From: an uncultured Eubacteriales bacterium | Lineage (GTDB): Bacteria; Bacillota; Clostridia; Oscillospirales; CAG-272 | Reading direction: 5' to 3' | Length of the DNA stretch: 64,000 nt | Assembly (NCBI GenBank): GCA_948467545.1 | Contig: CAOKER010000006.1 | Coordinates: forward strand, 66,772 to 130,771 | Shown here: one piece after another, positions 1 through 64,000 of the stretch | Position numbering within the stretch: the stretch's first letter is position 1 | Layout of the letters: each line of letters starts with the position of its first letter | The notes under the pieces: generated by a model | The model's input: the letters and a program-made list of their open reading frames with translations, nothing else | Told to the model about the DNA's origin: nothing | Databases searched by the model: none | Translations under genes and position numbers: made by a program

Positions 1-1
1 T

Positions 2-478
2 TTGGAGAACAGCTTTCCTCCCGACGAATACCGAACATATGAAGAGCATAAGGCTCTGCTCGATAATGAGCCGTATACAATTTACGCGCTTTATGACGAA
101 GAAACAATCAAAGCCTTTATCTCGGTCTGGGAATTTGAAAATTTTGCATACGTGGAACATTTCGCCGTCAGTCCCGAATACCGAAACGGCGGTCTCGGAG
201 CGGCAATGCTGAATGAACTGATACAGAAATCAGGAAAAAAAATCTGCCTTGAGGTTGAACCGCCGAATAATGAAACCGCCCGCCGAAGAATCGGTTTTTA
301 TCGGCGGAACGGTTTTTTCCTTAACGAATATCCGTACATTCAGCCTCCGATGTCCAAAGGTAAAAAAGCGATTCCGCTCCTTATTATGACATCCGGAGGC
401 AAAGTTGACCGCGACACTTTCGACATGATAAAAGACACGCTTTATGAAAAAGTGTACGGATTCTACGGTAACACCTGA
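2..478 (+). CDS. GNAT family N-acetyltransferase (true start may lie upstream of the window)
   Basis: ORF track. Motif-A-like block HFAVSPEYRNGGLGAAMLNELI and RRRIGFYRRNGF near the C-terminus. The ORF opens at the window edge with a non-ATG codon. Confidence 0.8.
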   Translation: MENSFPPDEYRTYEEHKALLDNEPYTIYALYDEETIKAFISVWEFENFAYVEHFAVSPEYRNGGLGAAMLNELIQKSGKKICLEVEPPNNETARRRIGFYRRNGFFLNEYPYIQPPMSKGKKAIPLLIMTSGGKVDRDTFDMIKDTLYEKVYGFYGNT

Positions 479-489
479 CGGAGGAACAA

Positions 490-1131
490 ATGGCGTTTGA
501 TTATAAAAAGGAATACAGGGAATTTTACATGCCGCCGAAAAAGCCCGTCATCGTTGATATTCCGCCGATGAATTACATTGCGGTCCGAGGAAAAGGTAAT
601 CCGAACGATGAAAACGGAGAATATAAGACCTCCGTTTCTTTGCTTTATACTATTGCTTTTACTATTAAAATGAGTAAAATGGGCAGCCGTAAAATCGACG
701 GCTACTTCGATTATGTGGTACCGCCGCTCGAAGGCTTTTGGCGTCAGGACGATTCTTGGAGTATCGACTATACCCGAAAGGAGAATTTCAGCTTTGTTTC
801 TTTGATCCGTCTGCCGGACTTTGTTGCCGAATCGGATTTTGACTGGGCAGTCTCGGAAGCCTCATTTAAAAAGAAAACCGACTTTTCAAAGGTAGAGTTT
901 CTCAGCTATAACGAGGGAAAATGCGTGCAATGCATGCACATCGGCTCATACGATAACGAGCCTGCAACTGTTGAGGCAATGCATGAATACGCCGCTCAAC
1001 ACGGATTTCAAATCGATATAACCGATACCCGTCACCATCACGAGATATATCTCTCAGATCCGAGAAAATGCAGCGCGGACAAGCTTAAAACGGTTATAAG
1101 ACACCCGATTAAGGCTGTCGGCGGAGATTAA
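490..1131 (+). CDS. GyrI-like (effector-binding) domain protein
   Basis: N-terminus MAFDYKKEYREFYMPPKKPVIVDIPPMNYIAVRGKGNP and the YVVPPLEGFW block match my recollection of GyrI-like domain proteins. GGAGGA lies 4 nt upstream of the ATG. Confidence 0.7.
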   Translation: MAFDYKKEYREFYMPPKKPVIVDIPPMNYIAVRGKGNPNDENGEYKTSVSLLYTIAFTIKMSKMGSRKIDGYFDYVVPPLEGFWRQDDSWSIDYTRKENFSFVSLIRLPDFVAESDFDWAVSEASFKKKTDFSKVEFLSYNEGKCVQCMHIGSYDNEPATVEAMHEYAAQHGFQIDITDTRHHHEIYLSDPRKCSADKLKTVIRHPIKAVGGD

Positions 1132-1358
1132 CATTCTTCTTTTGAAAATTATCTTATAATCAAAAGATAATTTAAAGCAAAAAGCTCACGACTTATAAAT
1201 CCGCGGCTTCCGACAGCTTTTTTAACTCCGTGACAGTCCGCCGCGGCAGCCTACGGCAGCGCTCTGCGCCTTATTGAACGAATTCCGCAGAAGAGACTTT
1301 TGAATATACAACATAAGACAGGTATAACATGGCTACAAGCAAAGAAAAAACATTAACA

Positions 1359-1401
1359 GACAAAACAATGACGCCCGTCCAACGGGCGTCATTGTTTTGT
1401 C
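1359..1401. other. orphan perfect hairpin (20-bp stem, 3-nt loop)
   Basis: gacaaaacaatgacgcccgt / cca / acgggcgtcattgttttgtc. No gene end is adjacent. A T-rich tail exists only on the minus strand. Confidence 0.4.
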
Positions 1402-1638
1402 CGGCATAGCGTCCATTCGCATCATTACGCTTTAAACGCCGGAGCTTTAAATGCCGTACAATACATCAATCTATAATCGGTATAATTATCAGTATATCAA
1501 AACGGTACCTTCAGAGCCTGAATTACAAAATAATAAAAATACCTTTATTCAGCAATAAAAATAATTTTATATGAATAAATTAAAAACAAACAGGCAATGA
1601 AATATTTTTCTCAAAAAATAATTTCATTGCCTTTATTA

Positions 1639-1667
1639 TTGTATTTCCATTCCCGATGTGATATAAT
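1639..1667 (+). promoter_or_regulatory. sigma-A-type promoter (TTGTAT-17 nt-TATAAT, TGa extended -10)
   Basis: -35 at 1639..1644 and -10 at 1662..1667 with a 17-nt spacer. Predicted start ~1674, about 460 nt upstream of the GGDEF gene. Confidence 0.45.
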
Positions 1668-1670
1668 ATT

Positions 1671-1780
1671 CTAAAGCTTAAAGCTTCCTAAAGTTTAAAG
1701 CTTTTGAATGCAAGTTTCACCTCGACGTCAATGACGGCGATTTTGCCAAGCAAAACAGCAAAACTATGCAAGCTGAACTA
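1671..1780 (+). repeat. dispersed intergenic element, family 1, copy 1
   Basis: ctaaagcttaaagcttcctaaagtttaaagcttttgaATGCAAGTTTCacctcgacgtcaatGACGGCGATTTTGCc. It shares exact strings with the copies at 35146..35248(-) and 32161..32255(+). Confidence 0.6.
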
Positions 1781-2131
1781 ATTTACATTGCTACAGATGT
1801 TAAGCTGTGACTTTGCGGTACGCGCATCCAGCTCGCTGCAAGATGCAAGATTAAGTACTATTTGTCAGCCTCACCAAGCTGAAAATAGTTTTATCCATAT
1901 TTTATCAACATTATTTTATCAACATTTCATCCATATATTTCGTTATTCTTTTTGCATCATAATATAATTTATACAGCTACTCCTTTACCGTTATTCAATA
2001 AAGCGCCTTAGCCGCAGATTATACCGCCGCCGCAAAAAGCCGGGGCAGCACGCCGCCGTGGAGAGGTCATCATGTTTTTAGGTATAACGGGATAAAACTA
2101 TACAATTCACTTATAACGGGAGGTGAACACT

Positions 2132-3448
2132 ATGCGGTCATATAACTTAATAAAAAAACTTATGCTTGCAATTGCCATGATCACCGCGGTTATACTGATT
2201 GTTACCGGCAGGGTGCCGGAGCTTCCCACCTCAAAGCCTGAGTCCTCGTACAGCGTCTCGCCCAGCATCAGCGCGTATTTAATTGAAAATATATTTGCCA
2301 TCGGAGCGTTTACGGTTTCTCTGATAATCGGAATTGCCATATCCGTCTACGGAATTTCAATGCACCGTCATACAAGCGGTTCAAAGGATATTGATAAAAT
2401 TTGTCTCAGCCTCGGCATTTTCACTTTTCTGTCCGGCGTCTGGATTTTGACCGATTCGCGTACGCTTGAAATTTTCACCTACGGCAAAAACCGGATATTC
2501 ACGCGAGACGCCGTTATTTTCATTTCCTATATTTCAATTATGCTGATGCCGATAGTGTTTCTTGCATTTCTCAGGCATATGAATGTAAATAATAAAGTAA
2601 TACTCGCTACCGACGGACTGTTTCATCTGGTTTTCTTTTCCTTTATCACATTTTGCACTTTCCATCTGTCAAAAAATTTTTATTTCGGCTTTCTGCTTAT
2701 TTTTCATTTGCTTTTATGTGTGCTGATAGTTTCGGGTATAGTCTTCTACTTTCGGAATATACGTTACGGCAGCGACAGGAAGCTGAAAAGCATATTTCAC
2801 AGCATTATACTGTTTATGGTTTTCTCGTCGGCTGCGCTGATCACCTTTTTTTCCGAATCAAAAACTCTGTACTCTTTGATTTACGGGGCCGGCTTTTTTG
2901 TTCTGAACATAAATTTGCTGAAAATATCTCTCAGGGAAACACTGCTGATGTACAAAAAACTGTCAAAAGCAGAATTTTATAAGCTTATGGCGTACACGGA
3001 TTCTCTTACCGGCATTGAAAACCGAAACGCCTTTATAAAGGCACAGAATGAAATTAAAATCGACGGGAATACAAGCTTTATAATCATTGATATCAACGAG
3101 CTGAAAAAAGTCAACGATACTCTGGGACATCATTACGGAGACAGTCTTATTCATCGCGCCGCCGTAAATCTAAAGGAAGCTTTTTCTCCGATCGGTTCCT
3201 GCTACCGCATCGGAGGAGACGAATTTGCGGTAATATGCCGAAACATAAGCGAAACCGTGCTTAAGAAAGCTTTGAAAAATATGCTTGATAAAATTGAATC
3301 GGAAAATGCAAATATTCATCCTCCGCTCAGTCTTGCTTACGGCTATGCTTTCGGCGGAGACGGTATAAATGACGCCTCCGCCCTGTTTACCGCTGCCGAC
3401 AGCGCAATGTATCTCAATAAAAAAGAGCGTCTTTCAGCGATTAATTAA
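2132..3448 (+). CDS. membrane-bound diguanylate cyclase (multi-TM N-terminus + GGDEF domain)
   Basis: C-terminal LTGIENRNAF...DINELKKVNDTLGHHYGD...YRIGGDEFAV with an intact GGDEF. The N-terminal half is multi-pass hydrophobic. I prefer ATG 2132 to the track start 2123 because GGGAGGTG sits 6 nt upstream. Confidence 0.85.
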   Translation: MRSYNLIKKLMLAIAMITAVILIVTGRVPELPTSKPESSYSVSPSISAYLIENIFAIGAFTVSLIIGIAISVYGISMHRHTSGSKDIDKICLSLGIFTFLSGVWILTDSRTLEIFTYGKNRIFTRDAVIFISYISIMLMPIVFLAFLRHMNVNNKVILATDGLFHLVFFSFITFCTFHLSKNFYFGFLLIFHLLLCVLIVSGIVFYFRNIRYGSDRKLKSIFHSIILFMVFSSAALITFFSESKTLYSLIYGAGFFVLNINLLKISLRETLLMYKKLSKAEFYKLMAYTDSLTGIENRNAFIKAQNEIKIDGNTSFIIIDINELKKVNDTLGHHYGDSLIHRAAVNLKEAFSPIGSCYRIGGDEFAVICRNISETVLKKALKNMLDKIESENANIHPPLSLAYGYAFGGDGINDASALFTAADSAMYLNKKERLSAIN

Positions 3449-3700
3449 CGCGGTTAATTAAAATGCCGCGACGTTTGGCTGCGGGACATCGGACCTTTTG
3501 CAACAGCAGTAAATTTACTGCTGAATCCATACCGCAGAATCCCCGCCGCAGAATTCGTCACAGCTCACAGCGGCGCCCTATGACGGCGATTTGCGCCTTA
3601 TTATTGAATAACAAATCCTGTCCCATTTTCGGAGAATGCGGCTGTAATCGACAGTCCGCGTTCCATGGGGACAGGATTTGTTGTTTTATACGTTGCTTTA

Positions 3701-3798
3701 TGTGTTTGTTTTTTGTGTCGTTTTTTGTGTCGTTTTTTGTGTTGTTTTTTGTGTTGTTTTTTTGTGTTGTTTTTTTGCGTCGCTTTATGTGTTTTGTT
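3701..3798. repeat. T/G-rich (A/C-rich on minus) tandem repeat, 11-12-nt unit
   Basis: gttttttgtgtcgttttttgtgtcgttttttgtgttgttttttgtgttgtttttttgtgttg... It begins directly after the stop codon (3799..3801) of the minus-strand operon. Confidence 0.8.
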
Positions 3799-5358
3799 TT
3801 ATGAAAATCTGTACAGCTCCGCAAGCATATCAGAATCTGTCCGCTGACCCGAAATCAGCTTTACCGCCGGCTTTTCGGTCATCGGATCTATAAGTCCGAC
3901 AGAGAGCCTTTTATTTTCGTAGGATATATCTCCCGGCAGTTCCGTAACCGATGTTACCGTTTCACCCGGCATCAGCTTGGTTAAGTCTATATCCACTTCG
4001 GTGATCATTTCCTGTCCTCCCGCGTCGTCCGTAAGATACAGACAGACCGGAGTTTCAAAATAAATCGGTGCGCATCCGCCGTTCCGCCACTCAAGCTCTA
4101 TTCTGTACGCGCCGCTCTGGCCGCCGCCGGCCGTGCCTTCCGACTCCGAAATCCGCATCCGTGTAATACCGATGCAATATCCCATAGATTTAAGCAGCTC
4201 CGGAACGGCGTCGGAATACGGCTCACCGTTATACTTATCGCTGCTGCTTACCGGACATTTCGGACCTATAAACGTCGCGTGCGACCGCCTGAGAAGCTCT
4301 GCGGTCTGTGAAAGCCCCTCACCGCACAGATATTCCATTGTAAGCGAGCTTGTAAGCTCCCCTCCCGACGGAGCGGTTTTCCAAAACTCAGGCATCGGCG
4401 AAAGCGCATCCGCCTCGCCTGTCTGAGTATACTCTCCGCCGTTTTCTATCCAGTCGAGCCACTCGTCCGTCGCTTCGGGATCTCCCGCCATATCGTTAAA
4501 CAGTCCGAGCCCGTACTCTTCGGCTGACGAAAACGGTCTGCGCATCATCAGCTTTGCTCCGCGGAACGCTGAGACATAGTGCTTCACATACTCATCGCGC
4601 ACGGATTTATCGGGCATACCCACAATGCCGTCCTCGCGCTTTACATGCCACTCGCCCCAATGACCGAGACTGCCAAGCTCAACGTAAGAAACGAAACCAT
4701 CCGAAAAATAATCGCCGAGAGCTTTGACGGCAGCCTCGTGGTACTTTATAAAAACCTCGCTGCCGTAATTCGGAGAATACCCCTTTCCGTACGAAGTATC
4801 ATAAAAGGTTCCGTCCCCCGTGAGCTCATACAGCCAGTCCGGAATATCCGTATGCACAAGATTATCGTGCGGAATATCGCACACAAACCGCAGAACGGCG
4901 TGCTTGCCCTCCGACCGCCAGCGCTCGATATTATTCTCTTCGGCAATCGTTTCAAAATCAAATTTATCGGGGCTGTCAGGCTGAAGCTCGCGGAAGGTAA
5001 TGTCTATATAAACCAGCGAATACCCGGCCGCCGCGTCCCTGCTCTTCGCGTCAACGGCAAAGCCGATATAGGGATTTACAGCCGCCGCGTCCGTCATCTC
5101 ATAATCGGCCGAGGCAACTTCGCTCCACTCCGCTCCGCTCTTACCGACCGATTCCGTGCTTCCGCCGCGTCCGTCCGATTTTGTGCCGCCGCGTCTGTCC
5201 GAATTTTTTCCTACGCACGCAGACACCGTTAAAAGAACAGCGCAGAGAGACAAGCAGCAGATTTGTACAAAAATATCCTTTATCGCTTTACGGGAGGCCG
5301 TTTTTTCCGCGGCTTCTTCATTACTTTTAAGGAAAACCTGTCTGTGTCTGTCAGTCAT
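3799..5358 (-). CDS. secreted lipoprotein, DUF4832-like glycoside-hydrolase-fold protein
   Basis: Lipobox-like LLTVSAC. I associate the block YVELGSLGHWGEWH with DUF4832. There is an 8-nt overlap with the upstream DUF4956 gene. Confidence 0.55.
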   Translation of the reverse strand: MTDRHRQVFLKSNEEAAEKTASRKAIKDIFVQICCLSLCAVLLTVSACVGKNSDRRGGTKSDGRGGSTESVGKSGAEWSEVASADYEMTDAAAVNPYIGFAVDAKSRDAAAGYSLVYIDITFRELQPDSPDKFDFETIAEENNIERWRSEGKHAVLRFVCDIPHDNLVHTDIPDWLYELTGDGTFYDTSYGKGYSPNYGSEVFIKYHEAAVKALGDYFSDGFVSYVELGSLGHWGEWHVKREDGIVGMPDKSVRDEYVKHYVSAFRGAKLMMRRPFSSAEEYGLGLFNDMAGDPEATDEWLDWIENGGEYTQTGEADALSPMPEFWKTAPSGGELTSSLTMEYLCGEGLSQTAELLRRSHATFIGPKCPVSSSDKYNGEPYSDAVPELLKSMGYCIGITRMRISESEGTAGGGQSGAYRIELEWRNGGCAPIYFETPVCLYLTDDAGGQEMITEVDIDLTKLMPGETVTSVTELPGDISYENKRLSVGLIDPMTEKPAVKLISGQRTDSDMLAELYRFS

Positions 5359-6028
5359 GATATTCTCCGTTATACTGAATTGCGGTTACATCCTCCACAC
5401 CGTCGACAGCGCGCAGCTTCTCGACAAATGCCATATTTGAATTGGGAACATAAACCTCCAATGCGATTTCGGTATTTCTGCCGCGCGACGCAGTGGACTT
5501 TACACGGTATTTTATATTTCCCATTGCGCGGCGCAGCATGTCGCTTGTACCGCTTCCGGCGATACGGACAACTACAATATACATATGTCCGCCCCTCGGT
5601 CCGCGGCTGAAAACAATCAGGACAAGTGTCATAATTACGCCTGCAATTACGGCAAGCACATACATCTGCGCTCCGCAGGCTATTCCCGTAGTTATCGCCC
5701 AGAACAGATACAGCAGGTCAAGAGGCTCTTTGACGGCTGTACGGTACCTGACGATACTGAGTGCGCCGACCATACCGAGAGATATTACGACATTCGTGCT
5801 TATCGCAAGCGTTACCATAGCGGTCATCACCGACATTCCCACCAATGTTATGGCAAAGGAACGATTGTATACGACGCCGCGGTAAAATTTGTTGTAGATC
5901 AGGCATATGAGCAGGCCGAAAATAAATGCGACTGCCAACGCTATGATCATCGTCGGAATACCGGTAGTGGAATATGTACTTCCGAAAGATTCGAGAAAAG
6001 AGTTCTTGATAACATCTTTTATACTCAT
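5351..6028 (-). CDS. DUF4956 domain membrane protein
   Basis: Hydrophobic helices plus GALSIVRYRTAVKEPLDLLYLFWAITTG, as recalled for DUF4956. It sits next to VTC and CotH genes, as usual for this family. Confidence 0.7.
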   Translation of the reverse strand: MSIKDVIKNSFLESFGSTYSTTGIPTMIIALAVAFIFGLLICLIYNKFYRGVVYNRSFAITLVGMSVMTAMVTLAISTNVVISLGMVGALSIVRYRTAVKEPLDLLYLFWAITTGIACGAQMYVLAVIAGVIMTLVLIVFSRGPRGGHMYIVVVRIAGSGTSDMLRRAMGNIKYRVKSTASRGRNTEIALEVYVPNSNMAFVEKLRAVDGVEDVTAIQYNGEYHD

Positions 6029-6188
6029 AATAATACCTATGCCTTTCTAAGGTAAACAGTTTATCCGCAAAAAAATTTATCCGCGTTTTTCCGCGCCGCA
6101 GCGGATTCTGCACGCCGTGCGTCGACAAAACGCCGAAGCCGTTCTCGGCCGCGGTTTCATACGGCAGGACAGCGGCAGAACGTCGCTT

Positions 6189-6890
6189 CTAATTCACCTC
6201 CGCGGAAATCATGTGACTTACGGCGTCGCGGCAGAGCACGTACTTTGAAACCGCGCTCTGCTCCATCGCTCTTGCAGGCAATATCCGCCGTACAATTTCA
6301 GGAAGAAACTCGGTGAATTTTACCTCCATAATTAATTTCCCCGGATCGAGCACATATCCGAAAATCATGTCCTCATCGGTTATTCTGCCGCACGGATATG
6401 CTCCGCGCACGTCACTGTCAAAGGTAATGCGCACATCTCCCGCCTCCATTATATACGGCTCGCGTTCATAATCTACGCAAACCTTCGGCCGCATGACATT
6501 CGACACACATTCATAATAAAACTGTCTGCAAAGCTCATGATCGCCGGTAAGCAAAAATCCGTAGTCTCCTTCAACGATTTTGTCGGTCTCCGCTCTTGTA
6601 AGCGGCGCGCTTATCTTCGAGATGTATGCTCCGCTTTTAATTTTACATTCAAGGCGTATAAAGCCGTCATCCAAATTATAGAGCCTTATTCTGTACTTTT
6701 TTCTTCCGTCCGCACCGTCGAGCTTGTCATTGTAGGCCGTATTAAAATAATCGTCAAAATACAGGCTCCGTATATGATACCTTCCGCCGATTGCATGCGA
6801 ATCTTCTCTGAGCACCGTTTTCAGACGCTGCTTTATAAGCTCCGCATCCCCGTAATTTATCAGATATTTAAGCTCATGACGAAACCTCAT
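6189..6890 (-). CDS. VTC (polyphosphate-polymerase-like) domain protein
   Basis: MRFRHELKYLI..., YHIRSLYFDD, RKKYRIRLYN. I prefer ATG 6890 (GGAG 9 nt upstream) to the track start 6944. Confidence 0.7.
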   Translation of the reverse strand: MRFRHELKYLINYGDAELIKQRLKTVLREDSHAIGGRYHIRSLYFDDYFNTAYNDKLDGADGRKKYRIRLYNLDDGFIRLECKIKSGAYISKISAPLTRAETDKIVEGDYGFLLTGDHELCRQFYYECVSNVMRPKVCVDYEREPYIMEAGDVRITFDSDVRGAYPCGRITDEDMIFGYVLDPGKLIMEVKFTEFLPEIVRRILPARAMEQSAVSKYVLCRDAVSHMISAEVN

Positions 6891-6940
6891 ATTTACAATC
6901 TCCCCTCCGCCGATTCGGCCAAAGTCAGAGCACATCACCG

Positions 6941-8692
6941 TCAAATTCCGAACTGTATCGTACCGTCCTCAAGGACGTTAAACCCGATTATGCCGTATCT
7001 CTTCACATCATCTATGCCCTGATATATTTCCATCGCAGTCTGTGTCATTCCGCTTTCATTCTGCGAAGTCAGTCTTATGAAATACTGTCCCGGCGCAAGC
7101 TTTTCGGTAAACGCCTGCGAAACGGTCAGATTCTCCTGTACGCTTATCACGGAACCGAAAAGATAATCGGACGCAAGTTCAAATTTATAAGTGACGCTTT
7201 CACCGTCAAAATCAAACGACGGATCCCATGCAAACATTGTTTTGTCTCCCGTGAAAATCGGTTCTGCGACGTAAAAGGGCATCGGACTGTCAAGACTGAT
7301 TTTATACATCTCATAGTTGTGCTCTATCTCATTCGGCATCATCTGAACAATCTTTCTGAAATCATCGACCGTATTCGGAGCATAGACGGCATCCGGCGCG
7401 GACGAGAGAAAAGGTTCGACAACCGCCGCATATTTTTCCGCCATTTCGGTAAGCCGTTCCTTCGTCAGAAGCTGACGAAGCTCATTTACCTTATCGTCCA
7501 ATTTTTTACGGCACTGCTCCGATTTCAGCACGCGCCGGTGAAGCGTAGAGCCCCAGTAATTTGATACGCCCTTCGTATAACGGTACCCGTCCGTATCGCC
7601 TCCGTACGCTATATCCTCCTCATAATTCCACGCGTCGTCGTTGTCCCACGATATAAAATACCACTTATTGCCGTTCTGCGGACTGTACAGGTAAAAGTTC
7701 TGACTCGTGGTATCCCCGTTTCCGGTCAGCATCTGGAAAGCAAGCCATGTAAAATAATTTTCCTCGTCAAAGTATTTGTCCAAAATTTCCTCGATCGGAA
7801 TTCCTAAATTATTCAGATCGGCAAGCATTGCAATCAGCTTTGAATGATCCTCGTTACCCTTGATCTCGAGAATACTCTCGAACGCGGCTCTGTCAAACGA
7901 CGGATCATCCGAAAGCTTTATCGCGTCATAATTCAGAAACTCAAACATCGTCGCCTTATACAGCTGTCCGAACTCGTCAAGTCCGTGATTGCGCAGATAA
8001 GTCTTGTTTATCTGCTCCACCTGAGTATACAGACCGTAATCCTCAAACCGAGCATTCTTATCTCCCTCGGTCAGATCCTTTACGTAAAGATGTACAAACT
8101 GCGTCCGAGCACTGAAGGCTCCCGGAATCGTCTTAAGCAGATCATAGCTCATCTTATTTCGGAAGCGTACAGAATCGTACACATGCTTGTTGAGCGCAAT
8201 TGTCCGCTGACCGCGCCAATATCCCTCATTTTTATTCACCTCGATTTTATACGACTTCTGAGGCGACCGCGTGCTTGTGGCGCCGCGAATCTGTACGGTG
8301 CAGTTCGGCGCAAACTCGCCGTATCCGAGCAAGCCCTGCACCGGACCGTTCTCATCGCCGACCTGAAGAATTCCCTCCACCTTATATCGGTCGATTCCCT
8401 TCTCCTCATAATAATAAACGGAATACGCGTTCAGATCTGTCCAGGTATGGTTGGTATTGTCCGCTTCGTTTCCCCGGCTGACCGTCAGATACATTGTCAC
8501 AATCGAGCAGTCATCGTCATCCTTATATACACTGGACGAATCGCCGAGCTTTACATCATCGACCGACACCGGAGCTTCGGTCTCCGACGCCTCCCCGATC
8601 TCTCCGCTCGACGAGCAGCCGCACACAGTCAAAGCCGCCGCAAATATCAGAGAAATTATCGAAACGACCTTATTTTTTCTCATCATCCGCAA
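6941..8692 (-). CDS. cotH: CotH kinase family lipoprotein
   Basis: Signal/lipobox LTVCGCSSS. The block RGATSTRSPQKSYKIE...ALNKHVYDSVRFRNKMSYDLL is typical of the CotH family. The start overlaps the pelG stop by 23 nt. Confidence 0.8.
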   Translation of the reverse strand: MRMMRKNKVVSIISLIFAAALTVCGCSSSGEIGEASETEAPVSVDDVKLGDSSSVYKDDDDCSIVTMYLTVSRGNEADNTNHTWTDLNAYSVYYYEEKGIDRYKVEGILQVGDENGPVQGLLGYGEFAPNCTVQIRGATSTRSPQKSYKIEVNKNEGYWRGQRTIALNKHVYDSVRFRNKMSYDLLKTIPGAFSARTQFVHLYVKDLTEGDKNARFEDYGLYTQVEQINKTYLRNHGLDEFGQLYKATMFEFLNYDAIKLSDDPSFDRAAFESILEIKGNEDHSKLIAMLADLNNLGIPIEEILDKYFDEENYFTWLAFQMLTGNGDTTSQNFYLYSPQNGNKWYFISWDNDDAWNYEEDIAYGGDTDGYRYTKGVSNYWGSTLHRRVLKSEQCRKKLDDKVNELRQLLTKERLTEMAEKYAAVVEPFLSSAPDAVYAPNTVDDFRKIVQMMPNEIEHNYEMYKISLDSPMPFYVAEPIFTGDKTMFAWDPSFDFDGESVTYKFELASDYLFGSVISVQENLTVSQAFTEKLAPGQYFIRLTSQNESGMTQTAMEIYQGIDDVKRYGIIGFNVLEDGTIQFGI

Positions 8693-10211
8693 ATCCTCCC
8701 CCTTTGTTTTGTCTTTTCATCTCGGATTTTTCATCGGCCTTCCGCCGCATTTCCTGAATGCGCAGCGCCCTCGGCTCAAGACTGTCCGCCAAAGCCGTAA
8801 AGGGTCCCCTGCGCACGGACGAAAACATCGGCTGACGGCTCAGAACATTATATTTGAGTTTCTTCAGATAACCGAAAAGGTTAAAGCACGAGACAACGCA
8901 GAACAGCATTCCGCCGACAACGAAGCCGACGCCGTAAAACGAATCGCAGAACAGCGCAAGCAGAAGCGTCGCCGCATTCGACGCCAGGGCAAAAACCGCC
9001 GTGTCGATAAGCGCGCCCTTCAAATCGGAAAAATACTGCGATATGAGCATTACGCAGTTTCCTATCGCATAAAACGCATAGCCGACGCAAAGCGTACGGT
9101 ATATCCGCAGCATCTCGCTGTTAAAGCCAAGCGCAAGATTCGGCAGTATAATTGTTCCGAGTATGATAAATACAAGAGTGGAAAAAACCTGCTTAAGCGC
9201 AAGATACCCAAGCTCCTCGCTCAGAACATGAAGCATGTTCTGCTCCGCCTCGTCTATATTTTCGATTGAACCGCCGTCGTTGAAAAGACTGAAATATTCC
9301 CTGTATTTGGGATAAAACCTTGTCTCAACCGACACAGTGAAGTTCACGGTCGATATAAGAATTGAGAAAAACGCAAATATGGCAGGAACATCATACGTCG
9401 GCGCGCCGTAAAACAAGCCCTCCACCTGTACGCTGAGACTGCTGAACCACCACATAATCAACAAATGTCCGAACAAACCCAAGGTCACAAAAAAACCGAC
9501 AAATCCGAGCTGCGGTATACGGTCGAACCATTCGAGAAAACGGACCGAGCTTCCGAAGCCCTCCGGAAAGCTCTTGTAAATTATTCCGAAATACCACAGC
9601 ATCATTATCATATAGCCTATCGTAACCGACGAAAGCAGCGCAGCTACGGCTTCGATTCGGAACACCCAGATAAACGCAGCACCGAGTATCAGCGCTGCGG
9701 CTACAGCAACCGAAAAAGCCAGAACGATGCTTTTAAAATCCTTGAGCATTGTAAGATAGTTTATCTCCGTCCAAACAACAATCAAAACCATGAAGAATAC
9801 CCATGATAACACCCTGTACAGCAGCTTTACACCCGAAAAATGCAGGAATATTCCGTAGCCCGCGCCGCCTATAATGAGCATCATCCAAATGCTTCCGAAG
9901 AACGACGGGAACAGAAGACTGTACTTTTTTTCGTATATCATATCCGCGCAGAAGCGTGTTGTTATCATTGAAAACAGAGAGGTTACCGCGAGCGAAGCAA
10001 GCAGCGTATGCGTCAGTATGGTCACAAGAAGCTCCCTGTCGTGCCTTGCCGTCCCCGCAAAGTCCGCCATAAACATCGAGGCAAGCAGCAGAAAAAAACC
10101 CAGCAGCATCGGTCCCGCGCATACGACTGCAGCATATGAATACGCCCGTACCACAGCTATCATCCCCTTGCGCGAAAAAAGCTTTTTGAGCTCGAATCCT
10201 ATCCCCGCCAA
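8670..10211 (-). CDS. pelG: Pel polysaccharide export membrane protein PelG
   Basis: N-terminus MAGIGFELKKLFSRKG matches the PelG hallmark MAGIGFEL.K. Polytopic membrane protein. 13-nt overlap with pelF. Confidence 0.85.
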   Translation of the reverse strand: MAGIGFELKKLFSRKGMIAVVRAYSYAAVVCAGPMLLGFFLLLASMFMADFAGTARHDRELLVTILTHTLLASLAVTSLFSMITTRFCADMIYEKKYSLLFPSFFGSIWMMLIIGGAGYGIFLHFSGVKLLYRVLSWVFFMVLIVVWTEINYLTMLKDFKSIVLAFSVAVAAALILGAAFIWVFRIEAVAALLSSVTIGYMIMMLWYFGIIYKSFPEGFGSSVRFLEWFDRIPQLGFVGFFVTLGLFGHLLIMWWFSSLSVQVEGLFYGAPTYDVPAIFAFFSILISTVNFTVSVETRFYPKYREYFSLFNDGGSIENIDEAEQNMLHVLSEELGYLALKQVFSTLVFIILGTIILPNLALGFNSEMLRIYRTLCVGYAFYAIGNCVMLISQYFSDLKGALIDTAVFALASNAATLLLALFCDSFYGVGFVVGGMLFCVVSCFNLFGYLKKLKYNVLSRQPMFSSVRRGPFTALADSLEPRALRIQEMRRKADEKSEMKRQNKGGGFADDEKK

Positions 10212-11614
10212 TTACTAAGCACCTCCTCATAGTTTTTGTTATAATTGTCAACCATATCCTGATGCTGATAGTACGTTTGAACTCTCTTTCTTCCGCACTC
10301 CGCCATCTCTCTCCGCATATCGTCATGTACCGCCAGAAGCTCCATCGCGTCGGCAAGCGCCTGAGAATGCATCGGCGGTACGATAATTCCGGCAGCGCCT
10401 ATCGTATCTCCCTCCGCTCCCTCAAGCAAATCGCGGCAGCATCCGACGTCGGTCGTAACGCACGGCCGCCCTGCGGCCAAGGATTCAAGCACGGCAAGAG
10501 GCTGTCCCTCCGAAATACTGCTCAGTACCGTAAAATCAGTCCTTTTAAAGTATTCGGCGACGTTTACATTACCCGGCATGTCAATGTCCGGAATTTCAAG
10601 CTGCGCGATTAAATCACGGCATTCCCGAGCGTATTCCTCGTCGTCCGTATCTCCGAGAATATGAAGTCTCACATTCGGCAGTCTCCGCTTAAGCGCGAAA
10701 AACGCATGAATCATCGTTTTAATATCCTTGATCGGGTGAATGCGGACAACTGCGGTTATATCTGTAAAGCCGTCCGGCTCCTTTTCGGGAATCGGCAGAA
10801 AACGCTCCGCCCGTATTCCGTTTCCGATAACCTTGCATTTTGCGGGCGCGCATCCCAGCTCCTTCTGTATCTCGGAATATCTCGGAAACAGCGCCGTCAC
10901 CGACGCGGCACGGTCATACGCGCATCGCGAGAGCATGTAAAACATATTTATCCAATGCTGTCTGAACTGCGGAACCACCCACCTCGCACGGAGAATTTCC
11001 TCCTCGCGCTCGCGCGTATAAATTCCGTGCTCGGTTACGATACACGGTCTTTCGTTTTTCCATGCGCCGAGCGAGGCAAGCATTCCTCCGTAGCCGGTCG
11101 ACGTCGCATGATACACGTCGGCCGTCGGAATTTCGGTTCCCAAAAGATAGAGAATCGGAAGAAACATTGAGCGAATAGTATGAAAATAGTCGGTAAATGC
11201 TGCATGCGGGTAGTTATTTTTGCAGATGTCAAGCAGTATGTTTAAAAAAGTTTCGCTCATCAGAAAGGACATCGCACTGATTTTTTTGTCGCTGTACATG
11301 TGAAAAAGGACATTCCAGTCCGGATTTTGTGACAGAATCAGTTTTTTCAGCTCGGACACCTCGCGGTCGGTAAAATGATAATAATCGCCGCGCGACGCGC
11401 TCAGATTCAGCGCGCTGTCAAGAAAAACCTCGTGAACCTCCTTTACATTGGGGGGAAGCTCATACTTGAATTTGCCTGCATCCTCCGCTTTGGCTCCTAT
11501 TACCCAAAGTACATAGTCATGCCCGGGGTTGGAGGTGATCAGGGAATGCATCCATGACGAAACTCCGCCGCGTACATAAGGATAGCACCCCTCCAGCACC
11601 ATGCAAATTCTCAT
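10199..11614 (-). CDS. pelF: Pel glycosyltransferase PelF (GT4)
   Basis: MRICMVLEGCYPYVRGGVSSWMHSLI (PelF/DUF3492 N-terminus). C-terminal GT4 E-x7-E block SISEGQPLAVLESLAAGRP. Confidence 0.85.
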   Translation of the reverse strand: MRICMVLEGCYPYVRGGVSSWMHSLITSNPGHDYVLWVIGAKAEDAGKFKYELPPNVKEVHEVFLDSALNLSASRGDYYHFTDREVSELKKLILSQNPDWNVLFHMYSDKKISAMSFLMSETFLNILLDICKNNYPHAAFTDYFHTIRSMFLPILYLLGTEIPTADVYHATSTGYGGMLASLGAWKNERPCIVTEHGIYTREREEEILRARWVVPQFRQHWINMFYMLSRCAYDRAASVTALFPRYSEIQKELGCAPAKCKVIGNGIRAERFLPIPEKEPDGFTDITAVVRIHPIKDIKTMIHAFFALKRRLPNVRLHILGDTDDEEYARECRDLIAQLEIPDIDMPGNVNVAEYFKRTDFTVLSSISEGQPLAVLESLAAGRPCVTTDVGCCRDLLEGAEGDTIGAAGIIVPPMHSQALADAMELLAVHDDMRREMAECGRKRVQTYYQHQDMVDNYNKNYEEVLSNWRG

Positions 11615-11690
11615 CGTTATGTCCTCTCCTTTCCTAAATATTTACTGCATTGCCAGGATTCTCGGCAATTCCGCATACGCCGCGCGTCCG

Positions 11691-13541
11691 TCACCCCTGC
11701 CGCGAATCCGCAGCGTCCGTCTCAAGCTCTATCGTTACGACCTCCTGCTCGGCGCGCAGCAGATAAAAATCTCCCGATATACGGTCGATCTCGCCGCCGC
11801 TCACCTTGCCGGGAACTCCGTCGTTACATCTTACCATAAGATATGCTTCATCATAAAATCCGAACAGGCGCAGACCGATTTTTTTCTCGGAAGTCTGCAT
11901 TTCAAACGAAAGCGAATCAAATCTCGCGGCTGCGCGTCCTGCGTCAGATCCGGTAAGACTTCTTATATTCGGCGCAGAGGTATACAGCCACTGACAGTAC
12001 CCGTCAAGATTTGAAAACAGCTTTTCCCATCCGTCCGCGGCACCTCGGTCTGTATCAAGCACATCGTCCGGGTGCATAAAGTGGGAATTCACATAGTAAA
12101 GATTCAGCGCGTTCAGAGCGTCCCACCGCATATATTGATCGAGCACCGCTCCGGAAATCACGCGCGGAAATTCTATAACCCCGTCGTCAGCAACCTCGAA
12201 TTCCTGAGCATATTCAATCTGCCCCTCAAGATACAGCGACGCTATCACCTTTATCTGCGGAAACTCGTCGTGCAGAAGCCTGCGCCCCTCCTCGGAGAGG
12301 ATATTGGACGGAGGCACATACACAGCGATTTCGTTGTCCGGAAACAGGCCGTTTCCAAGCTCGATTGCCGTATTCAAAGCCCGCACGGCGTTTTCGGCGC
12401 TTTTCCACGGAATATAATTTACAAGTCCCTTGAAATCAAAGCCTGTAAAACAGAGCGGAAGATGATTATATCCGTGCAGTCCGATCTCCCCTCCGTTGTC
12501 TAACAGCAACGAACCGAAGTGCACAAATCTTTCGGTGTCCTTTTGCTGAGGAAAGGAGCCGTCCACCTCTTCGGTATAGTCGTCGATCAGCAGACCTGTG
12601 TATCTGATTCCGTATTTATCGCACAGCGACAGCATGTCCGGCCACCATACGTTTGAGTAAAAGCTCGATGTGCCGCGGTTATAGTCCCGTCTTATATATG
12701 TGCCGTCGCCCATCGGAACAGGAGACGGAAAATCGTCAATAAAAAAAGCCGACGCATTGATAACGGGATAGACGCAGATATCTTCAAGAAGACTGTATAC
12801 CGCGCATGTTAATCCGCGCGTTGCCTTTTCCGCAAAACCGATGTTCATAACCGCAAAACGCCCTTCTCCGCAATCCGCCGTCCAGATTAGCGGCGCTCTT
12901 GTGTCATCGTCCGATTCGGCATATACCGTCGTCTTATCGCCGAGCCTGCAGCTCATGGCAGTAGTCATCGGCTCGCCCCAATGAAAATTAAATCCGCCGG
13001 AGCCGATCATAAATCCCTCTTTCAGATTCATACCCGAAAACGAAGCGTATGAAGTACCTCCTTCCACAATTCCCATATACCCCGCAAGAAAATTGAAAAA
13101 CGGTGTGCTTATCGGAGTACAGAAAATCATAGCCCGTCCGCCTCCCTGCACCCATTCGAGCAAATCGGATGCGCTTGTACCCAACTTATCAAGATCCTGA
13201 AACACTATTACCGCGGTTCTGTAAGATGAAAAATCCGGAATTTCCTCCTTTGACACATCCACTACATGAATTCCGACCCTCATAATCTCCAAAACCTCGG
13301 TCACATGCTCCGAAAAAATATCGTTATTCTCTTGCGTGCTGTCGACAAGGACCAAACACGTCTTTTCCGTCTCGCTCTTCCGCTTTTTCTCCGAGATTAC
13401 CGTGCCCGGCAGATCTGTCAGAGACGGCGCCGAAACAGTATATGCGGTGCCTATGTTATCCGCAATCAGCAAAACGGATATAACCATCAAAACCGCGACG
13501 GCCGTTACCGTCACCGAAAACCGTTTCAGCATTTCCTTCAT
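11691..13541 (-). CDS. pelA: PelA-like polysaccharide deacetylase, Gram-positive PelA(DA)/DUF2194-type
   Basis: N-terminal signal anchor. CE4-like motifs FFIDDFPSP and GLHGYNH. It lies between pelE and pelF, as in Gram-positive pel loci. Confidence 0.6.
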   Translation of the reverse strand: MKEMLKRFSVTVTAVAVLMVISVLLIADNIGTAYTVSAPSLTDLPGTVISEKKRKSETEKTCLVLVDSTQENNDIFSEHVTEVLEIMRVGIHVVDVSKEEIPDFSSYRTAVIVFQDLDKLGTSASDLLEWVQGGGRAMIFCTPISTPFFNFLAGYMGIVEGGTSYASFSGMNLKEGFMIGSGGFNFHWGEPMTTAMSCRLGDKTTVYAESDDDTRAPLIWTADCGEGRFAVMNIGFAEKATRGLTCAVYSLLEDICVYPVINASAFFIDDFPSPVPMGDGTYIRRDYNRGTSSFYSNVWWPDMLSLCDKYGIRYTGLLIDDYTEEVDGSFPQQKDTERFVHFGSLLLDNGGEIGLHGYNHLPLCFTGFDFKGLVNYIPWKSAENAVRALNTAIELGNGLFPDNEIAVYVPPSNILSEEGRRLLHDEFPQIKVIASLYLEGQIEYAQEFEVADDGVIEFPRVISGAVLDQYMRWDALNALNLYYVNSHFMHPDDVLDTDRGAADGWEKLFSNLDGYCQWLYTSAPNIRSLTGSDAGRAAARFDSLSFEMQTSEKKIGLRLFGFYDEAYLMVRCNDGVPGKVSGGEIDRISGDFYLLRAEQEVVTIELETDAADSRQG

Positions 13542-13560
13542 TTATAAGATCACACCTTTC

Positions 13561-13725
13561 GTCCGACATACAAGCTGCCTACAAACATACAATTATCAAG
13601 TATACTGCCGTCTGACATACCGTCCGTCAAGCATACCGACGTCTAACATACCGCATCTAACATACCGCCGTCAAGCATACCGACGAGCAAACAGCCGCAA
13701 ACAAACCGATACTTCCCGATACTTC
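13561..13725. repeat. degenerate ~15-nt tandem repeat in the pelE-pelA spacer
   Basis: gtctgacataccgtcc gtcaagcataccgac gtctaacataccgca tctaacataccgcc gtcaagcataccgac gagcaaacagccgc ... Confidence 0.75.
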
Positions 13726-13764
13726 GTCGAATGCCGTAAGGAGCGGAGCTGACGGCGGCCCGAT

Positions 13765-14667
13765 TTACTCCGCTCCGTCCCAAAAGGCAATTGCGCTCCT
13801 GCCGCGGTTTGTCAGATATACATTTCTTTTTTTAATCTGAGCGATCACCCTTTTGATGCCTTCCCCGTCGTTTGTCCGTTCGCATACCTTTATTTTCTCA
13901 AGCCACGGCTCTTCCCGCGAAGACCATTTGCGAACTGCGAGATCGGCAAGCTCCGCCGCGTCGGTATATTTTTCTAATTCAATATAATTGTCTGCGGCCC
14001 GAAGCACCGCGTCCATATCTTCGGGCCGGTCGTTTATCTTTTTACTCAGTACGTCGGCATATCTGCTTCTGTATACAAAAAGTACATTTTTATCAATCAG
14101 TCCGCTGGATATATAACTGTACAAATTTTTTATATAACGGTCTCGTATCTCAGGGCTGTCAGGATTCTCCCCGAACTCCCGCTCCGATTTCTGAAGCGCG
14201 TGCTCATAGCCGCGCTGAAGCTCCATCACCGCCGTAGAAGCATAGTGAGAAACCTCTATATCCTCGTCCATGCAGGCGTTGTGCAGCAGCTCCGCGTACT
14301 GCTCCGGATTTCGGTGAAGAATTTCAAGCATCAGCGCTCGGCGCGTCTTTGCGTCGTTTACCGACATTGCCTCTTCAAGCGGAATTACAGCTTTTTCACC
14401 GTCCTCCGGAGCAAGCTTCCTCAGTCTCGGATCTTCTCCGTCAAGATGCAGCTCTTCGACGGTCATTTCTCTTGTGCCCGACTTGTGTCTGCGTGAATAA
14501 TAATCCGCAATGACGGCAGTCCACAGTCCCGCAAACGGAACCAGCGCAATAATCGGCATCAGCTGCCCGCTGAATTTCAATACCCTGCCTCTGATACAAA
14601 GATAAACAGCGGCGCATACTACAGTGTGAACGGCCGCGTACAGAATCAGAAAATTTGTCAGACTCAT
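13765..14667 (-). CDS. pelE: PelE-like membrane-anchored helical-repeat (TPR-like) protein
   Basis: Two N-terminal TM helices followed by an all-helical region. ATGA overlap with pelD. The assignment is mainly positional. Confidence 0.5.
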   Translation of the reverse strand: MSLTNFLILYAAVHTVVCAAVYLCIRGRVLKFSGQLMPIIALVPFAGLWTAVIADYYSRRHKSGTREMTVEELHLDGEDPRLRKLAPEDGEKAVIPLEEAMSVNDAKTRRALMLEILHRNPEQYAELLHNACMDEDIEVSHYASTAVMELQRGYEHALQKSEREFGENPDSPEIRDRYIKNLYSYISSGLIDKNVLFVYRSRYADVLSKKINDRPEDMDAVLRAADNYIELEKYTDAAELADLAVRKWSSREEPWLEKIKVCERTNDGEGIKRVIAQIKKRNVYLTNRGRSAIAFWDGAE

Positions 14668-16799
14668 ACGCCTGCCTCCCGCTCCGCGGGCTCGGCGGCG
14701 CCGAATTCAAGCCCCATTTTCTTCATACGCTCAAAAACATGCCGCACGTTTTTGACGTTCGTCTGACTCAGACATAGATACAGCCCTCCGTCCTTTCCAA
14801 GTCCCAGCTCGTCGGTCGAGCGGACAATCGACGAAATTTTATTTGCCGTATCGGCGCGCGTCTCCGGGGTCGTGACTATATGCAGAAGCATATACTCCGA
14901 AGTGCCGCTTCGCGCCATTTCCTCCTTCTGCCTTACAAGCTCGCTGAAATATTCGTTCTTCAAAATACAGCTTCCGTCTACGTATTTTTCGGTCTCGATT
15001 TTGGAGTTATATTCGATAGCGCGTATCAGCGAAATTTTGATAAGCCCGCAGACGATTTTTATAAGGTTTTCATAGTAAACGGACAACTGTTCATGGCTCG
15101 CCTTTTTCAGTGTGATAAGGACTATCGGGGTACCGTCATGATACAAAACCGTCGCATATTCGGGATACGACGGCAGCCTCTCCCTGTTCGCCCATACGTT
15201 ATCGTCACTGAGCGACGGAAGCATCCTGCCGAGTTCGCTCAGCTTCAGCGTTTTATCGGTGATTTTAAAAACTTCCTTTGAGCATATGACAAGTCGCGCA
15301 AACCTCATTTCTCCGTCGCAACGGTATATGCAGATCGAACGGTTATCGAGAATTCCCTCCAGCGCGTACAGCGCCTCCAAAAATACACGCTCGACGGTCG
15401 TGCTGTCAAGCCGCTTCGTTATCTCAAACAGTCTTCCGAAGCTGTCGCGGTAGGACATAATCTGTGTTCGGTATTTGTCCTTATTGTTCAGGGCGCTTAT
15501 GTAAAATTCGTTTAACAGAATATATTTATCCTCAAGAATTTGCTTTTCCTCGGAAAGAAAACGGTTCTCGCCGCGAAGTCTGTCCTTTACATAGCCTGTA
15601 ACCGCTCCTATCAGGAAAAAGAAAATATACGGAAGCCATGTGTCTATGTCAGAAACAACCGCTTCCCACTTTGCCTGAGCCTCTATAAAATCCGATAGCA
15701 GCGAAAGGCTTGCAAGCGCCGACGCCGCAAGACCGGTCTTGATTCCGTGCAGGGTTCCCATCAGCACTATGTACAAAAGCCGAAAATCGACATAATTAAA
15801 CTGCACCGTCGCCGACGTGAGACGGTTCAGAAGCTCCATCAGCAGAAAACCGATAAACAGCTCGGCAAGCTTTACCACAAACGAGTGCCTGTTTAAAAAC
15901 GACCGTATTTTTGTCCATGGCGTTCGCTTTTCCGAAGCCTCCTTGCTCCCCGGACATTCAGCGGCCTCTCTAAGCTCGTCGCGCAGGCTCAATAGCGGTA
16001 TCCAGTCGTATTCCCTCCGCACCGCCGCGTCCGAGAAGCTCACATCGGCGGAAATCGGTGATGCGGCATATGAAATTCTGACCGTCGGAAATTCCCGCTT
16101 CAGCAGACTCCCGAAATCACCGAACGTCATAACGTCGCCCGGAGGAACGTCGATTTCTTCATAAGTATCGGGCCAGCTGTCCATGATGCGCAGGAGAAGC
16201 TCACTCAAATCCTTCTGCGATATAAACGCGCAGTCCTGCCCGCGGTCTCCGTATAGGCTGACAGCTCCCGTGCTCCTCGCCTGACGGACGGCATCCCCGA
16301 CAACAGACGCTGCTTCTCCATAGCCGTAAATACACGGAGCATTGAGTTTCACAACCGATATTCCTCTCGATTTACGGTAAAAATCGCAGAGCATATCACA
16401 TGCCGAAAACATCACCGCAAGGTCATGCTCAGCTCTGCCGTCTCCGCCCGTTCCGTGATGCTTCGGACTGATATGTACAAATCGAAAAATCTCATGCCCG
16501 CAGGATATGCGAAGCACAGACTCCAAATCCTGGTACTCTCCGTAATACGGCTCCTTACGGTAAATCTGCTGGGACATATACACCACCGCATCGAAATTAT
16601 ACGAGCCGAAAATTCTTTCAAAGTCTTTGTCGGAAGGAGATATACGAAAAGGAGTGATTTTTTTGTCAAGCGCACCCTCATTTATATCGTCGGACGCAAA
16701 CACGACGTGATATCCCCCCGATATAAGCTGCTCGGCAAGCGCATATGCCGCGGACGACAGCCGTCCCGTAAATAAAATATCCAATCTGATTTCCTCCAT
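14664..16799 (-). CDS. pelD: PelD-like c-di-GMP receptor (SDR-like N-terminus, TM block, GAF-like domain, degenerate GGDEF)
   Basis: Rossmann-like N-terminus, then central hydrophobic helices. The C-terminus lacks GGDEF but keeps an RxxD I-site-like motif (RSTD, nt 14811..14822). The architecture matches what is described for Gram-positive PelD. Confidence 0.65.
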   Translation of the reverse strand: MEEIRLDILFTGRLSSAAYALAEQLISGGYHVVFASDDINEGALDKKITPFRISPSDKDFERIFGSYNFDAVVYMSQQIYRKEPYYGEYQDLESVLRISCGHEIFRFVHISPKHHGTGGDGRAEHDLAVMFSACDMLCDFYRKSRGISVVKLNAPCIYGYGEAASVVGDAVRQARSTGAVSLYGDRGQDCAFISQKDLSELLLRIMDSWPDTYEEIDVPPGDVMTFGDFGSLLKREFPTVRISYAASPISADVSFSDAAVRREYDWIPLLSLRDELREAAECPGSKEASEKRTPWTKIRSFLNRHSFVVKLAELFIGFLLMELLNRLTSATVQFNYVDFRLLYIVLMGTLHGIKTGLAASALASLSLLSDFIEAQAKWEAVVSDIDTWLPYIFFFLIGAVTGYVKDRLRGENRFLSEEKQILEDKYILLNEFYISALNNKDKYRTQIMSYRDSFGRLFEITKRLDSTTVERVFLEALYALEGILDNRSICIYRCDGEMRFARLVICSKEVFKITDKTLKLSELGRMLPSLSDDNVWANRERLPSYPEYATVLYHDGTPIVLITLKKASHEQLSVYYENLIKIVCGLIKISLIRAIEYNSKIETEKYVDGSCILKNEYFSELVRQKEEMARSGTSEYMLLHIVTTPETRADTANKISSIVRSTDELGLGKDGGLYLCLSQTNVKNVRHVFERMKKMGLEFGAAEPAEREAGV

Positions 16800-16835
16800 A
16801 CCGCCGCACCAAAGCCGGACACATTTTGCTTTTGG

Positions 16836-18791
16836 CTATACCTTTTTCACAGATAAATTCAGTCTCTCCAAATGAAACCGATATATGTCATAAATATCCA
16901 TCCTTGCCTTTACAAAGGCTTCCACCGCGTCTGTATCAAAGTAATCCCCGCGGTGCTCTCCGATATAACGGAAAGCATCTTCAAAGCTCCACGATTTTTT
17001 GTAGCTCCTCGGAGAGACAAGCGCGTCAAATACGTCCGCCACGGCAACTATTCGAGCGGGAACCGATATTTCTTCTCCCGCAAGCCCCAGATAGCCGGAA
17101 CCGTCTATATGCTCGTGGTGATCCCTTGCAACCAGCGCCGCCATCTTGAAAAACGGATCGCCGTCAATGTCAAGAAGCTGATACCCGTAAACATTATGCT
17201 TTTTGATTTCCGCAAACTCATTCTCCGACAGCTTTTCAAGCTTGAACAAAATACTATCGGGTATGCAAAGCTTTCCGATGTCGTGCAGCGCCGCCGCACA
17301 TGAGATTCTTTCCGCACTTTCCGCGCTTATTCCCATTGTTATACACAAAAGATACGTATATTCGGCTACATTGAAAGAGTGGAAGTCACGGCCGTACAGC
17401 TTTTTGTCCGCCAGTTCGCAGAGCATGGAAAACAGCCGGTTCCCGCTTACGGAAAAATATCCGCGCGGAATTTCTTCCCATGTCTTCTCCGCATGCACCT
17501 CCGCGAGCTTCCGTACGGATTCAGCCGCAAACCTCTCCGCCGTCTGCCCCGCAGAGTCTCGCACGAATTTCTCTGTAAATCTGTCCGCAGTTTTACAGGT
17601 TAATTCAACCGCAGTTTTAACCGAAGATTTACCGGTATGTCTCTCCGCCGTTTTTATCCGAGGCGCTTCCTCTGCCAAAGTCTCCACGCACCGCCCGGTC
17701 AGCGATTCGGCACTAACGGCAAGACTGTAAAGAACACCGGCAAATATAACCGCCAGCATGCTTATCCGCAATTTCTGCCCACCGAGCGCAAGCATATACC
17801 AGAAAGCTATATCCGAGATCCAAAAGCACACAGCTGCTGCGGCAGAAACGGCGGATACTCCTTTATCCTGTCTTGCAAAGGTCTGGAGGACAAATATAAA
17901 TCCCGCTATCTGCAGTATCAACCCGGCTTTTATAAGCGGAACAAATAATATGCTTCCGCCCGAAAAGGCAATGCAGACTATATATAAAATATTCAGCGAC
18001 AAAACTGTCTCGGATGACGAGCGCCGCGGCTTATACCTGAGCGCGACGCCGAACAGATACAGGGCGGGCACCGAAAGCAGCAGGCATATTTTCAAGCCGA
18101 ACGGAAACGCAAACTGCCCGCCGTATTCAAGCAGCGCAACAAACAGGCACACGACAGCCGCGGCAGCACAAATATACAAATCCGTCCGTGTTTTATGCCG
18201 CCCTGCGGCGATACAAAAAAGATTTACAATCAAAACCGCAAATACCGCCGCGGATATTAAAACAGAAGCATACGGCATATTTGTAACCGTCTGCAGACTG
18301 CAGCCGGGAGGAATTACCCCTATACTGAGTTCGCTTGAAAACGGACTGTATACTGTCATTTCCGCCGTTTTCCCCGCGAAATCATCCGGCAGCGGAATCG
18401 TTACAAGTGAATAAGCGGCAAAGACGTTATCCGCAAGACTGTCGAATATTACCTCCCCGTCAACGGCGATACGCGCCGCGGCATTAAAGGAATCAATATA
18501 CAGAAATCCCCCGCGCAGTTCGGGCAGTACCGCCTCAATTATCAGATACTGCTCACCCGAACTCCGCATTATGTCTTCGGTCTTTTCGGCCTCCGTCATG
18601 TTTCCCGAAACCGACAGGTGTACCGACTGTCGCGGACTGTACGTGTATTTCAAATTCGTAAGTTCATGCAGTCTCTCGGACGGAGAGAGGAGAAAATCGC
18701 ACAACAGGGAGACGAGAAAGACCGTCAGCCCAAAAACAGCAGTAATTATAGTTTTTTTTCGGTCAAAAATCCTGCGTGAAGCCAACTGCAC
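16836..18791 (-). CDS. membrane sensor with C-terminal HD-GYP-type c-di-GMP phosphodiesterase domain
   Basis: AALHDIGK...ARDHHEHIDGSGYLGL (HD plus a GYP-like motif that reads GYL here). Extracytoplasmic N-terminal domain followed by about 7 TM helices. Confidence 0.8.
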   Translation of the reverse strand: MQLASRRIFDRKKTIITAVFGLTVFLVSLLCDFLLSPSERLHELTNLKYTYSPRQSVHLSVSGNMTEAEKTEDIMRSSGEQYLIIEAVLPELRGGFLYIDSFNAAARIAVDGEVIFDSLADNVFAAYSLVTIPLPDDFAGKTAEMTVYSPFSSELSIGVIPPGCSLQTVTNMPYASVLISAAVFAVLIVNLFCIAAGRHKTRTDLYICAAAAVVCLFVALLEYGGQFAFPFGLKICLLLSVPALYLFGVALRYKPRRSSSETVLSLNILYIVCIAFSGGSILFVPLIKAGLILQIAGFIFVLQTFARQDKGVSAVSAAAAVCFWISDIAFWYMLALGGQKLRISMLAVIFAGVLYSLAVSAESLTGRCVETLAEEAPRIKTAERHTGKSSVKTAVELTCKTADRFTEKFVRDSAGQTAERFAAESVRKLAEVHAEKTWEEIPRGYFSVSGNRLFSMLCELADKKLYGRDFHSFNVAEYTYLLCITMGISAESAERISCAAALHDIGKLCIPDSILFKLEKLSENEFAEIKKHNVYGYQLLDIDGDPFFKMAALVARDHHEHIDGSGYLGLAGEEISVPARIVAVADVFDALVSPRSYKKSWSFEDAFRYIGEHRGDYFDTDAVEAFVKARMDIYDIYRFHLERLNLSVKKV

Positions 18792-18830
18792 GACACCCCT
18801 CTCCTGCTCCTCTCACTTCAAATCATCGTC

Positions 18831-19880
18831 TCAGATAATATTGCGCATGTTCACTTCCGGCGATATGCTGAAGCTTCCGTTAATATCGTTAATATCGGTC
18901 ATATCGGCAGTTTGACGCGGCTCCGCTCCGTTACGGGCCTTCGCTTCGGTATCGCGGAGACATACTCCCGTTCTGTTTTCCGCACCTTCGGTAACGTTCC
19001 CGAAAATCTCCGCCTTATCAGATGCTTCCGCCGGACGGATTTCGGCTCCGGCGGCTTTCTTCACAGCTGTCTCCGAGCGATCTGAACAGCCGCAATTTTC
19101 ATGCATTGCTTTAACCGACCTCAATATCGAATATAACTCTTTTTCTTCCTGCCGCCCACAGTCTTGCTTCGGGCTATCCTCACACCCATCTTCTGCCGCC
19201 CCTTGAGCCATATCGTCATCCCTGACGTCCTCATCCAGTCCTGCAAGCAGTTCTTTAAGCTTTGTCTGCAGATTGTCTTTTGCGTTTATAATTTCCGAAA
19301 GTCCGCTCTCAAATTCCCGATTGCTCTGATTCATACTTCCGTAAACATGCAGAATCTGATCGGCTGATTCTATAAAGAAATTACGGCTTTCAAACTGCCG
19401 CCGCTTAATCTCCTCGGACAAATCGCATACGCGGCGGCGATATTCCTCCCATTCGCTCCAAAATACTCTCAGAAAATCTTCGATACTTTCTTTCGCCCTG
19501 CGCTTCGTATTGTGCATATCCTCGTACGCGAGGCGGCAGATATTCCCGACATCCGCAAATGCCTCTCCCTGCTCCGCAAGCTTGGAATTCAGCCGCGAAA
19601 TTTCTCCGGAAAGCCTCTCCCTTTCATTCTCCGACTGCGAATACGCAAGCTTTAAAGAATCCAATTCGGCACGCAGCCCGCCGGTAAGCCTTTCGTTTTC
19701 TCCGTCACTGTCATCCGTACCGTTCGGACTATCTTCATACAGGCGAAGTTCTCCGCGAACCCTCTCCAAATCCTCCGAAAGCTGTCTTACCTGCTTTTCA
19801 AGCTTTATATTTCGGGTTTCAAGATAATCAATGCTCTCGTCAACCTCGCTAATGCTATAACCCAAAATTGCCTTCTTCAT
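18831..19880 (-). CDS. DivIVA-domain coiled-coil protein
   Basis: MKKAILGYSISEVDESIDYLE (DivIVA N-terminal pattern GY..EVD..L), then a long coiled coil. I prefer ATG 19880 (AGGAGG upstream) to the track start 19973, which would run through the leader terminator. Confidence 0.55.
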   Translation of the reverse strand: MKKAILGYSISEVDESIDYLETRNIKLEKQVRQLSEDLERVRGELRLYEDSPNGTDDSDGENERLTGGLRAELDSLKLAYSQSENERERLSGEISRLNSKLAEQGEAFADVGNICRLAYEDMHNTKRRAKESIEDFLRVFWSEWEEYRRRVCDLSEEIKRRQFESRNFFIESADQILHVYGSMNQSNREFESGLSEIINAKDNLQTKLKELLAGLDEDVRDDDMAQGAAEDGCEDSPKQDCGRQEEKELYSILRSVKAMHENCGCSDRSETAVKKAAGAEIRPAEASDKAEIFGNVTEGAENRTGVCLRDTEAKARNGAEPRQTADMTDINDINGSFSISPEVNMRNII

Positions 19881-19915
19881 TTTGCGCTCTCCTCCTGCTA
19901 TATATTTATTAAAAT

Positions 19916-19968
19916 AAAAAAACGGCTGCAAATATACACTGCCGTCAGACAGCGTATTTTTGCAGCCG
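19916..19968 (-). terminator. intrinsic terminator / riboswitch expression platform
   Basis: Minus strand: cggctgcaaaaatacgc-loop-gtgtatatttgcagccg followed by TTTTTTT. The 17-bp stem has 2 mismatches. Its 5' arm overlaps the 3' end of the aptamer. It sits 35 nt upstream of the first gene. Confidence 0.75.
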
Positions 19969-20040
19969 GTCAATCATGCGATTCAAATCGTTTAGACACC
20001 GTGGCTTTGCGTCTCAACCTTTCGGTTGTTTTGCCAAGTA
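19961..20040 (-). promoter_or_regulatory. c-di-GMP-I (GEMM-I) riboswitch aptamer
   Basis: Minus-strand RNA: UUGGCAAAACAACCGAAAGGUUGAGACGCAAAGCCACGGUGUCUAAACGAUUUGAAUCGCAUGAUUGACCGGCUGC. It carries, in order, GGCAAA, a 5-bp stem with a GAAA tetraloop, GACGCAAAGCC and CUAAAC. That order matches the Vibrio Vc2 aptamer as I recall it. Confidence 0.75.
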
Positions 20041-20063
20041 TAAAAATTTTATAAACAAATAGA

Positions 20064-20092
20064 ATTATACTTGCAAAATTTCAATTTGTCAA
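20064..20092 (-). promoter_or_regulatory. consensus sigma-A promoter (TTGACA-17 nt-TATAAT) of the riboswitch/pel operon
   Basis: Plus-strand tgtcaa at 20087..20092 and attata at 20064..20069, with a 17-nt spacer. Confidence 0.7.
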
Positions 20093-20142
20093 TACCCAAA
20101 AAGAAATTTTATTTTTGAAACAAAAATCACAACTAAAAACAA

Positions 20143-20171
20143 TTGACTTTTTAATCCTTTTGTGCTATAAT
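20143..20171 (+). promoter_or_regulatory. sigma-A promoter (TTGACT-17 nt-TATAAT, TGc extended -10) of the MATE leader
   Basis: -35 at 20143..20148, -10 at 20166..20171. It is divergent from the pel-operon promoter. Confidence 0.6.
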
Positions 20172-20419
20172 AATAATATAATTTTTTTCTTTACAGTCGG
20201 CGTTTTTTCTTCGTTTTCTGATGAGATCTTGCCGTACAAGTCTCGGAAATCCTGTGCTTCGACCGTGTTTTGTCAATATAACCGAGAGCAGGATTTCTCC
20301 AGTCTCGTTTTCGGCACGGCGAGTTTCGCCGACTTTTTCCGCGGCGATACAATCCGCCGCAGAATCCCTTACGGGCGCTTTGCGCCTTATATAATAATAC
20401 TATAAGTGAGCTGCAGTAA

Positions 20420-20457
20420 TGCGTAAGTCCAGCTTGGATTTGCGCATTGCTTTTTTT
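20420..20457 (+). terminator. leader terminator/attenuator upstream of the MATE gene
   Basis: tgcgtaagtcca / gc(t) / (t)tggatttgcgca followed by ttgcTTTTTTT. It lies inside the N-terminal extension that the ORF track gives the MATE ORF. Confidence 0.5.
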
Positions 20458-20553
20458 GCGTTTTTAATTTCTTTCACAAGAATAAATGCCGTATATCCCG
20501 GCTTTCCAAAACCACAAAAATCATGCGGCCAAATGAAAGGAATGATTATAACT

Positions 20554-21912
20554 ATGAACAAAATGGGTACTGTACCGGTAAAAAAACTAATGCTGTCTAT
20601 GGGAATTCCCATTATTATCTCTATGATGCTTCAAGCTTTATACAATATCGTCGACAGCGCCTTCGTGTCAAATATGGATGGCGGAGAACAGGCGCTCAAC
20701 GCGCTGACCTTAGCTTTCCCGATTCAGATGCTTATGGTTGCGGTCGGTATAGGCACAGGAGTCGGAGTGAACGTACTGCTCTCAAAAAGTCTCGGTCAGC
20801 AGAATCGCGAAAAAGCCGCGCGGACAGCAGGAAACGCAGTTTTTCTCGGAGCCGTAATTACAGCCGTTTTTATGCTTTTCGGCATCTTCGGCACAAAACT
20901 CTATGTGTCAACTCAAACTTCAAACCCTCAGATTTTTGATATGGCGGTCACTTATCTGAGGATTTGCTGTATAACCTCCTTCGGAATCGTTTTTTTCAGC
21001 ATTTTTGAAAAGCTTCTGCAGTCAACCGGTCTTTCGCTTCACTCGACGGCGGCGCAGATTTCGGGCGCGGTAATCAACATCGTCTTAGACCCCGTCATGA
21101 TTTACGGGCTTCTCGGCTTTCCCGCGCTGGGAGTTGCAGGCGCCGCATACGCTACCGTAATCGGACAGATCGCTTCCTTCTCGATAGCGCTGTTCTGTCA
21201 CGTCAGATTCAACAAAAACGTCGAAAAGAAACTGCGGTATTTAAAACCGCGCGCAGATATAATCAAGGAAATTTATGCAATCGGTTTCCCCGCCATCGCC
21301 GCTCAGGCTCTCATGTCGGTAATGACTTACGGTATAAACATCGTTCTCGTCAACGTAAACGAGGCATTGGTCACCGCTTACGGACTGTATTACAAAATTC
21401 AGCAGTTTATTCTCTTCGCCGCTTTCGGTCTCCGCGACGCCATTACCCCGATTGTCTCCTTCAGTCACGGCATGCGCGACAAAAAACGCATTTCCGACGG
21501 AATTAAATACGGCCTCGGATACACCGTCGCGCTTATGATTTTCGGCACGGTAATTCTTGAAATTATTGCCGTCCCGCTCTGCTCCGCTTTCGGACTTTCC
21601 GCAGAAACCGAATCGCTCTGTGTAAGCGCGGCGCGGATTATTTCTTTAAGCTTCGTCTTCGCAGGTATAAATATCGCTCTTCAGGGCGTCTTTCAGGCTC
21701 TGGACTGCGGCCTTTCCTCCCTCGCAACCTCTCTGTGCAGACAGCTCCTGTTCGTCCTGCCTGTTATATACGGTCTGTCTTTGTCAGTATCTCCCGATCT
21801 GCATAACGCGTGGATTGTTTGGCTCACCTTCATTATCTCAGAATTCACAACCGCCGTCATCGCCTCAGGTCTTATGTTTAAAATTTATAAGGATAAGGTG
21901 AGAAAGCTATAA
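20554..21912 (+). CDS. MATE family efflux transporter
   Basis: VPVKKLMLSMGIPIIISMMLQALYNIVDSAFVS is a typical MATE N-terminus, and the protein has 12 TM-like segments. The start is uncertain among in-frame ATGs at 20533, 20542, 20554 and 20563. The track start 20419 is unlikely because of the terminator inside it. Confidence 0.85.
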   Translation: MNKMGTVPVKKLMLSMGIPIIISMMLQALYNIVDSAFVSNMDGGEQALNALTLAFPIQMLMVAVGIGTGVGVNVLLSKSLGQQNREKAARTAGNAVFLGAVITAVFMLFGIFGTKLYVSTQTSNPQIFDMAVTYLRICCITSFGIVFFSIFEKLLQSTGLSLHSTAAQISGAVINIVLDPVMIYGLLGFPALGVAGAAYATVIGQIASFSIALFCHVRFNKNVEKKLRYLKPRADIIKEIYAIGFPAIAAQALMSVMTYGINIVLVNVNEALVTAYGLYYKIQQFILFAAFGLRDAITPIVSFSHGMRDKKRISDGIKYGLGYTVALMIFGTVILEIIAVPLCSAFGLSAETESLCVSAARIISLSFVFAGINIALQGVFQALDCGLSSLATSLCRQLLFVLPVIYGLSLSVSPDLHNAWIVWLTFIISEFTTAVIASGLMFKIYKDKVRKL

Positions 21913-22127
21913 ATATATAGAATACAGTATCAGCTAGTGCACACCAAATGAAATGTATAAAAAAGCAGTTACAAAATAGTAGATTATCAAAATTATATGC
22001 AAAAAATATAAATATTTAAAATATATTGACTTATAATACATTATATGATAATATATAAATGGATGTATTTTTGGACTTGATTTTTTAATCAAAATAATTA
22101 TTGTTATATGAAAGGATGGTTATAACG

Positions 22128-23156
22128 ATGATGGAATTACTTCCATTTACAGTAAATCCGCAAATAAAAGCTTATCTCAATTATGCATATGCTTTTGGAA
22201 TTATTGAAGGAAATTTCGGAAGTAAAATAATTCCTAGATTAATCTGCGATTCATACGTTAATTGTATATACTGTCAAAATAATGTTAATATGTTCTATAT
22301 TTATGACACAGACAGTTGGTACGAAAAGAAAGGTATTATTTCTCATGAATCATATGTTTGTAAAGAAGCAAATTTAACCTGTGTACTTGAAGCTTTGGAA
22401 ATGGCTAAAGATAGGTTACATAAAGGAGAATATATTTTCTGCTGCCCTAATGAAGGATATTTCGTCGCAAAGAATAATGGTAACCCATACGACTTTGATC
22501 ATGAATGCTTATTGTGGGGATTAGATTATGAAAAAAATGTTTTTAAATCATCAAATTATATTAATATGATATATTCGGAGTTTGAAATCGGTTTTGACGA
22601 ACTTACTAACGCTCTTGTTAATGTACAAAGTGGTTATGTAGAACTATTATTTTTCAAAGCAAATTTAAAATTCAAATTTAAACCTTTAAAGGTAAGTAAT
22701 TTATTAGAATTGCTAAATGAATACACCTCATCAAAATGTTCCGAACTAACTACAAATTCTAATATAAAAAAATATATAGACACCGGAAAAATAAAATTTG
22801 GTATTTCAGCTTGGGATGAACTTATTAATTACATAGATAAAAATGTTCCAAATGAAAAATCAATAGATATGAGATATATAAGAAGCTTTTTAGAACATAA
22901 ACATTTAATGAACTTACGACTAAAATATTTAGCCAAAAACAATTATTTAAATAACCCTTTTTTATATACCTCTAAATCTGAATATATCTTTAAAATGGCT
23001 AAAAGTTTATTTTATATTTCATTAAAATATGAGCTTACTCATGATGATAATTTACTTGATAAAATTACTGCTAAAATAAAAGAAATAAATATAATTGAAC
23101 GTGAGTACATTCCCGAACTTATATACGAACTAAAAAAATTTAATGCAAATAGTTAG
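22128..23156 (+). CDS. uncharacterised ~340-aa protein, paralog family X (possible papain-like BtrH_N/DUF4872-type fold)
   Basis: It aligns end to end with 27514..28542. The central block GEYIFCCPNEGYF...PYDFDHECLLWGLDYE resembles the D.YY...H..H..GYD pattern I recall for BtrH_N. I prefer the MM start (22128), which is conserved in the paralog. Confidence 0.55.
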   Translation: MMELLPFTVNPQIKAYLNYAYAFGIIEGNFGSKIIPRLICDSYVNCIYCQNNVNMFYIYDTDSWYEKKGIISHESYVCKEANLTCVLEALEMAKDRLHKGEYIFCCPNEGYFVAKNNGNPYDFDHECLLWGLDYEKNVFKSSNYINMIYSEFEIGFDELTNALVNVQSGYVELLFFKANLKFKFKPLKVSNLLELLNEYTSSKCSELTTNSNIKKYIDTGKIKFGISAWDELINYIDKNVPNEKSIDMRYIRSFLEHKHLMNLRLKYLAKNNYLNNPFLYTSKSEYIFKMAKSLFYISLKYELTHDDNLLDKITAKIKEINIIEREYIPELIYELKKFNANS

Positions 23157-23358
23157 AAAAATTTAATAAAATATTAATAAATAACAAATAAAAAGTTAAA
23201 AATATTGTAATTTATCCTACCATAGTACTAATTATGTAAAAACAATCTTAAGAGAAAATCATAGTTTAACAAATATATTTGATTTTTCAAAGTAAAAGCT
23301 ACTGCCGAATTTAATTTCAATTTTATAATAATTTTAGTCGATACCAACTACCAACAAT

Positions 23359-23412
23359 ATAAAAGTTAATCATTCTATCTACATTCTGTAAATCCGAATG
23401 ATTAACTTTTAT
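23359..23412. terminator. bidirectional terminator hairpin between convergent genes
   Basis: ataaaagttaatcattc ...20-nt loop... gaatgattaacttttat. 17-bp stem with A/T runs on both sides. Confidence 0.55.
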
Positions 23413-23427
23413 ACTTTTTATTTTTAG

Positions 23428-25197
23428 TCACGCTATACCATCCGGAATATAATAATTAGACTGAACACGGTACATTTCTGCAAACACAGATTGCCTTTTT
23501 ATTAAAGTTTGAAATGTTCCCTCTTCCGCAATTTCTCCGTTTTCAAAAACAACAATTCTATCATAGGTATTTGCTCCTGACAAACGATGTGAAATAAAAA
23601 CAGAAGTTTTTCCCTTAACCGTATCTGCAAACCGCTGATATATTTCATACTCTGCCACCGGATCTAAGGCAGACGTCGGTTCATCAAGTATATAAACAGA
23701 AGGATTACGGTAAATCAACCTGGCTATCGCAAGTTTCTGTGCTTCCCCTCCGCTTAGCTCTATGCCGTTTTCATCAAATATTTTGTATAACTCAGTTTTT
23801 TCTCCCTGAGGCATACTTTCTAATTTTTTTGTAAATCCGCTTTCTTCGTACGCGTATTTAATCCGCTCGGCGATATAGTTTTGATCACATATGGTGTTTT
23901 CGCAAACAGACGCAGCTATTAATATAAAATCTTGAAATACCGTTCCAATGTATTTTATATACTCTGATTTTTTAATGCTGTTAATATTGACGCCATTCAA
24001 ATATATGCTGCCTCGATCAGGCTTGTAAAAGCCGCAAAGCAATTTGATAAACGTAGTCTTTCCCGCTCCGTTTTTACCGACGATCATAATTCGTTCGCCC
24101 TTATGTATAGTAAAATTTATATTTTTCAATACATATTCATCTGTACCCGCATATTTAAAATATACGTTTTCAAACCTTATCGATTCAAATTCTCCGAGTT
24201 CAAGATCATTTTCTAAGACAGTCTCATCTTTATCGTCTGCCATAAATTTCCGAAGTGAGGACATGAGAATATTATTGCTCATAATATCCGAAAACAATTC
24301 TACTATTCCCGTTAGATTATCTGAAAACAAAAATACTGAATTTAAATAAAATGTAAAATCGCCAGCCATTAGTTTTCTATATATAACCTGTGAAGCAATG
24401 ATCAAATATACCGCGAGATTTTGAATACCTACAACTAAATTATTTATGGAATCTCCGATTACACTTAATACCCTTAATCTCTTTCCCTTTTTATCCTGCT
24501 CAATCATTAATCCCTTATATTTGTTCGATAACCATTTTTGCAATGAATTTACCCGTATTTCTTTTGCTCCGCTTACATTAACAGCAAAATCTTCTATATA
24601 CTTTTCTTTTCTGTAAATTGAAGACAGTGCCTGAAAATAACGCTCATTCTCTTTGTTGTTTAGGATAGCTATAATACTTTTTATTATACACGGAATTACA
24701 GAAATTAACGCTATAATTATATTTAAACTGAATATTATTCCTATACAGCTAATAATATTGACCAAATGATTTATAAAACGGAATACATAATCTATATACT
24801 GAAATATATTTTGACCGTTTCCGGCCAACTGTATGACATCTCGAAAACTTGATTTCTCAAGCTTTTCATAACTTATCTCCATCGCTTTATGACTGAATGA
24901 AGCCATATATTTCTTCTCAAGGTATTGATTCTGAACGAATGATACTTTTTCGATTATTTTACAGATAAAACGAGTTGCAAAAACAAAAAGAAAATATAAA
25001 AGTCCTCTCTGTAAGACATTCCTTACACTTAAATTTTCAGACAACGCATTTAAAATTTCCCTTGTAAGTAAAACCGGAGAAAATATTAATGCCCAGTTTG
25101 TAATTATCTGTACAAATTTTAAAACAAATAATTTTTTATTGTATTTCCAACATAGGCCAATTGCATACTTAAAGTTTAATATTATTTCCCTAATCAT
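23428..25197 (-). CDS. ABC exporter, fused permease/ATPase (type I exporter half-transporter)
   Basis: N-terminal 6-TM region. Walker A GKNGAGKTT, signature LSGGEAQK, Walker B YILDEPTSALD. Confidence 0.85.
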   Translation of the reverse strand: MIREIILNFKYAIGLCWKYNKKLFVLKFVQIITNWALIFSPVLLTREILNALSENLSVRNVLQRGLLYFLFVFATRFICKIIEKVSFVQNQYLEKKYMASFSHKAMEISYEKLEKSSFRDVIQLAGNGQNIFQYIDYVFRFINHLVNIISCIGIIFSLNIIIALISVIPCIIKSIIAILNNKENERYFQALSSIYRKEKYIEDFAVNVSGAKEIRVNSLQKWLSNKYKGLMIEQDKKGKRLRVLSVIGDSINNLVVGIQNLAVYLIIASQVIYRKLMAGDFTFYLNSVFLFSDNLTGIVELFSDIMSNNILMSSLRKFMADDKDETVLENDLELGEFESIRFENVYFKYAGTDEYVLKNINFTIHKGERIMIVGKNGAGKTTFIKLLCGFYKPDRGSIYLNGVNINSIKKSEYIKYIGTVFQDFILIAASVCENTICDQNYIAERIKYAYEESGFTKKLESMPQGEKTELYKIFDENGIELSGGEAQKLAIARLIYRNPSVYILDEPTSALDPVAEYEIYQRFADTVKGKTSVFISHRLSGANTYDRIVVFENGEIAEEGTFQTLIKRQSVFAEMYRVQSNYYIPDGIA

Positions 25198-26957
25198 CAG
25201 TCCACCCCATATACATAACCACTTGCTTGCTTATTGAACAAATCAGAATAAAGTCCTTTATGTTTTACAAGGTCTTCATGAGAACCGTATTCTGTGATTT
25301 TTCCGTCATTGAAAACTGCAATATTATCACAAAATCTCGCGCTCGCAAGTCTATGTGATATATATACCGTCGTCTTCTTTTCGGTTATATTTCTAAAGTT
25401 CTCATAAAATCTGCTTTCGGAAATCGGATCCATTGCGGAGTTAGGTTCGTCTAATATAAAAATCTTTGAGTTTCTGTATATAGCTCTCGCAATTGCAATT
25501 TTCTGGCGTTCTCCTCCGGAAAATTCAACACCATCGTCATCAAATTCTTTGCTTATATATGTATTTTCCCTGCTTTTCAGCTTATAGATTTTATCATCGA
25601 TATTTGCTTCTTCTAAAGCTGATTTTAATCTATCCGCTTCATATTCCTTTTGCATTACAATATTCTCCGAAACAGAAAAGGCAAGTAATTTATAGTCCTG
25701 TAATACTACTGTCAATAAATTAGAATATTCGGCGTAATCATATGAACCTATATTCTCTCCATTTATCAATATCTCTCCTTTCGTCGGTTCATACAATCTG
25801 CAAATCAATTTTATAAATGTCGATTTGCCCGCGCCGTTCATTCCTACTATCGCTAACTTCTCTCCGGATTTAATCTTTATATTGATACCCTTTAATATAT
25901 AATCTTTTCCATTCGGATATTTAAACCATACATCTCTAAACTCTATATCAATTTCTTTCAATCCCGACACTGTTAAAGTACCGTTATCTTTACCCTGACT
26001 TATAGATTTGTATTGATGCAGACTTTCGATGAGTTTTGACCAATAACCAAATCTGTCAAATTCTCTCAAAAGACTTGATACCTGTCCCACAAAATTTGAT
26101 AAAACGCCAAGATATAACGAAAAACTTCCGATAGTAATATCTCCTGTTATTGCAGACATTACCACTACGTAATACAGACATCCTTCCCATATGAACGAAC
26201 AGCCCAATAATAACATATTTAAGTAAAACATCTTTTTATTAAACGCCATGGAAATTTTAATTTTTTGATCAGCAACTTGCTCCATTCTGCCTTGTATCAA
26301 ATGTGATAAACCGTTAATCCTAACATCTTTTCCATAAGAAGGATTGACAGCTAAACTGTAAAAATAATTAATTACCCGAGAAATAGGCGATAACGTCTGA
26401 CTGAATTTATATTCCTCACTATTTATTTTTTTACCTATGATATAACATACGGCACTATATACTACAATACCAATAAATAGTTTATAATCAAATATAAATA
26501 TTATATAAGAATATGTAATTATCTGTATGAAATTTTCTATTATAGAAGATATAAAATAAAGATAATCTGTCGGCATTATATTGTCCCGAACTCTTTGCTG
26601 CAGATTTAAATATTCGCTGTCCTCTATATATCTGAATTTACAATTTAAATTCGAGTTAAGATGCTCGTATCCGATTAATGCTGAAAGAATATTATAATTA
26701 TGACTCCATATATTCTGTAAAATACTATACATACAGTTCATGATAAACGTTACAATTACCATCATAACCGCTAAAAAAACTATACGTTGAAAATTCCCGC
26801 CTCCCGCAATTTCATCTAATATCAGCTTGGGAAAAATTAATATTATTACCGGCTTTACGCTATTGATAATAATTTTAATGGGATAAATTACTAATATGCT
26901 TGGTTTTAATTGAAATATGTACTTTATCATATATATAAAATCTTTTACATACTGCAT
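25197..26957 (-). CDS. ABC exporter, fused permease/ATPase (partner of 23428..25197)
   Basis: Walker A GMNGAGKST, signature FSGGERQK, Walker B FILDEPNSAMD. AAGGAG lies upstream of the ATG. 1-nt overlap with the downstream partner. Confidence 0.85.
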   Translation of the reverse strand: MQYVKDFIYMIKYIFQLKPSILVIYPIKIIINSVKPVIILIFPKLILDEIAGGGNFQRIVFLAVMMVIVTFIMNCMYSILQNIWSHNYNILSALIGYEHLNSNLNCKFRYIEDSEYLNLQQRVRDNIMPTDYLYFISSIIENFIQIITYSYIIFIFDYKLFIGIVVYSAVCYIIGKKINSEEYKFSQTLSPISRVINYFYSLAVNPSYGKDVRINGLSHLIQGRMEQVADQKIKISMAFNKKMFYLNMLLLGCSFIWEGCLYYVVVMSAITGDITIGSFSLYLGVLSNFVGQVSSLLREFDRFGYWSKLIESLHQYKSISQGKDNGTLTVSGLKEIDIEFRDVWFKYPNGKDYILKGINIKIKSGEKLAIVGMNGAGKSTFIKLICRLYEPTKGEILINGENIGSYDYAEYSNLLTVVLQDYKLLAFSVSENIVMQKEYEADRLKSALEEANIDDKIYKLKSRENTYISKEFDDDGVEFSGGERQKIAIARAIYRNSKIFILDEPNSAMDPISESRFYENFRNITEKKTTVYISHRLASARFCDNIAVFNDGKITEYGSHEDLVKHKGLYSDLFNKQASGYVYGVD

Positions 26958-27157
26958 TGACCAATACTCCTTATTTCTTTATTCTGACATATCCGTGTTT
27001 GATTAAATACATTGCACTGCGATATACAGCATTGCAATTATCACTTAAAATTTCAAGTCTTCGAATTGTAACCGCTCCGGATTTGAGTATTTTTATTATG
27101 CTTTCTCTCAAATCAATTTATAATTTCCCCGAAATTGTTCACATATAGTTTTCAAAT

Positions 27158-27186
27158 ATTTTATCATATAATTTTGTTTTTGTCAA
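27158..27186 (-). promoter_or_regulatory. sigma-A promoter (TTGACA-17 nt-TAAAAT, TGa extended -10) for the ABC pair
   Basis: Plus-strand tgtcaa at 27181..27186 and atttta at 27158..27163. The 5' UTR is ~190 nt. Confidence 0.55.
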
Positions 27187-27398
27187 TATTTTTCATATTT
27201 CTTTATTATTTTTAAATAATATGGTAATTATATCTTATTTATTTTAAAACAAAAAATTATTATCAAGTAATTTATAATTAATCGATAAAAAATAATGTAC
27301 TTATGAGACAGAACGGCAAATATGCGAAAATGTTCCGAGTACAGGCTGAAAAATACGAAGTGACGTAAAAACCCGCTGTATTTTCAATTATAATTAAA

Positions 27399-27444
27399 AC
27401 AATCCAGCAAAAACCTCGATTTACCGCGATTTTTGCTGGATTGT
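27399..27444. terminator. terminator hairpin after 27514..28542
   Basis: acaatccagcaaaaa ...16-nt loop... tttttgctggattgt. 15-bp stem flanked by T-runs in both orientations. Confidence 0.6.
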
Positions 27445-27513
27445 TTTGCTCCGAGAGAAGCTATTTAAAGCGCAATTTCATTTTTTGTATTCTGTGTTTC
27501 ACACCCTTATTTC

Positions 27514-28542
27514 TTATATCGCACTGAGTTCGTGTGTCAAACAATTTAAATAATCTCTCTCCGCCCTGTTTATCTCTTTTATTTTTTCTATCGCTCTGCT
27601 CAATATCTTGTCAGCATCGCTGCGGTTACATTTATACTTCATCAACATAAAAAATAAATTATTGGCCGTTCTGTAAATCTCATTGGCCTTTGTCCGATAT
27701 ATTTGCGCATTGCAAAGATAATTATTTTCAGAAAGATATTTCACCCTCAGATTCATCAGATTCTTGTGATCCAAAAGGCTTCTGATATATCTCATATCAA
27801 GAAATCCGCCGCTTCGACCGATCTCTTCAAGATAACTTGCAAGCTCGTCCCATACATCTATGCCGAATTTTAATTTTCCGGTATCTATACAATCTTTTAT
27901 ATCGGCTCTTCCGCTCAGCTCTGAACATTCCGACGATATGTATTCGCTCAACAAAAATACCACATTATCTACATTCAAAGGCTCGAATTCAAAATCCGAA
28001 TCCGCCTTATAAAACAACAGCTCCACATATCTGCTTTGAACATGAATGAGTGCGTCGATCAGCTCGTCAAATCCAACCTCATACGGCATATATACCCCAC
28101 GCACATATCCGGAGGTTTGAAAGGTTTTCTTTTCAAAATCAACTCCCCACAACAGACATTCATGATCAAAATCATACGGCTTTCCGCCATTATGCATATA
28201 AAAATACCCTTCGTTGGGAAAGCAATATACATATTCGCCTCCGGATATTCTTTCCGCAGCAATTTTCACCGCTTCAGATACACATTTCAAATCCGGATCA
28301 TTACATACATGCGCGTCATGCGATATAATTCCCTTTTTCTCAAACCAGCCGTCATCATTATAAGTATAAATATAAAATTTATTCGCATCGTCCCGGCTGT
28401 AAACACAATTAACATATGTCTCGCACGCCAGCCGCGGAATTATTTCACTGCCAAATGTCCCCTCAACTATTCCAAAGGCATAAGCATGATTAAGATATGT
28501 TCTTATCTGCGGATTCATCTCAAACGGAAGTAATTTCATCAT
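27514..28542 (-). CDS. uncharacterised ~340-aa protein, paralog family X
   Basis: Shares MMKLLPF, NHAYAFGIVEG, PNEGYF, PYDFDHECLLWGVD and LDMRYIRSLLDHKNLMNLRVKYL with 22128..23156. The track start 28572 lacks an SD. Confidence 0.55.
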   Translation of the reverse strand: MMKLLPFEMNPQIRTYLNHAYAFGIVEGTFGSEIIPRLACETYVNCVYSRDDANKFYIYTYNDDGWFEKKGIISHDAHVCNDPDLKCVSEAVKIAAERISGGEYVYCFPNEGYFYMHNGGKPYDFDHECLLWGVDFEKKTFQTSGYVRGVYMPYEVGFDELIDALIHVQSRYVELLFYKADSDFEFEPLNVDNVVFLLSEYISSECSELSGRADIKDCIDTGKLKFGIDVWDELASYLEEIGRSGGFLDMRYIRSLLDHKNLMNLRVKYLSENNYLCNAQIYRTKANEIYRTANNLFFMLMKYKCNRSDADKILSRAIEKIKEINRAERDYLNCLTHELSAI

Positions 28543-28682
28543 TGTATTTTCCACGTCTTTCTCTGAATTCATTCAACAGGAAATCTTTTTATATACCAAG
28601 TAATTACGGTTTTATCTAAAATAAAAATATAATGTAACATTCATTATGGTCAATAAACAAAAAGCGCAGCTTTGAAGAAAGA

Positions 28683-28780
28683 TTCTAAAGCTTCGAACAA
28701 AACTGCAATGTTTCGCGGTTTCACTCTGCGAAATCGCTGTCCAAAACAATGAAGCGAAACTTGCTAATCGAAAAACACAG
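28683..28780 (+). repeat. dispersed intergenic element, family 1, weaker copy
   Basis: ttctaaagctt...tgcaatgtttcgcggtttcac... shares ttctaaagctt and tgcaa.gtttc...tttcac with copy 1. Confidence 0.4.
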
Positions 28781-28980
28781 CTTTCAGATTATTATACCAT
28801 AATACGGTATACCAGTCAACAGTTTACAACTAAAAGCAAGATGTCCTCCGAATATAAAACGTGGGTTCTGCCGAACTTTTTCAGCGGCGTTTGTAATGCC
28901 GCTGAATCGTCTCATAACGGCTATTTCCGCCTTATTGAAAGCTCTTCACACATTTTCAAAATTTATAATTATCATATTTA

Positions 28981-29003
28981 AAAAACGGCGGATTACTCCG
29001 CCG
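28981..29003 (-). terminator. intrinsic terminator after 29011..29226
   Basis: Minus strand: cggcgg-agtaat-ccgccg followed by TTTTT, 8 nt after the stop codon. Confidence 0.55.
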
Positions 29004-29010
29004 CGGTCGG

Positions 29011-29226
29011 TCATTCATACTTTTCAAACAGCATACGGCTGATGAGACAGCTTTTGTAACTGCTCCGGCACTTTGCAGCTTTATATTTTTCACAGTTCCT
29101 TGCATTGCCGAATGCAAGATGGACAGTGTTTCCGCGGCTTACGCCCTCGCAGTAAATTTTCTGTTTTGCTTCAGCCAGATAAAAAGGGCACACCGCTTCT
29201 GCCAATATCGTCTTTCTTTCGTTCAT
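29011..29226 (-). CDS. small Cys-rich phage-associated protein
   Basis: ORF track. 71 aa with 5 Cys. It is the last gene of the leftward phage early-type operon. Confidence 0.5.
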   Translation of the reverse strand: MNERKTILAEAVCPFYLAEAKQKIYCEGVSRGNTVHLAFGNARNCEKYKAAKCRSSYKSCLISRMLFEKYE

Positions 29227-29300
29227 ATATTCTTATAATCATCTCTTTCTTCAATAATGGGCCTTACGGTCATGAAGAGCGGCAAGTGCAGTGCAGCTGC

Positions 29301-29561
29301 TCATTCATCGCTGACGAAATGCCGGCTCTTAAAGCGTCGTGTCATGCGGGAATAATGTTTGGTGTCGTATATTCCGGCGCCCGTTTCATATGTTTCGCAA
29401 GCGGAACATATCTCCATTCCCCGGCTGCCGCTGCAGTCCCCGTCAAGCTCCGCGCCGCACCGATCGCATATGTATACTATACGTCTTCGTTTCGGGCAGC
29501 TCGTACCAAGACAGCCGCGTTCCGTCGGACAGCCGACACACTCATTTATATATTTTTTCAA
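29301..29561 (-). CDS. small Cys-rich (zinc-ribbon-like) phage-associated protein
   Basis: CVGC...CPKRR...CDRCG...CSAC pairs. It abuts the upstream gene. Confidence 0.5.
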   Translation of the reverse strand: MKKYINECVGCPTERGCLGTSCPKRRRIVYICDRCGAELDGDCSGSRGMEICSACETYETGAGIYDTKHYSRMTRRFKSRHFVSDE

Positions 29562-29562
29562 G

Positions 29563-29970
29563 TTAAGAATGCCCTGTGCCTCTCGCTCCCGCCTCTGCCA
29601 ATTTCGAGGACGCTTTGATTATTCTTCGCGCATGCTCCGGGGTAATATCATAACGGTTGGCAATCAATAGCATCGAATCCCCGCGCGCATGGTCTGCAAG
29701 CAGGCGCTTATTGCGCTCCCGTTTTTCCTCCGCATTCAGCCGCGGTCTGTACGGACGGCGCACCCCGCGGTTATATCTCGAAACATTCTCCGTGCCGGGA
29801 AGCCGGTCAAACGCGCACAGACAACGCCACGAACACAGCAGCAGCTCCCCTCTTCTGTATACCCATTCGTCCGTAGGCGGATAAAAGCGACGTCCGCATA
29901 TCGGACATATCCGTTCGTTCCAATTGTCGGTATAGGCTGTCGTGTTTTCAAAAATCTTCTCGTCAATCAT
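29563..29970 (-). CDS. phage-associated zinc-finger + C-terminal HTH protein
   Basis: CPICG...CSWRC, then LLADHARGDSMLLIANRYDITPEHARRIIK (HTH-like). ATGA overlap with the upstream gene. Confidence 0.5.
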   Translation of the reverse strand: MIDEKIFENTTAYTDNWNERICPICGRRFYPPTDEWVYRRGELLLCSWRCLCAFDRLPGTENVSRYNRGVRRPYRPRLNAEEKRERNKRLLADHARGDSMLLIANRYDITPEHARRIIKASSKLAEAGARGTGHS

Positions 29971-30359
29971 TTTGTTACCTCCCTTTCACGCTGTCGCCTT
30001 TTGCGTGCGCGGTTCTGTTCGCGAATTCTGTCGAGCGCGTCAGTATTCTGATACTTGTCCCAGTTGGTTATAAAGACGGTCTTATTCTCTACGGTTATCA
30101 TTCCGTAATTTTCAAACAGGCAGAATGCCTCCCTTATCAGCTTGACAGGCTGCCGCATCAGCGTAGCAAACATCTCCGGCGTGTAGCCGCGCCCGTTGCT
30201 CAGCCTAAAGGCTCCGCCGTTGTTCTGCTTGCCCGCAAGGCACAGCAGTTTAATCCATATCAGAACTATACTGTCGGCATGCGGATTTTCCGTGATAAAT
30301 AGTATTTTTTCATTATCAAAAATGTCCGTTGCAAGCTTTACCCATTTTAACTCCGCCAT
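29967..30359 (-). CDS. phage replisome organizer N-terminal domain protein
   Basis: MAELKWVKLATDIFDNEKI...IWIKLLCLAGK matches my recollection of the phage replisome organizer family. I prefer ATG 30359 (AAGGAAG upstream) to the track start 30437. Confidence 0.65.
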   Translation of the reverse strand: MAELKWVKLATDIFDNEKILFITENPHADSIVLIWIKLLCLAGKQNNGGAFRLSNGRGYTPEMFATLMRQPVKLIREAFCLFENYGMITVENKTVFITNWDKYQNTDALDRIREQNRARKRRQREREVTK

Positions 30360-30430
30360 AGGCATCACTTCCTTCGCAAAAGCTTTGCAGAGAAATATCC
30401 GAATTAAGATGTCCCTGTAATATTTTTTTC

Positions 30431-30459
30431 TTGACAAAAAATACTGTTAATGTTATACT
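30431..30459 (+). promoter_or_regulatory. sigma-A promoter (TTGACA-17 nt-TATACT, TGt extended -10) reading toward the repressor gene
   Basis: -35 at 30431..30436, -10 at 30454..30459. The spacer carries a direct repeat of atactgttaa. Confidence 0.5.
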
Positions 30460-30504
30460 GTTAAAAGCGATTACGGAATTTTCCTATATCGCTTTATATT
30501 TAAT

Positions 30505-30533
30505 ATTATAATCTACATTTTCTACTTTGTCAA
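30505..30533 (-). promoter_or_regulatory. consensus sigma-A promoter (TTGACA-17 nt-TATAAT) reading toward the replisome-organizer operon
   Basis: Plus-strand tgtcaa at 30528..30533 and attata at 30505..30510, with a 17-nt spacer. Confidence 0.6.
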
Positions 30534-30645
30534 CCTGATGTATTAAATTTTCTACTTTATTTAACGATTAAATTCTACTTATTTTAACTTTGTTAGATAT
30601 TAAACCCTTTATTTCGACTTTATTCGACATAGAAAATCTACATTA
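30511..30645. promoter_or_regulatory. array of seven TTCTACTT-like repeats (putative operators/iterons)
   Basis: atctacatt, ttctacttt, ttctacttt, ttctactta, ttcgacttt, ttcgacat and atctacatt are spread over ~135 bp and overlap the leftward promoter spacer. Confidence 0.5.
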
Positions 30646-30790
30646 TGACAATCGCAGCAGAGCTTTCTCAGCTTTCGCGCGGCGCTGAGCAGTTCTGATT
30701 TTTATTGCCCGACGCAGCCGAATCGCCCCAAAAATTTAACAAAAAACTAAGAGCGGACAGCTCTGAGCTATTTCAAATTATCGGAAAGGT

Positions 30791-31411
30791 ATGGTCATAA
30801 CTATGTTTTGGAATCGATTTGTTACCCTGTGTGCGCAGGACAGGACAAGCCCCAGCGCAGTATGCGCGCGGATCGGTTTTTCGGCCGCAACCGCAACTCA
30901 CTGGAAAAGAGGCGCTCAGCCAAACGCGGCCTCGCTAAAACGCGTCGCCGATTATTTCGGAGTTTCGGTCGAATATCTTACAGGCGGTAAAACAAACGGC
31001 GGAATAAAATCAAAACATGGCGTTCGTATTCCGGTTTTCGGCAGAGTTGCAGCCGGCATCCCTATCGACGCGGTGACGGACATTGAGGACTATGAAGAAA
31101 TTCCCCGTCAAATGGCGTCTGCCGGAGAATTTTTCGCTCTGAGAATCTGCGGAGACAGCATGGAACCGAAAATCGAAAACGGCGATATCGTCATTGTACG
31201 CCGTCAGCCGGACTGCGAAAGCGACGATATAGCCATTGTTCTCGTCAATCACGACGAAGCTACCTGCAAAAAAATCAGAAAGCTCCATGACGGAATTATG
31301 CTTATCTCGACAAATCCAAAATACGATCCGATGATTTTTACAAATCACGACATTCAAGAGCTACCCGTAACGATTCTCGGAAAGGTTGTCGAGCTCAGAG
31401 CAAAATTCTGA
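30791..31411 (+). CDS. phage cI/LexA-like repressor (XRE HTH + S24 peptidase domain)
   Basis: N-terminal HTH (ARIGFSAATATHWKRG). C-terminal S24 motifs ICGDSMEP and ATCKKI. The start could be ATG 30803. Confidence 0.8.
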   Translation: MVITMFWNRFVTLCAQDRTSPSAVCARIGFSAATATHWKRGAQPNAASLKRVADYFGVSVEYLTGGKTNGGIKSKHGVRIPVFGRVAAGIPIDAVTDIEDYEEIPRQMASAGEFFALRICGDSMEPKIENGDIVIVRRQPDCESDDIAIVLVNHDEATCKKIRKLHDGIMLISTNPKYDPMIFTNHDIQELPVTILGKVVELRAKF

Positions 31412-31465
31412 TTTATGTCCGTCTGTAAAAATCATATCTAAATTTTAAATTTAATTGAATCGGAG

Positions 31466-32020
31466 ATGACAGCCATTATACTGACTACAAAAAGATTACT
31501 GCTTCGCCCTTGGACAGAAGCAGACGCGGAAAGCCTTTTCGAATATGCGAAAGACCCTGATGTCGGTCCGATCGCGGGGTGGCCTCCGCACAAAAATGTC
31601 GGCGAAAGCCTTTGTGTTATCAAAAATGTTCTTTCCGGAGCCGAATGCTATGCAATCTGCGAAAAGGAATGCGGCAAAGCGATCGGCGCAGTTGAGCTTA
31701 TGCTTAACGGACACACGGATATGACCTGCAGCGATGATGAATGCGAGCTCGGTTACTGGCTCGGCAAACCTTTTTGGGGCAACGGTTACATGCCCGAAGC
31801 CGCTGCCGAGCTTATCCGACGCGCTTTTGAAGACCTCGGCATGACAACAATCTGGTGCGGATACTACGACGGAAACAACAAATCCAAAAGAGTTCAGGAA
31901 AAGCTGGGATTTACTTATCATCACACCTGTAACGATGTTTCCGTTCCGCTGATGAATGAAACAAGAACATGTCACACCAACTGCCTTACAAAGGACCGAT
32001 GGCTCCGTAAAAAAACATAA
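31466..32020 (+). CDS. GNAT family N-acetyltransferase (RimJ/RimL-like)
   Basis: LLLRPWTEADAESLFEYAKDPDV...GYWLGKPFWGNGYMPEAA...SKRVQEKLGF. Confidence 0.8.
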   Translation: MTAIILTTKRLLLRPWTEADAESLFEYAKDPDVGPIAGWPPHKNVGESLCVIKNVLSGAECYAICEKECGKAIGAVELMLNGHTDMTCSDDECELGYWLGKPFWGNGYMPEAAAELIRRAFEDLGMTTIWCGYYDGNNKSKRVQEKLGFTYHHTCNDVSVPLMNETRTCHTNCLTKDRWLRKKT

Positions 32021-32123
32021 TCAAATGCATACAAAAATTCCGCAAAGCTATTCCTTTGCGGAAAAAATACTGAAACAAATTTTATTTCGATGCACGAAAA
32101 CACAGTTTTGAAACAAAAAAATA

Positions 32124-32152
32124 TTGCGATTTGTCGGAATTTATGGTACAAT
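32124..32152 (+). promoter_or_regulatory. sigma-A promoter (TTGCGA-17 nt-TACAAT, TGg extended -10)
   Basis: -35 at 32124..32129, -10 at 32147..32152. The predicted start coincides with the start of family-1 copy 3. Confidence 0.5.
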
Positions 32153-32160
32153 ACGTTGAA

Positions 32161-32255
32161 ACCAAAGGCTTTAACGTACAAGTTTCGCTTCGACGTCCGT
32201 GACAGTGAGTTTGCAAGGCCAAGTTTAGAAACATCGCGCGGTATGCTCTGATATT
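32161..32255 (+). repeat. dispersed intergenic element, family 1, copy 3
   Basis: aaaggctttaacgtaCAAGTTTCgctTCGACGTCcgtgacagtgagtttgc...GAAACATcGCGcggtaTGCTCTGA shares these strings with copies 1 and 4. Confidence 0.55.
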
Positions 32256-32585
32256 ATATTGTACAATACTCCAAAGTTCAGTGCTTTAACCCGCAATTTT
32301 CGTCTCGCCGCGGAAAACGGTAAAATTTCAGTTTCTTCAAATATTACGGTATTATTAGAATTTTACAGCATAATGTTTTTTCCAAAAGATTAACCGCGTG
32401 TGAACAAGGACGTTTACGGCAACAGAAAGTTAAAAAATGCCGCTCAATAATTTACGCGTCAGAATCCGATTTTTTAAAGACTCCGAATTCCGCCTATACC
32501 GTACGAAAATGACGTTTTTACCTTTATGCTCACGAATACGGCTCGAAACTTATCGTGCTCCAAAAAACGTATTTTATTTTAATTT

Positions 32586-32612
32586 GTCACGTGACTGTCA
32601 CGTGACGTCACG
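32586..32612. repeat. tandem palindromes GTCACGTGAC(T) x2.6
   Basis: gtcacgtgac t gtcacgtgac gtcacg. Confidence 0.85.
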
Positions 32613-32617
32613 CTGCA

Positions 32618-32726
32618 GATAAGAACAGATAAGATTAGATTAGATAAGATAAGATTAGATTAGATTAAGATAAGAAATTCTCTTTTTCTCTTTTTCTCTT
32701 CTCTCTTTTTTCTCTGTCTCTTTTTA
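32618..32726. repeat. compound low-complexity tract: (GATWA)n followed by a CT-only tract
   Basis: agataagaacagataagattagattagataagataagattagattagattaagataag, then ctctttttctctttttctcttctctcttttttctctgtctcttttt. Confidence 0.85.
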
Positions 32727-32935
32727 AACAGCATATTTTTACGCATGAGCTGTGGAAAACTTTCCGACAAAAAGACTTACGCTCTTTTTTCTATAAGGCT
32801 CAAAGCGCCGTCATGAAGCGTTGACGGCAGGACGGCGGCCCGCCGCGCCGCCGAAAAAAGCCGTTGAGCCTGCCGCCGAAGAGCAAAGGCCGGTATATCC
32901 TGCCTTTGTTATTACACCGAAAGGATTATCAGACT

Positions 32936-33760
32936 ATGAACACAATGCATTACAAGCTTGCCGCTACCGATGTCGACGGTACGCTTATCGACGACAACAG
33001 ACAAATATCCGAATACACCGCGCGGACAATAAAAAATGCCGTCGCAAACGGACTTCTTTTTACCATTGCGACAGGACGGTCGCTCTCCTCCATTACTCAG
33101 TTTATAGACGAATTCGACATCTCATGTCCGCTTATTACCAACAATGGCGCAAGAATTGTCACTCCTGACGGCAAAGTTCTCTACTCACGCGACATGAAAC
33201 CCGAACCGGCAATGCAGATATGGCGTACAGGCATCGAGGAAAATACAACAATCATACTTTGGTCCGGAAATCGTCTTTATTCAAACAAAGCCGACGGCTA
33301 TGTCGAAGAGTACCGCACCAAAAACAACAATATAGAGCTTTGCGTCATCGAGGGAAGCGATATTTCGCAGCTGGCGTTCGAAGGCGTGACAAAACAGATT
33401 TACATAGACACTCCGGAAAGACTGGCGGAATTTATGTCGGGCGTATGCACAAAGCTGCCCGAAAGTATATCCTTTTTCAAAAGCTCTCCGATTTACCTCG
33501 AATTCGTGGATTCCACCGTTTCAAAAGGCTCCGCGCTTGAAAGACTTGGAAATATTCTCGGAATTCCGCAAAAGGAAATCGTAGCTTTCGGAGACGCTGA
33601 CAACGACGTCGAAATGATAAGCTATGCCGGTCTCGGAGTAGCTATGGCAAACTCATCGGAAAAATTGCTGAGCGTAGCAGACTATGTGACGCGCTCAAAT
33701 AACGAGGACGGCATCGCCGCCGTGCTGGAAAAAATTATCGACGGCGAAAAAATTATATAG
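32936..33760 (+). CDS. Cof-type HAD-IIB family hydrolase
   Basis: KLAATDVDGTLID (DxDGT motif I), TIATGRS (motif II), FGDADNDVEM (motif IV). I prefer ATG 32936 (AAAGGA upstream) to the track start 32864. Confidence 0.8.
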   Translation: MNTMHYKLAATDVDGTLIDDNRQISEYTARTIKNAVANGLLFTIATGRSLSSITQFIDEFDISCPLITNNGARIVTPDGKVLYSRDMKPEPAMQIWRTGIEENTTIILWSGNRLYSNKADGYVEEYRTKNNNIELCVIEGSDISQLAFEGVTKQIYIDTPERLAEFMSGVCTKLPESISFFKSSPIYLEFVDSTVSKGSALERLGNILGIPQKEIVAFGDADNDVEMISYAGLGVAMANSSEKLLSVADYVTRSNNEDGIAAVLEKIIDGEKII

Positions 33761-33774
33761 ATAAAACGTCTCAA

Positions 33775-33809
33775 AAAATCCTCCGCACGGTTCCGCAGCG
33801 GAGGATTTT
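33775..33809 (+). terminator. terminator-like hairpin after the HAD gene
   Basis: aaaatcctccgc / acggttccgca / gcggaggatttt. Confidence 0.5.
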
Positions 33810-34008
33810 CCGTATAAAAAAAGTCCGGGCTCATTCTGCGCGATATGCAATCAAACACCCAAGCAATCAAACAGGCAAAGGTTTTTGAAGCACTTATTGA
33901 CGTAAATGAGCTCGGTCTTTATTTTTTTATAAAACCGCAAGATATTATATTAATTCTAACTCATATTTTCGGCTGAGCTCAAAACCTGCCGCAAGTCCCG
34001 CCGCCGAA

Positions 34009-34410
34009 TTATATATCCAATCCCAATGAGACGACCTTGTACGCGCCGTCTATCTTTTTAATTTCTATAAGATAAAAACACCATTCCGGAGCATATCCGG
34101 TAATTGTAAAGTGATACGAATCGTCCATTATTCTCATTCTTTTCATGAAAAATTGAGGAATCACACAGTACTTTGCAGTCTTTTTATCATCTTCGCGGTA
34201 TATAATATATTCGGGTTTTTCTTCATAATAAATTTCATCCCTGTCTATATTACATCCGGCAAAATTCCAGTCCTTTATTGCCGCAAGTACAACCCTTTTT
34301 ATCTCCCTGTTTTCCTCTATACTCAGACTGAAGTTATTGGCATATACTGCATCCCACATAACCACATCCTTTAAATATAAATAGACAAAAAATACAGTCA
34401 GTACAATCAA
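34009..34410 (-). CDS. small N-terminally anchored protein (C-terminal IEIKKIDGAYKVV motif family)
   Basis: ORF track. One N-terminal hydrophobic helix. The C-terminal motif is shared with 36813..37217 (IEVEKIDGEWVAV). Confidence 0.55.
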   Translation of the reverse strand: MIVLTVFFVYLYLKDVVMWDAVYANNFSLSIEENREIKRVVLAAIKDWNFAGCNIDRDEIYYEEKPEYIIYREDDKKTAKYCVIPQFFMKRMRIMDDSYHFTITGYAPEWCFYLIEIKKIDGAYKVVSLGLDI

Positions 34411-34440
34411 GTCTTTTCATTTCGGCACCTTAAAATTCTT

Positions 34441-34665
34441 TTATCTGCCGGCGATAAAGACGCAATAATAGTCTTTATTCAGTTCGTCATATATAAATAT
34501 TGCTTTTGGATTCAGTCCCTGTTCTTCTTCAAGTTCGGTTTCAAAGTCACCGCTTGTTCGACTGACAATACTGCAGTATGAATTTTCAACCGAAATTTCG
34601 TCAATTCCGATTTTATCGCTGTCTATCACAAGCAATTCTATAATATCAATAACAAAATCGGGCAT
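34441..34665 (-). CDS. small acidic hypothetical protein
   Basis: ORF track. 74 aa with no recognisable motif. Confidence 0.4.
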   Translation of the reverse strand: MPDFVIDIIELLVIDSDKIGIDEISVENSYCSIVSRTSGDFETELEEEQGLNPKAIFIYDELNKDYYCVFIAGR

Positions 34666-34770
34666 TGCATGCCATACTTCCGAATTATCCTCTATACACC
34701 TCTCCGCAAGCTCCTGCTCCTCCGAATTTAAACAGAATTATCGGCTTTACATTTATTTTATTTTTATGTA

Positions 34771-35148
34771 TTATGAGTGAAAACCTCCCGCTCCGTATTC
34801 GTCAAAAATATTATGTATGTATTCCATGTCCTCTTTTGAAATATCATAATAGCGGAAAAGATATTGATACGAAGCACAGCTGTCCTGCGCCGGAAAATAT
34901 ACCCGCGTTCCTATCCTGATCGTCACATCAAAGCCAAATCCGCACGACGACTTTCCGCAGCGCTCGGCACTTTTCAATATACTCTTCACATTTTTCGACT
35001 CCTCCGCCGTCAAGGCCGCATTAACCTCAACGCCGTATTTGTCATATTTTATCGATACAGGAAATATGTAAAACTGAAGCTGATAAAAAACAGCCAAAAA
35101 CAGACATACCACTATTATCCAAAAGGATTTTCTTTTTATTATCTTCAA
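34771..35148 (-). CDS. small signal-anchored hypothetical protein
   Basis: There is no ATG. TTG at 35148 with GAGGTG 8 nt upstream gives MKIIKRKSFWIIVVCLFLAVF. The track start 35166 is also TTG but has no SD. Confidence 0.5.
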   Translation of the reverse strand: MKIIKRKSFWIIVVCLFLAVFYQLQFYIFPVSIKYDKYGVEVNAALTAEESKNVKSILKSAERCGKSSCGFGFDVTIRIGTRVYFPAQDSCASYQYLFRYYDISKEDMEYIHNIFDEYGAGGFHS

Positions 35149-35248
35149 ATTCAGAGCACCTCGCAATGTTTCATGATTTTGTCACGCAAAATCGCCGTCT
35201 GCGGCGGCGAAACGAAACTTGCATCTTAAAGTTTTAGCTTTAAGCTAC
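35146..35248 (-). repeat. dispersed intergenic element, family 1, copy 4
   Basis: Minus strand: gtagcttaaagctaaaactttaagATGCAAGTTTCgtttcgccgccgcaGACGGCGATTTTGCgtgacaaaatcatGAAACATtGCGaggTGCTCTGA. Confidence 0.6.
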
Positions 35249-35781
35249 TAATCCGGGCAGCTCGGATTAAATTCGGTTTCGTACGGTTCTCTGTCAAAGA
35301 TTACGTCTTTATCTCCCTGTACTATTCCGTAATTCTCTTTAAAGCAATACTCTTTCGACACCAGCAAAAATCCTTTTGACTCGTAATACGTAACTACGGT
35401 TTCGGAATTTTTATTCATTTTTTCATATAATCCGACATAATCTTTACCGTCGCAGGTTTTGGACGTAACGCCGATAAAAACGCTTGCTATGACGCATATT
35501 AAGGCTGCCAATACCGCCGCGATAACCGAAAAAAAAGTTTTTATAAATTTAGAGTGCAAGAACGAAAGAATTACTATAGCAGTCACCGCAGCCAAAATCG
35601 CATAGGCGAATATTTTCACGGTTAATATATACTTTACTGAAAATAAAAAATAAAGCACTAAAGAAAACAACGGGCAAAACATTAACAAGCATGCCGGGAT
35701 TGCCATACGATATTTTTTATATACTATACCCGTTATTAGCAGAATTCCCGATATCATGATGAGTACTAATTCATAAACCAT
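35248..35781 (-). CDS. 4-TM membrane protein with small C-terminal soluble domain (paralog of 37225..37749)
   Basis: ORF track. Same length class and TM layout as 37225..37749. Both end with a ...(D/Y)(R/Y)EP(Y/H)..E(F/Y)N... tail. Confidence 0.6.
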   Translation of the reverse strand: MVYELVLIMISGILLITGIVYKKYRMAIPACLLMFCPLFSLVLYFLFSVKYILTVKIFAYAILAAVTAIVILSFLHSKFIKTFFSVIAAVLAALICVIASVFIGVTSKTCDGKDYVGLYEKMNKNSETVVTYYESKGFLLVSKEYCFKENYGIVQGDKDVIFDREPYETEFNPSCPD

Positions 35782-36186
35782 TATTGTTACCGATTCCCTT
35801 GCGCAATTATTTGACTGATTTTTCGCCTTTTATACGGTCTCAGCCGACCGAGTGCCGTCCGGATTATATTTTAAATGCACAGTAATTTTATTATACAGTT
35901 TTCATCATAAAACGTCAATAGTTTTTTCCGTTTTTTTAAGAGAATGTGATGTTTTCGACATAGAAATATATAAAAAATCAATCCCCGACAAGCTCAGACT
36001 GTAACTCCTCGTTTTTTTATAAATTCCTGCTGCATTTATAATTATAATCTATAAATATAACATTATTTTTAAATATTCTTAAATTTTCCTTTTTATTTCC
36101 AATTTAATATTGATTGATAGAAACATTTCCGCATCAGCTTGGCAAAAACCGATAAAATAATAACCGAATAAGCACTGTGAGCCCTC

Positions 36187-36765
36187 TTATCTGACATTTC
36201 CCCTTGTAATTGTCACTCCTTTACACGTCAGACTTATTGTACTGAGCGAGGGCGTCAGCAATTCGTATCTGAGCCTTTTATCTTCCGTTACTGTCCATTC
36301 ATCGTAAGAATATTCGTCTATATCCGGATATCCCAAAGTTTCATCATTACGGATTTCCATACGAAAGTCCCTTACACCGTAAAAACCAAGTATATAATAA
36401 TCATCAACATGATATATTTCCAAATAAAAATGATCGTTCACTCTGTTTTTTGAGTTAACATATGAATATTTTGAAATATTCCAGTCATGAAATCTGCTCT
36501 CCCTTTCATGTATTCGAGTAAATTTTTTTGACAAAAGCTGTTTCGCTTTTTCGTATTCCATTTCATACAATGCGAAATTATTCGTCCATTCCATAATATA
36601 CGGATCATCTTTCGGCAGCCGTAAATTCTGCGTTCTGATCCACAGCTCCGGTTTGAAAAAACGAATTTTAATCACCTCCGATTTATTTGAATTTATAACT
36701 ATTTGAACAGCGGAGCGCAAAAAGGCAGCGCTTTCCGCTGATTCCGCATTTTCATTTTTCCGCAT
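36187..36765 (-). CDS. hypothetical cytoplasmic protein (start uncertain)
   Basis: ORF track. No motif recognised. The N-terminal ~40 aa look non-native, so the true start may be internal. Confidence 0.45.
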   Translation of the reverse strand: MRKNENAESAESAAFLRSAVQIVINSNKSEVIKIRFFKPELWIRTQNLRLPKDDPYIMEWTNNFALYEMEYEKAKQLLSKKFTRIHERESRFHDWNISKYSYVNSKNRVNDHFYLEIYHVDDYYILGFYGVRDFRMEIRNDETLGYPDIDEYSYDEWTVTEDKRLRYELLTPSLSTISLTCKGVTITRGNVR

Positions 36766-36812
36766 ACCTCAAAATTTCGCAAATGAACCGAGACGTAAAT
36801 ATGCTTTACGGT

Positions 36813-37217
36813 TTAAGGATCCTGATGTACAACGACAGCAACCCACTCTCCGTCTATCTTTTCTACCTCGATTTCCGAACCGATATTTGCAGAGCCGCAA
36901 ATACAAACGCCGCTCTTATCAAAAGTATTTATACTATAGCGAATCCAAAGACTGCCCTTTTTACTTCCGTGCCATGCCCAAACAGGTCTCATCTCCAATT
37001 CTACCCTATCGGCTTCATGTGCGTCGTATGAATAATACCAACCGTAAGCTTTCAATTCATCGGGAATATAAACATTTCCCTGAAGAATTCCCTTTGCATG
37101 AAAGTAAACACCGCTGAGAGAAATAAACATATACGCTTCAACTGCAATAAATGTCAAGACCGCTGCTGCCGGCACAATCAGAATTCTTTTCATTTTCTTT
37201 TTCATTTTCTTTTTCAT
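36813..37217 (-). CDS. small signal-anchored protein with MKKK-repeat N-terminus
   Basis: MKKKMKKKMKRILIVPAAAVLTFIAV. The C-terminal motif EIEVEKIDGEWVAVV is shared with 34009..34410. Confidence 0.55.
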   Translation of the reverse strand: MKKKMKKKMKRILIVPAAAVLTFIAVEAYMFISLSGVYFHAKGILQGNVYIPDELKAYGWYYSYDAHEADRVELEMRPVWAWHGSKKGSLWIRYSINTFDKSGVCICGSANIGSEIEVEKIDGEWVAVVVHQDP

Positions 37218-37225
37218 TTTCTTTT
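37191..37225. repeat. 12-nt tandem repeat (cattttcttttt x2 plus one 11-nt copy) across a gene start
   Basis: Units at 37191..37202, 37203..37214 and 37215..37225. Each unit encodes MKKK on the minus strand. Confidence 0.85.
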
Positions 37226-37749
37226 CATTTCACTTCCTCATTATATTCTCTTCTATGCGGTTCATAATCGAAAATACCGTCAAGACTGCTCATTATTCCG
37301 ACGTATGTATCCTCAAAAAGAATAATCCTTCGCCATAAACAACGGAGATTTTGTTTCGTGATAAGTAACAATAACCGAACAAAATCAAAATTTAAATAAA
37401 TTCCCGCATATGTCCGTTCATCAAGGCTTTTATAGCATACACCTATAACATCTTTATAGAGATTATACATTAAACAAGAAGCTGATAAGGCTATTACGCA
37501 GAAAATACTTCCTATAATCTTCATTGTAGAAAAGAAAAAAATACAAATGGTTACTGCAAAAAGAATTATGTATATTGCTACCCTTATATTGGGTATATAT
37601 CTTAACGACAAAACAACATCCGCAAATATCGACGACAGCGAAAACAATGCCGATATACACGCAAATATTATCAGAATTTTCTTTTCACTCTTTATTCCTA
37701 TCAGCAAAAATATAATCGAATATATTAAAAATATAATATCCAGAATCAT
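37225..37749 (-). CDS. 4-TM membrane protein (paralog of 35248..35781)
   Basis: ORF track. Four hydrophobic helices. The stop TGA overlaps an out-of-frame ATG (ATGA). Confidence 0.6.
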   Translation of the reverse strand: MILDIIFLIYSIIFLLIGIKSEKKILIIFACISALFSLSSIFADVVLSLRYIPNIRVAIYIILFAVTICIFFFSTMKIIGSIFCVIALSASCLMYNLYKDVIGVCYKSLDERTYAGIYLNFDFVRLLLLITKQNLRCLWRRIILFEDTYVGIMSSLDGIFDYEPHRREYNEEVK

Positions 37750-38015
37750 AATTGTTCCCTACATAGTTTTACCAACAAAAAAATTAACGACAATTTTTCG
37801 GTTTATTATACATAATTATATTATTTTTCCATTATTTTGTCAATGTTCTTTTACAATATTTTGTGTTACCGCAAAAAATCTGTATTATATGTCCGAAAAC
37901 AAAAATCCCGACAAACTCTGAGCTCCGCATTCGCGCGACTTTTTGAGTTCGCCGGGTACTTTTCATTTACCCTATAAGTTTTATATTTATTATGCACAGA
38001 ATCCAAAATCGTCGG

Positions 38016-38448
38016 TTAATCATACGATGTTCTTTCAAACCTTTTTCTGTATTCTCCGCCCCAGGGAGAATGATACCAATACGGCCAGACAAAACTGTCC
38101 GCATTTCCTCCGGCTTTAGTCCATACAGTATGACATCCGTCCTGCGGAATCCATTCATTATCTATGAATTTATATACAATCAGACTTCCGTATGAACCGG
38201 TCTCCCATTCGTTTATGTAATATACCTCCGCATAATCCTCGGTATACTTTTATAACCTTTGCCCAATCATAGTTGTCAACAAACCATTCAAATTCTGAAT
38301 ATCCCCTGAATGCTTCAATAAGCTCTTCTCCGTGCCGGTTTGTGTCAATTTCACATCTGATCAGCGCCGCAAACCACGGAAGCTGTATTACCAGCAGAAC
38401 CGTTACTGTTATCAATAATTTTTTCAAAATTCGCTCCTCATATAACAA
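38016..38448 (-). pseudogene. frameshifted small signal-anchored protein (or homopolymer sequencing error)
   Basis: The track ORF 38170..38448 turns to nonsense after ...DWAKVIK. The adjacent frame then reads KYTEDYAEVYYINEWETGSYGSLIVYKFIDNEWIPQDGCHTVWTKAGGNADSFVWPYWYHSPWGGEYRKRFERTSYD to TAA at 38016..38018. One extra A in the A4 run (plus-strand T4 at 38248..38251) restores a ~144-aa ORF. Confidence 0.6.
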
Positions 38449-38740
38449 ACCTAAACCTTATTATGATATACTAAATATTACTTGCCGACACAAGAAAAGA
38501 GACAAATGTCTCCGAACACTGTGAATCCATCCTCACAATTCACACTGCAAACGCATATACCGGTCGTCAATAAGGCGCAAAACGCCGTAACGAGCCGTCG
38601 GACGGCGAATCGTACTGCCCAACCGCCAATAATAAGAAATCCTATGAACTCCGCCGCATATAAAGCAGAGGATATCTTGCTTTACGTTATATTTAGCGAA
38701 TACAGTGCTTTACCTTTATATTCAGCGAATATAGTTTCGA

Positions 38741-39721
38741 TCAATAGAGTGAAATCAACCGTGACAGCAAGCTTTTTTCTGATACATAAATTTTCTCAAG
38801 AGTCAATTTCATCGCGGGTATTTTGTTCTTATCGTATTTTTTTGCATAATACAAACACATATTCCATAAGAATTTTGCGTCGGCCACTACCGAACTGTAA
38901 GCACTGCTTATAGAATCATTCATGCAAAAATACTCTTCGATTTTTTTGATACGTTCCAACATAAACTGTTTATGCTCCAAAATCATCTTAAAAGGACGCA
39001 ATTCAAAATAAAATACATCCGAATCTTTGTCATGAAACATTTCAATATATTTTATTAGATATTTATGAACGATAATTCCATAGGCGGTTGTGTTTTCTTC
39101 CAAACTATTATTTGTTATCGGCGGATCAAGATGCTCCTGAATTTTGGTTTTTATTATATACGGATCAAATTCTATGTTAATTTGCATTGGTTTCATAGCA
39201 ATAAGACAACCGCAACTTCCCATTTTTTCGGTCGATTTTCTCGCTCTTTCGAGACATATCTGAGGCATTTGAAATACACGGTATCGCATATTAACATCAT
39301 ATGCATATACGCTATACGTTTTTTCAATTTGGTTATATCCGCAAATCAGCCCGTCATGCAGATAATGCTTATTATGATATCCATATCTCCCTTTCATATA
39401 ATAATCATCTATCGCTCCAAAATAGACATAATATCCTTTGTCTATCATATTCCTTATAACGCGGTTAACCGAGCCGTCGAGAAAAGTAAGCAAAATTTTT
39501 TGACGCTCTATAAACGGATTGTCTTCCGGTCCTGACTGACATACATCCACATGAGGCTGAAAGAAACCGGAAGGGTTCTCGTCTTGTACAGACAAAACCA
39601 TAGAATTATTTAAATACCAATTTCTCATGCTGCCGTTACTATATAATATGGATGTCACTGTCCCCTGTCCATGACTGACACTGTAAATAGGTGAAACTAG
39701 CGGAAGATTAACATTTTTCAT
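38741..39721 (-). CDS. uncharacterised 326-aa protein, divergent third member of paralog family X (BtrH_N/DUF4872-like?)
   Basis: GYYVYFGAIDDYYMKGRYGYHNKHYLHDGLICGYNQ and FELRPFKMILEHKQFMLERIKKI align with GEYIFCCPNEGYF...DFDHECLLWGLDYE and IDMRYIRSFLEHKHLMNLRLKYL of the island-1 proteins. Confidence 0.5.
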   Translation of the reverse strand: MKNVNLPLVSPIYSVSHGQGTVTSILYSNGSMRNWYLNNSMVLSVQDENPSGFFQPHVDVCQSGPEDNPFIERQKILLTFLDGSVNRVIRNMIDKGYYVYFGAIDDYYMKGRYGYHNKHYLHDGLICGYNQIEKTYSVYAYDVNMRYRVFQMPQICLERARKSTEKMGSCGCLIAMKPMQINIEFDPYIIKTKIQEHLDPPITNNSLEENTTAYGIIVHKYLIKYIEMFHDKDSDVFYFELRPFKMILEHKQFMLERIKKIEEYFCMNDSISSAYSSVVADAKFLWNMCLYYAKKYDKNKIPAMKLTLEKIYVSEKSLLSRLISLY

Positions 39722-39844
39722 TTGTTTTATATCCTTTCATCTGATGCAAAACGGATAATTTATTATAAATGCTCTTAAATATCGGATATTTTCGGATTTA
39801 TCTTCTATCATTCAGGTATAATATTCCGCTTGATATTCTATTAT

Positions 39845-41662
39845 TCAGGTATAATATTCGGATTGAGAATTCCATAAAGCTTTATATAACCCACCATCAC
39901 GTTTTAAAAGCTCTTCATGCCCTCCCTGCTCTGCAATGCAGCCGTCTGAGATAACTATAATTTTATCACAAAATCTGCATGATGACAGCCTGTGTGATAT
40001 ATATATTGCAGTTTGCCCATCTATAATTTCCTGAAACTTTGAATAAATCTCATATTCGGCAATAGGATCAAGCGCCGATGTGGGTTCGTCAAGTATTACG
40101 CATTTGGAATTATTATAAATCGCTCTTGCCAATGCAATTTTCTGAGCCTCGCCGCCTGATATTTCAACTCCGCTGTTATCATAATGGCGATACAGATAGG
40201 TATCTACACCATCCGGTAATTCATTGAATTTATCACCGAATCCGCATTTTTCAAGACATTCCTTTGCCCGCAGTTCATCGATAGGTTCTCCGAAAGAGAG
40301 GTTTTCGCCAAGGGTAAACGCAAATATTTTAAAGTCCTGAAAAACAACTCCGAGCATTTTTACATATTCATCATAAGAGTAGCTCCAAATATCAGCCCCG
40401 TTTAATAAAATCTTTCCCTCACACGGCTTATACAGCCGGCACAGCAATTTTACTATTGTTGTTTTTCCGGAGCCGTTTAATCCCACCAGCGCTACTTTTT
40501 CTCCCGGAGTAATTTCAAATGTTACATCTTTCAAAACATATATTTCGGCGCCCGGATATTTGAACGCCACATTCTCAAATTTGATCGAACAACACTTCTC
40601 ATCGCTTATTACAGCGGTTTTTGCGTTTTCAGTTGTCTTTTCTTCCGGAAGATCCAAAAATTCAAAATATTTTTCAAGATATTTATTATTGTACAGCAAT
40701 GATTTTGTTTGACTGATTAAATCCCCGAAAACACCGACAAGCATAACCGACGTAGTAACATACTTAGATATGCTTCCGATTGTGATACTTCCCACAACAC
40801 ATCCGTAAATTGCAACAATATAGAGTATGACGGAAAGCAAACCCAATGCGGTTTGTACGATTATATTTTTTTTAACTATTTTCGTTTGTGTTTCAATTAA
40901 TATTCCGTTGCCCCTGTCAAGTTCTTTTGAATGCGTATTGTGAATAAAATCCTCAAGATGGAAAATGCGAATGTCCTTCCCCGATTGATAATTCTCATAC
41001 AAATCTGTATAATAATTGCAAATTTCATTATGCTTTACCAATTTGTCGTACATACCAAAACGCATAGACTGAATCTTTCCTTCGGTAAGATACTTGATAA
41101 AAACAACAGCAATAATTCCGAATATGCAGAGTATTCTCAATCCTGCAGAAAATTCACTCGAAAGCAAAAATTCGCACAAAAGGGAAAAAGCGTAAACTAT
41201 ATTGGAAATACTGGATATTAATCTTGTGATAAACATATTAAAATAATGCAGGTTAAACCCGTTTTGATTCGTAGAATCTATATATGTTGTAAGAGCATGA
41301 ATCTCATTACTTTCCAAGAGCTCATACTTCATCTTCATTGACTTATCTGTCCGTATCATTCTCTCATTTGTAATAAAATAATTGTACCTGAGATCCTTCA
41401 TACGGTTCAGCCAAGCCATAGCCATGGAAAATAACGCATTAAACAAAAGGAGAAACAAGACAATACCCCAAGTTCTTTTTTGATTAATGCTGTCTTCCGC
41501 CAGTGAGTCGATCAACATAGCGGAAACATAAATATCAACATATGCCTGTATCGGGCTGACGACAGAAATGAAAATATTTTGAACAGTATATACCGCGTCC
41601 ATCCTCAGCAGTGTTTTCAAACCGCGAAGAATAAGCCGTATATTCTTTTGTATTTTTTTCAT
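39845..41662 (-). CDS. ABC exporter, fused permease/ATPase
   Basis: Walker A GLNGSGKTT, signature ISGGEAQK, Walker B VILDEPTSALD. No N-terminal C39 peptidase domain. Confidence 0.85.
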   Translation of the reverse strand: MKKIQKNIRLILRGLKTLLRMDAVYTVQNIFISVVSPIQAYVDIYVSAMLIDSLAEDSINQKRTWGIVLFLLLFNALFSMAMAWLNRMKDLRYNYFITNERMIRTDKSMKMKYELLESNEIHALTTYIDSTNQNGFNLHYFNMFITRLISSISNIVYAFSLLCEFLLSSEFSAGLRILCIFGIIAVVFIKYLTEGKIQSMRFGMYDKLVKHNEICNYYTDLYENYQSGKDIRIFHLEDFIHNTHSKELDRGNGILIETQTKIVKKNIIVQTALGLLSVILYIVAIYGCVVGSITIGSISKYVTTSVMLVGVFGDLISQTKSLLYNNKYLEKYFEFLDLPEEKTTENAKTAVISDEKCCSIKFENVAFKYPGAEIYVLKDVTFEITPGEKVALVGLNGSGKTTIVKLLCRLYKPCEGKILLNGADIWSYSYDEYVKMLGVVFQDFKIFAFTLGENLSFGEPIDELRAKECLEKCGFGDKFNELPDGVDTYLYRHYDNSGVEISGGEAQKIALARAIYNNSKCVILDEPTSALDPIAEYEIYSKFQEIIDGQTAIYISHRLSSCRFCDKIIVISDGCIAEQGGHEELLKRDGGLYKALWNSQSEYYT

Positions 41663-41795
41663 TTTTTAATATCTCCTTTCGTATGAGATAAAAGCCATCG
41701 CCGATTTCGATTCATCAAAATGCAGGTCTGTCCCACCGGCAAGGTATAAAACTTTTGACTGTTTTGACTGGAAGATCAAACCTTCATTGCAATTC

Positions 41796-43607
41796 TTATA
41801 CATAATAAGCGCTTTGCTTCTCAAACATTTCGCTGTATAAGCCGCCTGCTTTTACCAGTTCATCATGCGTTCCGACCTCGGCAATCTCTCCGTGATTCAT
41901 GACAAATATTCTGTCACAAAATTGAGCGGACGCCAGCCTGTGAGAAATATATATTGTTGTTTTTCCTTTTGAAAGCTCTGCATACTTCTGATACAGTTCT
42001 CTTTCTGCTATCGCGTCCAAAGCGGCAGTAGGCTCATCCAAAATCAAAATCGGAGCATTTCTGTATATAGCTCTTGCAATCAAAAGCTTCTGCTTTTCAC
42101 CGCCTGATAAATCTACTCCGTTCTCATTCATCTGCTTGTTGAGTTTTGTATGTATGCCGTCGTCTAACGACATAACCTTATCGTATAGGCCCACCATTTT
42201 TAATGCCCATTCCACTCGCTCCGTATCCGATTCATCCTCAGCCATACATGAAATATTGCTCATTATGGACAGCGGCAAAAAGGTAAAGTCCTGAAAAACT
42301 GCTGAAAACATTGAATAGTATTTGTATATGTTATATTCCTTCATATCTTTTCCGTTTACATAAACATTTCCGTGAGTCGGAGTATACAGACCGCACAAAA
42401 CCTTTACAAGCGTTGTTTTTCCCGCCCCGTTTAAACCGACTATGGATATGTTTTCACCCGGTTTTATATCAAAAGATATATTTTTTAATGTATTATCATC
42501 AGCAGATATATATTTATAATCCAAATTTTCAACTTTTATCGCGCATCCTTCATTGATTGCAGATACATCCGCACCGTCCGACCTATTCCCTTTTTCGGCA
42601 TAGTTTACAAATTCTCTGTAATCGTTCAACTGAAAACTGATTCCGCTCATATCTGTAAATGTACTGATAATTCCGCCTATCATTGACGCATAGCTTCCGA
42701 CCGCGCCAAGATAGAACACAAAATTGTCAACGGTAATTTGACTCTGTAAAGCCATTGAAATCAAAATAAAATATGCAAATCCGTCACGCAGCAAAATCAG
42801 CAGTATATCGGCAAAGTTGGAGAGAAAGTTTTTCCGCGCGACCTTGATATTCCAACTCATTCGCCTCTTCATGGTATCCCTGTACTTTTGAATAATCCAA
42901 TCGGACAAGCCGTATATTCTTATATCTTTAGACGCATCAAACGAGCTCCCTATATTCGCAATATACCATAGGCGTTTATCCAGCACCGACATTTCTTCTT
43001 TGTTTTTAAACTGGAACTTTTGCACATATCTCGCCGTAAAAAAGTTAAGAATCGGCATAATCGTAAGATACACCACAAGAAAAGGATTTGCAAATGACAA
43101 AACTGCGGAAAACAGGAAATATTTTAATACGTTTGTGATCAGGCTGTTTAAATCGACCGAGATTCTTTCAACCGCTGAAATTCCTCCGCTCTGCCACAGT
43201 ATCTGATCGGAGCGATCCATCAACGTACGGAATTCCTGAGACTCTATGTTTTCATAGTCGGTCGACAAACATTTTCTCATTTTATTTTTAATCATATGAT
43301 TTAAAAAAAACATTGAAGATACAGACTGCTTGTTTCCGATTAGAGACGACAATATTTGACAAATAATCATCACGAAGAATATACATACAAAGCGTACTGT
43401 GAAGACCTTATAATCCGATTGTGACATGGCCGCCTGAACCGCAAGCTTGGGCACATATATGCCTAAAAAGGCTATTGCCAAATCGAAAGGTATTGTCGTC
43501 AGCAACCATACCAAAGACATTTTGTTGAATTTTAACTGCATCTTTAAAACATATACAATATTATTAAACAGTGAATATTTCGGTTTAACGGTTGTTTTTT
43601 CTTTCAC
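41796..43607 (-). CDS. ABC exporter, fused permease/ATPase
   Basis: Walker A GLNGAGKTT, signature LSGGEKQK, Walker B LILDEPTAALD. No C39 domain. Confidence 0.85.
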   Translation of the reverse strand: MKEKTTVKPKYSLFNNIVYVLKMQLKFNKMSLVWLLTTIPFDLAIAFLGIYVPKLAVQAAMSQSDYKVFTVRFVCIFFVMIICQILSSLIGNKQSVSSMFFLNHMIKNKMRKCLSTDYENIESQEFRTLMDRSDQILWQSGGISAVERISVDLNSLITNVLKYFLFSAVLSFANPFLVVYLTIMPILNFFTARYVQKFQFKNKEEMSVLDKRLWYIANIGSSFDASKDIRIYGLSDWIIQKYRDTMKRRMSWNIKVARKNFLSNFADILLILLRDGFAYFILISMALQSQITVDNFVFYLGAVGSYASMIGGIISTFTDMSGISFQLNDYREFVNYAEKGNRSDGADVSAINEGCAIKVENLDYKYISADDNTLKNISFDIKPGENISIVGLNGAGKTTLVKVLCGLYTPTHGNVYVNGKDMKEYNIYKYYSMFSAVFQDFTFLPLSIMSNISCMAEDESDTERVEWALKMVGLYDKVMSLDDGIHTKLNKQMNENGVDLSGGEKQKLLIARAIYRNAPILILDEPTAALDAIAERELYQKYAELSKGKTTIYISHRLASAQFCDRIFVMNHGEIAEVGTHDELVKAGGLYSEMFEKQSAYYV

Positions 43608-43662
43608 TTAATATACACCCCTTCGGCAATAAATAAGATGCAGCTGAATAAACGGCAATTTA

Positions 43663-45459
43663 TTATGTAAAATATTCAATTATCTCTTCCGCCATTCCGG
43701 ATTTTTCATCCTCATCGTCGAGAATAAAAACAGAAATTGAAAACTCGTCTTTGAGTATTTTTTTAAAATTTAACAAATCATCGATATCCGCACGAACAGA
43801 TAAAGTTCCCAGTGTATTCCATTTTACGGTTTTTAAAATCGGGAAAATTGCAATCCCGATAACATCTGATATTACAATACTTTCCAAGTAACGAATTGTT
43901 CTTCTGATATAATCAATATCATCGAAAATATTAACGACAAGTATGACAGCGTCCGGATTTACACCAAGAAGAAAAAAATGATTTGTAAGTGCCATATCCC
44001 GTACATTACATACTTGCATGGGAATAGTCTGTGATTGAAGCCCTGTAATAATTATATCCGGATTAATGTCTTCAATTGCTCCAAGAACATGATTTACCGC
44101 TGCAATCATCTCAATTCCGTTATCGACTTTGACAGTTGAATTATAGCCCATCGGAAATACCATATCTGCTCCCAACAAATATCCGGAAGGTTCGGTAGCC
44201 AATAATCCGACATTAATGCCTCTTTTCCTCAGCAATCTTTTAATATCCAGTTGAAGACTGTATTTTCCTTGTCTTGGTGAAGTACCCGCAATACATAATA
44301 TAGGCTTTCCAATTTGCCTAAGCTTCCCGTTATAATTATTAGGTATGTTATCTTGTGTAATCTGTGGAGTATAGCAAGCAACAGCCCCGAACTTTTCCGA
44401 ATATACAGATACATCATCAAAAGAGTAAATTTTTTTGCCATATTCCGCACATTTTTTTACAATATAATTACTGTAATTAAAACGCGATAATTTATTTATT
44501 TCATCCAAATGCCCTAAAATAACCGTATCAAAATCATCTTCCCAATTAATATGATCTACATTTTGAATTAATATTTCTGGTTCTCGATTAACGCTTTTAC
44601 CAATATTTTTCAAATATTTAATGTCGTATACACCTACAATGGTGGGAATAATATCATTATAGTGCAATAACATAGTCGAAATTTCTTTGTTATACGGAAA
44701 CATAATAGCTTTATTTATATCAAACGGCAATTTGACCGGTAATGGCTCTGCTGCTTCTAATACCTTTATAGATTTATTCATCAGCATGATATGCAATTCA
44801 TCTAAAGGAATTCTGCCGCCTCTATATATAAACATATTGGCAATAATTCCGGTAATATATGGAGCGCTGAAGCTTGAGCCAAAAACATCAATGTATTTAG
44901 CTCCTATTCCTTTCAACCGCTGTGCTGTTCCGATGGCCGAAATATTAATCGGAGAATTTTTTATATAGTAAAATTCATTTCTTTTTACACATTGTGAATT
45001 GCTATCGACTCCAATTACAAACGGAAACGCAGCGGGATACGACAATGCCCCGTTATTATCATAAGACGATATTATCACACATCCATTATCGCAAAGTTCT
45101 TTACAAATGCCGCGCAATTCAAATATCTGATCACAAAAAGATACACCGAGACTTAAATGTATAATATCCGGTTTCACATTTTCAAGTAAATATTTTAATC
45201 CATATATTAACTTTTCCGTAGTTATTTCTTCGATTTCATCATCGAATAATTTTAGTATGAACAGCGATGCATCGGGAACGAAAGTTTTAATGATATTTGT
45301 AACCACAGTTCCATGTCCAGTATGATCTTGGAAATCGCTTAATAATTGAAAGCCATCGTTATCTCCATTTGGAACTATGGAAAGTCCCTCATAATTACAA
45401 ATATCATCAACCCCGCTGTCTATTATGGCTATTCTTACCGAATAAGCTTTATCCGACAT
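43663..45459 (-). CDS. S8 (subtilisin-like) serine peptidase fused to a C-terminal P-loop (DUF1611-like) domain
   Basis: Triad contexts IAIIDSGVD (Asp), HTGHGTVVT (His) and GSSFSAPYITG (Ser). The C-terminal third has a Walker-A-like CIAGTSPRQGKYSL followed by ...LATEPSGYLLGAD..., reminiscent of DUF1611. Confidence 0.7.
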   Translation of the reverse strand: MSDKAYSVRIAIIDSGVDDICNYEGLSIVPNGDNDGFQLLSDFQDHTGHGTVVTNIIKTFVPDASLFILKLFDDEIEEITTEKLIYGLKYLLENVKPDIIHLSLGVSFCDQIFELRGICKELCDNGCVIISSYDNNGALSYPAAFPFVIGVDSNSQCVKRNEFYYIKNSPINISAIGTAQRLKGIGAKYIDVFGSSFSAPYITGIIANMFIYRGGRIPLDELHIMLMNKSIKVLEAAEPLPVKLPFDINKAIMFPYNKEISTMLLHYNDIIPTIVGVYDIKYLKNIGKSVNREPEILIQNVDHINWEDDFDTVILGHLDEINKLSRFNYSNYIVKKCAEYGKKIYSFDDVSVYSEKFGAVACYTPQITQDNIPNNYNGKLRQIGKPILCIAGTSPRQGKYSLQLDIKRLLRKRGINVGLLATEPSGYLLGADMVFPMGYNSTVKVDNGIEMIAAVNHVLGAIEDINPDIIITGLQSQTIPMQVCNVRDMALTNHFFLLGVNPDAVILVVNIFDDIDYIRRTIRYLESIVISDVIGIAIFPILKTVKWNTLGTLSVRADIDDLLNFKKILKDEFSISVFILDDEDEKSGMAEEIIEYFT

Positions 45460-45463
45460 GCCG

Positions 45464-46810
45464 TTATACCTCTTCTATACATTTTGCATTGGCAATTAAC
45501 TTCTTATTTTTGTATATATATTGAAAATCATTTTTGAATAATTCATCACATTGCGAGGGATAGTGAAGTATTTTTGTATTTAAAGGGCATGTGGCGCCCA
45601 TACATTCCGGATAATGAATACAAGCAATGCACTGTTTGCCAGGAGATCTTCCAAGCCATTTTGACATTTTTCCTATATGAATCTGCATAATTCCGTTCTC
45701 TGTAATATTCCCGATGCAATTTATATTTTTATATTGAATGCTATCCATTACCATTGCACATTTATATACATATCCGTCATAATTTACAACAAAACCATGT
45801 CTTTTAGAAGCTGTGCAAATCGAACCGCTTTTATCATTTCGGTCAAATCCGCCATTAAATGTAAACCCTTTTTCCGATAGTTTTTTTAACCATTCAAAAC
45901 CGTCTTTATCCTGTAGCAGTAGATTCCTATTTTTATCAATTTTTTCGCCTCCCCAGTCACGCACATATTCCCAAACTATCGTAAAATGCGGATCATTTGC
46001 AAAATTGTTCTCCAACCAATCTATATGTTCATTTAAAAACGGAAGTGTTTGAGATGAAACATTTATTCTAAGTGCAATAATGAATTTATATTTGCTGAAT
46101 TTCTCTTTGATTGTCAATAAATTTTTAACAATCATATCAAATGAGTCATCTTTTGTCTTATGAGGCCGAAGTCTATTATGAATCTGTTTGGGACCATCCA
46201 AAGTGACTTGATAAAATCGAAGATGGGTTTTAACAAGGGAACCAAATGTTAATTCATCTAACTCATATCCATTAGTAGTTATGCTTGAATATAACGGCTT
46301 TTTATATTTTTTACAAATAGTTCTTATTTGTTCCATCATAGATATAATTAATTTTTTAGCCAACAAGGGTTCTCCGCCAAACCAAGATACAAGCAAACCG
46401 TTATACTTACGCAGATTTTTTTCTATATAAAGTATTATACTTTGAGCAGTGATATCTGACATGTAATAATAAGGCTCTTTTTGATAGCAATAAACACAGT
46501 TAAAATTACATGCATTAGTCGGTATTATCGTAAGTTCCAGTCTATTATTTTCATAAATTTCAGAATTGTAATAATAATTAACGATTTCCGCTTCATCAAT
46601 ATCGTCTTCTATAATAAATCCCCAATTATACAACTCCCGCATTTTTTCATCTAATGTATCGGTCTCAAAAATACCTTTATCTAAAAGTTCGTTCACGGTT
46701 TCAATCATATTGCCTTTAATACGCAATACTTTTTGCGATAAAGTGTTTTTTAATATCATATCGTTATCATCGAAAGTCTTGAAAATATATGACGAAACTT
46801 TATATTTCAT
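45464..46810 (-). CDS. radical SAM/SPASM peptide-modifying enzyme with N-terminal RRE-like domain
   Basis: CNFNCVYC (CxxxCxxC, nt ~46487..46510) and GGEPLL. The C-terminal Cys cluster CTASKRHGFVVNYDGYVYKC...CIACIHYPECMGATCPLN is typical of SPASM domains. About 90 aa precede the rSAM core, as in RiPP maturases. Confidence 0.8.
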   Translation of the reverse strand: MKYKVSSYIFKTFDDNDMILKNTLSQKVLRIKGNMIETVNELLDKGIFETDTLDEKMRELYNWGFIIEDDIDEAEIVNYYYNSEIYENNRLELTIIPTNACNFNCVYCYQKEPYYYMSDITAQSIILYIEKNLRKYNGLLVSWFGGEPLLAKKLIISMMEQIRTICKKYKKPLYSSITTNGYELDELTFGSLVKTHLRFYQVTLDGPKQIHNRLRPHKTKDDSFDMIVKNLLTIKEKFSKYKFIIALRINVSSQTLPFLNEHIDWLENNFANDPHFTIVWEYVRDWGGEKIDKNRNLLLQDKDGFEWLKKLSEKGFTFNGGFDRNDKSGSICTASKRHGFVVNYDGYVYKCAMVMDSIQYKNINCIGNITENGIMQIHIGKMSKWLGRSPGKQCIACIHYPECMGATCPLNTKILHYPSQCDELFKNDFQYIYKNKKLIANAKCIEEV

Positions 46811-46867
46811 GGTTCTAACCTTTCATAACAATTTTAGATGATCCGAAATATTTTATTATATACCGTA

Positions 46868-47671
46868 TTATTGATTTATCAGATCATTAACTGCGTTCAA
46901 ATAATCATTAAAAGATAGTAAAGCATCTTGTTGAAACAGCTCGTCGGGCAAACTGATTTTAAATACATCCTCAATTTCACATATAACAGATATACTCTGA
47001 AGTGAATCAAGCTCTAAGTTGTCGCAAAGATTATCCTCAGATATTTCTATTCCGGAATTCTCAAATATCATTTTTAATTTTTCTGAAGTTCGCGATCTTT
47101 CGCTATTCTTCTTTTTTATCCGACTATCATCTTCATCGTGTGATTTACGATATATTTCAATCTTATTCTTTGTTTTTGATCCCGCCAAATTATAGAGCGA
47201 TTTTGAGATAATTGCCAGAGGTGTTTGCTTCAGTATGGCATAATCGGTTATGACATCTATAACCTGATCATCTGCAAACGACGCTGCGGTATTTATTAAA
47301 ATTTCAGGCGAACAATTCTTACCAATAGAATATTTAACAATTTTTTTTATACTATTTGAACTTATATAAGGGCAAACCTTCCTCAACAATATTTCCGCGG
47401 GCAGTTGACAGTCTATGGCTTTTTTGACAACTTGATCACATAAATCCACAGTTATAAAAGAATCGACTGCATCAATCAATACGAGACAATCGACATTTTC
47501 TTCGAGAGCTTTTTTTAACAGTCGGTTTGATATGTTTGAGTCAAAATACATCAAAAATTTCAGTATTTCAGTTACATCTGCGCTTTCGTCCGTTAAATAA
47601 GCTTCGGCAATAAGGTTAGCAGCAACAGATGTCAAAGATGGGATATCATCTAATCTATTATTGGTATTCAT
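46868..47671 (-). CDS. helical-repeat protein fused to a C-terminal acyl/peptidyl carrier protein-like domain
   Basis: The last ~75 aa, KLKMIFENSGIEISEDNLCDNLELDSLQSISVICEIEDVFKISLPDE...FNDYLNAV, show the carrier-protein DSL Ser context. The N-terminal part has about four ~30-aa repeats (..KKAI....PEILI..). Confidence 0.6.
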   Translation of the reverse strand: MNTNNRLDDIPSLTSVAANLIAEAYLTDESADVTEILKFLMYFDSNISNRLLKKALEENVDCLVLIDAVDSFITVDLCDQVVKKAIDCQLPAEILLRKVCPYISSNSIKKIVKYSIGKNCSPEILINTAASFADDQVIDVITDYAILKQTPLAIISKSLYNLAGSKTKNKIEIYRKSHDEDDSRIKKKNSERSRTSEKLKMIFENSGIEISEDNLCDNLELDSLQSISVICEIEDVFKISLPDELFQQDALLSFNDYLNAVNDLINQ

Positions 47672-47722
47672 TTAATCTTTCTTGATATATAGATATCATT
47701 TTCCTTTCACAAATATCTAATC

Positions 47723-47737
47723 AAGGATAAGTTATCC
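47723..47737. promoter_or_regulatory. perfect 7-1-7 palindrome AGGATAAgTTATCCT (possible operator)
   Basis: Seen at 47723..47737, 52-66 nt upstream of the carrier-fusion gene start, in the 196-nt spacer after the peptide gene. Confidence 0.3.
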
Positions 47738-47867
47738 TGCTTTAGTAAGGTGATTCAGTGGAACCGACCTGCCATAAAGGTGGTGGACATCTTGCTTTTT
47801 ATTAACATAAATAACAAAGGGATGCAGTATTAAATGCCAAACAGTGCCAAGGAATAGTTATATATAT

Positions 47868-47960
47868 TTATCTGCCTATACAACAAATTCTACATCCGAA
47901 TTCCGGATATGAATAAAGACGAACTTTTTGCATCTTCTTACTTTTTTTCTTTAACTTCAT
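47868..47960 (-). CDS. 30-aa Cys-rich candidate precursor peptide MKLKKKSKKMQKVRLYSYPEFGCRICCIGR (not in the ORF track)
   Basis: Hand translation of the minus strand. ATG at 47960..47958, AAAGGAGG at 47975..47968 (7-nt spacing), TAA at 47870..47868. It is the first ORF after the promoter at 48067..48095 and heads the rSAM operon. Confidence 0.65.
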   Translation of the reverse strand: MKLKKKSKKMQKVRLYSYPEFGCRICCIGR

Positions 47961-48066
47961 GATTTCGCCTCCTTTCTTTACCATCCCTCTGTTATTTATA
48001 TCCAAAACATTGGAAACATACGACAAATTAAATTGTATTTTCAACTTTTATCTTTATTATAACTAT

Positions 48067-48095
48067 ATATTACCATATATATGAACATCTGTCAA
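48067..48095 (-). promoter_or_regulatory. sigma-A promoter (TTGACA-17 nt-TAATAT, TGg extended -10) of the peptide/rSAM operon
   Basis: Plus-strand tgtcaa at 48090..48095 and atatta at 48067..48072. The leader to the peptide ATG is ~100 nt. Confidence 0.6.
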
Positions 48096-48343
48096 TATAT
48101 TTTTAAGAAAAAATTTTTTATTTTTATATTTTATCGCCACTAAAATATAAAAATTATATTTCTCGTACTCCTCTCTGCTTTGGAGGCGATAGATATCTTG
48201 ATTTAACTATTCGTAATTTGTTTTTATTAATTAGCTGGATATATTCTTTTGATTTGCATAGTATATTTTCCTTTATTTTAATTTAAATCATGTGTCCTGT
48301 TCTATATGTATAGTTATACAAACACCTGACATGACACTGAGCA

Positions 48344-49372
48344 TCAATCGACAATTTCAAATACCTTTACACCATTCCATGTTGAAATGACAATTATATT
48401 CGGAGACAGCTCCGCGATATTCCAAACACCGTAATCTATTTTTTGCTTTCCTAAAATCGACTTTGTTTCCGCATCTACAACAAATATACCGAGATGTGAG
48501 CCGACATAATATCTTTTTCTGTCATACGAAAGACATACTTTATTTAAACTGTCATATAATGATATATTCTCCATTGCAAATGCATTTGACAATTTTTTCA
48601 GTTCATAAATATTGTCACTTTCCATATTCATATCCGAAAAAACACCGGAAAATGAAGCAGTAATTACGCCCGGCTCAGGCAGCGAAATACTTTCCGCTAT
48701 TTTACCGTAAACACTGCAGCGTAATGTCTTTTTATGACCATATATAATTACAGTGTTTGTCTCAGACTCATACTCGGCACAGCGTATAGCATCACCGCTT
48801 ATATTTTCAACAGGATATTCTTCAAATGAAACTCCGTCAAACCAAATCATGTTCCAACAATCGGTTTGATCAAGTTCAAATTTTTTTCGATCCAGCCCAA
48901 ACAACAGATATTTGTCTAATTCTTTAACAGGCATAATACTGACAAGCCAATATTTTTCTTCAAGAAGATCTTTAAATGACATATTATCATTTAAATTGTA
49001 ACAACGCAATGCAGAATTTAACGTTTTGTCATTGCAAACATTGAAATAAAGCGATCTCTCATGCAATGACCAACATCCTCTCCCCTCCAAATTGCCGCTA
49101 TACTTGCCTCGGATAGTATATTTCTCCACAATAAAGTCATATAAATCAACAAGATAAAATATATTTTCTGCGGAAATAAGCAGCAGCTGTGTTTCATCCG
49201 GTGAAATAAAAGCATGATATACATAAGATAAATTTTCTGCCGTAAAAAGCAAATCAAGCTTTCTGCTGCATATAAATGCACGCCTACCCGTGCAAAACAC
49301 ACTGTATTTTTCGGAAAAGCAAAAATTCTTTGCATTTTTCATAAAATCATATTTCAATTGTTTGAATTTCAT
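48344..49372 (-). CDS. hypothetical protein (repeat/beta-rich, possibly propeller-like)
   Basis: ORF track. AT-rich like the island. I prefer ATG 49372 (MKFKQLKYDF) to the TTG track start 49417. No motif recognised. Confidence 0.5.
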   Translation of the reverse strand: MKFKQLKYDFMKNAKNFCFSEKYSVFCTGRRAFICSRKLDLLFTAENLSYVYHAFISPDETQLLLISAENIFYLVDLYDFIVEKYTIRGKYSGNLEGRGCWSLHERSLYFNVCNDKTLNSALRCYNLNDNMSFKDLLEEKYWLVSIMPVKELDKYLLFGLDRKKFELDQTDCWNMIWFDGVSFEEYPVENISGDAIRCAEYESETNTVIIYGHKKTLRCSVYGKIAESISLPEPGVITASFSGVFSDMNMESDNIYELKKLSNAFAMENISLYDSLNKVCLSYDRKRYYVGSHLGIFVVDAETKSILGKQKIDYGVWNIAELSPNIIVISTWNGVKVFEIVD

Positions 49373-49906
49373 TATAAAAATTTCTCTTTCATAATAAACA
49401 CGGACGGCATTTTTCAATCCGGCTGATCAATATGCTATTGATTCAATCCAATAAATAATATGTATTCTTTTTTAAGAAAAAAAGGTTCAAAAAACGGATA
49501 GCCGTTTTCGGTTATAAACTTGCACGGGGTGTTAAAATCATAAAATTTATACGGTAACGGCTTTCACGTACAGTTTGCAATTATATCATTAACAAAGTGA
49601 CTGCATATCATGATAAAATTCTCAATTATATTATAATTATTCAATTTTATCTTTTAAATCAATCATTCTTTATGCTTATTGTAACACAAACTCCGATTTG
49701 TTTCAATCGCAAATCGGAGTTTTATTAATTTTATTTGTATTTTTACAGCGGTTATTATGAAAAATTCACACTTCACATATTTCAAAACAAACGCCTGAAA
49801 AAAGCTCCTTTCGCTTTACTAAAAAATCTTCAAAATTTTGCTGCCCCACACTTTAATGTCGGCGCAAAATAGTTTATTATTATGCACACAAAGGAGGTGG
49901 TAAAGC

Positions 49907-50350
49907 TTGAATACGGACGATTCGACAAAATCGGACGACGGCATGAATACGAAATTCGGCAGAAACGCAAACGAAAAGTCCGAAAGCATGGAGGTCCGCA
50001 CAGCGGAAACGGGGCGCGAAGAATTTTTCTCCGTATTGTCCCCAAAAGAAGAAAAGCTCCGGGACAAACGACTGAAAAAAATATGCCGTCTCGCGGACCG
50101 CGTTATAGACAGACTTACCGGCGCAGTCGAGGAGCTCGAAGCTACAGATACTCAGCGCTTCAGGCAGATTGTCGCCTCTATAAAAGAAATAAAGGATATA
50201 CAGATGCTTGATTCGCCGTCCGAACGTCTTGAAAAACAGCTCAAGCTTAAAAACCTTGAAAGGCAGATGCTTGAATCCGAAACCGAAAACACTTCAGATT
50301 CCAAAGAAATTCTTGTCCATATAGAGGGAGACGAGGGATACAGCGAATGA
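49907..50350 (+). CDS. phage protein, candidate small terminase subunit (positional)
   Basis: TTG start with AAGGAGG 9 nt upstream. ATGA overlap with terL. No motif recognised. Confidence 0.4.
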   Translation: MNTDDSTKSDDGMNTKFGRNANEKSESMEVRTAETGREEFFSVLSPKEEKLRDKRLKKICRLADRVIDRLTGAVEELEATDTQRFRQIVASIKEIKDIQMLDSPSERLEKQLKLKNLERQMLESETENTSDSKEILVHIEGDEGYSE

Positions 50351-52128
50351 AATCCGTGCAGAACCGAAATTCCGAATTCAATCTGCGAAACGATTCAGGT
50401 CCCAAACAAAGCAGGTCCTTCGAATTTAGGCAAAACCAAGCTTCTATGATTATACAATATCAGGATGGCACAATTAAACAGAATCATGCTGCCGCGATTA
50501 AGCAGAATCAAGACTCCGCGATTAATAAAAATCATGACCCCAAGATTAATAAAAATCATGATTCCGCGATTAAACAGAATCATGACTCCAAGATTAATAA
50601 AGTTCATGATTCCGCGATTAAACAATATCAAGCTGCCGCATTTAAGCATGATCAAGACTCCGCAATTATGCAGAATCAAGCTGTCTGCGTTAAACATGGC
50701 AGGGTTCCTTCGCTCACGATTGAAGCTCCGAACGAGAAGCAAAAGCTCTTTCTCAAGGCGAAAACGAAGCATATCGGATTCGGAGGCGCGCGCGGCGGCG
50801 GAAAAAGCTGGGCAGTGCGGACAAAGGCGATTCTTCTCTCGCTCCGTTATCCCGGAATCAAGCTGCTGATTGTCAGACGAACTTATCCGGAGCTGATGGG
50901 AAACCACATAAGAATTCTACGCTCACAGCTTGCGGGAATCGCAAAATACAACGACAAGGACAAGCTTCTGCTTTTCTCAAACGGAAGCAGTATAAGCTTT
51001 TCCTACTGCGCGTGTGACAAAGATCTTGACCGTCTTCAGGGAGTCGAATACGATATAATCTTTCTCGACGAGGCGACTCAGCTTTCGGAATTTCAGATGA
51101 AATCAATTACCGCGTGCCTGCGCGGAGTCGGAGCTTTTCCCAAACGGATATATTATACCTGCAACCCCGGAGGACAGGGGCACGGGTATATAAAGCGGAT
51201 TTTCATCGACCGAAGATATGAAGAGGGCGAAAATCAGAAGGACTACACCTTTATACAGTCGCTTGTTACCGATAATGCCGCTCTCATGCGCGCACAGCCC
51301 GACTACATAAAGCAGCTTGAGGCGCTTCCGCCGAAGCTGCGCGACGCATGGCTCCTCGGACGATGGGACGTATACGAAGGACAGTTCTTCGAGGAGTTCG
51401 CGGACAAGCCCGACCATTACCGTGACAGACGGTACACGCATGTTATAGCACCGTTTGATATTCCGTCGGACTGGCGTATTTTCCGTTCGTTTGACTGGGG
51501 CTACAACAGGCCGTTTTCATGCGGCTGGTGGGCGGTCGATCACGACGGAACGGCATACAGAATTTTAGAGCTTTACGGCTGTACGGGCAATCCGAACGAG
51601 GGTGTGCGCTGGACGCCGAAAGCAGTATTCAAAGAAATCCGCCGCATCGAAAGCGAACATCCGTTTCTCAGCGGAAAACATATTACCGGAATCGCCGATC
51701 CTGCGATATGGGATGCGGAAACCGGCGAGAGCATTGCGGAGACGGCAGCGCGCTGCGGTGTACATTTTATTCCGGGCGATCACAAAAGAATTCCGGGATG
51801 GCTTCAGGTTCATTACCGTATGGCATTCGACCGCGAGGGCTTTGCCATGCTGTACGTATTTTCAAACTGCCGCGCTTTCATCCGTACCATCCCCCTGCTG
51901 CTTTATGACACATCAAAACCGGAGGACCTGAACACCGACGGTGAGGATCATGTCGCCGACGAGGTCAGATACTTCTGCATGAGCAGACCGATCTCTCCGA
52001 GAGCTAAGGAAAACGACGGATACGCGACAAATCCGCTTCGGCTGTTTCTCGATATCCCGCGCGGGTCTCTGGGCAGGCTTCCGCCGCCCGAACAGTGCGG
52101 CAGGATTGAAATAATCACAGACGCATGA
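50347..52128 (+). CDS. terL: phage terminase large subunit with repeat-containing N-terminal extension
   Basis: Walker A-like GFGGARGGGKSW, Walker B-like IIFLDEATQL, C-terminal nuclease-type GEDHVADEVRY. About 130 aa precede the Walker A. Confidence 0.85.
   Translation: MKSVQNRNSEFNLRNDSGPKQSRSFEFRQNQASMIIQYQDGTIKQNHAAAIKQNQDSAINKNHDPKINKNHDSAIKQNHDSKINKVHDSAIKQYQAAAFKHDQDSAIMQNQAVCVKHGRVPSLTIEAPNEKQKLFLKAKTKHIGFGGARGGGKSWAVRTKAILLSLRYPGIKLLIVRRTYPELMGNHIRILRSQLAGIAKYNDKDKLLLFSNGSSISFSYCACDKDLDRLQGVEYDIIFLDEATQLSEFQMKSITACLRGVGAFPKRIYYTCNPGGQGHGYIKRIFIDRRYEEGENQKDYTFIQSLVTDNAALMRAQPDYIKQLEALPPKLRDAWLLGRWDVYEGQFFEEFADKPDHYRDRRYTHVIAPFDIPSDWRIFRSFDWGYNRPFSCGWWAVDHDGTAYRILELYGCTGNPNEGVRWTPKAVFKEIRRIESEHPFLSGKHITGIADPAIWDAETGESIAETAARCGVHFIPGDHKRIPGWLQVHYRMAFDREGFAMLYVFSNCRAFIRTIPLLLYDTSKPEDLNTDGEDHVADEVRYFCMSRPISPRAKENDGYATNPLRLFLDIPRGSLGRLPPPEQCGRIEIITDA
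50446..50685 (+). repeat. ten in-phase 24-nt tandem repeats inside the terL 5' region
   Basis: Unit gcgattaaacagaatcatgactcc and variants, with boundaries every 24 nt from 50446. They encode (A/K)I(K/N)(Q/K)N(H/Q)D(S/P). Confidence 0.9.
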
Positions 52129-52216
52129 AAATTTCTCCGCTTTTCATGCGCACGGCGCCGAAAACGACCGAGCTGAAAATCCGCGCGGAGCCGCCGAGAA
52201 ATTTAAGGAAAAACCG

Positions 52217-54217
52217 ATGTCCGAAAGATTTTTCAGGCCGCGTCGGCAAGGTACAATATACACGAAAGGCATGGTCATAAATATGGTCAAATCGAATTCC
52301 TCGGACAAAAGGTCCGAAACAAAGGCTTTCACACCGAGAATTTTTCATACGCCGTCCGCACCGGCAGGATCACATGAATCATCGAATACTTCATACCCGC
52401 GCAAAAAATATGCCGGTGAAATTGGAGAAACGGGCAGTGCCGAAAACGACGCACAGCCGTACCGCCCTCCGATAGGCCGCGATCAGATTCGGGAGGCATA
52501 TTCGATTCTTCAGAAATACAGAGCGGGCAAAGCAAATCTCGAACGCCGTATAATCGAAAACGAACAGTGGTACAAGCTCCGCCATTGGGACTGCATGCGC
52601 GGCGGCGAACAGCAGGTAAAGCCGGTCTCGGCATGGCTTTTCAACTGCATTCAGACAAAGCACGCAAACGCTATGGACAATATGCCGTCTCCCACAATCC
52701 TTCCGAGAGAGGAGGGCGACAGATGGGAAGCAGAAAAGCTGTCCTCGATTCTACCGGTAATCTTCGATCAGAATGATTTTGAACAGATTTATTCCGACGC
52801 GTGGGATCACAAATGCCGTTCCGGAACCGCGGTTTACGGTGTATTCTGGGACAGCGGCAAACACGGAGGTCTCGGAGATATTACGCTGAAGGACATAGAT
52901 ATTCTCTCCCTTTACTGGGAGCCGGGCGTACGCGATATTCAGTTTTCACGCAATCTTTTTTCGGTAGAACTTGCCGATACGGACCTGCTTGAAGCAAAGT
53001 ATCCCTCGCTTGCGGGAAAGCTGTCGGGAGCAGCTCAGGAAAGCGCGCAGTATATATGCGACGATTCGATTGACACAAGCGGAAAATCCGCAGTTATCGA
53101 CTGGTACTACAAAAAGCGGGAGGGAAACCGCACGGTTCTTCACTACTGCAAGTTCGTCGGAGACGAGCTGCTTTATGCGACCGAAAACGATACGCTGCTC
53201 AGGACGCGCGGCCTTTACGACCACGGAATGTATCCCTTTATCTTCGACGTGCTCTTTCCCACACCCGGCACCCCCGCAGGCTTCGGATATATAGACGTCG
53301 GAAAAAACTGTCAGGCTTACATCGACCGCGGCAATCAGGCTATCATGAAAAATATGCTTGCATGCGCCGTGCCGAGAATACTTGTAAGCGAGGACAGCCC
53401 GATTAACGAGAGCGAATACTGCGACCTCTCCTCAGACATCGTACACTGCTCCGGAGCAATTACAGACGCTACCTACCGCCCGATTTCGGCAGGGCATCTT
53501 GATTCCGTCTATGTCACGGCGCTTCAGAACAAAATCGACGAGCTTAAAGAGACTACCGGAAACCGTGACGTTTCAAACGGGGGCTCGTCCGGAGGAGTTA
53601 CCGCCGCCTCCGCAATCGCCGCAATGCAGGAAGCGGGAAGCAGGCTCGACCGCGATTCGTGCAAGGCGTCCTACCGTGCTTTCCGACGGCTGTGTCTGAT
53701 GACAATCGAGCTTATTCGTCAGTTTTACGATACCGAACGCTGCTTCAGAATTACAGGAGAGGACGGTATTCGGAAGTTCATATCATACAGCTCCGAAAAT
53801 ATCGCTCCTCAAAAACAGCAGAGCGCTTTCGGGGTCGAGCTCGGCTACAGAACACCCCTTTTCGATATTGAAATTACGGCTGCTAAGGAATCTCCCTACT
53901 CGCGCGTCGCACAAAACGAAATGGCTCTCCAGTTTTATCAGGCGGGATTTTTTAATCCGCAGAATGCGGACGCCGCTCTCGCCTGCCTCGACATGATGGA
54001 TTTTGACAGAAAACAGCCGATTATGAGAAAAATAAAGGAGCGCGGAGAGCAATATCGGCAGGCGGCTATGCTCGCAAAGGCATACGGTTCGGCGGACGCT
54101 TCGGTCAGTCAAAACGCAGCGGAAAGGCAAACCGCCTACGAAAAGCGGATTGAAGCCGGAGAGAGACGCAATATGAAAAACGCCAGAATCCGCTCAGCAA
54201 ACTCTATCGTTCCGTAA
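52217..54217 (+). CDS. phage portal protein
   Basis: 666 aa immediately after terL, with block RRIIENEQWYKLRHWD. The call rests on size and position plus partial recollection. Confidence 0.6.
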   Translation: MSERFFRPRRQGTIYTKGMVINMVKSNSSDKRSETKAFTPRIFHTPSAPAGSHESSNTSYPRKKYAGEIGETGSAENDAQPYRPPIGRDQIREAYSILQKYRAGKANLERRIIENEQWYKLRHWDCMRGGEQQVKPVSAWLFNCIQTKHANAMDNMPSPTILPREEGDRWEAEKLSSILPVIFDQNDFEQIYSDAWDHKCRSGTAVYGVFWDSGKHGGLGDITLKDIDILSLYWEPGVRDIQFSRNLFSVELADTDLLEAKYPSLAGKLSGAAQESAQYICDDSIDTSGKSAVIDWYYKKREGNRTVLHYCKFVGDELLYATENDTLLRTRGLYDHGMYPFIFDVLFPTPGTPAGFGYIDVGKNCQAYIDRGNQAIMKNMLACAVPRILVSEDSPINESEYCDLSSDIVHCSGAITDATYRPISAGHLDSVYVTALQNKIDELKETTGNRDVSNGGSSGGVTAASAIAAMQEAGSRLDRDSCKASYRAFRRLCLMTIELIRQFYDTERCFRITGEDGIRKFISYSSENIAPQKQQSAFGVELGYRTPLFDIEITAAKESPYSRVAQNEMALQFYQAGFFNPQNADAALACLDMMDFDRKQPIMRKIKERGEQYRQAAMLAKAYGSADASVSQNAAERQTAYEKRIEAGERRNMKNARIRSANSIVP

Positions 54218-54402
54218 GCTATAACTCAAAGCAGGATATTCATGTATCCAAGGAAACCGCAGGTTGTCACGGCTTCTTATACAATCCCCGACCGTGACTC
54301 CCGACGACCGCGCTTTGAGACTTATCGAAATAAACCGCCGCAGCTGCGGCAATGAAAAATTTGACATGTAAGGACTTGACTTTAAGGTGTAACCGAATCA
54401 AT

Positions 54403-54771
54403 ATGTTAAATGTAAAAATAACAGAAGAGGAGCTCGTAATCAGCGGACATGCCGGTTACGCGCCGCACGGCTGTGATATAGTCTGCGCGGCGGCTACGAT
54501 TCTTTCATATACAGCAGCCGAATGTGTAAAAAACGCGGCTGCACAGGGCCGGCTCAAAGAAGAGCCTTTTATAAGCCTGAACCCGGGACATATCGAAATC
54601 CGCTGTTCCCCAAAATACGCTTACAGCTCCGAGATTCACGCGGTATTCGCAGCGCTTCGCGGCGGATTTCAAATGCTCGGAGAAAATTATCCGATGTCGG
54701 TGCTGTGTAAGTCGGATACGGAAAAGACCTGCGGCCCGAAAGCTTCGCGCGCAGTACGCGCTTTAGGGTGA
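54403..54771 (+). CDS. prp: Prp-like (DUF464) cysteine protease
   Basis: ISGHAGYAPHGCDIVCAAATIL carries the His-Cys dyad context of ribosomal-processing cysteine protease Prp. I prefer ATG 54403 (MLNVKI). Confidence 0.7.
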   Translation: MLNVKITEEELVISGHAGYAPHGCDIVCAAATILSYTAAECVKNAAAQGRLKEEPFISLNPGHIEIRCSPKYAYSSEIHAVFAALRGGFQMLGENYPMSVLCKSDTEKTCGPKASRAVRALG

Positions 54772-54923
54772 AGGCTTCACAAGAATTAACCAAAATGAAA
54801 GGACAATGAAAGAACGCGGAAAAATACGGTGTGCGGATTCTTCCCGATACAAGTACAGCAAGTATTCCGCTCACAGTTCCCGCGCAAAGTTAAGCCGAGT
54901 CAAGCGGAAAAAATGAGGTAAAT

Positions 54924-55823
54924 ATGGACAGAAATCAGATTATCGAATACCCCGAAAACTCAAACGGGAAAACAAATTTTTCCGACGCAGAGTACATAGC
55001 AGACAAAGGCGGTAAAGCCGGTGACGAACACAAGACGGGAACTGACGATAAGGCGGACAAGACCGGCTCGAATAGTGAAGCGGGTATAAGCGGCAGCGCC
55101 GGTGCAGAGCATGTGGCAGATGCAGACGACAGCGCCGAAAATGTCAGCAAAGAGCGCTCGTCAGGCACAAGCGGCAGAGACGCCACAAAGCATGTGACAA
55201 GCACAAGCGATAAAGACGCCACAAAGCGAATGACAGACACAAAAAGTAAAGACAGCACAGGGCAAATGACAGACACAAAAGGTAAAGACAGCACAGAGCA
55301 AATGACAGACACAAAAGGTAAAGACGGCACAGAGCGAATGACAGACACAAAAGGTAAAGACGGCACAGAGCGAATGACAGACACAAAAGATAAAGACGGC
55401 ACAGAACACCGATCAGCTTCTGAAGCGGTCAGAGAGCGGATTATACGTGCAAATGCAGGAAAGCTATGCCGCACCTGGTTAAAACAAGCCGATGAAGCCT
55501 CCGGAATCTACCCCGGTTTCAATTTTCACCGCGAACTTCAAAACCCCCGTTTCTGCGCGATTCTGAAAAACGGAATCGACGTGCGTACCGCTTATGAAGT
55601 AATACACCACGACGAAATAATTCCCGCGGCTCTGCGCTGCGCCGTTCTCGACGCGGAAAAGAAGCTTGCAAACAAACTGATGTCAAACGAGGCCAGACCA
55701 ATCGAGAACGGAAGCGGCGCGGGTGCGGGCGCAACCCTCGGCACCGGCGTTTCAAAAATGTCAAAGGCAAACCGCGACGACATTGTGCGGCGAGTGATGC
55801 GCGGAGAGATTATACGTTTTTAA
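54924..55823 (+). CDS. phage scaffold-like protein with 12-aa tandem repeats
   Basis: It lies between prp and the capsid gene. It is acidic and low-complexity with MTDTKGKDGTER repeats. Confidence 0.5.
   Translation: MDRNQIIEYPENSNGKTNFSDAEYIADKGGKAGDEHKTGTDDKADKTGSNSEAGISGSAGAEHVADADDSAENVSKERSSGTSGRDATKHVTSTSDKDATKRMTDTKSKDSTGQMTDTKGKDSTEQMTDTKGKDGTERMTDTKGKDGTERMTDTKDKDGTEHRSASEAVRERIIRANAGKLCRTWLKQADEASGIYPGFNFHRELQNPRFCAILKNGIDVRTAYEVIHHDEIIPAALRCAVLDAEKKLANKLMSNEARPIENGSGAGAGATLGTGVSKMSKANRDDIVRRVMRGEIIRF
55230..55409 (+). repeat. five in-phase 36-nt tandem repeats
   Basis: atgacagacacaaaaggtaaagacggcacagagcga and variants at 55230, 55266, 55302, 55338 and 55374. Confidence 0.9.
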
Positions 55824-55996
55824 ACTGCTTCAAGATCACACATTTCAATAATTCAATAAGCCGCGCGCCGTAATGTGATACCGAGTCGGCGGACCGTCAC
55901 GCCGCCCTGAAAAGCCCTGAAAAAGGGCGGAACAGCCCGCCGACAGAGAGGCGGGGGACATCTCTTGCCTAAAGTTATAACAGAAAGGAAAAAGTT

Positions 55997-57040
55997 ATGA
56001 AAAACAAAAAACTCAATCTTCAGCTTCTCGCATATGATCCGCAGGAGCAGCCGGATTCCAATACCGGAGCTTCCGGTCTTTCAGCCGAGATGAAAACCTT
56101 CTACGATATGCGTCTGATCGACGAAGCTTCACCCATGCTCGTGCATGAGCAGTTCGGTCAGAAGCGTCCGATTCCGAAGGGCAACGGCAAAACGGTTTCG
56201 TTCCGCCGCTTCTCCCCTCTCGGAAAGGCGACTACGGCGCTTACGGAAGGCGTTACCCCAAGCGGTAGCTCGCTCAGCGTACTCAATGTAAACGCAACAG
56301 TGGCGCAGTACGGCGATTTTGTCGTACAGAGCGACGTGCTTGAGCTTACCGCCGTCGACAACACGATTCTCGAAGCAACAAAGCTTCTCGGACGGCAGGC
56401 CGGTCTAACTATGGACACAATTGTACGCAATGCGCTGCTTCTCGGCACAAACAAGTCGTACGCTTCAAAGTGGGTTAAAAACTCGGACGGAGAAATTGTC
56501 GAAACGGAAGTGACTTCGGCCGCAGGTCTTGACCAGACCGCAACTCTAAAGGTAGACACCGTTCACCGCGTCGTCGCCAAGCTCCGCGCTCAGAACGCGC
56601 CGACAATAAACGGCGATTACGTGTGCATCATACATCCGTATGTAGCCTATGACCTGATGCGCGATCCCGAATGGATAGACGCGCATAAATATGCCTCTCC
56701 CGAAAACCTCTATACCGGAGAAATCGGAAAAATGTGCGGAGTGCGTTTTGTCCAGTCCACCGAAGCGAAAATCGACAAGGGCACCTCAGGGCTCCCGACA
56801 GGTCTCGCGGTATTTCACTGCCTGTTCATCGGCGACGGAGCATACGGCGTAACGGAGGTTACCGGCGGAGGACTGCAGACAATCGTAAAGCAGAAGGGCT
56901 CTGCCGGAACAGCCGATCCTCTTGACCAGCGTTCTTCGGTCGGCTGGAAGGGTATGAAAACGGCAAAGATTCTTGTAGATAACTATCTCGTCGATCTGAT
57001 GTGCTGTTCTAAATTCTCGGCCACGGCGACCGCAAACTGA
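55997..57040 (+). CDS. major capsid protein (N4-gp56-like family)
   Basis: LSAEMKTFYDMRLIDEASPMLVHEQFGQKRPIPKGNGKTVSFRRF matches my recollection of N4-gp56-family capsid proteins. The N-terminus KLNLQLLA resembles a Prp cleavage motif. Confidence 0.7.
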   Translation: MKNKKLNLQLLAYDPQEQPDSNTGASGLSAEMKTFYDMRLIDEASPMLVHEQFGQKRPIPKGNGKTVSFRRFSPLGKATTALTEGVTPSGSSLSVLNVNATVAQYGDFVVQSDVLELTAVDNTILEATKLLGRQAGLTMDTIVRNALLLGTNKSYASKWVKNSDGEIVETEVTSAAGLDQTATLKVDTVHRVVAKLRAQNAPTINGDYVCIIHPYVAYDLMRDPEWIDAHKYASPENLYTGEIGKMCGVRFVQSTEAKIDKGTSGLPTGLAVFHCLFIGDGAYGVTEVTGGGLQTIVKQKGSAGTADPLDQRSSVGWKGMKTAKILVDNYLVDLMCCSKFSATATAN

Positions 57041-57245
57041 TTCTATCCCGCCGTCTGTCGATCATCCGCCGTCCACCCGATTTCAAGGCGGACGGCTCTC
57101 AGAGGGCAGATTCCGCAGAATAATCCGTCATCGGTACGCCAATGACAGCGTATCTCATTGTTTTTTCCGTTGTTTTACCTCAGGCCGCGGAAACGGCACC
57201 CTATTGAAAAACGAAAATGTTATAACTTGAAATAATACGAAAGGC

Positions 57246-57689
57246 ATGGTTCTTATTATGGCAAAAGCAGCAAACATAAAAACCGAAAATACAATTTGCA
57301 ATTCCGTCGACAGCATCAATACATACGGTAAAACAGCTCCGAGCTCTGACGGGAATAAAGTAAGCGAAGCTGTCGAAAAAAACGCCGCCGAAACAATCAG
57401 CGAAGCTGCGGAAAAAACTTTTCACGAGGCAATTGCGAAAACTGCTGAAAAAACCGTTCCGACAGCGACAAACGCTTATCCCGGCGAAAAGCTTGTCCGA
57501 ATCCGTATTCCTCACACTGAAGAGGACGGCGACGTCTTTGTTTCGGTAAACGACCGAAACTGGTATATAAAACGCGGTTCTGAAGTCGAAATTCCAGAAT
57601 GTGCCGCCGAGGTACTCATACGGCGCGAGGAGAGAATCGCCGACGCCATCGACTATGAAAACCGACTTGCCGCGAACCGCAGGCATTGA
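57246..57689 (+). CDS. phage hypothetical protein
   Basis: ORF track. Co-oriented in the morphogenesis module. Confidence 0.5.
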   Translation: MVLIMAKAANIKTENTICNSVDSINTYGKTAPSSDGNKVSEAVEKNAAETISEAAEKTFHEAIAKTAEKTVPTATNAYPGEKLVRIRIPHTEEDGDVFVSVNDRNWYIKRGSEVEIPECAAEVLIRREERIADAIDYENRLAANRRH

Positions 57690-57750
57690 CAAAGCCTCCG
57701 CGTGAATACAACGGAAAGACTTTTACTATCGGAAAGGCTCGGTTATCTAT

Positions 57751-58122
57751 ATGAAACTAAAGGAAGCAATCGACCGCATTGACGAGATGCGCCCAAATAC
57801 AGCGCCTGAGGAGGAAAAAATCCGATGGCTCGACACCTTTGACCGCACGGTACGGAATGAAGTTATAGACGCGCACGATGACGCTCCCGAAACACCGTTT
57901 ATCGGATACAATACCGAATCTCCATACGATACGGAGCTGCTTGTCCCGCCTCCCTACGACGACGTTTACATATACCTTCTTGAATCGCGCATAGCTTACC
58001 GTCTCGGCGAAATCGGCAGATACAACAACTCCGCCGCCATGCTCCAAAGCGTCTATGACAGCTTTGCCCGCGATTATCATCGCAGACACACGCACAAAAA
58101 AGGCGTTTACAAGTATTTTTGA
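57751..58122 (+). CDS. phage hypothetical protein (possible head-completion protein)
   Basis: ORF track. Assignment by position only. Confidence 0.45.
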   Translation: MKLKEAIDRIDEMRPNTAPEEEKIRWLDTFDRTVRNEVIDAHDDAPETPFIGYNTESPYDTELLVPPPYDDVYIYLLESRIAYRLGEIGRYNNSAAMLQSVYDSFARDYHRRHTHKKGVYKYF

Positions 58123-58240
58123 ACTTTTGCCGCCGCATTTTACACGCTCGGATATACGTCTTAACACAAACGCCGTCCGCTCGGAAAAGCTCAAAGCTGC
58201 AAAACAGCCGTAAAAATACAAACAGGAGAAAATCACAAGA

Positions 58241-60037
58241 ATGAAACTGCCTATTCTCAACGCTCAGCAGACATATTCCGAAACCGTCGACAGCTTCGCA
58301 GGTCTAAACAGAAGCGATAAAATCGGCCGCGGCGAGCTTCACGACATGAAAAATCTCACCTCCGACTGCGCGCCGCTGCTCTCCACAAGACGCGCGCGCG
58401 GAAAAGTGCTCGGTCTGCCGAAAGAGGGTTATATCGGCTCAAAGCTGCTCGCGGGAGACAGCCTTTGCTATACCTTTGACAATCTGCTTATTATCAACCG
58501 TTTTCCGTCTTATATAGGAGAGTCTCCCTCAGACCTGATGGCGGTTTTCGACCTTGGTCTCAGCGGCGATTCGGGTACCTTTCTCGTCGCAATGGGAAGC
58601 TACATTTTAATATTTCCGGACAGAAAATACGTAAACACCGCCGATTACAGCGACCGAGGAGCCATCGAATACGAAAAAACGATACATTCCGCCGTATTTA
58701 CTCCATGCGACAGCTCAGGCAATGCATACGAAAATGTCACGGTATCCGCCGAGGCTCCTCAGAATCCGCAAACAGGTGCGCTCTGGCTCGACACGAGCGG
58801 AGAAACTCATATTATGAAAATCTGGTCTGAAAATACCGGAAGCTGGAGCGAAATCGTCACTTCATATGTAAAAATTTCGGTCTCCGCTTCGATTATGCCG
58901 GGGCTTAACGCCGGAGATACCGTAAAAATTTCGGGAATTACGGATTCCCGTCTCTCATCTATAAACGGGTATTTTGAAATTACCGCTGTCGGAGAAAATT
59001 TTTTCATAATACCGGCTCTGATAGAAAATGCAGTCTCTCCGTTCACTGCGCCTTTTGAAGTATCTCGAAAAATGCCGGACTTCGATTTTGTTTTTGAATG
59101 CGGAAACCGTCTCTGGGCGTGCCGATTCGGAGAAAATCAGGAGGGAAAGCAGGTAAACGAAATCTACGCCTCAAAGCTCGGAGATTTCAAAAACTGGAAC
59201 AGCTTCGCGGGAATATCCTCCGACAGCTACGCCGTTTCCCTCGGAAGCGAGGGCGTCTTTACCGGCGCGGTAAACTATCTCGGATACCCCACCTTCTTCC
59301 GCGAAAATTACATTCACAAGATTTACGGCAGTACGCCGTCACAGTTTCAGCTTCGCACGGTAAATGCCGCCGGAGTTCAAAGCGGCTGCGGCGACAGTAT
59401 CGCCGACGTGGCGGGAACACTTTTCTACAAAAGCCGTACAGCCGTCTGCGCATACGACGGTTCCGCGCCTTCCCCGATATCACAAAAACTCGGCGACGCG
59501 ATAAAATGCAGCTCGGCTGTCGGGGCGGCGCTCGGAAAAAAGTATTATATCTCCATGAAATACAGCGGCGAGCCCGCCGCGCTTTACGTCTATGACTCCG
59601 CGCGCGGGGTATGGCATCTTGAGGACAATACCGATGTGCTGTCCTTCGCCTCGGTTCAGGGAGAGCTTTTCTATGTGGAACAAGGTGACAGGCGCACGGT
59701 CCGCACGGTCTGCGGAAGCGGAGAGACCGACACGGAAATGTTTGAATGGATGGCGGAAACGGGACTTATCGGGGCTGAGACACATCTGAAAACATATATC
59801 TCCGCGCTTGCCGTGAGAATGTCTCTTGAACCCGAAGGCAGGGTCATGGTATTCATTCAGTACGATTCGTCGGGCGTGTGGGAGCATGCCGCGTCGATTA
59901 CATCGTCAGATCTGCGCTGCTTCTCGTTTCCTATACACCCGCGGAGATGCGATCATCTGAGACTTAAACTCGTGGGAAAAGGAAAAGCAAAGATATTCTC
60001 GCTTACAAGCACGCTTACGCGCGGCTCCGAGTTTTGA
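58241..60037 (+). CDS. phage structural protein of unknown role (598 aa)
   Basis: ORF track. AGGAGA SD upstream. No motif recognised. Confidence 0.55.
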   Translation: MKLPILNAQQTYSETVDSFAGLNRSDKIGRGELHDMKNLTSDCAPLLSTRRARGKVLGLPKEGYIGSKLLAGDSLCYTFDNLLIINRFPSYIGESPSDLMAVFDLGLSGDSGTFLVAMGSYILIFPDRKYVNTADYSDRGAIEYEKTIHSAVFTPCDSSGNAYENVTVSAEAPQNPQTGALWLDTSGETHIMKIWSENTGSWSEIVTSYVKISVSASIMPGLNAGDTVKISGITDSRLSSINGYFEITAVGENFFIIPALIENAVSPFTAPFEVSRKMPDFDFVFECGNRLWACRFGENQEGKQVNEIYASKLGDFKNWNSFAGISSDSYAVSLGSEGVFTGAVNYLGYPTFFRENYIHKIYGSTPSQFQLRTVNAAGVQSGCGDSIADVAGTLFYKSRTAVCAYDGSAPSPISQKLGDAIKCSSAVGAALGKKYYISMKYSGEPAALYVYDSARGVWHLEDNTDVLSFASVQGELFYVEQGDRRTVRTVCGSGETDTEMFEWMAETGLIGAETHLKTYISALAVRMSLEPEGRVMVFIQYDSSGVWEHAASITSSDLRCFSFPIHPRRCDHLRLKLVGKGKAKIFSLTSTLTRGSEF

Positions 60038-60230
60038 GCCGGCGGGATTTAAACAGTGTGATTTTAGCCGACGTGTTTTCAGCGCCGTGTTTTCAGCCGG
60101 CGGATTTCAGCACCGTGTTTTCAGCCGACGGAATTTGATCCGCGGGATTTCAGCCGGCGGATTTCAGCGGTGAGATTTCAGCCGATGATATTTCAGCCGG
60201 CAAACCTTAGTCCGCGGACTTTTAACCGAC
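60031..60230. repeat. about 12 degenerate 14-15-nt tandem units (GRnTTTCAGCCGRC)
   Basis: gttttgagccggc gggatttaaacagt gtgattttagccgac gtgttttcagcgcc gtgttttcagccggc ggatttcagcacc gtgttttcagccgac ggaatttgatccgcg ggatttcagccggc ggatttcagcggt gagatttcagccgat gatatttcagccggc. Confidence 0.85.
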
Positions 60231-60316
60231 AAACCTCACAGCCGCAGCACCGACAAAAATGGGGTCATTCAGCTATGAGCGGAAAGCAAGCTATGGGCAG
60301 AAAGGAACCGAAAATA

Positions 60317-60466
60317 ATGATTGTAACGTTTGATCCGCCGCATATCGACGCGGCTGCGCCGCAGGCGCAGATTGCACAGATAAAAAACTACCTGACGCTT
60401 CTGTCTGAAAAACTGAATTTTGTCATTGAAACAATTGAATCTATGGAGGACAAAACAGAAAAATAA
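60317..60466 (+). CDS. small phage hypothetical protein (49 aa)
   Basis: In-frame ATG 60317 with AAAGGA 10 nt upstream. The longer track ORF (60170) would start inside the tandem repeat. Confidence 0.4.
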   Translation: MIVTFDPPHIDAAAPQAQIAQIKNYLTLLSEKLNFVIETIESMEDKTEK

Positions 60467-60549
60467 AAGCGAAAGCGCGTCAAAAACAAAAAAACGGCGC
60501 TGAAATATCCGCCGGGAAAGGACACCTTCAAAGGCAAAGTAATATTTTT

Positions 60550-61656
60550 ATGTCAACTGTACAGAAAAAGAAAAACAAGGATGAAAATATATCGGCGATG
60601 TCAAGCGCGGACGCGGCAGCAAAAGCGGAAAATGCGCTCGGCGCCGCGCTCGCGTCGCGTCCGAGCGCGGAGGGCAGTACCGGAACATACAGAAATCAGA
60701 TATCCTCAGCTCTCGGCGAGCTGACAAACCGCGAAAAATTTTCCTACAACCCGGACGGCGACGCGCTTTACAGGCAATACAAAGACAGCTATATAAATTC
60801 CGGAAAGCGCGCAATGCAGGACACCGTCGGACAGGCAAGCACACTCACAGGCGGGTACGCAAATTCATATGCTCAAACCGCCGGACAGCAGGCGTACAAC
60901 GAGCATATTCAAAAGTTGAACGACATAGTTCCTGAGCTGTATAAGCTTGCCTATACAAAATACAGCGACGAGACAAAGGACATTTACAACCGTCTGGCGG
61001 CGCTTTCGGACGCAGACCAAACGGAATATGACCGCTACAGAGACACGGTTTCCGACTGGTACGACGATATAGATATGCTGTACGACGCATACACGGACGC
61101 GCGCGATTTTGATTTCACAAAAACAACATCCGACAGAGATTTTGCTTACTCCAAGGAACGCGACGCGATAAGCGACGCCCAGCGTGAAAGGGAGTTCAAT
61201 GAAAGCGTCAGACAGTACAATCAAAGCCTCGCGGAAGAGCAGAGACAGTTTGACGCATCTCTTGCAAAAGCAATCGCAGAAGCCGCGGCAAAAAATTCAC
61301 AGTCGTCCTCACAATCAAAGTCCTCATCATCTACGTCCTCATCATCCAAGTCCTCCTCTTCGTCCGCAAGTCAGGACGCCGCGGACGCGCTTGCCGACGT
61401 CGGATATTCGCCGAGCCAGCAGAAAACCATCATCACGATGCTCGAAAGCTACAAGGCGGATTACGACAACGCCGCGGGAAACATAGAAGCACAGAATTAC
61501 GCCGTAAACCTCGCGCTCGCATATCTGTCAGGTCTTGAGCATCAGGAAAACAACGCCTACATATTTGAAAAAATATTCGGATTCGTTCCCGACGAGTTAT
61601 CGGGCGACAGCAAATCGGACAAAGGAGGCTCGTCCGGCGGAGTATTCCGACTGTGA
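60550..61656 (+). CDS. phage hypothetical protein with Ser-rich tract
   Basis: ORF track. Low-complexity tract SSQSKSSSSTSSSSKSSSSSAS. Confidence 0.55.
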   Translation: MSTVQKKKNKDENISAMSSADAAAKAENALGAALASRPSAEGSTGTYRNQISSALGELTNREKFSYNPDGDALYRQYKDSYINSGKRAMQDTVGQASTLTGGYANSYAQTAGQQAYNEHIQKLNDIVPELYKLAYTKYSDETKDIYNRLAALSDADQTEYDRYRDTVSDWYDDIDMLYDAYTDARDFDFTKTTSDRDFAYSKERDAISDAQREREFNESVRQYNQSLAEEQRQFDASLAKAIAEAAAKNSQSSSQSKSSSSTSSSSKSSSSSASQDAADALADVGYSPSQQKTIITMLESYKADYDNAAGNIEAQNYAVNLALAYLSGLEHQENNAYIFEKIFGFVPDELSGDSKSDKGGSSGGVFRL

Positions 61657-61927
61657 GTAAAGTTCTTTCGGCAGACAGCATATAGTATAACAGTATAATT
61701 GAATAAAAGGCGAAGTATGACGTCGAAACCCGTCTCCCCCACGCGGCGGACTGCCGCCTTTTGCCGAACCCGTCAGCATATCACAGACCTGTAAATCCGA
61801 TAATTTCATAAATGTAAGCAAGATGTCCGCGCCTGCGACGCGGCGGGCGGTCCGTTTTTTATACGGCGCGGCGGTCCGCCGTCCGGCACATCCTGCCCGC
61901 GCTATGCGCATTTTATTAATTTTAATA

Positions 61928-62254
61928 ATGAAAGGAATGATTGCATATATGGACCTTGTAACATGGCAGCTTCTCGGCACTTACACCGGTGCCGCCGGCG
62001 CTGTGCTTCTCATTACGCAGCTTACAAAAAATATCTCTTTTATAAAAAAAATCCCTACAAATCTCTGGAGCTTTATTATCGCCCTCGCAGTCGTATTCCC
62101 GGCGAAATATTTCACCGGAGGGCTCACACTCTCGGAAGCCGCGCTTATTCCCTTCAACTGCCTGATAATCGCCTTCGCATCAAGCGGCGGCTTCGATACG
62201 CTTCATAAGGCCTTCCCCACCATATTCAAAAAAAGCAATGACGAGAATAAGTAA
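61928..62254 (+). CDS. holin-like small membrane protein
   Basis: MKGMIAYMDLVTWQLLGTYTGAAGAVLLI... has 3 hydrophobic helices and a charged C-terminus (KKSNDENK). It is the last gene of the phage block. I prefer ATG 61928. Confidence 0.4.
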   Translation: MKGMIAYMDLVTWQLLGTYTGAAGAVLLITQLTKNISFIKKIPTNLWSFIIALAVVFPAKYFTGGLTLSEAALIPFNCLIIAFASSGGFDTLHKAFPTIFKKSNDENK

Positions 62255-62274
62255 CATTTCTATGCTCACCGTAT

Positions 62275-62307
62275 AAAGGGCGGTACTCCAAGCGAGTACC
62301 GCCCTTT
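62275..62307 (+). terminator. intrinsic terminator after the phage block
   Basis: aaagggcggtactc / caagc / gagtaccgcccttt (14-bp stem), followed by a T-rich tail. Confidence 0.7.
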
Positions 62308-62606
62308 AACGCTGTTTTATTTTGCCGAATGACTGCCCCGACAGTTTTAATTCCCGCTTCGGCGGAAAAGCTTTATCGAACTTATCACATCCGAATCATA
62401 AACAAAATACCATTTATGTGTGCGTTATGTGTGAGACAGATACCTGTAACACCGTCAATGTATCCTTGCCTGCTGCTACATTTTAGGTAGTTGATAGGTT
62501 AATTTTCAAGCGGTTGTTAACTGCCTTTTTTCAGCTCACTAATAAGAAAGAAACTGCCCCACCTCTCGGTTATAACTATTATCAAGACAAACCGAATACT
62601 ATAAAA

Positions 62607-64000
62607 TCAAATTAAAATTTCCTGACTGACGGCATTCTCTTCCTCCTCTGTATTCTCCCTGATATAAACGGCCGCCGCGCCGTCAAAATCAGGCAGACGA
62701 AGTTCTCCGGACTTTACAGCGCAATATCCGATGAAACCCAAGGTTTGAAAAAACAAGGTTTGAAACACTATACGGTCAACATCGTACACCCTTTTCGGAG
62801 CATGCATATACATTATTTGACATGCAAGCAAAAAAAGTTCACGGTAAAGCTTCGACATCATCAATGATTCTGCCGACAAAAGCTTAAAAAGCAGTTCTTC
62901 TTCCGTTTTGGTAAGTATCATGAATTCAGGTATAATTTTCCCGGATACCGTATTATAAATTTTATCTTTAAGAGCAGCATAATCCATGCTGAAAAAATAA
63001 CGATTATTTTTCGGCAGAATTCCAAAATCCGCGGCAGAAGCATAATAGTTTTCATCTATCCCCGAATAGCCCGCAAACGTACCGCATTCCAACTCTTCTC
63101 TCTGCCCGCTGCCGGAAACTCCGTAATTAATCCCTGATGCGCCGCTATACAAAGTTATTCTTTCATTAAGCTCTGAATATTCATCCTTCATCTTCCCATA
63201 ACCAAGGCGCATAACAGGCCATAAAACCGCCCACAATATTCGGCTGTCGGAAAGCTTGCCGCAGATGTCATTAATTTCTCTGATTTTAAGAAGCTTCCCT
63301 TTTACGCTTTTCAAAATCTCAGCCATAGCAGATACTGCTGACTTTTCAGCCTTTCCGTATAATTCTTTCATATAATCATCGGTAAATATCACAAGTTTGG
63401 TCTGATACTTTCCCGATGAAACCTTTGAAATAAGGTTATATTTTTCAAGCAGCATAATTTCATCCTCAAGATATACCGAAGCAACTCCAAGTTCAACGGA
63501 AAGCTCTCTTATCGATATGGGCGCGTAATATGCCGACATCAATATCTGTCCGGGAAGTTTTCTCGCAAAAAGACTGCAGTATTCAGAATTGCATTTTTCC
63601 GAAAAAATCGTATGAAATTCAAACGGCTCCGGTTTGAAGCTCTTTTCTCCGAATTCTCTTTCCATACAAATACCCTCTTTCAATATTTTTCTTGTTTTGA
63701 AAAGATAATACTTAACCATTTCAAGAGAAATATTCAGTTTGTCAGAAATATCGGAACATGATAAACCATCGTAGTAATATGCCACCGTACATTCTCTGTA
63801 TTCTTTTGAGAGCAATGCAATTTCTCTGCGAAGATTTGAAATGTCCTCATGGGCAAACAGCTCTTCTGTAAAATCATACCCGTCGGATATATCCGAGTTT
63901 ATTTCGCAAAAAGAAACTCGTGTTTTTCTGCGAATAAACTTACAGCAGGTATTTGATGCTATCTTCCAAACATATCCGTAAAAGGCATTTGGATTTTTGA
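62607..64000 (-). CDS. sigma-70 family (ECF-like) sigma factor fused to a ~330-aa C-terminal domain; 5' end beyond the window
   Basis: The reading frame stays open upstream of the track start to nt 64000. It reads ...NPNAFYGYVWKIASNTCCKFIRRK (region 2-like) and ECTVAYYYDGLSCSDISDKLNISLEMVKYYLFKTRKILKE (region 4 HTH). Confidence 0.7.
   Translation of the reverse strand, partial: KNPNAFYGYVWKIASNTCCKFIRRKTRVSFCEINSDISDGYDFTEELFAHEDISNLRREIALLSKEYRECTVAYYYDGLSCSDISDKLNISLEMVKYYLFKTRKILKEGICMEREFGEKSFKPEPFEFHTIFSEKCNSEYCSLFARKLPGQILMSAYYAPISIRELSVELGVASVYLEDEIMLLEKYNLISKVSSGKYQTKLVIFTDDYMKELYGKAEKSAVSAMAEILKSVKGKLLKIREINDICGKLSDSRILWAVLWPVMRLGYGKMKDEYSELNERITLYSGASGINYGVSGSGQREELECGTFAGYSGIDENYYASAADFGILPKNNRYFFSMDYAALKDKIYNTVSGKIIPEFMILTKTEEELLFKLLSAESLMMSKLYRELFLLACQIMYMHAPKRVYDVDRIVFQTLFFQTLGFIGYCAVKSGELRLPDFDGAAAVYIRENTEEEENAVSQEILI

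Follow-up and report, generated by a model that had tools for sequence, protein, structure and literature searches.

The closest described systems offer several points of comparison. In the Qhp pathway of quinohemoprotein amine dehydrogenase maturation, which acts on the QhpC peptide, the radical SAM (rSAM) enzyme QhpD makes Cys-to-Asp/Glu thioethers, the cytoplasmic S8 protease QhpE cuts the leader and QhpF is the ABC exporter. Goadvionins and lipolanthines are ribosomal peptides N-acylated from a carrier protein, and their pathways involve PKS/FAS machinery, a GNAT transferase and lanthipeptide-type cores. A cassette combining an rSAM, an ACP-related protein, a TIGR04066 protein, an S8 protease and an ABC exporter has already been catalogued in silico. 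It corresponds to the TIGR04065-04069 'peptide maturation system' (CcpM), with clusters in Roseburia (R. intestinalis L1-82) and Paenibacillus (SacP23 of P. polymyxa), and its members are the rSAM CcpM, the TIGR04066 protein, the ACP-related TIGR04069 and a CLI_3235-type precursor. In the case of the SacP23 cluster, which is of the TIGR04066-69 type, expression gave an active product that was of smaller size than predicted and Edman-blocked at its N-terminus (PMC10731318).

The operon described here is located on the minus strand of a 64-kb window (the whole stretch of DNA that was analysed). It is intact, contains seven genes and is common in gut bacteria. An earlier note on this DNA had listed the seven ORFs, and ORF calls and profile searches bore out their coordinates and domains. 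Both the operon and the TIGR04065-04069 system contain a Cys-rich precursor and an rSAM/SPASM enzyme, together with an ACP-related protein, a TIGR04066 protein of the DUF1611-like type, a subtilase and an ABC exporter. Thus, the novelty claimed earlier for the system was overstated. However, every TIGR04065-04069 cut-off tried is missed (TIGR04068, 80 bits vs 500; TIGR04066, 52 vs 200; TIGR04069, a weak match of the carrier protein, 18 vs 70), and the rSAM is nearer to the Clo7bot, TIGR04463 and CefB models than to the CcpM system. Unlike in that system, the S8 and TIGR04066-like domains are fused and the ACP carries a repeat extension; the precursor has 30 aa with 3 Cys, as compared to about 61 aa for SacP23. 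Loci of the present type frequently include a BtrH/CtaG-like protein.

The first gene (47868..47960 including the stop codon, minus strand) encodes the 30-aa precursor, MKLKKKSKKMQKVRLYSYPEFGCRICCIGR, in which a basic leader is followed by an L-Y-x-Y-P-E-F-G-C-x-x-C-C core region. Its ribosome binding site, AAAGGAGG, is found 8 nt 5′ of the ATG. This peptide, picked out earlier although unannotated, is a real gene, since its sequence and position are kept across relatives. Where the rSAM is 53-72% identical, relatives have a small ORF ahead of the carrier-protein gene, and the precursors display a common motif, L-[YF]-x-[YN]-P-E-[FH]-G-C-x-x-C-C; orthologous small ORFs occupy the equivalent position in loci L088, L082 and L086. 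Similar short leader-plus-Cys peptides are observed in about 30 more distant loci, and in every distant-locus precursor of this type a Glu stands 2-8 residues ahead of the first Cys. The precursor matches no NCBIfam model. The cores of the precursors consist of very few residues, and their C-terminal tails vary, with no conservation of the C-termini. The conservation of the putative precursor in sequence and position supports the view of a RiPP-type operon.

A sigma-70-like sequence, TTGACA-17-(TG)TAATAT (48067..48095, minus strand), located about 105 nt 5′ of the precursor ATG, had been considered to be a strong promoter. The match is present, but it is a consensus match only, and such matches are frequent in this AT-rich DNA (69 found vs 50 expected), so that only position favours this site as promoter. 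At the other end, a terminator-like hairpin followed by a T-run (38498..38513, minus strand; consensus match only) is located about 230 nt past gene 7. The number of terminator-like sites equals the chance expectation; the operon possibly ends at this hairpin.

The second gene (46868..47671, minus strand) encodes a carrier protein of 267 aa, in which five helical repeats of 30 aa (aa 13-162) are followed by a basic linker and then by an ACP-like domain (aa ~190-267). The proposed association of ~30-aa repeats with an ACP/PCP-like domain holds true: the Pfam PP-binding match (aa 209-248) is weak and above cut-off (E 5.8e-5, 23.7 bits vs 20.8), and the autocorrelation of the N-terminus at offset 30 reaches 49, beyond all 200 shuffles (-57 +/- 15, maximum 5). 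The serine of the DSL motif is Ser223, within LDSLQ (codon 47003-47005), and the ACP serine is kept in 29/29 aligned sequences. Such a carrier-protein module is of a type otherwise met in non-ribosomal pathways. In one related locus there are genes for an Sfp-type PPTase and for a second ACP; the 64-kb window encodes neither a PPTase nor any obvious acyl-activating enzyme.

The third gene (45464..46810, minus strand) encodes an rSAM/SPASM peptide maturase of 448 aa (Pfam Radical_SAM 2e-16, SPASM 1.4e-4) with an N-terminal region of the leader-binding type. In agreement with the initial description of an RRE-like N-terminal region and a SPASM Cys cluster, the Radical_SAM and SPASM domains are both matched and the Cys motifs are full, with C101/C105/C108 forming the CX3CX2C cluster motif and seven invariant Cys in the SPASM region. 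The best NCBIfam matches, Clo7bot, TIGR04463, CefB and PapB, are all under cut-offs (TIGR04334, 181 bits vs 600). The PapB model gives 4.8e-33, far under the ranthipeptide/sactipeptide family cut-offs, and the QhpD model matches weakly (1.7e-13). The nearest PDB entry is CteB (5wgg). The CteB/thermocellin and PapB/freyrasin systems likewise show an N-terminal leader-binding region, a SPASM domain with two auxiliary-cluster motifs and a Cys-bearing precursor alongside, but they lack a carrier protein as well as a DUF1611 protein and any BtrH-like partner. The conserved Glu near Cys is reminiscent of the Cys-Asp/Glu links of PapB; here, Glu precedes Cys, whereas ranthipeptide systems use CX3D/E. 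By sequence, the enzyme groups with thioether-forming peptide maturases. To this extent the earlier suggestion of thioether crosslinking stands, but the thioether itself would be a prediction from this kinship.

Gene 4 encodes a 598-aa fusion, and the earlier description of an S8 protease joined to a Walker-A-containing DUF1611-like domain is confirmed by Pfam matches to both parts, with motifs intact. The subtilisin-like domain (aa 1-244; 44728..45459, minus strand; Peptidase_S8 2.9e-7) retains D14/H49/N135/S196, as judged from alignment to subtilisin BPN′, in invariant columns. Its best S8 model is QhpE (NF049966, 1e-29, 103 bits vs a cut-off of 165), in line with the proposed role as leader protease. 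The succession of rSAM, subtilisin-like protease and ABC exporter therefore resembles Qhp maturation, but there are no dehydrogenase subunits here and the proposed product is a free small peptide. The second part (aa 245-598; 43663..44727, minus strand) is a two-lobed P-loop domain of the DUF1611/TIGR04066 type (DUF1611 2.1e-7, 31 bits vs a cut-off of 25) with an invariant Walker A motif, GTSxxQGK (aa 392-399). TIGR04066 is the top match of this domain in 13/13 members scanned (best 1e-29, under cut-off). PDB 2g0t was matched by profile, and with an AF2 model (pLDDT 89) the fold agrees with 2g0t, 2obn and the N-acetyltransferase DgcN at 1e-11 to 1e-10 (3e-10 for DgcN, 7xrj). The relationship to the DgcN/DUF1611 family is thus indicated by a Pfam score over gathering and by the fold, with 13-15% identity; unlike DgcN, this domain forms part of a protease fusion and has an ACP as partner. 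Beyond DUF1611, it resembles carboxylate-activating enzymes of the SIMIBI class, such as BioD and Mur ligases. At least 242 protein clusters retain the S8-DUF1611 fusion, an argument in favour of coupled steps. An NTPase function in some non-acyl role would be just as plausible for the DUF1611-like domain.

Genes 5 and 6 encode ABC exporter half-transporters of 603 aa (41796..43607, minus strand) and 605 aa (39845..41662, minus strand). As noted previously, both have ABC_tran, at their C-termini, and profile searches gave no match to a C39 peptidase domain in either. Orthologues of both hold equivalent positions in related loci.

Gene 7 (38741..39721, minus strand) encodes a family X protein, X4. 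It has no match in Pfam or NCBIfam even at E = 10, and the BtrH_N-like block claimed for it is therefore not directly visible. However, its AF2 model (pLDDT 88.6) matches AziU3/U2, CtaG and CcbD-PCP (E 1e-7 to 1e-5, TM ~0.6) and BtrH_N is matched by 24/47 of its profile-linked relatives, so that the 'BtrH-like' call holds. Judging from fold and transitive profiles, the gene 7 product is a member of the BtrH/CtaG/CcbD superfamily, whose ligases depend on carrier proteins. As in the papain-like ligases CtaG (closthioamide), BtrH (butirosin), AsbE (petrobactin) and CcbD (lincosamides), and also AziU3/U2, a His is conserved (His122, 44/44 sequences) and the gene adjoins carrier proteins. In contrast, the nucleophile Cys used by CtaG is replaced by His17 in X4, other members keeping '[ST]ECW' or 'CYP', and the gene is located in a ribosomal-peptide operon and not in a non-ribosomal pathway. 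Classical ping-pong acyl transfer is thus not assured for X4. Elsewhere, a family X homologue is flanked by a PP-binding gene and an AMP-binding gene, a PKS-NRPS terminates in a family X domain after its PP-binding domains, and one MAG carries an in-frame X-rSAM fusion. The window contains three family X copies (22101-23156, 27514-28572 and 38741-39721); the two Cys-less paralogues, X1 and X2, flank an ABC pair alone, without rSAM or ACP. A 357-aa ORF (48344-49417), considered as a relative of gene 7, is unrelated to it.

Co-occurrence was assessed in 31 non-redundant loci selected for an rSAM and an S8-DUF1611 fusion. The ACP and the ABC exporters are each present in 29/31, and family X in 22/31; some of the contigs from the nine loci without it are incomplete. 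No adenylation, KS or AT gene is recurrent across the 31 loci. On these predictions, the conserved set is made of precursor, carrier protein, rSAM/SPASM, S8-DUF1611 fusion, ABC exporters and usually family X.

Considering these properties, we favour, with about even confidence, a thioether-type RiPP that would additionally receive an acyl group with the help of the carrier protein, probably at the N-terminus that cleavage by the fused protease exposes. In this model, the rSAM/SPASM enzyme would recognise the basic leader of the precursor through its N-terminal domain and by homology would form at least one Cys-derived thioether cross-link in P-E-F-G-C-x-x-C-C. The conserved Glu just before Cys would be the most likely acceptor, by homology with PapB and QhpD chemistry. 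Similarity to QhpE and the intact triad suggest that the cytoplasmic S8 domain would then remove the leader. More speculatively, holo-ACP (Ser223) would bear a thioester-bound acyl group, loaded or transferred by the DgcN-like DUF1611 domain, and family X would help to pass it to an amine, for which the N-terminus freed by the protease is the most plausible candidate. The product would finally be exported by the ABC heterodimer. The idea of a carrier-tethered acyl transfer, already put forward in the earlier note, draws on the superfamily of gene 7 and its genomic tie to carrier proteins, but X4 has no Cys and acylation would remain a supposition. What the loci do show is a conserved association of the ACP, the DUF1611-like domain and family X with one another and with carrier-protein chemistry. 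The PKS/FAS and GNAT enzymes of goadvionin and lipolanthine pathways have no counterpart here; only the concept of a carrier-borne acyl group is alike.

A somewhat unlikely alternative is a plain thioether RiPP made by the rSAM, S8 and ABC proteins, in which the ACP, the DUF1611-like domain and family X would add nothing to the peptide. They would act as precursor scaffold or chaperone, as NTPase switch of the protease, or as immunity or export accessory, X4 being a pseudo-enzyme. In ranthipeptide clusters of the CteB/PapB type, rSAM, protease and transporter indeed suffice. The missing catalytic Cys of X4, the placement of X1 and X2, the 9/31 loci without family X and the non-recurrence of acyl-activating genes also favour such a view. 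They have to be weighed against the phosphopantetheine-site Ser kept in every ACP aligned, the PPTase gene of a related cluster, the invariance of His122, the thiotemplate contexts of X relatives and the blocked N-terminus of SacP23 (PMC10731318). Quite improbable is a mechanism where the peptide itself would be tethered to the ACP. The P-loop domain would use ATP to activate the C-terminal carboxylate of the core and attach it to the ACP as a thioester. Intramolecular aminolysis or thiolysis by family X would then release a macrocycle of the head-to-tail or thiolactone type. We know of no precedent for a ribosomal peptide loaded on an ACP by a DUF1611 protein; moreover, DgcN, the one characterised relative, is named an N-acetyltransferase and not a ligase, and a conserved precursor C-terminus is missing. 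The SIMIBI-class resemblance of the P-loop domain, the off-loading position of the family X domain at the PKS-NRPS end and the very short cores with variable tails would nonetheless fit, and cyclisation would also explain the Edman-blocked SacP23 N-terminus (PMC10731318). Least probable of all, the operon would be a passenger on a mobile island in decay, having lost its function here and serving no role for the host, as its GC content (31-37% vs ~50% in the flanks), the adjoining terminase, portal and capsid genes, a DnaD-like fragment nearby and one related operon on an IMG/VR contig might suggest, but all seven ORFs are full length with intact catalytic motifs and the same operon recurs in other genomes at 53-72% rSAM identity with the precursor motif conserved.

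Located in an AT-rich island beside prophage genes, the operon may be weakly expressed. Its predicted product is most likely a cross-linked, exported peptide derived from the 30-residue Cys-bearing precursor. It would serve a gut Bacillota bacterium as a competition or signalling peptide.

The seven same-strand ORFs described in the earlier note at 38741-48095 (minus strand) are present, separated by short gaps, in DNA of 31-37% G+C against ~50% on either side. Profile searches upheld the domains assigned to genes 2-6, namely a carrier protein (gene 2; PP-binding, 5.8e-5), a radical SAM (rSAM) enzyme (gene 3; Radical_SAM, 2e-16; SPASM, 1.4e-4), a protease fusion (gene 4; Peptidase_S8, 2.9e-7; DUF1611, 2.1e-7) and two ABC half-transporters (genes 5 and 6; ABC_tran, without a C39 domain). 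The promoter proposed for the operon (TTGACA-17-TAATAT, 48095..48067) does exist as a sequence element, but such matches are common here (69 against 50 expected). Because promoter-like matches are common in AT-rich DNA, this one is recommended by its position alone.

The first gene is a small ORF (47960..47868, stop included) encoding MKLKKKSKKMQKVRLYSYPEFGCRICCIGR, with AAAGGAGG located 8 nt 5′ of its ATG. A terminator or attenuator was sought between this ORF and the carrier-protein gene and none was found (fold z-score -0.83). Metagenomes supply the closest relatives of the rSAM enzyme, on contigs that keep the order peptide, carrier protein (ACP), rSAM, S8-DUF1611, ABC, ABC. In these contigs, a peptide is encoded directly upstream of the ACP gene, each time with a Shine-Dalgarno sequence. 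Examples are MKLRKKEKKIQRVRLYGYPEFGCSTCCIGK, MKLVKNVKKIQKVKLFSYPEFGCNVCCN and (V)KLKKSAKKVRQVTLFANPEHGCGTCCNWNAGC, from loci where the rSAM is 72, 55 and 53% identical, respectively. Genomes whose rSAM is 30-40% identical encode peptides of 26-45 residues having the same build, such as MKKLIKKSKFKKIIVLYGEKNGAFKCCNS and MTKKVKLKKPQVKKDDKILTLYSTESNGVDSCCPSGQSGNCTC, their sources being Lachnospiraceae, Ruminococcus, Oscillospiraceae, Treponema and Paludibacteraceae. The plan common to these relatives is a basic leader, followed by an aromatic residue and by a Glu located 2-8 residues before the first Cys. In the peptide of the window, the core comprises 9-12 residues. No NCBIfam model matched this peptide or seven related ones at E ≤ 10. 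The neighbourhoods of the closest rSAM homologues hold an adjacent and conserved Cys-bearing precursor with a leader, and the small ORF is a real gene. One relative (locus L086, rSAM 53% identical) carries two extra radical SAM genes, of 340 and 453 codons, just upstream of the precursor (6555-8928); its precursor core is longer and ends with NWNAGC.

The rSAM enzyme displays the CX3CX2C motif (C101/C105/C108) and a SPASM domain with auxiliary-cluster cysteines, which bears out the rSAM/SPASM reading of gene 3 made from the sequence. Cysteines C332, C351, C394, C397, C403, C408 and C421 of the SPASM region are invariant in 15 homologues. In its first 90 residues, where a putative RRE-type leader-binding region would lie, the enzyme can be aligned with the beginning of full-length peptide-maturase models (TIGR04334 from residue 8, NF038107 from residue 1). 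The best-scoring models are Clo7bot (TIGR04334, 181 bits for a cut-off of 600), TIGR04463 (178.5 for 525), CefB (NF038107, 165 for 600), the geopeptide maturase and PapB. The enzyme stays well short of the cut-off in each case, and every one of these models stands for maturases whose peptide substrates are rich in Cys. Among solved structures, CteB is the nearest.

The 30-residue repeats seen in the carrier protein are significant (autocorrelation score of 49, versus -57 ± 15 for shuffled sequences), and its carrier serine is Ser223. In related loci, the ACP usually occurs on its own, as a protein of 73-99 residues, the repeat extension being peculiar to the clade of the window; all 29 aligned sequences retain the serine of the D-S-[LIVM] site. 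In gene 4, the S8 catalytic residues are D14/H49/N135/S196, with an intact D14/H49/S196 triad. This domain most resembles QhpE (NF049966, 103 bits for a cut-off of 165), the protease that cleaves the leader in the cytoplasm in the QhpC/QhpD thioether system. The C-terminal domain contains a Walker A motif, GTSxxQGK (residues 392-399), and matches DUF1611 with 31 bits (Pfam gathering score 25) and 2g0t by profile (9.5e-7). A confident model of this domain (pLDDT 89) resembles two DUF1611 structures, 2g0t and 2obn, and, at 3e-10, the N-acetyltransferase DgcN (7xrj); the next fold matches are P-loop enzymes of the SIMIBI class. The S8-DUF1611 fusion occurs widely (no fewer than 242 clusters at 90% identity) and is named in databases only as a DUF1611 domain-containing protein or as an S8 family serine peptidase.

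Conservation of the gene set was assessed in 31 non-redundant loci containing both the rSAM and the S8-DUF1611 fusion, two of which had been found through the family of gene 7 (family X). An ACP-like gene occurs in 29 of the 31 loci, as do one or more ABC exporters, and a family X gene occurs in 22, several of the contigs devoid of it being truncated. No adenylation, ketosynthase or acyltransferase gene recurs among the 31 loci. A transglutaminase-like protein recurs in six related loci. In addition, 6-7 of 28 related loci encode, on the operon strand, an AgrA-type LytTR response regulator and an AgrC-type (HATPase_c_5) histidine kinase (for instance L013, 6433-7329, and L017, 7455-8903, with 4-5 other loci). 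This hints that the products of some related loci are autoinducers or are auto-induced.

The protein encoded by gene 7 (38741-39721, minus strand), hereafter X4, matches nothing in Pfam and NCBIfam, even at E = 10, and its profile retrieves only noise from the PDB sequences. Its family relation was recovered by fold search and transitive profile search alone. The model of X4 (pLDDT 88.6) has a predicted two-part fold, in which a papain-like domain forms the N-terminal part and a helical domain the C-terminal one. Foldseek relates it to the PDB entries of AziU3/U2 (7e-8), CtaG (1.2e-6) and CcbD (1.7e-6). The matches cover the full length and include the CcbD-PCP complex (E from 1e-7 to 1e-5, TM ~0.6). 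AziU3/U2, CtaG and CcbD are papain-like, carrier-protein-dependent amide-forming enzymes, and the study of CtaG also links BtrH and AsbE to them (PMC12865890). With a profile of family X, 3837 clusters (50% identity) are retrieved. The Pfam BtrH_N model matches neither X4 nor its close relatives, but it does match 24 of 47 distant members linked to the family X profile (E ~1e-34 to 1e-44), the best at 4.2e-8. Hence, the description of gene 7 as BtrH-like was right as a remote homology, supported by the fold and by the transitive profile, and does not correspond to a direct BtrH_N match.

Within family X, His122 is invariant (44 of 44 members), in a strand motif H-[DE]-x-h-h-x-G-Y, and no Cys is invariant. 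The catalytic cysteine of CtaG, Cys11, lies at the N-terminus of helix 1 (PMC12865890). In X4, the residue at the start of helix 1 is His17, the position of the nucleophile having been assigned by the secondary structure in the model and not by structural superposition. The same slot reads [ST]ECW at loci L088 and L086 and in several other members, and CYP in others. Several gene contexts bring the family together with carrier proteins. A 2689-residue hybrid PKS-NRPS (P0401; KS, Condensation, AMP-binding and PP-binding domains) ends in a family X/BtrH_N-like domain, which occupies the position of a chain-release domain, after the PP-binding domains. At another locus (L172, 9763-12935), a 38%-identical homologue of X4 is encoded between PP-binding and AMP-binding genes, with overlapping reading frames. 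The gene order there is NTP_transf_5, thymidylate-kinase-like, PP-binding, X, AMP-binding and CYTH, a non-RiPP context, and the locus looks like a small thiotemplated pathway. At L168, a 62%-identical homologue stands beside an rSAM/ACP/S8-DUF1611 operon in which another ACP and a phosphopantetheinyl transferase of Sfp type (ACPS) are encoded between the S8-DUF1611 fusion and an integrase of phage type (7673-8741). Finally, in an Oscillospiraceae MAG (L020, 1393-3933), family X (residues 15-370) and the rSAM (residues 397-844) form one ORF of 846 codons, with neither stop codon nor ambiguous base at the junction. These arrangements, with an ACP in the same operon here and in most related loci, make the genomic tie of family X to carrier proteins strong.

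Two paralogues of gene 7, both Cys-less, are found in the window at 22101-23156 (plus strand) and 27514-28572 (minus strand). They flank two ABC exporter genes (23428-25197 and 25197-26957) in a second AT-rich island (22101-28572, 27-32% GC). No rSAM, ACP, S8-DUF1611 or precursor-like ORF was found in this island at 22-28.6 kb, which suggests that exporters can be the sole partners of family X.

The combination of an rSAM, an ACP-related protein, TIGR04066, a subtilase, an ABC exporter and a Cys-rich precursor is already catalogued as the peptide maturation system TIGR04065-04069 (Ccp, with the maturase CcpM), and examples are on record for Roseburia intestinalis and Paenibacillus polymyxa. 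The presence of a carrier protein beside such maturation genes is thus not unprecedented. The operon nevertheless differs from the catalogued system in several respects. Its rSAM scores 80.1 bits against TIGR04068 (CcpM; cut-off 500), with only residues 25-249 aligned. The gene 4 protein scores 51.6-53 bits against TIGR04066 (cut-off 200), and gene 2 scores 17.9 bits against TIGR04069 (cut-off 70). TIGR04066 is the best and consistent match of the C-terminal domain of gene 4, in 13 of 13 relatives, with a best value of 1e-29 still below the cut-off. The precursor is not of the CLI_3235 (TIGR04065) type, the S8 protease is fused to the TIGR04066-like domain, and a family X ligase is added. Because all curated cut-offs are missed, and in view of the other precursor type, of the fusion and of the added family X gene, the operon is filed as a variant of the Ccp kind and not as a member. 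Literature searches on DUF1611, on DgcN (swamped by unrelated acronyms) and on combinations of carrier protein, SPASM and subtilisin returned no paper on the system, nor any chemistry assigned to the peptide maturation cassette made of rSAM, ACP-related and DUF1611-like proteins. As far as the searchable literature shows, the link of this cassette to thiotemplate ligases is new.

From the parts observed, their conservation and co-occurrence, and their fold and family relations, we infer each chemical step of the following scheme. The rSAM enzyme would most likely make a cross-link between a Cys and a carbon atom in a residue close by, the conserved Glu being the best candidate. The S8 domain would remove the leader. 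Next, an acyl group bound as a thioester would be handed by the ACP, the DgcN-like domain and the family X protein to the amine thus freed, and the product would be exported by the ABC pair. Such coupled steps are favored because the protease is fused to the DUF1611-like domain, and because the N-terminus of the product of a Paenibacillus example, SacP23, is blocked. Upon heterologous expression of the SacP23 cluster, the active peptide had a mass of 3.4 kDa, versus 4.46 kDa predicted, and its N-terminus resisted Edman degradation (PMC10731318). Less probably, the operon would make a plain thioether RiPP, in which the accessory proteins would be non-catalytic. Three observations stand against a carrier-dependent step or leave its detail open: X4 lacks the nucleophilic Cys, no acyl-activating gene recurs, and the Cys-less paralogues at 22-28.6 kb accompany an ABC pair alone. 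On the other side stand the carrier serine kept in every aligned ACP, the invariant His122 of family X and the thiotemplate settings of its relatives. Alternatively, at still lower probability, the peptide itself would be tethered to the ACP and then cyclised upon release; the chain-release position of the family X domain in the hybrid PKS-NRPS would suit this model.

We propose tentatively, at rather less than even chance, that the operon and its ~250 relatives represent an undescribed RiPP class. A very short Cys peptide would first be cross-linked by the rSAM; the ACP, the protease-fused DgcN-like P-loop domain and the BtrH/CtaG-type ligase would then attach a carrier-bound acyl or aminoacyl group to it, or use such a group to cyclise it. 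In part of the family, the product would be an autoinducer sensed by adjacent AgrCA-like systems. The interpretation offered in the earlier note is supported in part, the observation itself being confirmed. If our proposal is true, the system would combine ribosomal and thiotemplate logic in a hybrid that has no documented case among rSAM peptides.

The window, chromosomal DNA from a gut bacterium, holds two AT-rich islands, and phage genes directly adjoin the operon. Its relatives and phage matches indicate an origin among human-gut Bacillota. Prophage material of ~50% GC at 29967-30437 and 49907-62254 abuts the AT-rich operon; it includes a DnaD-like replisome-organiser fragment (29967-30437), a large terminase (50347-52128), a P22-like portal (52217-54217), a capsid protein (55997-57040) and an internal virion protein (58241-60037). 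No tRNA gene marks an island border. One related operon is carried by an IMG/VR contig, so that mobility via prophage-associated islands is plausible. The idea of a decaying island, for which the neighboring phage genes might speak, faces seven full-length ORFs with intact catalytic motifs and the conserved gene order, and is the weakest of the alternatives. Between the operon promoter and the terminase, a minus-strand ORF of 357 codons (48344-49417), also present on a Logan contig (L001), has no match in Pfam, NCBIfam or PHROGs; it had been taken for a relative of gene 7 but has no similarity to family X. Downstream of the operon, among small ORFs without family match, two paralogous multi-pass membrane proteins of ~175 residues (35248-35781 and 37225-37749, minus strand; 29% identity, E 3e-15) may be immunity proteins. 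Further away, at 3799-19973 (minus strand), lies a Pel-like exopolysaccharide cluster (PelG, DUF3492 glycosyltransferase, DUF2194, CotH, DUF4832 and an HD-domain protein), with a GGDEF protein nearby (2123-3448).

The window thus offers a compact and complete example of a catalogued but unexplained cassette, belonging to a system widespread in gut Clostridia. New handles are a conserved precursor family with a Glu-then-Cys signature, a leader protease regularly fused to a DUF1611-like domain, and a recurrent BtrH/CtaG-type ligase that ties the system to thiotemplate chemistry. The short substrate, of 30 residues, makes the chemistry of the cassette directly testable. If the carrier module modifies the peptide, ribosomal peptides would be decorated here in a new way, and the DUF1611/TIGR04066 proteins of such clusters would acquire their first function.

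Follow-up and report, generated by a model that had tools for sequence, protein, structure and literature searches.

A carrier-fold domain fused to a helical-repeat scaffold within a radical SAM peptide-maturation operon

Carrier proteins are a hallmark of non-ribosomal and polyketide assembly. Ribosomal peptides enter the picture through the TIGR04065-04069 "Cys-rich peptide maturation" cassette, which includes an ACP-like protein and was reportedly defined in silico by Haft and Basu in 2011. Cassettes of the TIGR04066/04069 type have been catalogued bioinformatically in Roseburia (PMC4573289) and for Paenibacillus SacP23 (PMC10731318). The literature that we searched contained no experimental paper on TIGR04066/04069-type proteins or on any cassette member, and the conserved presence of carriers in radical SAM peptide cassettes, which is listed in databases, is never explained there.

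The operon described here, which lies within a 64-kb stretch of DNA (the window), is a diverged version of this cassette, and its helical-repeat fusion is an uncommon variant. Common to both are a Cys-rich precursor, a radical SAM/SPASM enzyme, a DUF1611-like protein, an ACP-like protein with its serine, an S8 protease and ABC exporters, so that the surroundings typical of TIGR04069 (radical SAM maturase, TIGR04066/DUF1611-type protein, subtilase and ABC exporter) are present at the operon. The divergence is nevertheless large. The operon reaches only 51.6 bits against a cut-off of 200 for TIGR04066 and 80 bits against 500 for TIGR04068, its radical SAM enzyme is nearer to the Clo7bot, TIGR04463 and CefB maturases, and its precursor peptides match no NCBIfam family. 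Unlike in the described cassette, S8 and DUF1611 form a single protein, a 190-aa helical-repeat extension precedes the carrier, and a protein that we refer to as family X is appended.

The operon has a low GC content and, like every feature given below, is encoded on the reverse strand. A putative sigma-70-type promoter (TTGACA-17-TAATAT with an extended TG, 48067..48095) lies upstream of the precursor gene, and is a consensus match only (10 of 12 positions in a scan). The precursor gene (47868..47960), with the ribosome-binding site AAAGGAGG in front, encodes a Cys-rich peptide of 30 aa, MKLKKKSKKMQKVRLYSYPEFGCRICCIGR. The second gene is the 267-aa open reading frame that fuses an alpha-solenoid to a carrier protein (46868..47671). 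It is followed by a radical SAM/SPASM peptide maturase of 448 aa (45464..46810; Pfam Radical_SAM, Fer4_12 and SPASM) and by a 598-aa protein in which an S8 (QhpE-like) serine protease is joined to a DUF1611/TIGR04066-like P-loop domain (43663..45459). Two ABC exporter subunits come next, one of 603 aa (41796..43607), recognised by its reading frame and sequence motifs and by ABC_tran in the orthologous genes, and one of 605 aa (39845..41662). The last gene encodes the family X protein of 326 aa (38741..39721), in which structure prediction and fold searches place an N-terminal alpha/beta domain before three long C-terminal helices.

Homologous precursors (..VxL[YF]xxPE[FY]GCxxCC..) precede all four operons that encode the helical-repeat carrier and one operon with a stand-alone carrier, and every precursor of this family carries the conserved PE[FY]GC. 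A radical SAM core with a SPASM domain adjoining such a precursor is the arrangement of a RiPP maturase of the ranthipeptide/sactipeptide type. The best NCBIfam matches of the enzyme, the three maturase families named above, all score under their cut-offs, so the named equivalog levels are not reached; its nearest solved structure is CteB (5wgg). Both halves of the protease fusion exceed their Pfam thresholds (Peptidase_S8 and DUF1611), and NCBIfam matches are to QhpE (E 1e-29) and TIGR04066 (E 7e-14). The Asp-His-Ser motifs of the protease and a Walker-A-like GTSxxQGK are invariant in 4 orthologues of the fusion. Full-length and profile searches of the PDB with this protein returned subtilisins only, and the DUF1611 half alone found no sequence relative there. 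DgcN, the characterised DUF1611 member, is reported to be an acetyl-CoA-dependent N-acetyltransferase, not a ligase; our literature searches on DgcN and DUF1611 gave unrelated matches only. A 287-aa protein at locus L023 was considered as DUF1611-like and rejected, as it shows no similarity.

The C-terminal 78 aa of the fusion protein (aa 190-267; 46871..47104) have an acyl/peptidyl-carrier fold in which the attachment serine is conserved, and the phosphopantetheine-type carrier domain proposed in the initial annotation, made from the sequence alone, is thus upheld. Pfam PP-binding (PF00550) matches aa 209-248 with 23.7 bits, above its gathering score of 20.8. Structure prediction had been suggested for both halves of the protein, and the AlphaFold2 model (mean pLDDT 95.8) consists of helix-pair repeats followed by a four-helix carrier fold. 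Ser223 of LELDSLQ (codon 47003..47005) lies at the N-terminus of helix II in this model, and is the predicted 4'-phosphopantetheine attachment site based on translation, conservation and structure. Foldseek aligns the domain with DltC, ACP and glycyl-carrier structures (target-normalised TM 0.6-0.79, rmsd 1.8-2.9 Å). A profile of 43 relatives matched 119 carrier proteins among solved structures with the serine aligned (best E 8.6e-9), and several of the top matches are ACPs with a structural role as subunits of complexes such as complex I. The DSL serine is kept in 43 of 43 relatives. The earlier suspicion that the carrier may be degenerate is ruled out because this serine is invariant, and an Sfp-type PPTase gene lies inside one related cluster (L043), where it adjoins the carriers. 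By sequence, these carriers form a clade of their own with the consensus LELDSLQFISIIxxIExxFxIxIPD. Matches of the 267-aa protein to the named ACP families of NCBIfam are all far under their cut-offs. Membership in TIGR04069 was dropped, as the score is too low (17.9 bits against a cut-off of 70; close relatives score 18-30 bits).

Upstream of the carrier are five 30-aa helix-pair repeats (aa 13-162; 47186..47635) and a long charged linker helix that runs into carrier helix I (aa 165-205; 47057..47179). About four repeats of ~30 aa had been described previously; the repeats are real, but they number five. The period is exactly 30 aa. The in-register BLOSUM62 sum lies 8.4 standard deviations above those of 5000 shuffles, none of which reached the observed value, and the autocorrelation is positive solely at lag 30. 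In the model every repeat folds into a pair of helices (pLDDT above 95), and the repeats align in register across four homologues. Neither Pfam nor NCBIfam matches the repeat domain. Foldseek gave weak PUF/TPR-like matches (PUF-8 and designed repeats; E above 0.02, TM ≤ 0.45), and homology to PUF or TPR proteins was rejected on these scores and on the unit itself, 30 aa with two helices as opposed to the 36-aa, three-helix PUF repeat. The fusion is rare. About seven protein clusters among 5.8 billion contain it, as does one of the 401 species sampled in the bacterial family, and it is restricted to operons of the PE[FY]GC precursor family. No stand-alone solenoid protein was found among the homologues. 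A separately encoded solenoid partner was also discarded, as the two N-terminal-only matches are a fragment at a contig end (P0015) and a frameshifted remnant (P0084, locus L011).

The gene order is strongly conserved. The fusion gene always lies directly between a gene for a conserved, Cys-rich precursor of 28-33 aa and the radical SAM/SPASM gene, with the S8-DUF1611 and ABC exporter genes after it. This includes all three full-length homologues (P0002, P0003 and P0005), each with the S8-DUF1611 gene next, and means that the gene has held its place across four independent operons. The core of radical SAM enzyme, small ACP-like protein, S8-DUF1611 fusion and ABC pair occurs in every relative whose flanking DNA extends far enough, and the source genome has at least two further copies, with stand-alone carriers. 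Stand-alone carriers likewise adjoin radical SAM and S8-DUF1611 genes at six loci (L020, L024, L027, L035, L036 and L043), and carrier linkage to these two genes was found in at least 10 loci overall. Of the 401 species sampled in the bacterial family, 22 have the S8-DUF1611 fusion, often in several copies per genome. At L020, the same precursor family and a 51%-identical S8-DUF1611 protein accompany a free carrier of 86 aa, and the enzymes of fused and unfused operons are alike in length. More distant carriers of the group are coupled to AMP-binding ligases. Carrier and S8/DUF1611 enzyme thus also occur together in radical SAM clusters beyond this locus, as parts of a cassette that recurs in many bacteria and has already been catalogued. 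A contig search seeded with the S8-DUF1611 alignment returned 3 loci, 2 of which were already known. Among sequencing runs, a single weak match turned up, in metagenomic RNA (share 0.10).

No enzyme that could load the carrier (adenylation, acyltransferase or ketosynthase) was recognised in the operon, and no PPTase lies in the window. Across the whole genome, four AMP-binding matches, one ketosynthase and one PPTase, an Sfp-type enzyme of 211 aa, were detected, all outside the window, and the search for a condensation domain found none. These results agree with the initial annotation, which had found the window to lack all four functions and had named the S8-DUF1611 fusion and family X as the candidate partners of the carrier, a choice that is consistent with the conserved synteny.

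Family X was said to resemble the ACP-dependent transferase BtrH. In its fold and gene context it does, but it falls short of the Pfam BtrH_N threshold and lacks the catalytic cysteine. The AlphaFold2 model (pLDDT 89.5) has a two-part fold, with a papain-like N-domain and a helical C-domain, and Foldseek aligns it over ~360 columns with AziU2/U3 and CcbD (E 2e-8 to 3e-6, TM 0.57-0.66). Only the fold search gave such matches; at the sequence level, a family X profile returned no meaningful PDB entry, and the copy in this operon has no Pfam hit. The window copies do not match BtrH_N (gathering score 29.7 bits), and 1 of 25 family X relatives gives 19 bits, on the histidine strand. Papain-like enzymes with the CcbD/CtaG/BtrH architecture are carrier-dependent ligases defined by a Cys-His-Asp triad (PMC12865890). 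The invariant residues of family X are H122, Y141, H250 and K251, with Asp142 mostly kept, and no conserved cysteine or other nucleophile was found at its N-terminus, so the triad is incomplete. In three independent operons, the genes of a 37%-identical group of paralogues show translational coupling to those for an ACP and an AMP-binding ligase. Family X is present in radical SAM cassettes that contain an ACP and absent from those at L024, L027 and L035, and it also adjoins ABC exporters with no carrier nearby.

So, what does a carrier do in a ribosomal peptide operon? Carrier-dependent tailoring of the peptide is, we infer, the best reading, and on balance we lean towards the 267-aa protein being the carrier component of the maturation cassette, with a helical scaffold attached, acting as follows. 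The only PPTase of the genome would phosphopantetheinylate Ser223, which is plausible given that this enzyme is Sfp-type and that another one is encoded inside cluster L043. An acyl or aminoacyl group would then be bound to the holo-carrier through a thioester. It may be loaded or transferred by the ATP-binding P-loop domain (DUF1611) of the leader-protease fusion, and family X, with its CcbD/BtrH fold, probably helps to hand it on. With carrier loading by DUF1611 and hand-on by family X, the radical SAM enzyme would therefore cross-link the peptide and the S8 protease would cut it, before it is modified in the carrier-dependent step and leaves the cell through the ABC pair. The five-repeat solenoid may be a lineage-specific addition that docks the carrier to the basic leader, to the radical SAM enzyme or to the protease fusion, a role suggested by its fold and by the contrast with unfused operons. 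It appears dispensable for the chemistry, because orthologous operons with precursors of this family make do with a free-standing carrier of 76-88 aa. Against this explanation as a whole stand the lack of a loading enzyme in the operon and of a PPTase in the window, the weak scores to named ACP families, the DUF1611 half having no sequence relative in the PDB and, for family X, the missing triad cysteine, its absence from some cassettes and its occurrence with ABC exporters alone.

The lack of a loading enzyme and the weak scores to ACP family models would fit an adaptor without thioester chemistry, in which an apo, ACP-like acidic binding module and the solenoid chaperone the very basic leader or link the maturase to the protease. 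We consider this unlikely, yet it is the strongest of the rival explanations. Both the solenoid domain (aa 1-165, pI 4.5) and the carrier domain (pI 4.05) are acidic, with a basic linker between them (aa 166-195, pI 10), whereas the precursors have pI values of 9.5-10.1. The solenoid fold loosely resembles peptide- or RNA-binding repeat scaffolds, and ACPs are known to take structural roles in protein complexes, complex I being one case; several of the best profile matches are subunits of this kind. However, pure binding would not need the serine that all 43 diverged relatives retain, nor does it account for the dedicated Sfp-type PPTase beside the carriers of a related cluster or for the coupling of family X and of more distant carriers to AMP-binding ligases.

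Carrier-dependent tailoring could also take the form of a thiotemplated step, in which DUF1611 uses ATP to charge the phosphopantetheine arm with an acyl, aminoacyl or peptide group, the cysteine-less family X transfers it, and the solenoid, gained in this rare variant, clamps the carrier to the basic leader and makes it a substrate-tethered carrier. We regard this as distinctly improbable. If true, ribosomal and carrier-dependent biosynthesis would be combined here in a new kind of hybrid, and DUF1611 would have a new enzymatic function.

More doubtful still is that the carrier holds the precursor itself. DUF1611 would activate a precursor carboxylate (the C-terminus or the Glu of PEFGC) to form a phosphopantetheine thioester, family X would resolve it, for example by cyclisation or transfer to an amine, and the solenoid would hold the leader. 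P-loop enzymes of the BioD/CobQ type activate carboxylates as acyl phosphates, and the invariant Walker-A-like motif of the DUF1611 domain, the universal PE[FY]GC, the confinement of the solenoid to operons of that precursor family and the CcbD-type fold of family X are all in keeping with such a route. It is opposed by the lack of a nucleophilic cysteine in family X, by the absence of family X from several cassettes, and by the acetyltransferase activity reported for DgcN. Finally, the 267-aa protein could be an unrelated passenger of the island that serves lipid or cell-wall acylation, given DltC among its best structural matches, but its constant position in four operons and the carrier linkage in at least 10 loci come close to refuting this very remote idea, and no DltA/B/D-like genes were found in the operon.

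If carrier-dependent tailoring is correct, the identity of the cargo would define both a new tailoring reaction of ribosomal peptides and a DUF1611-type function; were the carrier only an adaptor, it would be a modest structural curiosity. The natural fusion points to a physical partner of the carrier, and the paralogues of family X are firmly tied to ACP and adenylating genes. The operon is compact and intact, and with its very short precursor it is suited to heterologous expression.

The parallels with characterised systems are each partial. Like the type II carriers AcpP, AcpM, DltC and the Bradyrhizobium glycyl-carrier, the domain described here has a four-helix fold, a DSL serine that opens helix II, and an acidic helix II; unlike them, it is fused to an alpha-solenoid via a 41-residue helix, lacks a cognate ligase in its operon and belongs to its own clade. 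Family X shares its two-part architecture with CcbD of lincosamide biosynthesis (PDB 7yn1, and 9dkr with its PCP), CtaG/BtrH/AsbE (PMC12865890) and AziU2/U3 (PDB 8gs1), retains the strand histidine (H122), and elsewhere is gene-coupled to carriers and AMP-binding ligases. It differs in its missing nucleophilic cysteine, its sub-threshold BtrH_N score and its occurrence with ABC exporters only, and a ribosomal peptide would serve as the acceptor here. QhpE is the best family match of the S8 domain. QhpD/QhpE of quinohemoprotein amine dehydrogenase maturation and the CteB-type ranthipeptide maturases similarly combine a radical SAM/SPASM enzyme acting on a Cys-containing peptide with a cytoplasmic subtilisin-like leader protease, but those systems have neither a carrier protein nor DUF1611, and scores here are below their family cut-offs. 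A precedent for a free carrier fused to a partner domain comes from MllDE of methylolanthanin biosynthesis (PMC12865890), where the partner is a CtaG-like transacylase enzyme, whereas the repeat scaffold of the present protein is non-enzymatic.

The carrier fusion, a 267-aa protein (ORF 46868..47671, minus strand), belongs to a minus-strand operon that runs from a promoter-like site at its upstream end (48095..48067) through a precursor gene, the carrier fusion, a radical SAM/SPASM enzyme, an S8-DUF1611 protein and two ABC exporter genes to the 326-aa family X protein encoded last. The 30-codon precursor gene has a strong RBS and encodes MKLKKKSKKMQKVRLYSYPEFGCRICCIGR. The position of the fusion gene is identical in the contigs of all three full-length homologues, each preceded by a homologous precursor gene (MKLRKKEKKIQRVRLYGYPEFGCSTCCIGK, MKLKKSAKKVRQVTLFANPEFGCNTCCNWNAGC and MNLKKRSFKVKKVKLYSQPEYGCKVCCNF), and the precursors match no known family. 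The best matches of the radical SAM/SPASM enzyme are Clo7bot, TIGR04463 and CefB maturases, and CteB is the closest solved structure. In the 598-aa S8-DUF1611 protein, a QhpE-like S8 protease with conserved Asp-His-Ser motifs is fused to a P-loop domain of DUF1611/TIGR04066-like type, in which the GTSxxQGK motif is invariant. The region at 34000..50000 holds the whole operon and a downstream array of small membrane-protein genes. Its low GC content (31-37% at ~34-50 kb vs 44-52% in the flanks) and the phage terminase/packaging module that directly adjoins it from 49.9 kb onwards are consistent with horizontal acquisition.

Structure prediction for the fusion (AlphaFold2, 40 aligned sequences; mean pLDDT 95.8, pTM 0.78) gives helix pairs with a 30-residue period at aa 13-162, a single 41-residue helix at aa 165-205, and a compact C-terminal helical domain that superposes on carrier proteins. 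The initial annotation described about four N-terminal repeats of ~30 aa; the repeats are real, and there are five. Compared in register, the five 30-aa units score 8.4 standard deviations above shuffled sequences (0 of 5000 as high), and lag 30 is the sole positive autocorrelation in the repeats. The register is kept in all full-length homologues, where A(I/L) in helix 1 and P(F/Y) at the unit end are conserved. Foldseek returned only weak matches for this solenoid, to PUF, TPR and designed repeat proteins (E > 0.02).

The C-terminal ~75 aa form a phosphopantetheine-binding carrier domain, as first proposed. Pfam PP-binding matches aa 209-248 at 23.7 bits (gathering score 20.8), and many NCBIfam ACP families match the fusion, all weakly. 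In the model, helix II starts at Ser223 of LELDSLQ, and Foldseek places the domain onto DltC, ACPs and a glycyl-carrier protein (target-normalised TM 0.6-0.79, rmsd 1.8-2.9 Å). An exhaustive HMMER search over 1.8 billion representative proteins recovered three full-length relatives (51, 35 and 31% identity) and ~75 free-standing proteins of 70-105 aa related to the C-terminal domain only. The carrier relatives constitute their own clade (consensus LELDSLQFISIIxxIExxFxIxIPD), with the attachment serine invariant in 43 of 43 aligned sequences. The clade profile matches 119 solved carrier proteins (best E 8.6e-9), aligning this serine with the phosphopantetheine site.

No loading enzyme is encoded in the window, as had been noted: in a whole-genome search, AMP-binding, ketosynthase and PPTase matches all lie elsewhere, and no condensation domain occurs anywhere in the genome. 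The sole PPTase of the genome, on another contig, is a 211-aa Sfp-type enzyme (AASDHPPT_N + ACPS), and in a related metagenomic cluster (L043) an Sfp-type PPTase gene directly adjoins the carriers. Together, the distinct clade with its invariant serine, the matches to solved carriers, and the PPTases of the genome and of L043 argue for a predicted functional holo-carrier. The invariant serine and the in-cluster PPTase of L043 make the main rival explanation, an ACP-like domain that serves as an apo adaptor, less likely; the same observations speak against the earlier alternative of a degenerate carrier domain.

Every fetched locus was scanned with locally built HMMs of family X, the S8-DUF1611 fusion and the carrier clade. 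Wherever flanking DNA suffices, the neighbours of a carrier-clade gene include those for a radical SAM homologue and for an S8-DUF1611 fusion. Such cassettes occur in two other genera of the same family (L020, L024), in an Erysipelotrichaceae MAG (L027), and at L036 and L043. In a further locus (L035, GCA_021442595.1, 5903..16491), a YcaO protein and a SAM methyltransferase are added to the radical SAM, ACP, DUF1611-fusion and ABC core, which suggests that the carrier/DUF1611 module pairs with differing core chemistries. The L043 contig (1..13973), which carries P0097, encodes in order a radical SAM enzyme, an ACP, a 43-aa Cys-rich precursor, two ABC proteins, S8-DUF1611, a 308-aa protein, a second ACP, the Sfp-type PPTase, an integrase, family X and another ABC protein. 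The 308-aa protein lacks a Pfam match, has an N-terminal YDCYQNN motif, and may be a cysteine-bearing BtrH-like enzyme.

At least two further complete cassettes are found on contig C1 of the window's 2.47-Mb genome, at ~259-263 kb (L039 6847..14551) and ~272-279 kb (L038 7981..15457). Besides its own Cys-rich precursor(s), each encodes a radical SAM enzyme, an ACP-like protein, an S8-DUF1611 fusion and two ABC proteins. The precursor sequences are unlike that of the window: one cassette encodes MKKLRKPTSKRTENLNKVRVLGTMVASEPGSKYQGCQNPRGCGCTAC, the other two copies of ..VILCAGIAPMATYEADCWSGVCYSS.CYS.GC. An S8-DUF1611 gene elsewhere in the genome (C7:119655-121451) is interrupted by an in-frame TAA.

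Among 401 sampled species of the family, the S8-DUF1611 fusion occurs in 22 (14 genera) and the solenoid-carrier fusion in the window's genome only. A solenoid-only profile found seven protein clusters among 5.8 billion proteins, all of 265-272 aa or fragments thereof, with no free-standing solenoid among them. A 116-aa ORF in another genome (L021 11102..11452, contig C31 of G243) matches the first three solenoid repeats only and then continues into unrelated sequence; it is probably what remains of a solenoid-carrier gene after a frameshift. The L020 operon has the same precursor family (MKLVKNVKKIQKVKLFSYPEFGCNVCCN) and a 51%-identical protease fusion with a plain 86-aa carrier, and the enzymes do not differ in length between operons with and without the fusion; the solenoid is thus probably an accessory acquisition outside the core chemistry.

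Family X had been likened to the ACP-dependent transferase BtrH, and the resemblance holds for fold and gene context. No Pfam domain was detected in the window copies or 31 close relatives; of 25 aligned members, one matches BtrH_N (E 0.0018) and one DUF6005 (E 4e-5). In the AlphaFold2 model (pLDDT 89.5), three long helices follow an alpha/beta domain. Across its full length the model matches AziU2/U3 in Foldseek (E 2e-8, TM 0.63); CcbD matches as well, also in CcbD-PCP complexes (E ~1e-6, TM up to 0.66). Two-part papain-like enzymes such as CtaG, BtrH and AsbE (and, as a related concept, CcbD) are established ligases that form amides in a carrier-dependent way, using a Cys-His-Asp triad (PMC12865890). 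Family X keeps an invariant strand histidine (H122) and mostly an Asp at 142, but the aligned members have no conserved N-terminal cysteine or other nucleophile, which places them outside this catalytic class.

Gene context supports a putative link between family X and carriers. On contig C7 of the window's genome, the gene for a paralogue with 37% identity stands between those for a 76-aa ACP and an AMP-binding ligase and is translationally coupled to them. This core is found again in two metagenomic contigs (L045, L046), and at L023 a family X member closes a cluster with ACP, AMP-binding and radical SAM genes. The C7 operon (L037 6040..12895) encodes an NTP_transf_5 nucleotidyltransferase, a thymidylate-kinase-like P-loop protein, the ACP, family X (335 aa), the ligase (455 aa) and a ~375-aa protein, with a CYTH protein in L045/L046; 4-nt overlaps link the ACP, X and ligase genes. 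The gene set suggests an uncharacterised pathway that depends on a carrier and has no radical SAM enzyme. L023 (7386..15696) and L022 (1664..11572), from two other genera of the same family, encode two AMP-binding-type enzymes, a 91-aa ACP, a radical SAM/SPASM enzyme, a 287-305-aa protein and an ABC exporter; their carriers have dedicated ligases and no S8-DUF1611 fusion. Family X follows the exporter in L023, and is a partial ORF ~6 kb beyond the cluster in L022.

A strict partnership is doubtful, since family X is missing from several cassettes in the HMM scan of fetched loci and stands beside ABC exporters with no nearby carrier at L044 and at window 22101..28572. In the latter island (27-32% GC, more AT-rich than the operon island), two 55%-identical paralogues (22101..23156, plus strand; 27514..28572, minus strand) flank an ABC exporter gene pair (23428..26957, minus strand). 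This island lacks a carrier, a radical SAM enzyme and any obvious precursor, which indicates that family X can work with exporters alone.

Beyond the observed domains, their conservation, the serine and the synteny, we infer a possible order of events. The radical SAM enzyme, closest to thioether-forming ranthipeptide-type maturases, would cross-link the Cys-rich core, and the S8 domain would remove the basic leader by analogy with QhpE, a leader-removing protease. A carrier-dependent step would then add or move a group carried on Ser223-Ppant, with the P-loop DUF1611 domain, probably together with family X, acting on the thioester, and the ABC pair would export the product last. To our knowledge, the only characterised DUF1611 member is DgcN, an acetyl-CoA-dependent N-acetyltransferase; by analogy, acyl transfer from the pantetheine thioester to the newly exposed N-terminus would fit. 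The invariant Walker-A-like motif could equally mean that loading depends on ATP. For the solenoid, the most plausible role is docking of the carrier to a partner. Leader binding is an attractive possibility, given the acidic solenoid (pI 4.5) and carrier domain (pI 4.05) and the very basic leaders (pI 9.5-10.1). The original proposal of carrier-dependent tailoring of a ribosomal peptide thus gains partial support, from the carrier domain, the synteny, and the fold and gene context of family X, though family X lacks the BtrH-class triad.

The operon is no new kind of system. The TIGR04065-04069 "Cys-rich peptide maturation" cassette, noted in Roseburia and Paenibacillus with a carrier lacking functional assignment (PMC4573289, PMC10731318), has the same parts list. 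Every score of the window's operon falls far below the family cut-offs, and by this sequence measure the system is a sister of that cassette, not a member. This rare fused form is a variant of a biochemically unexplored peptide-maturation cassette that recurs and has been catalogued by bioinformatics, and it offers an entry point to the question of what carrier proteins do in a ribosomal peptide pathway.
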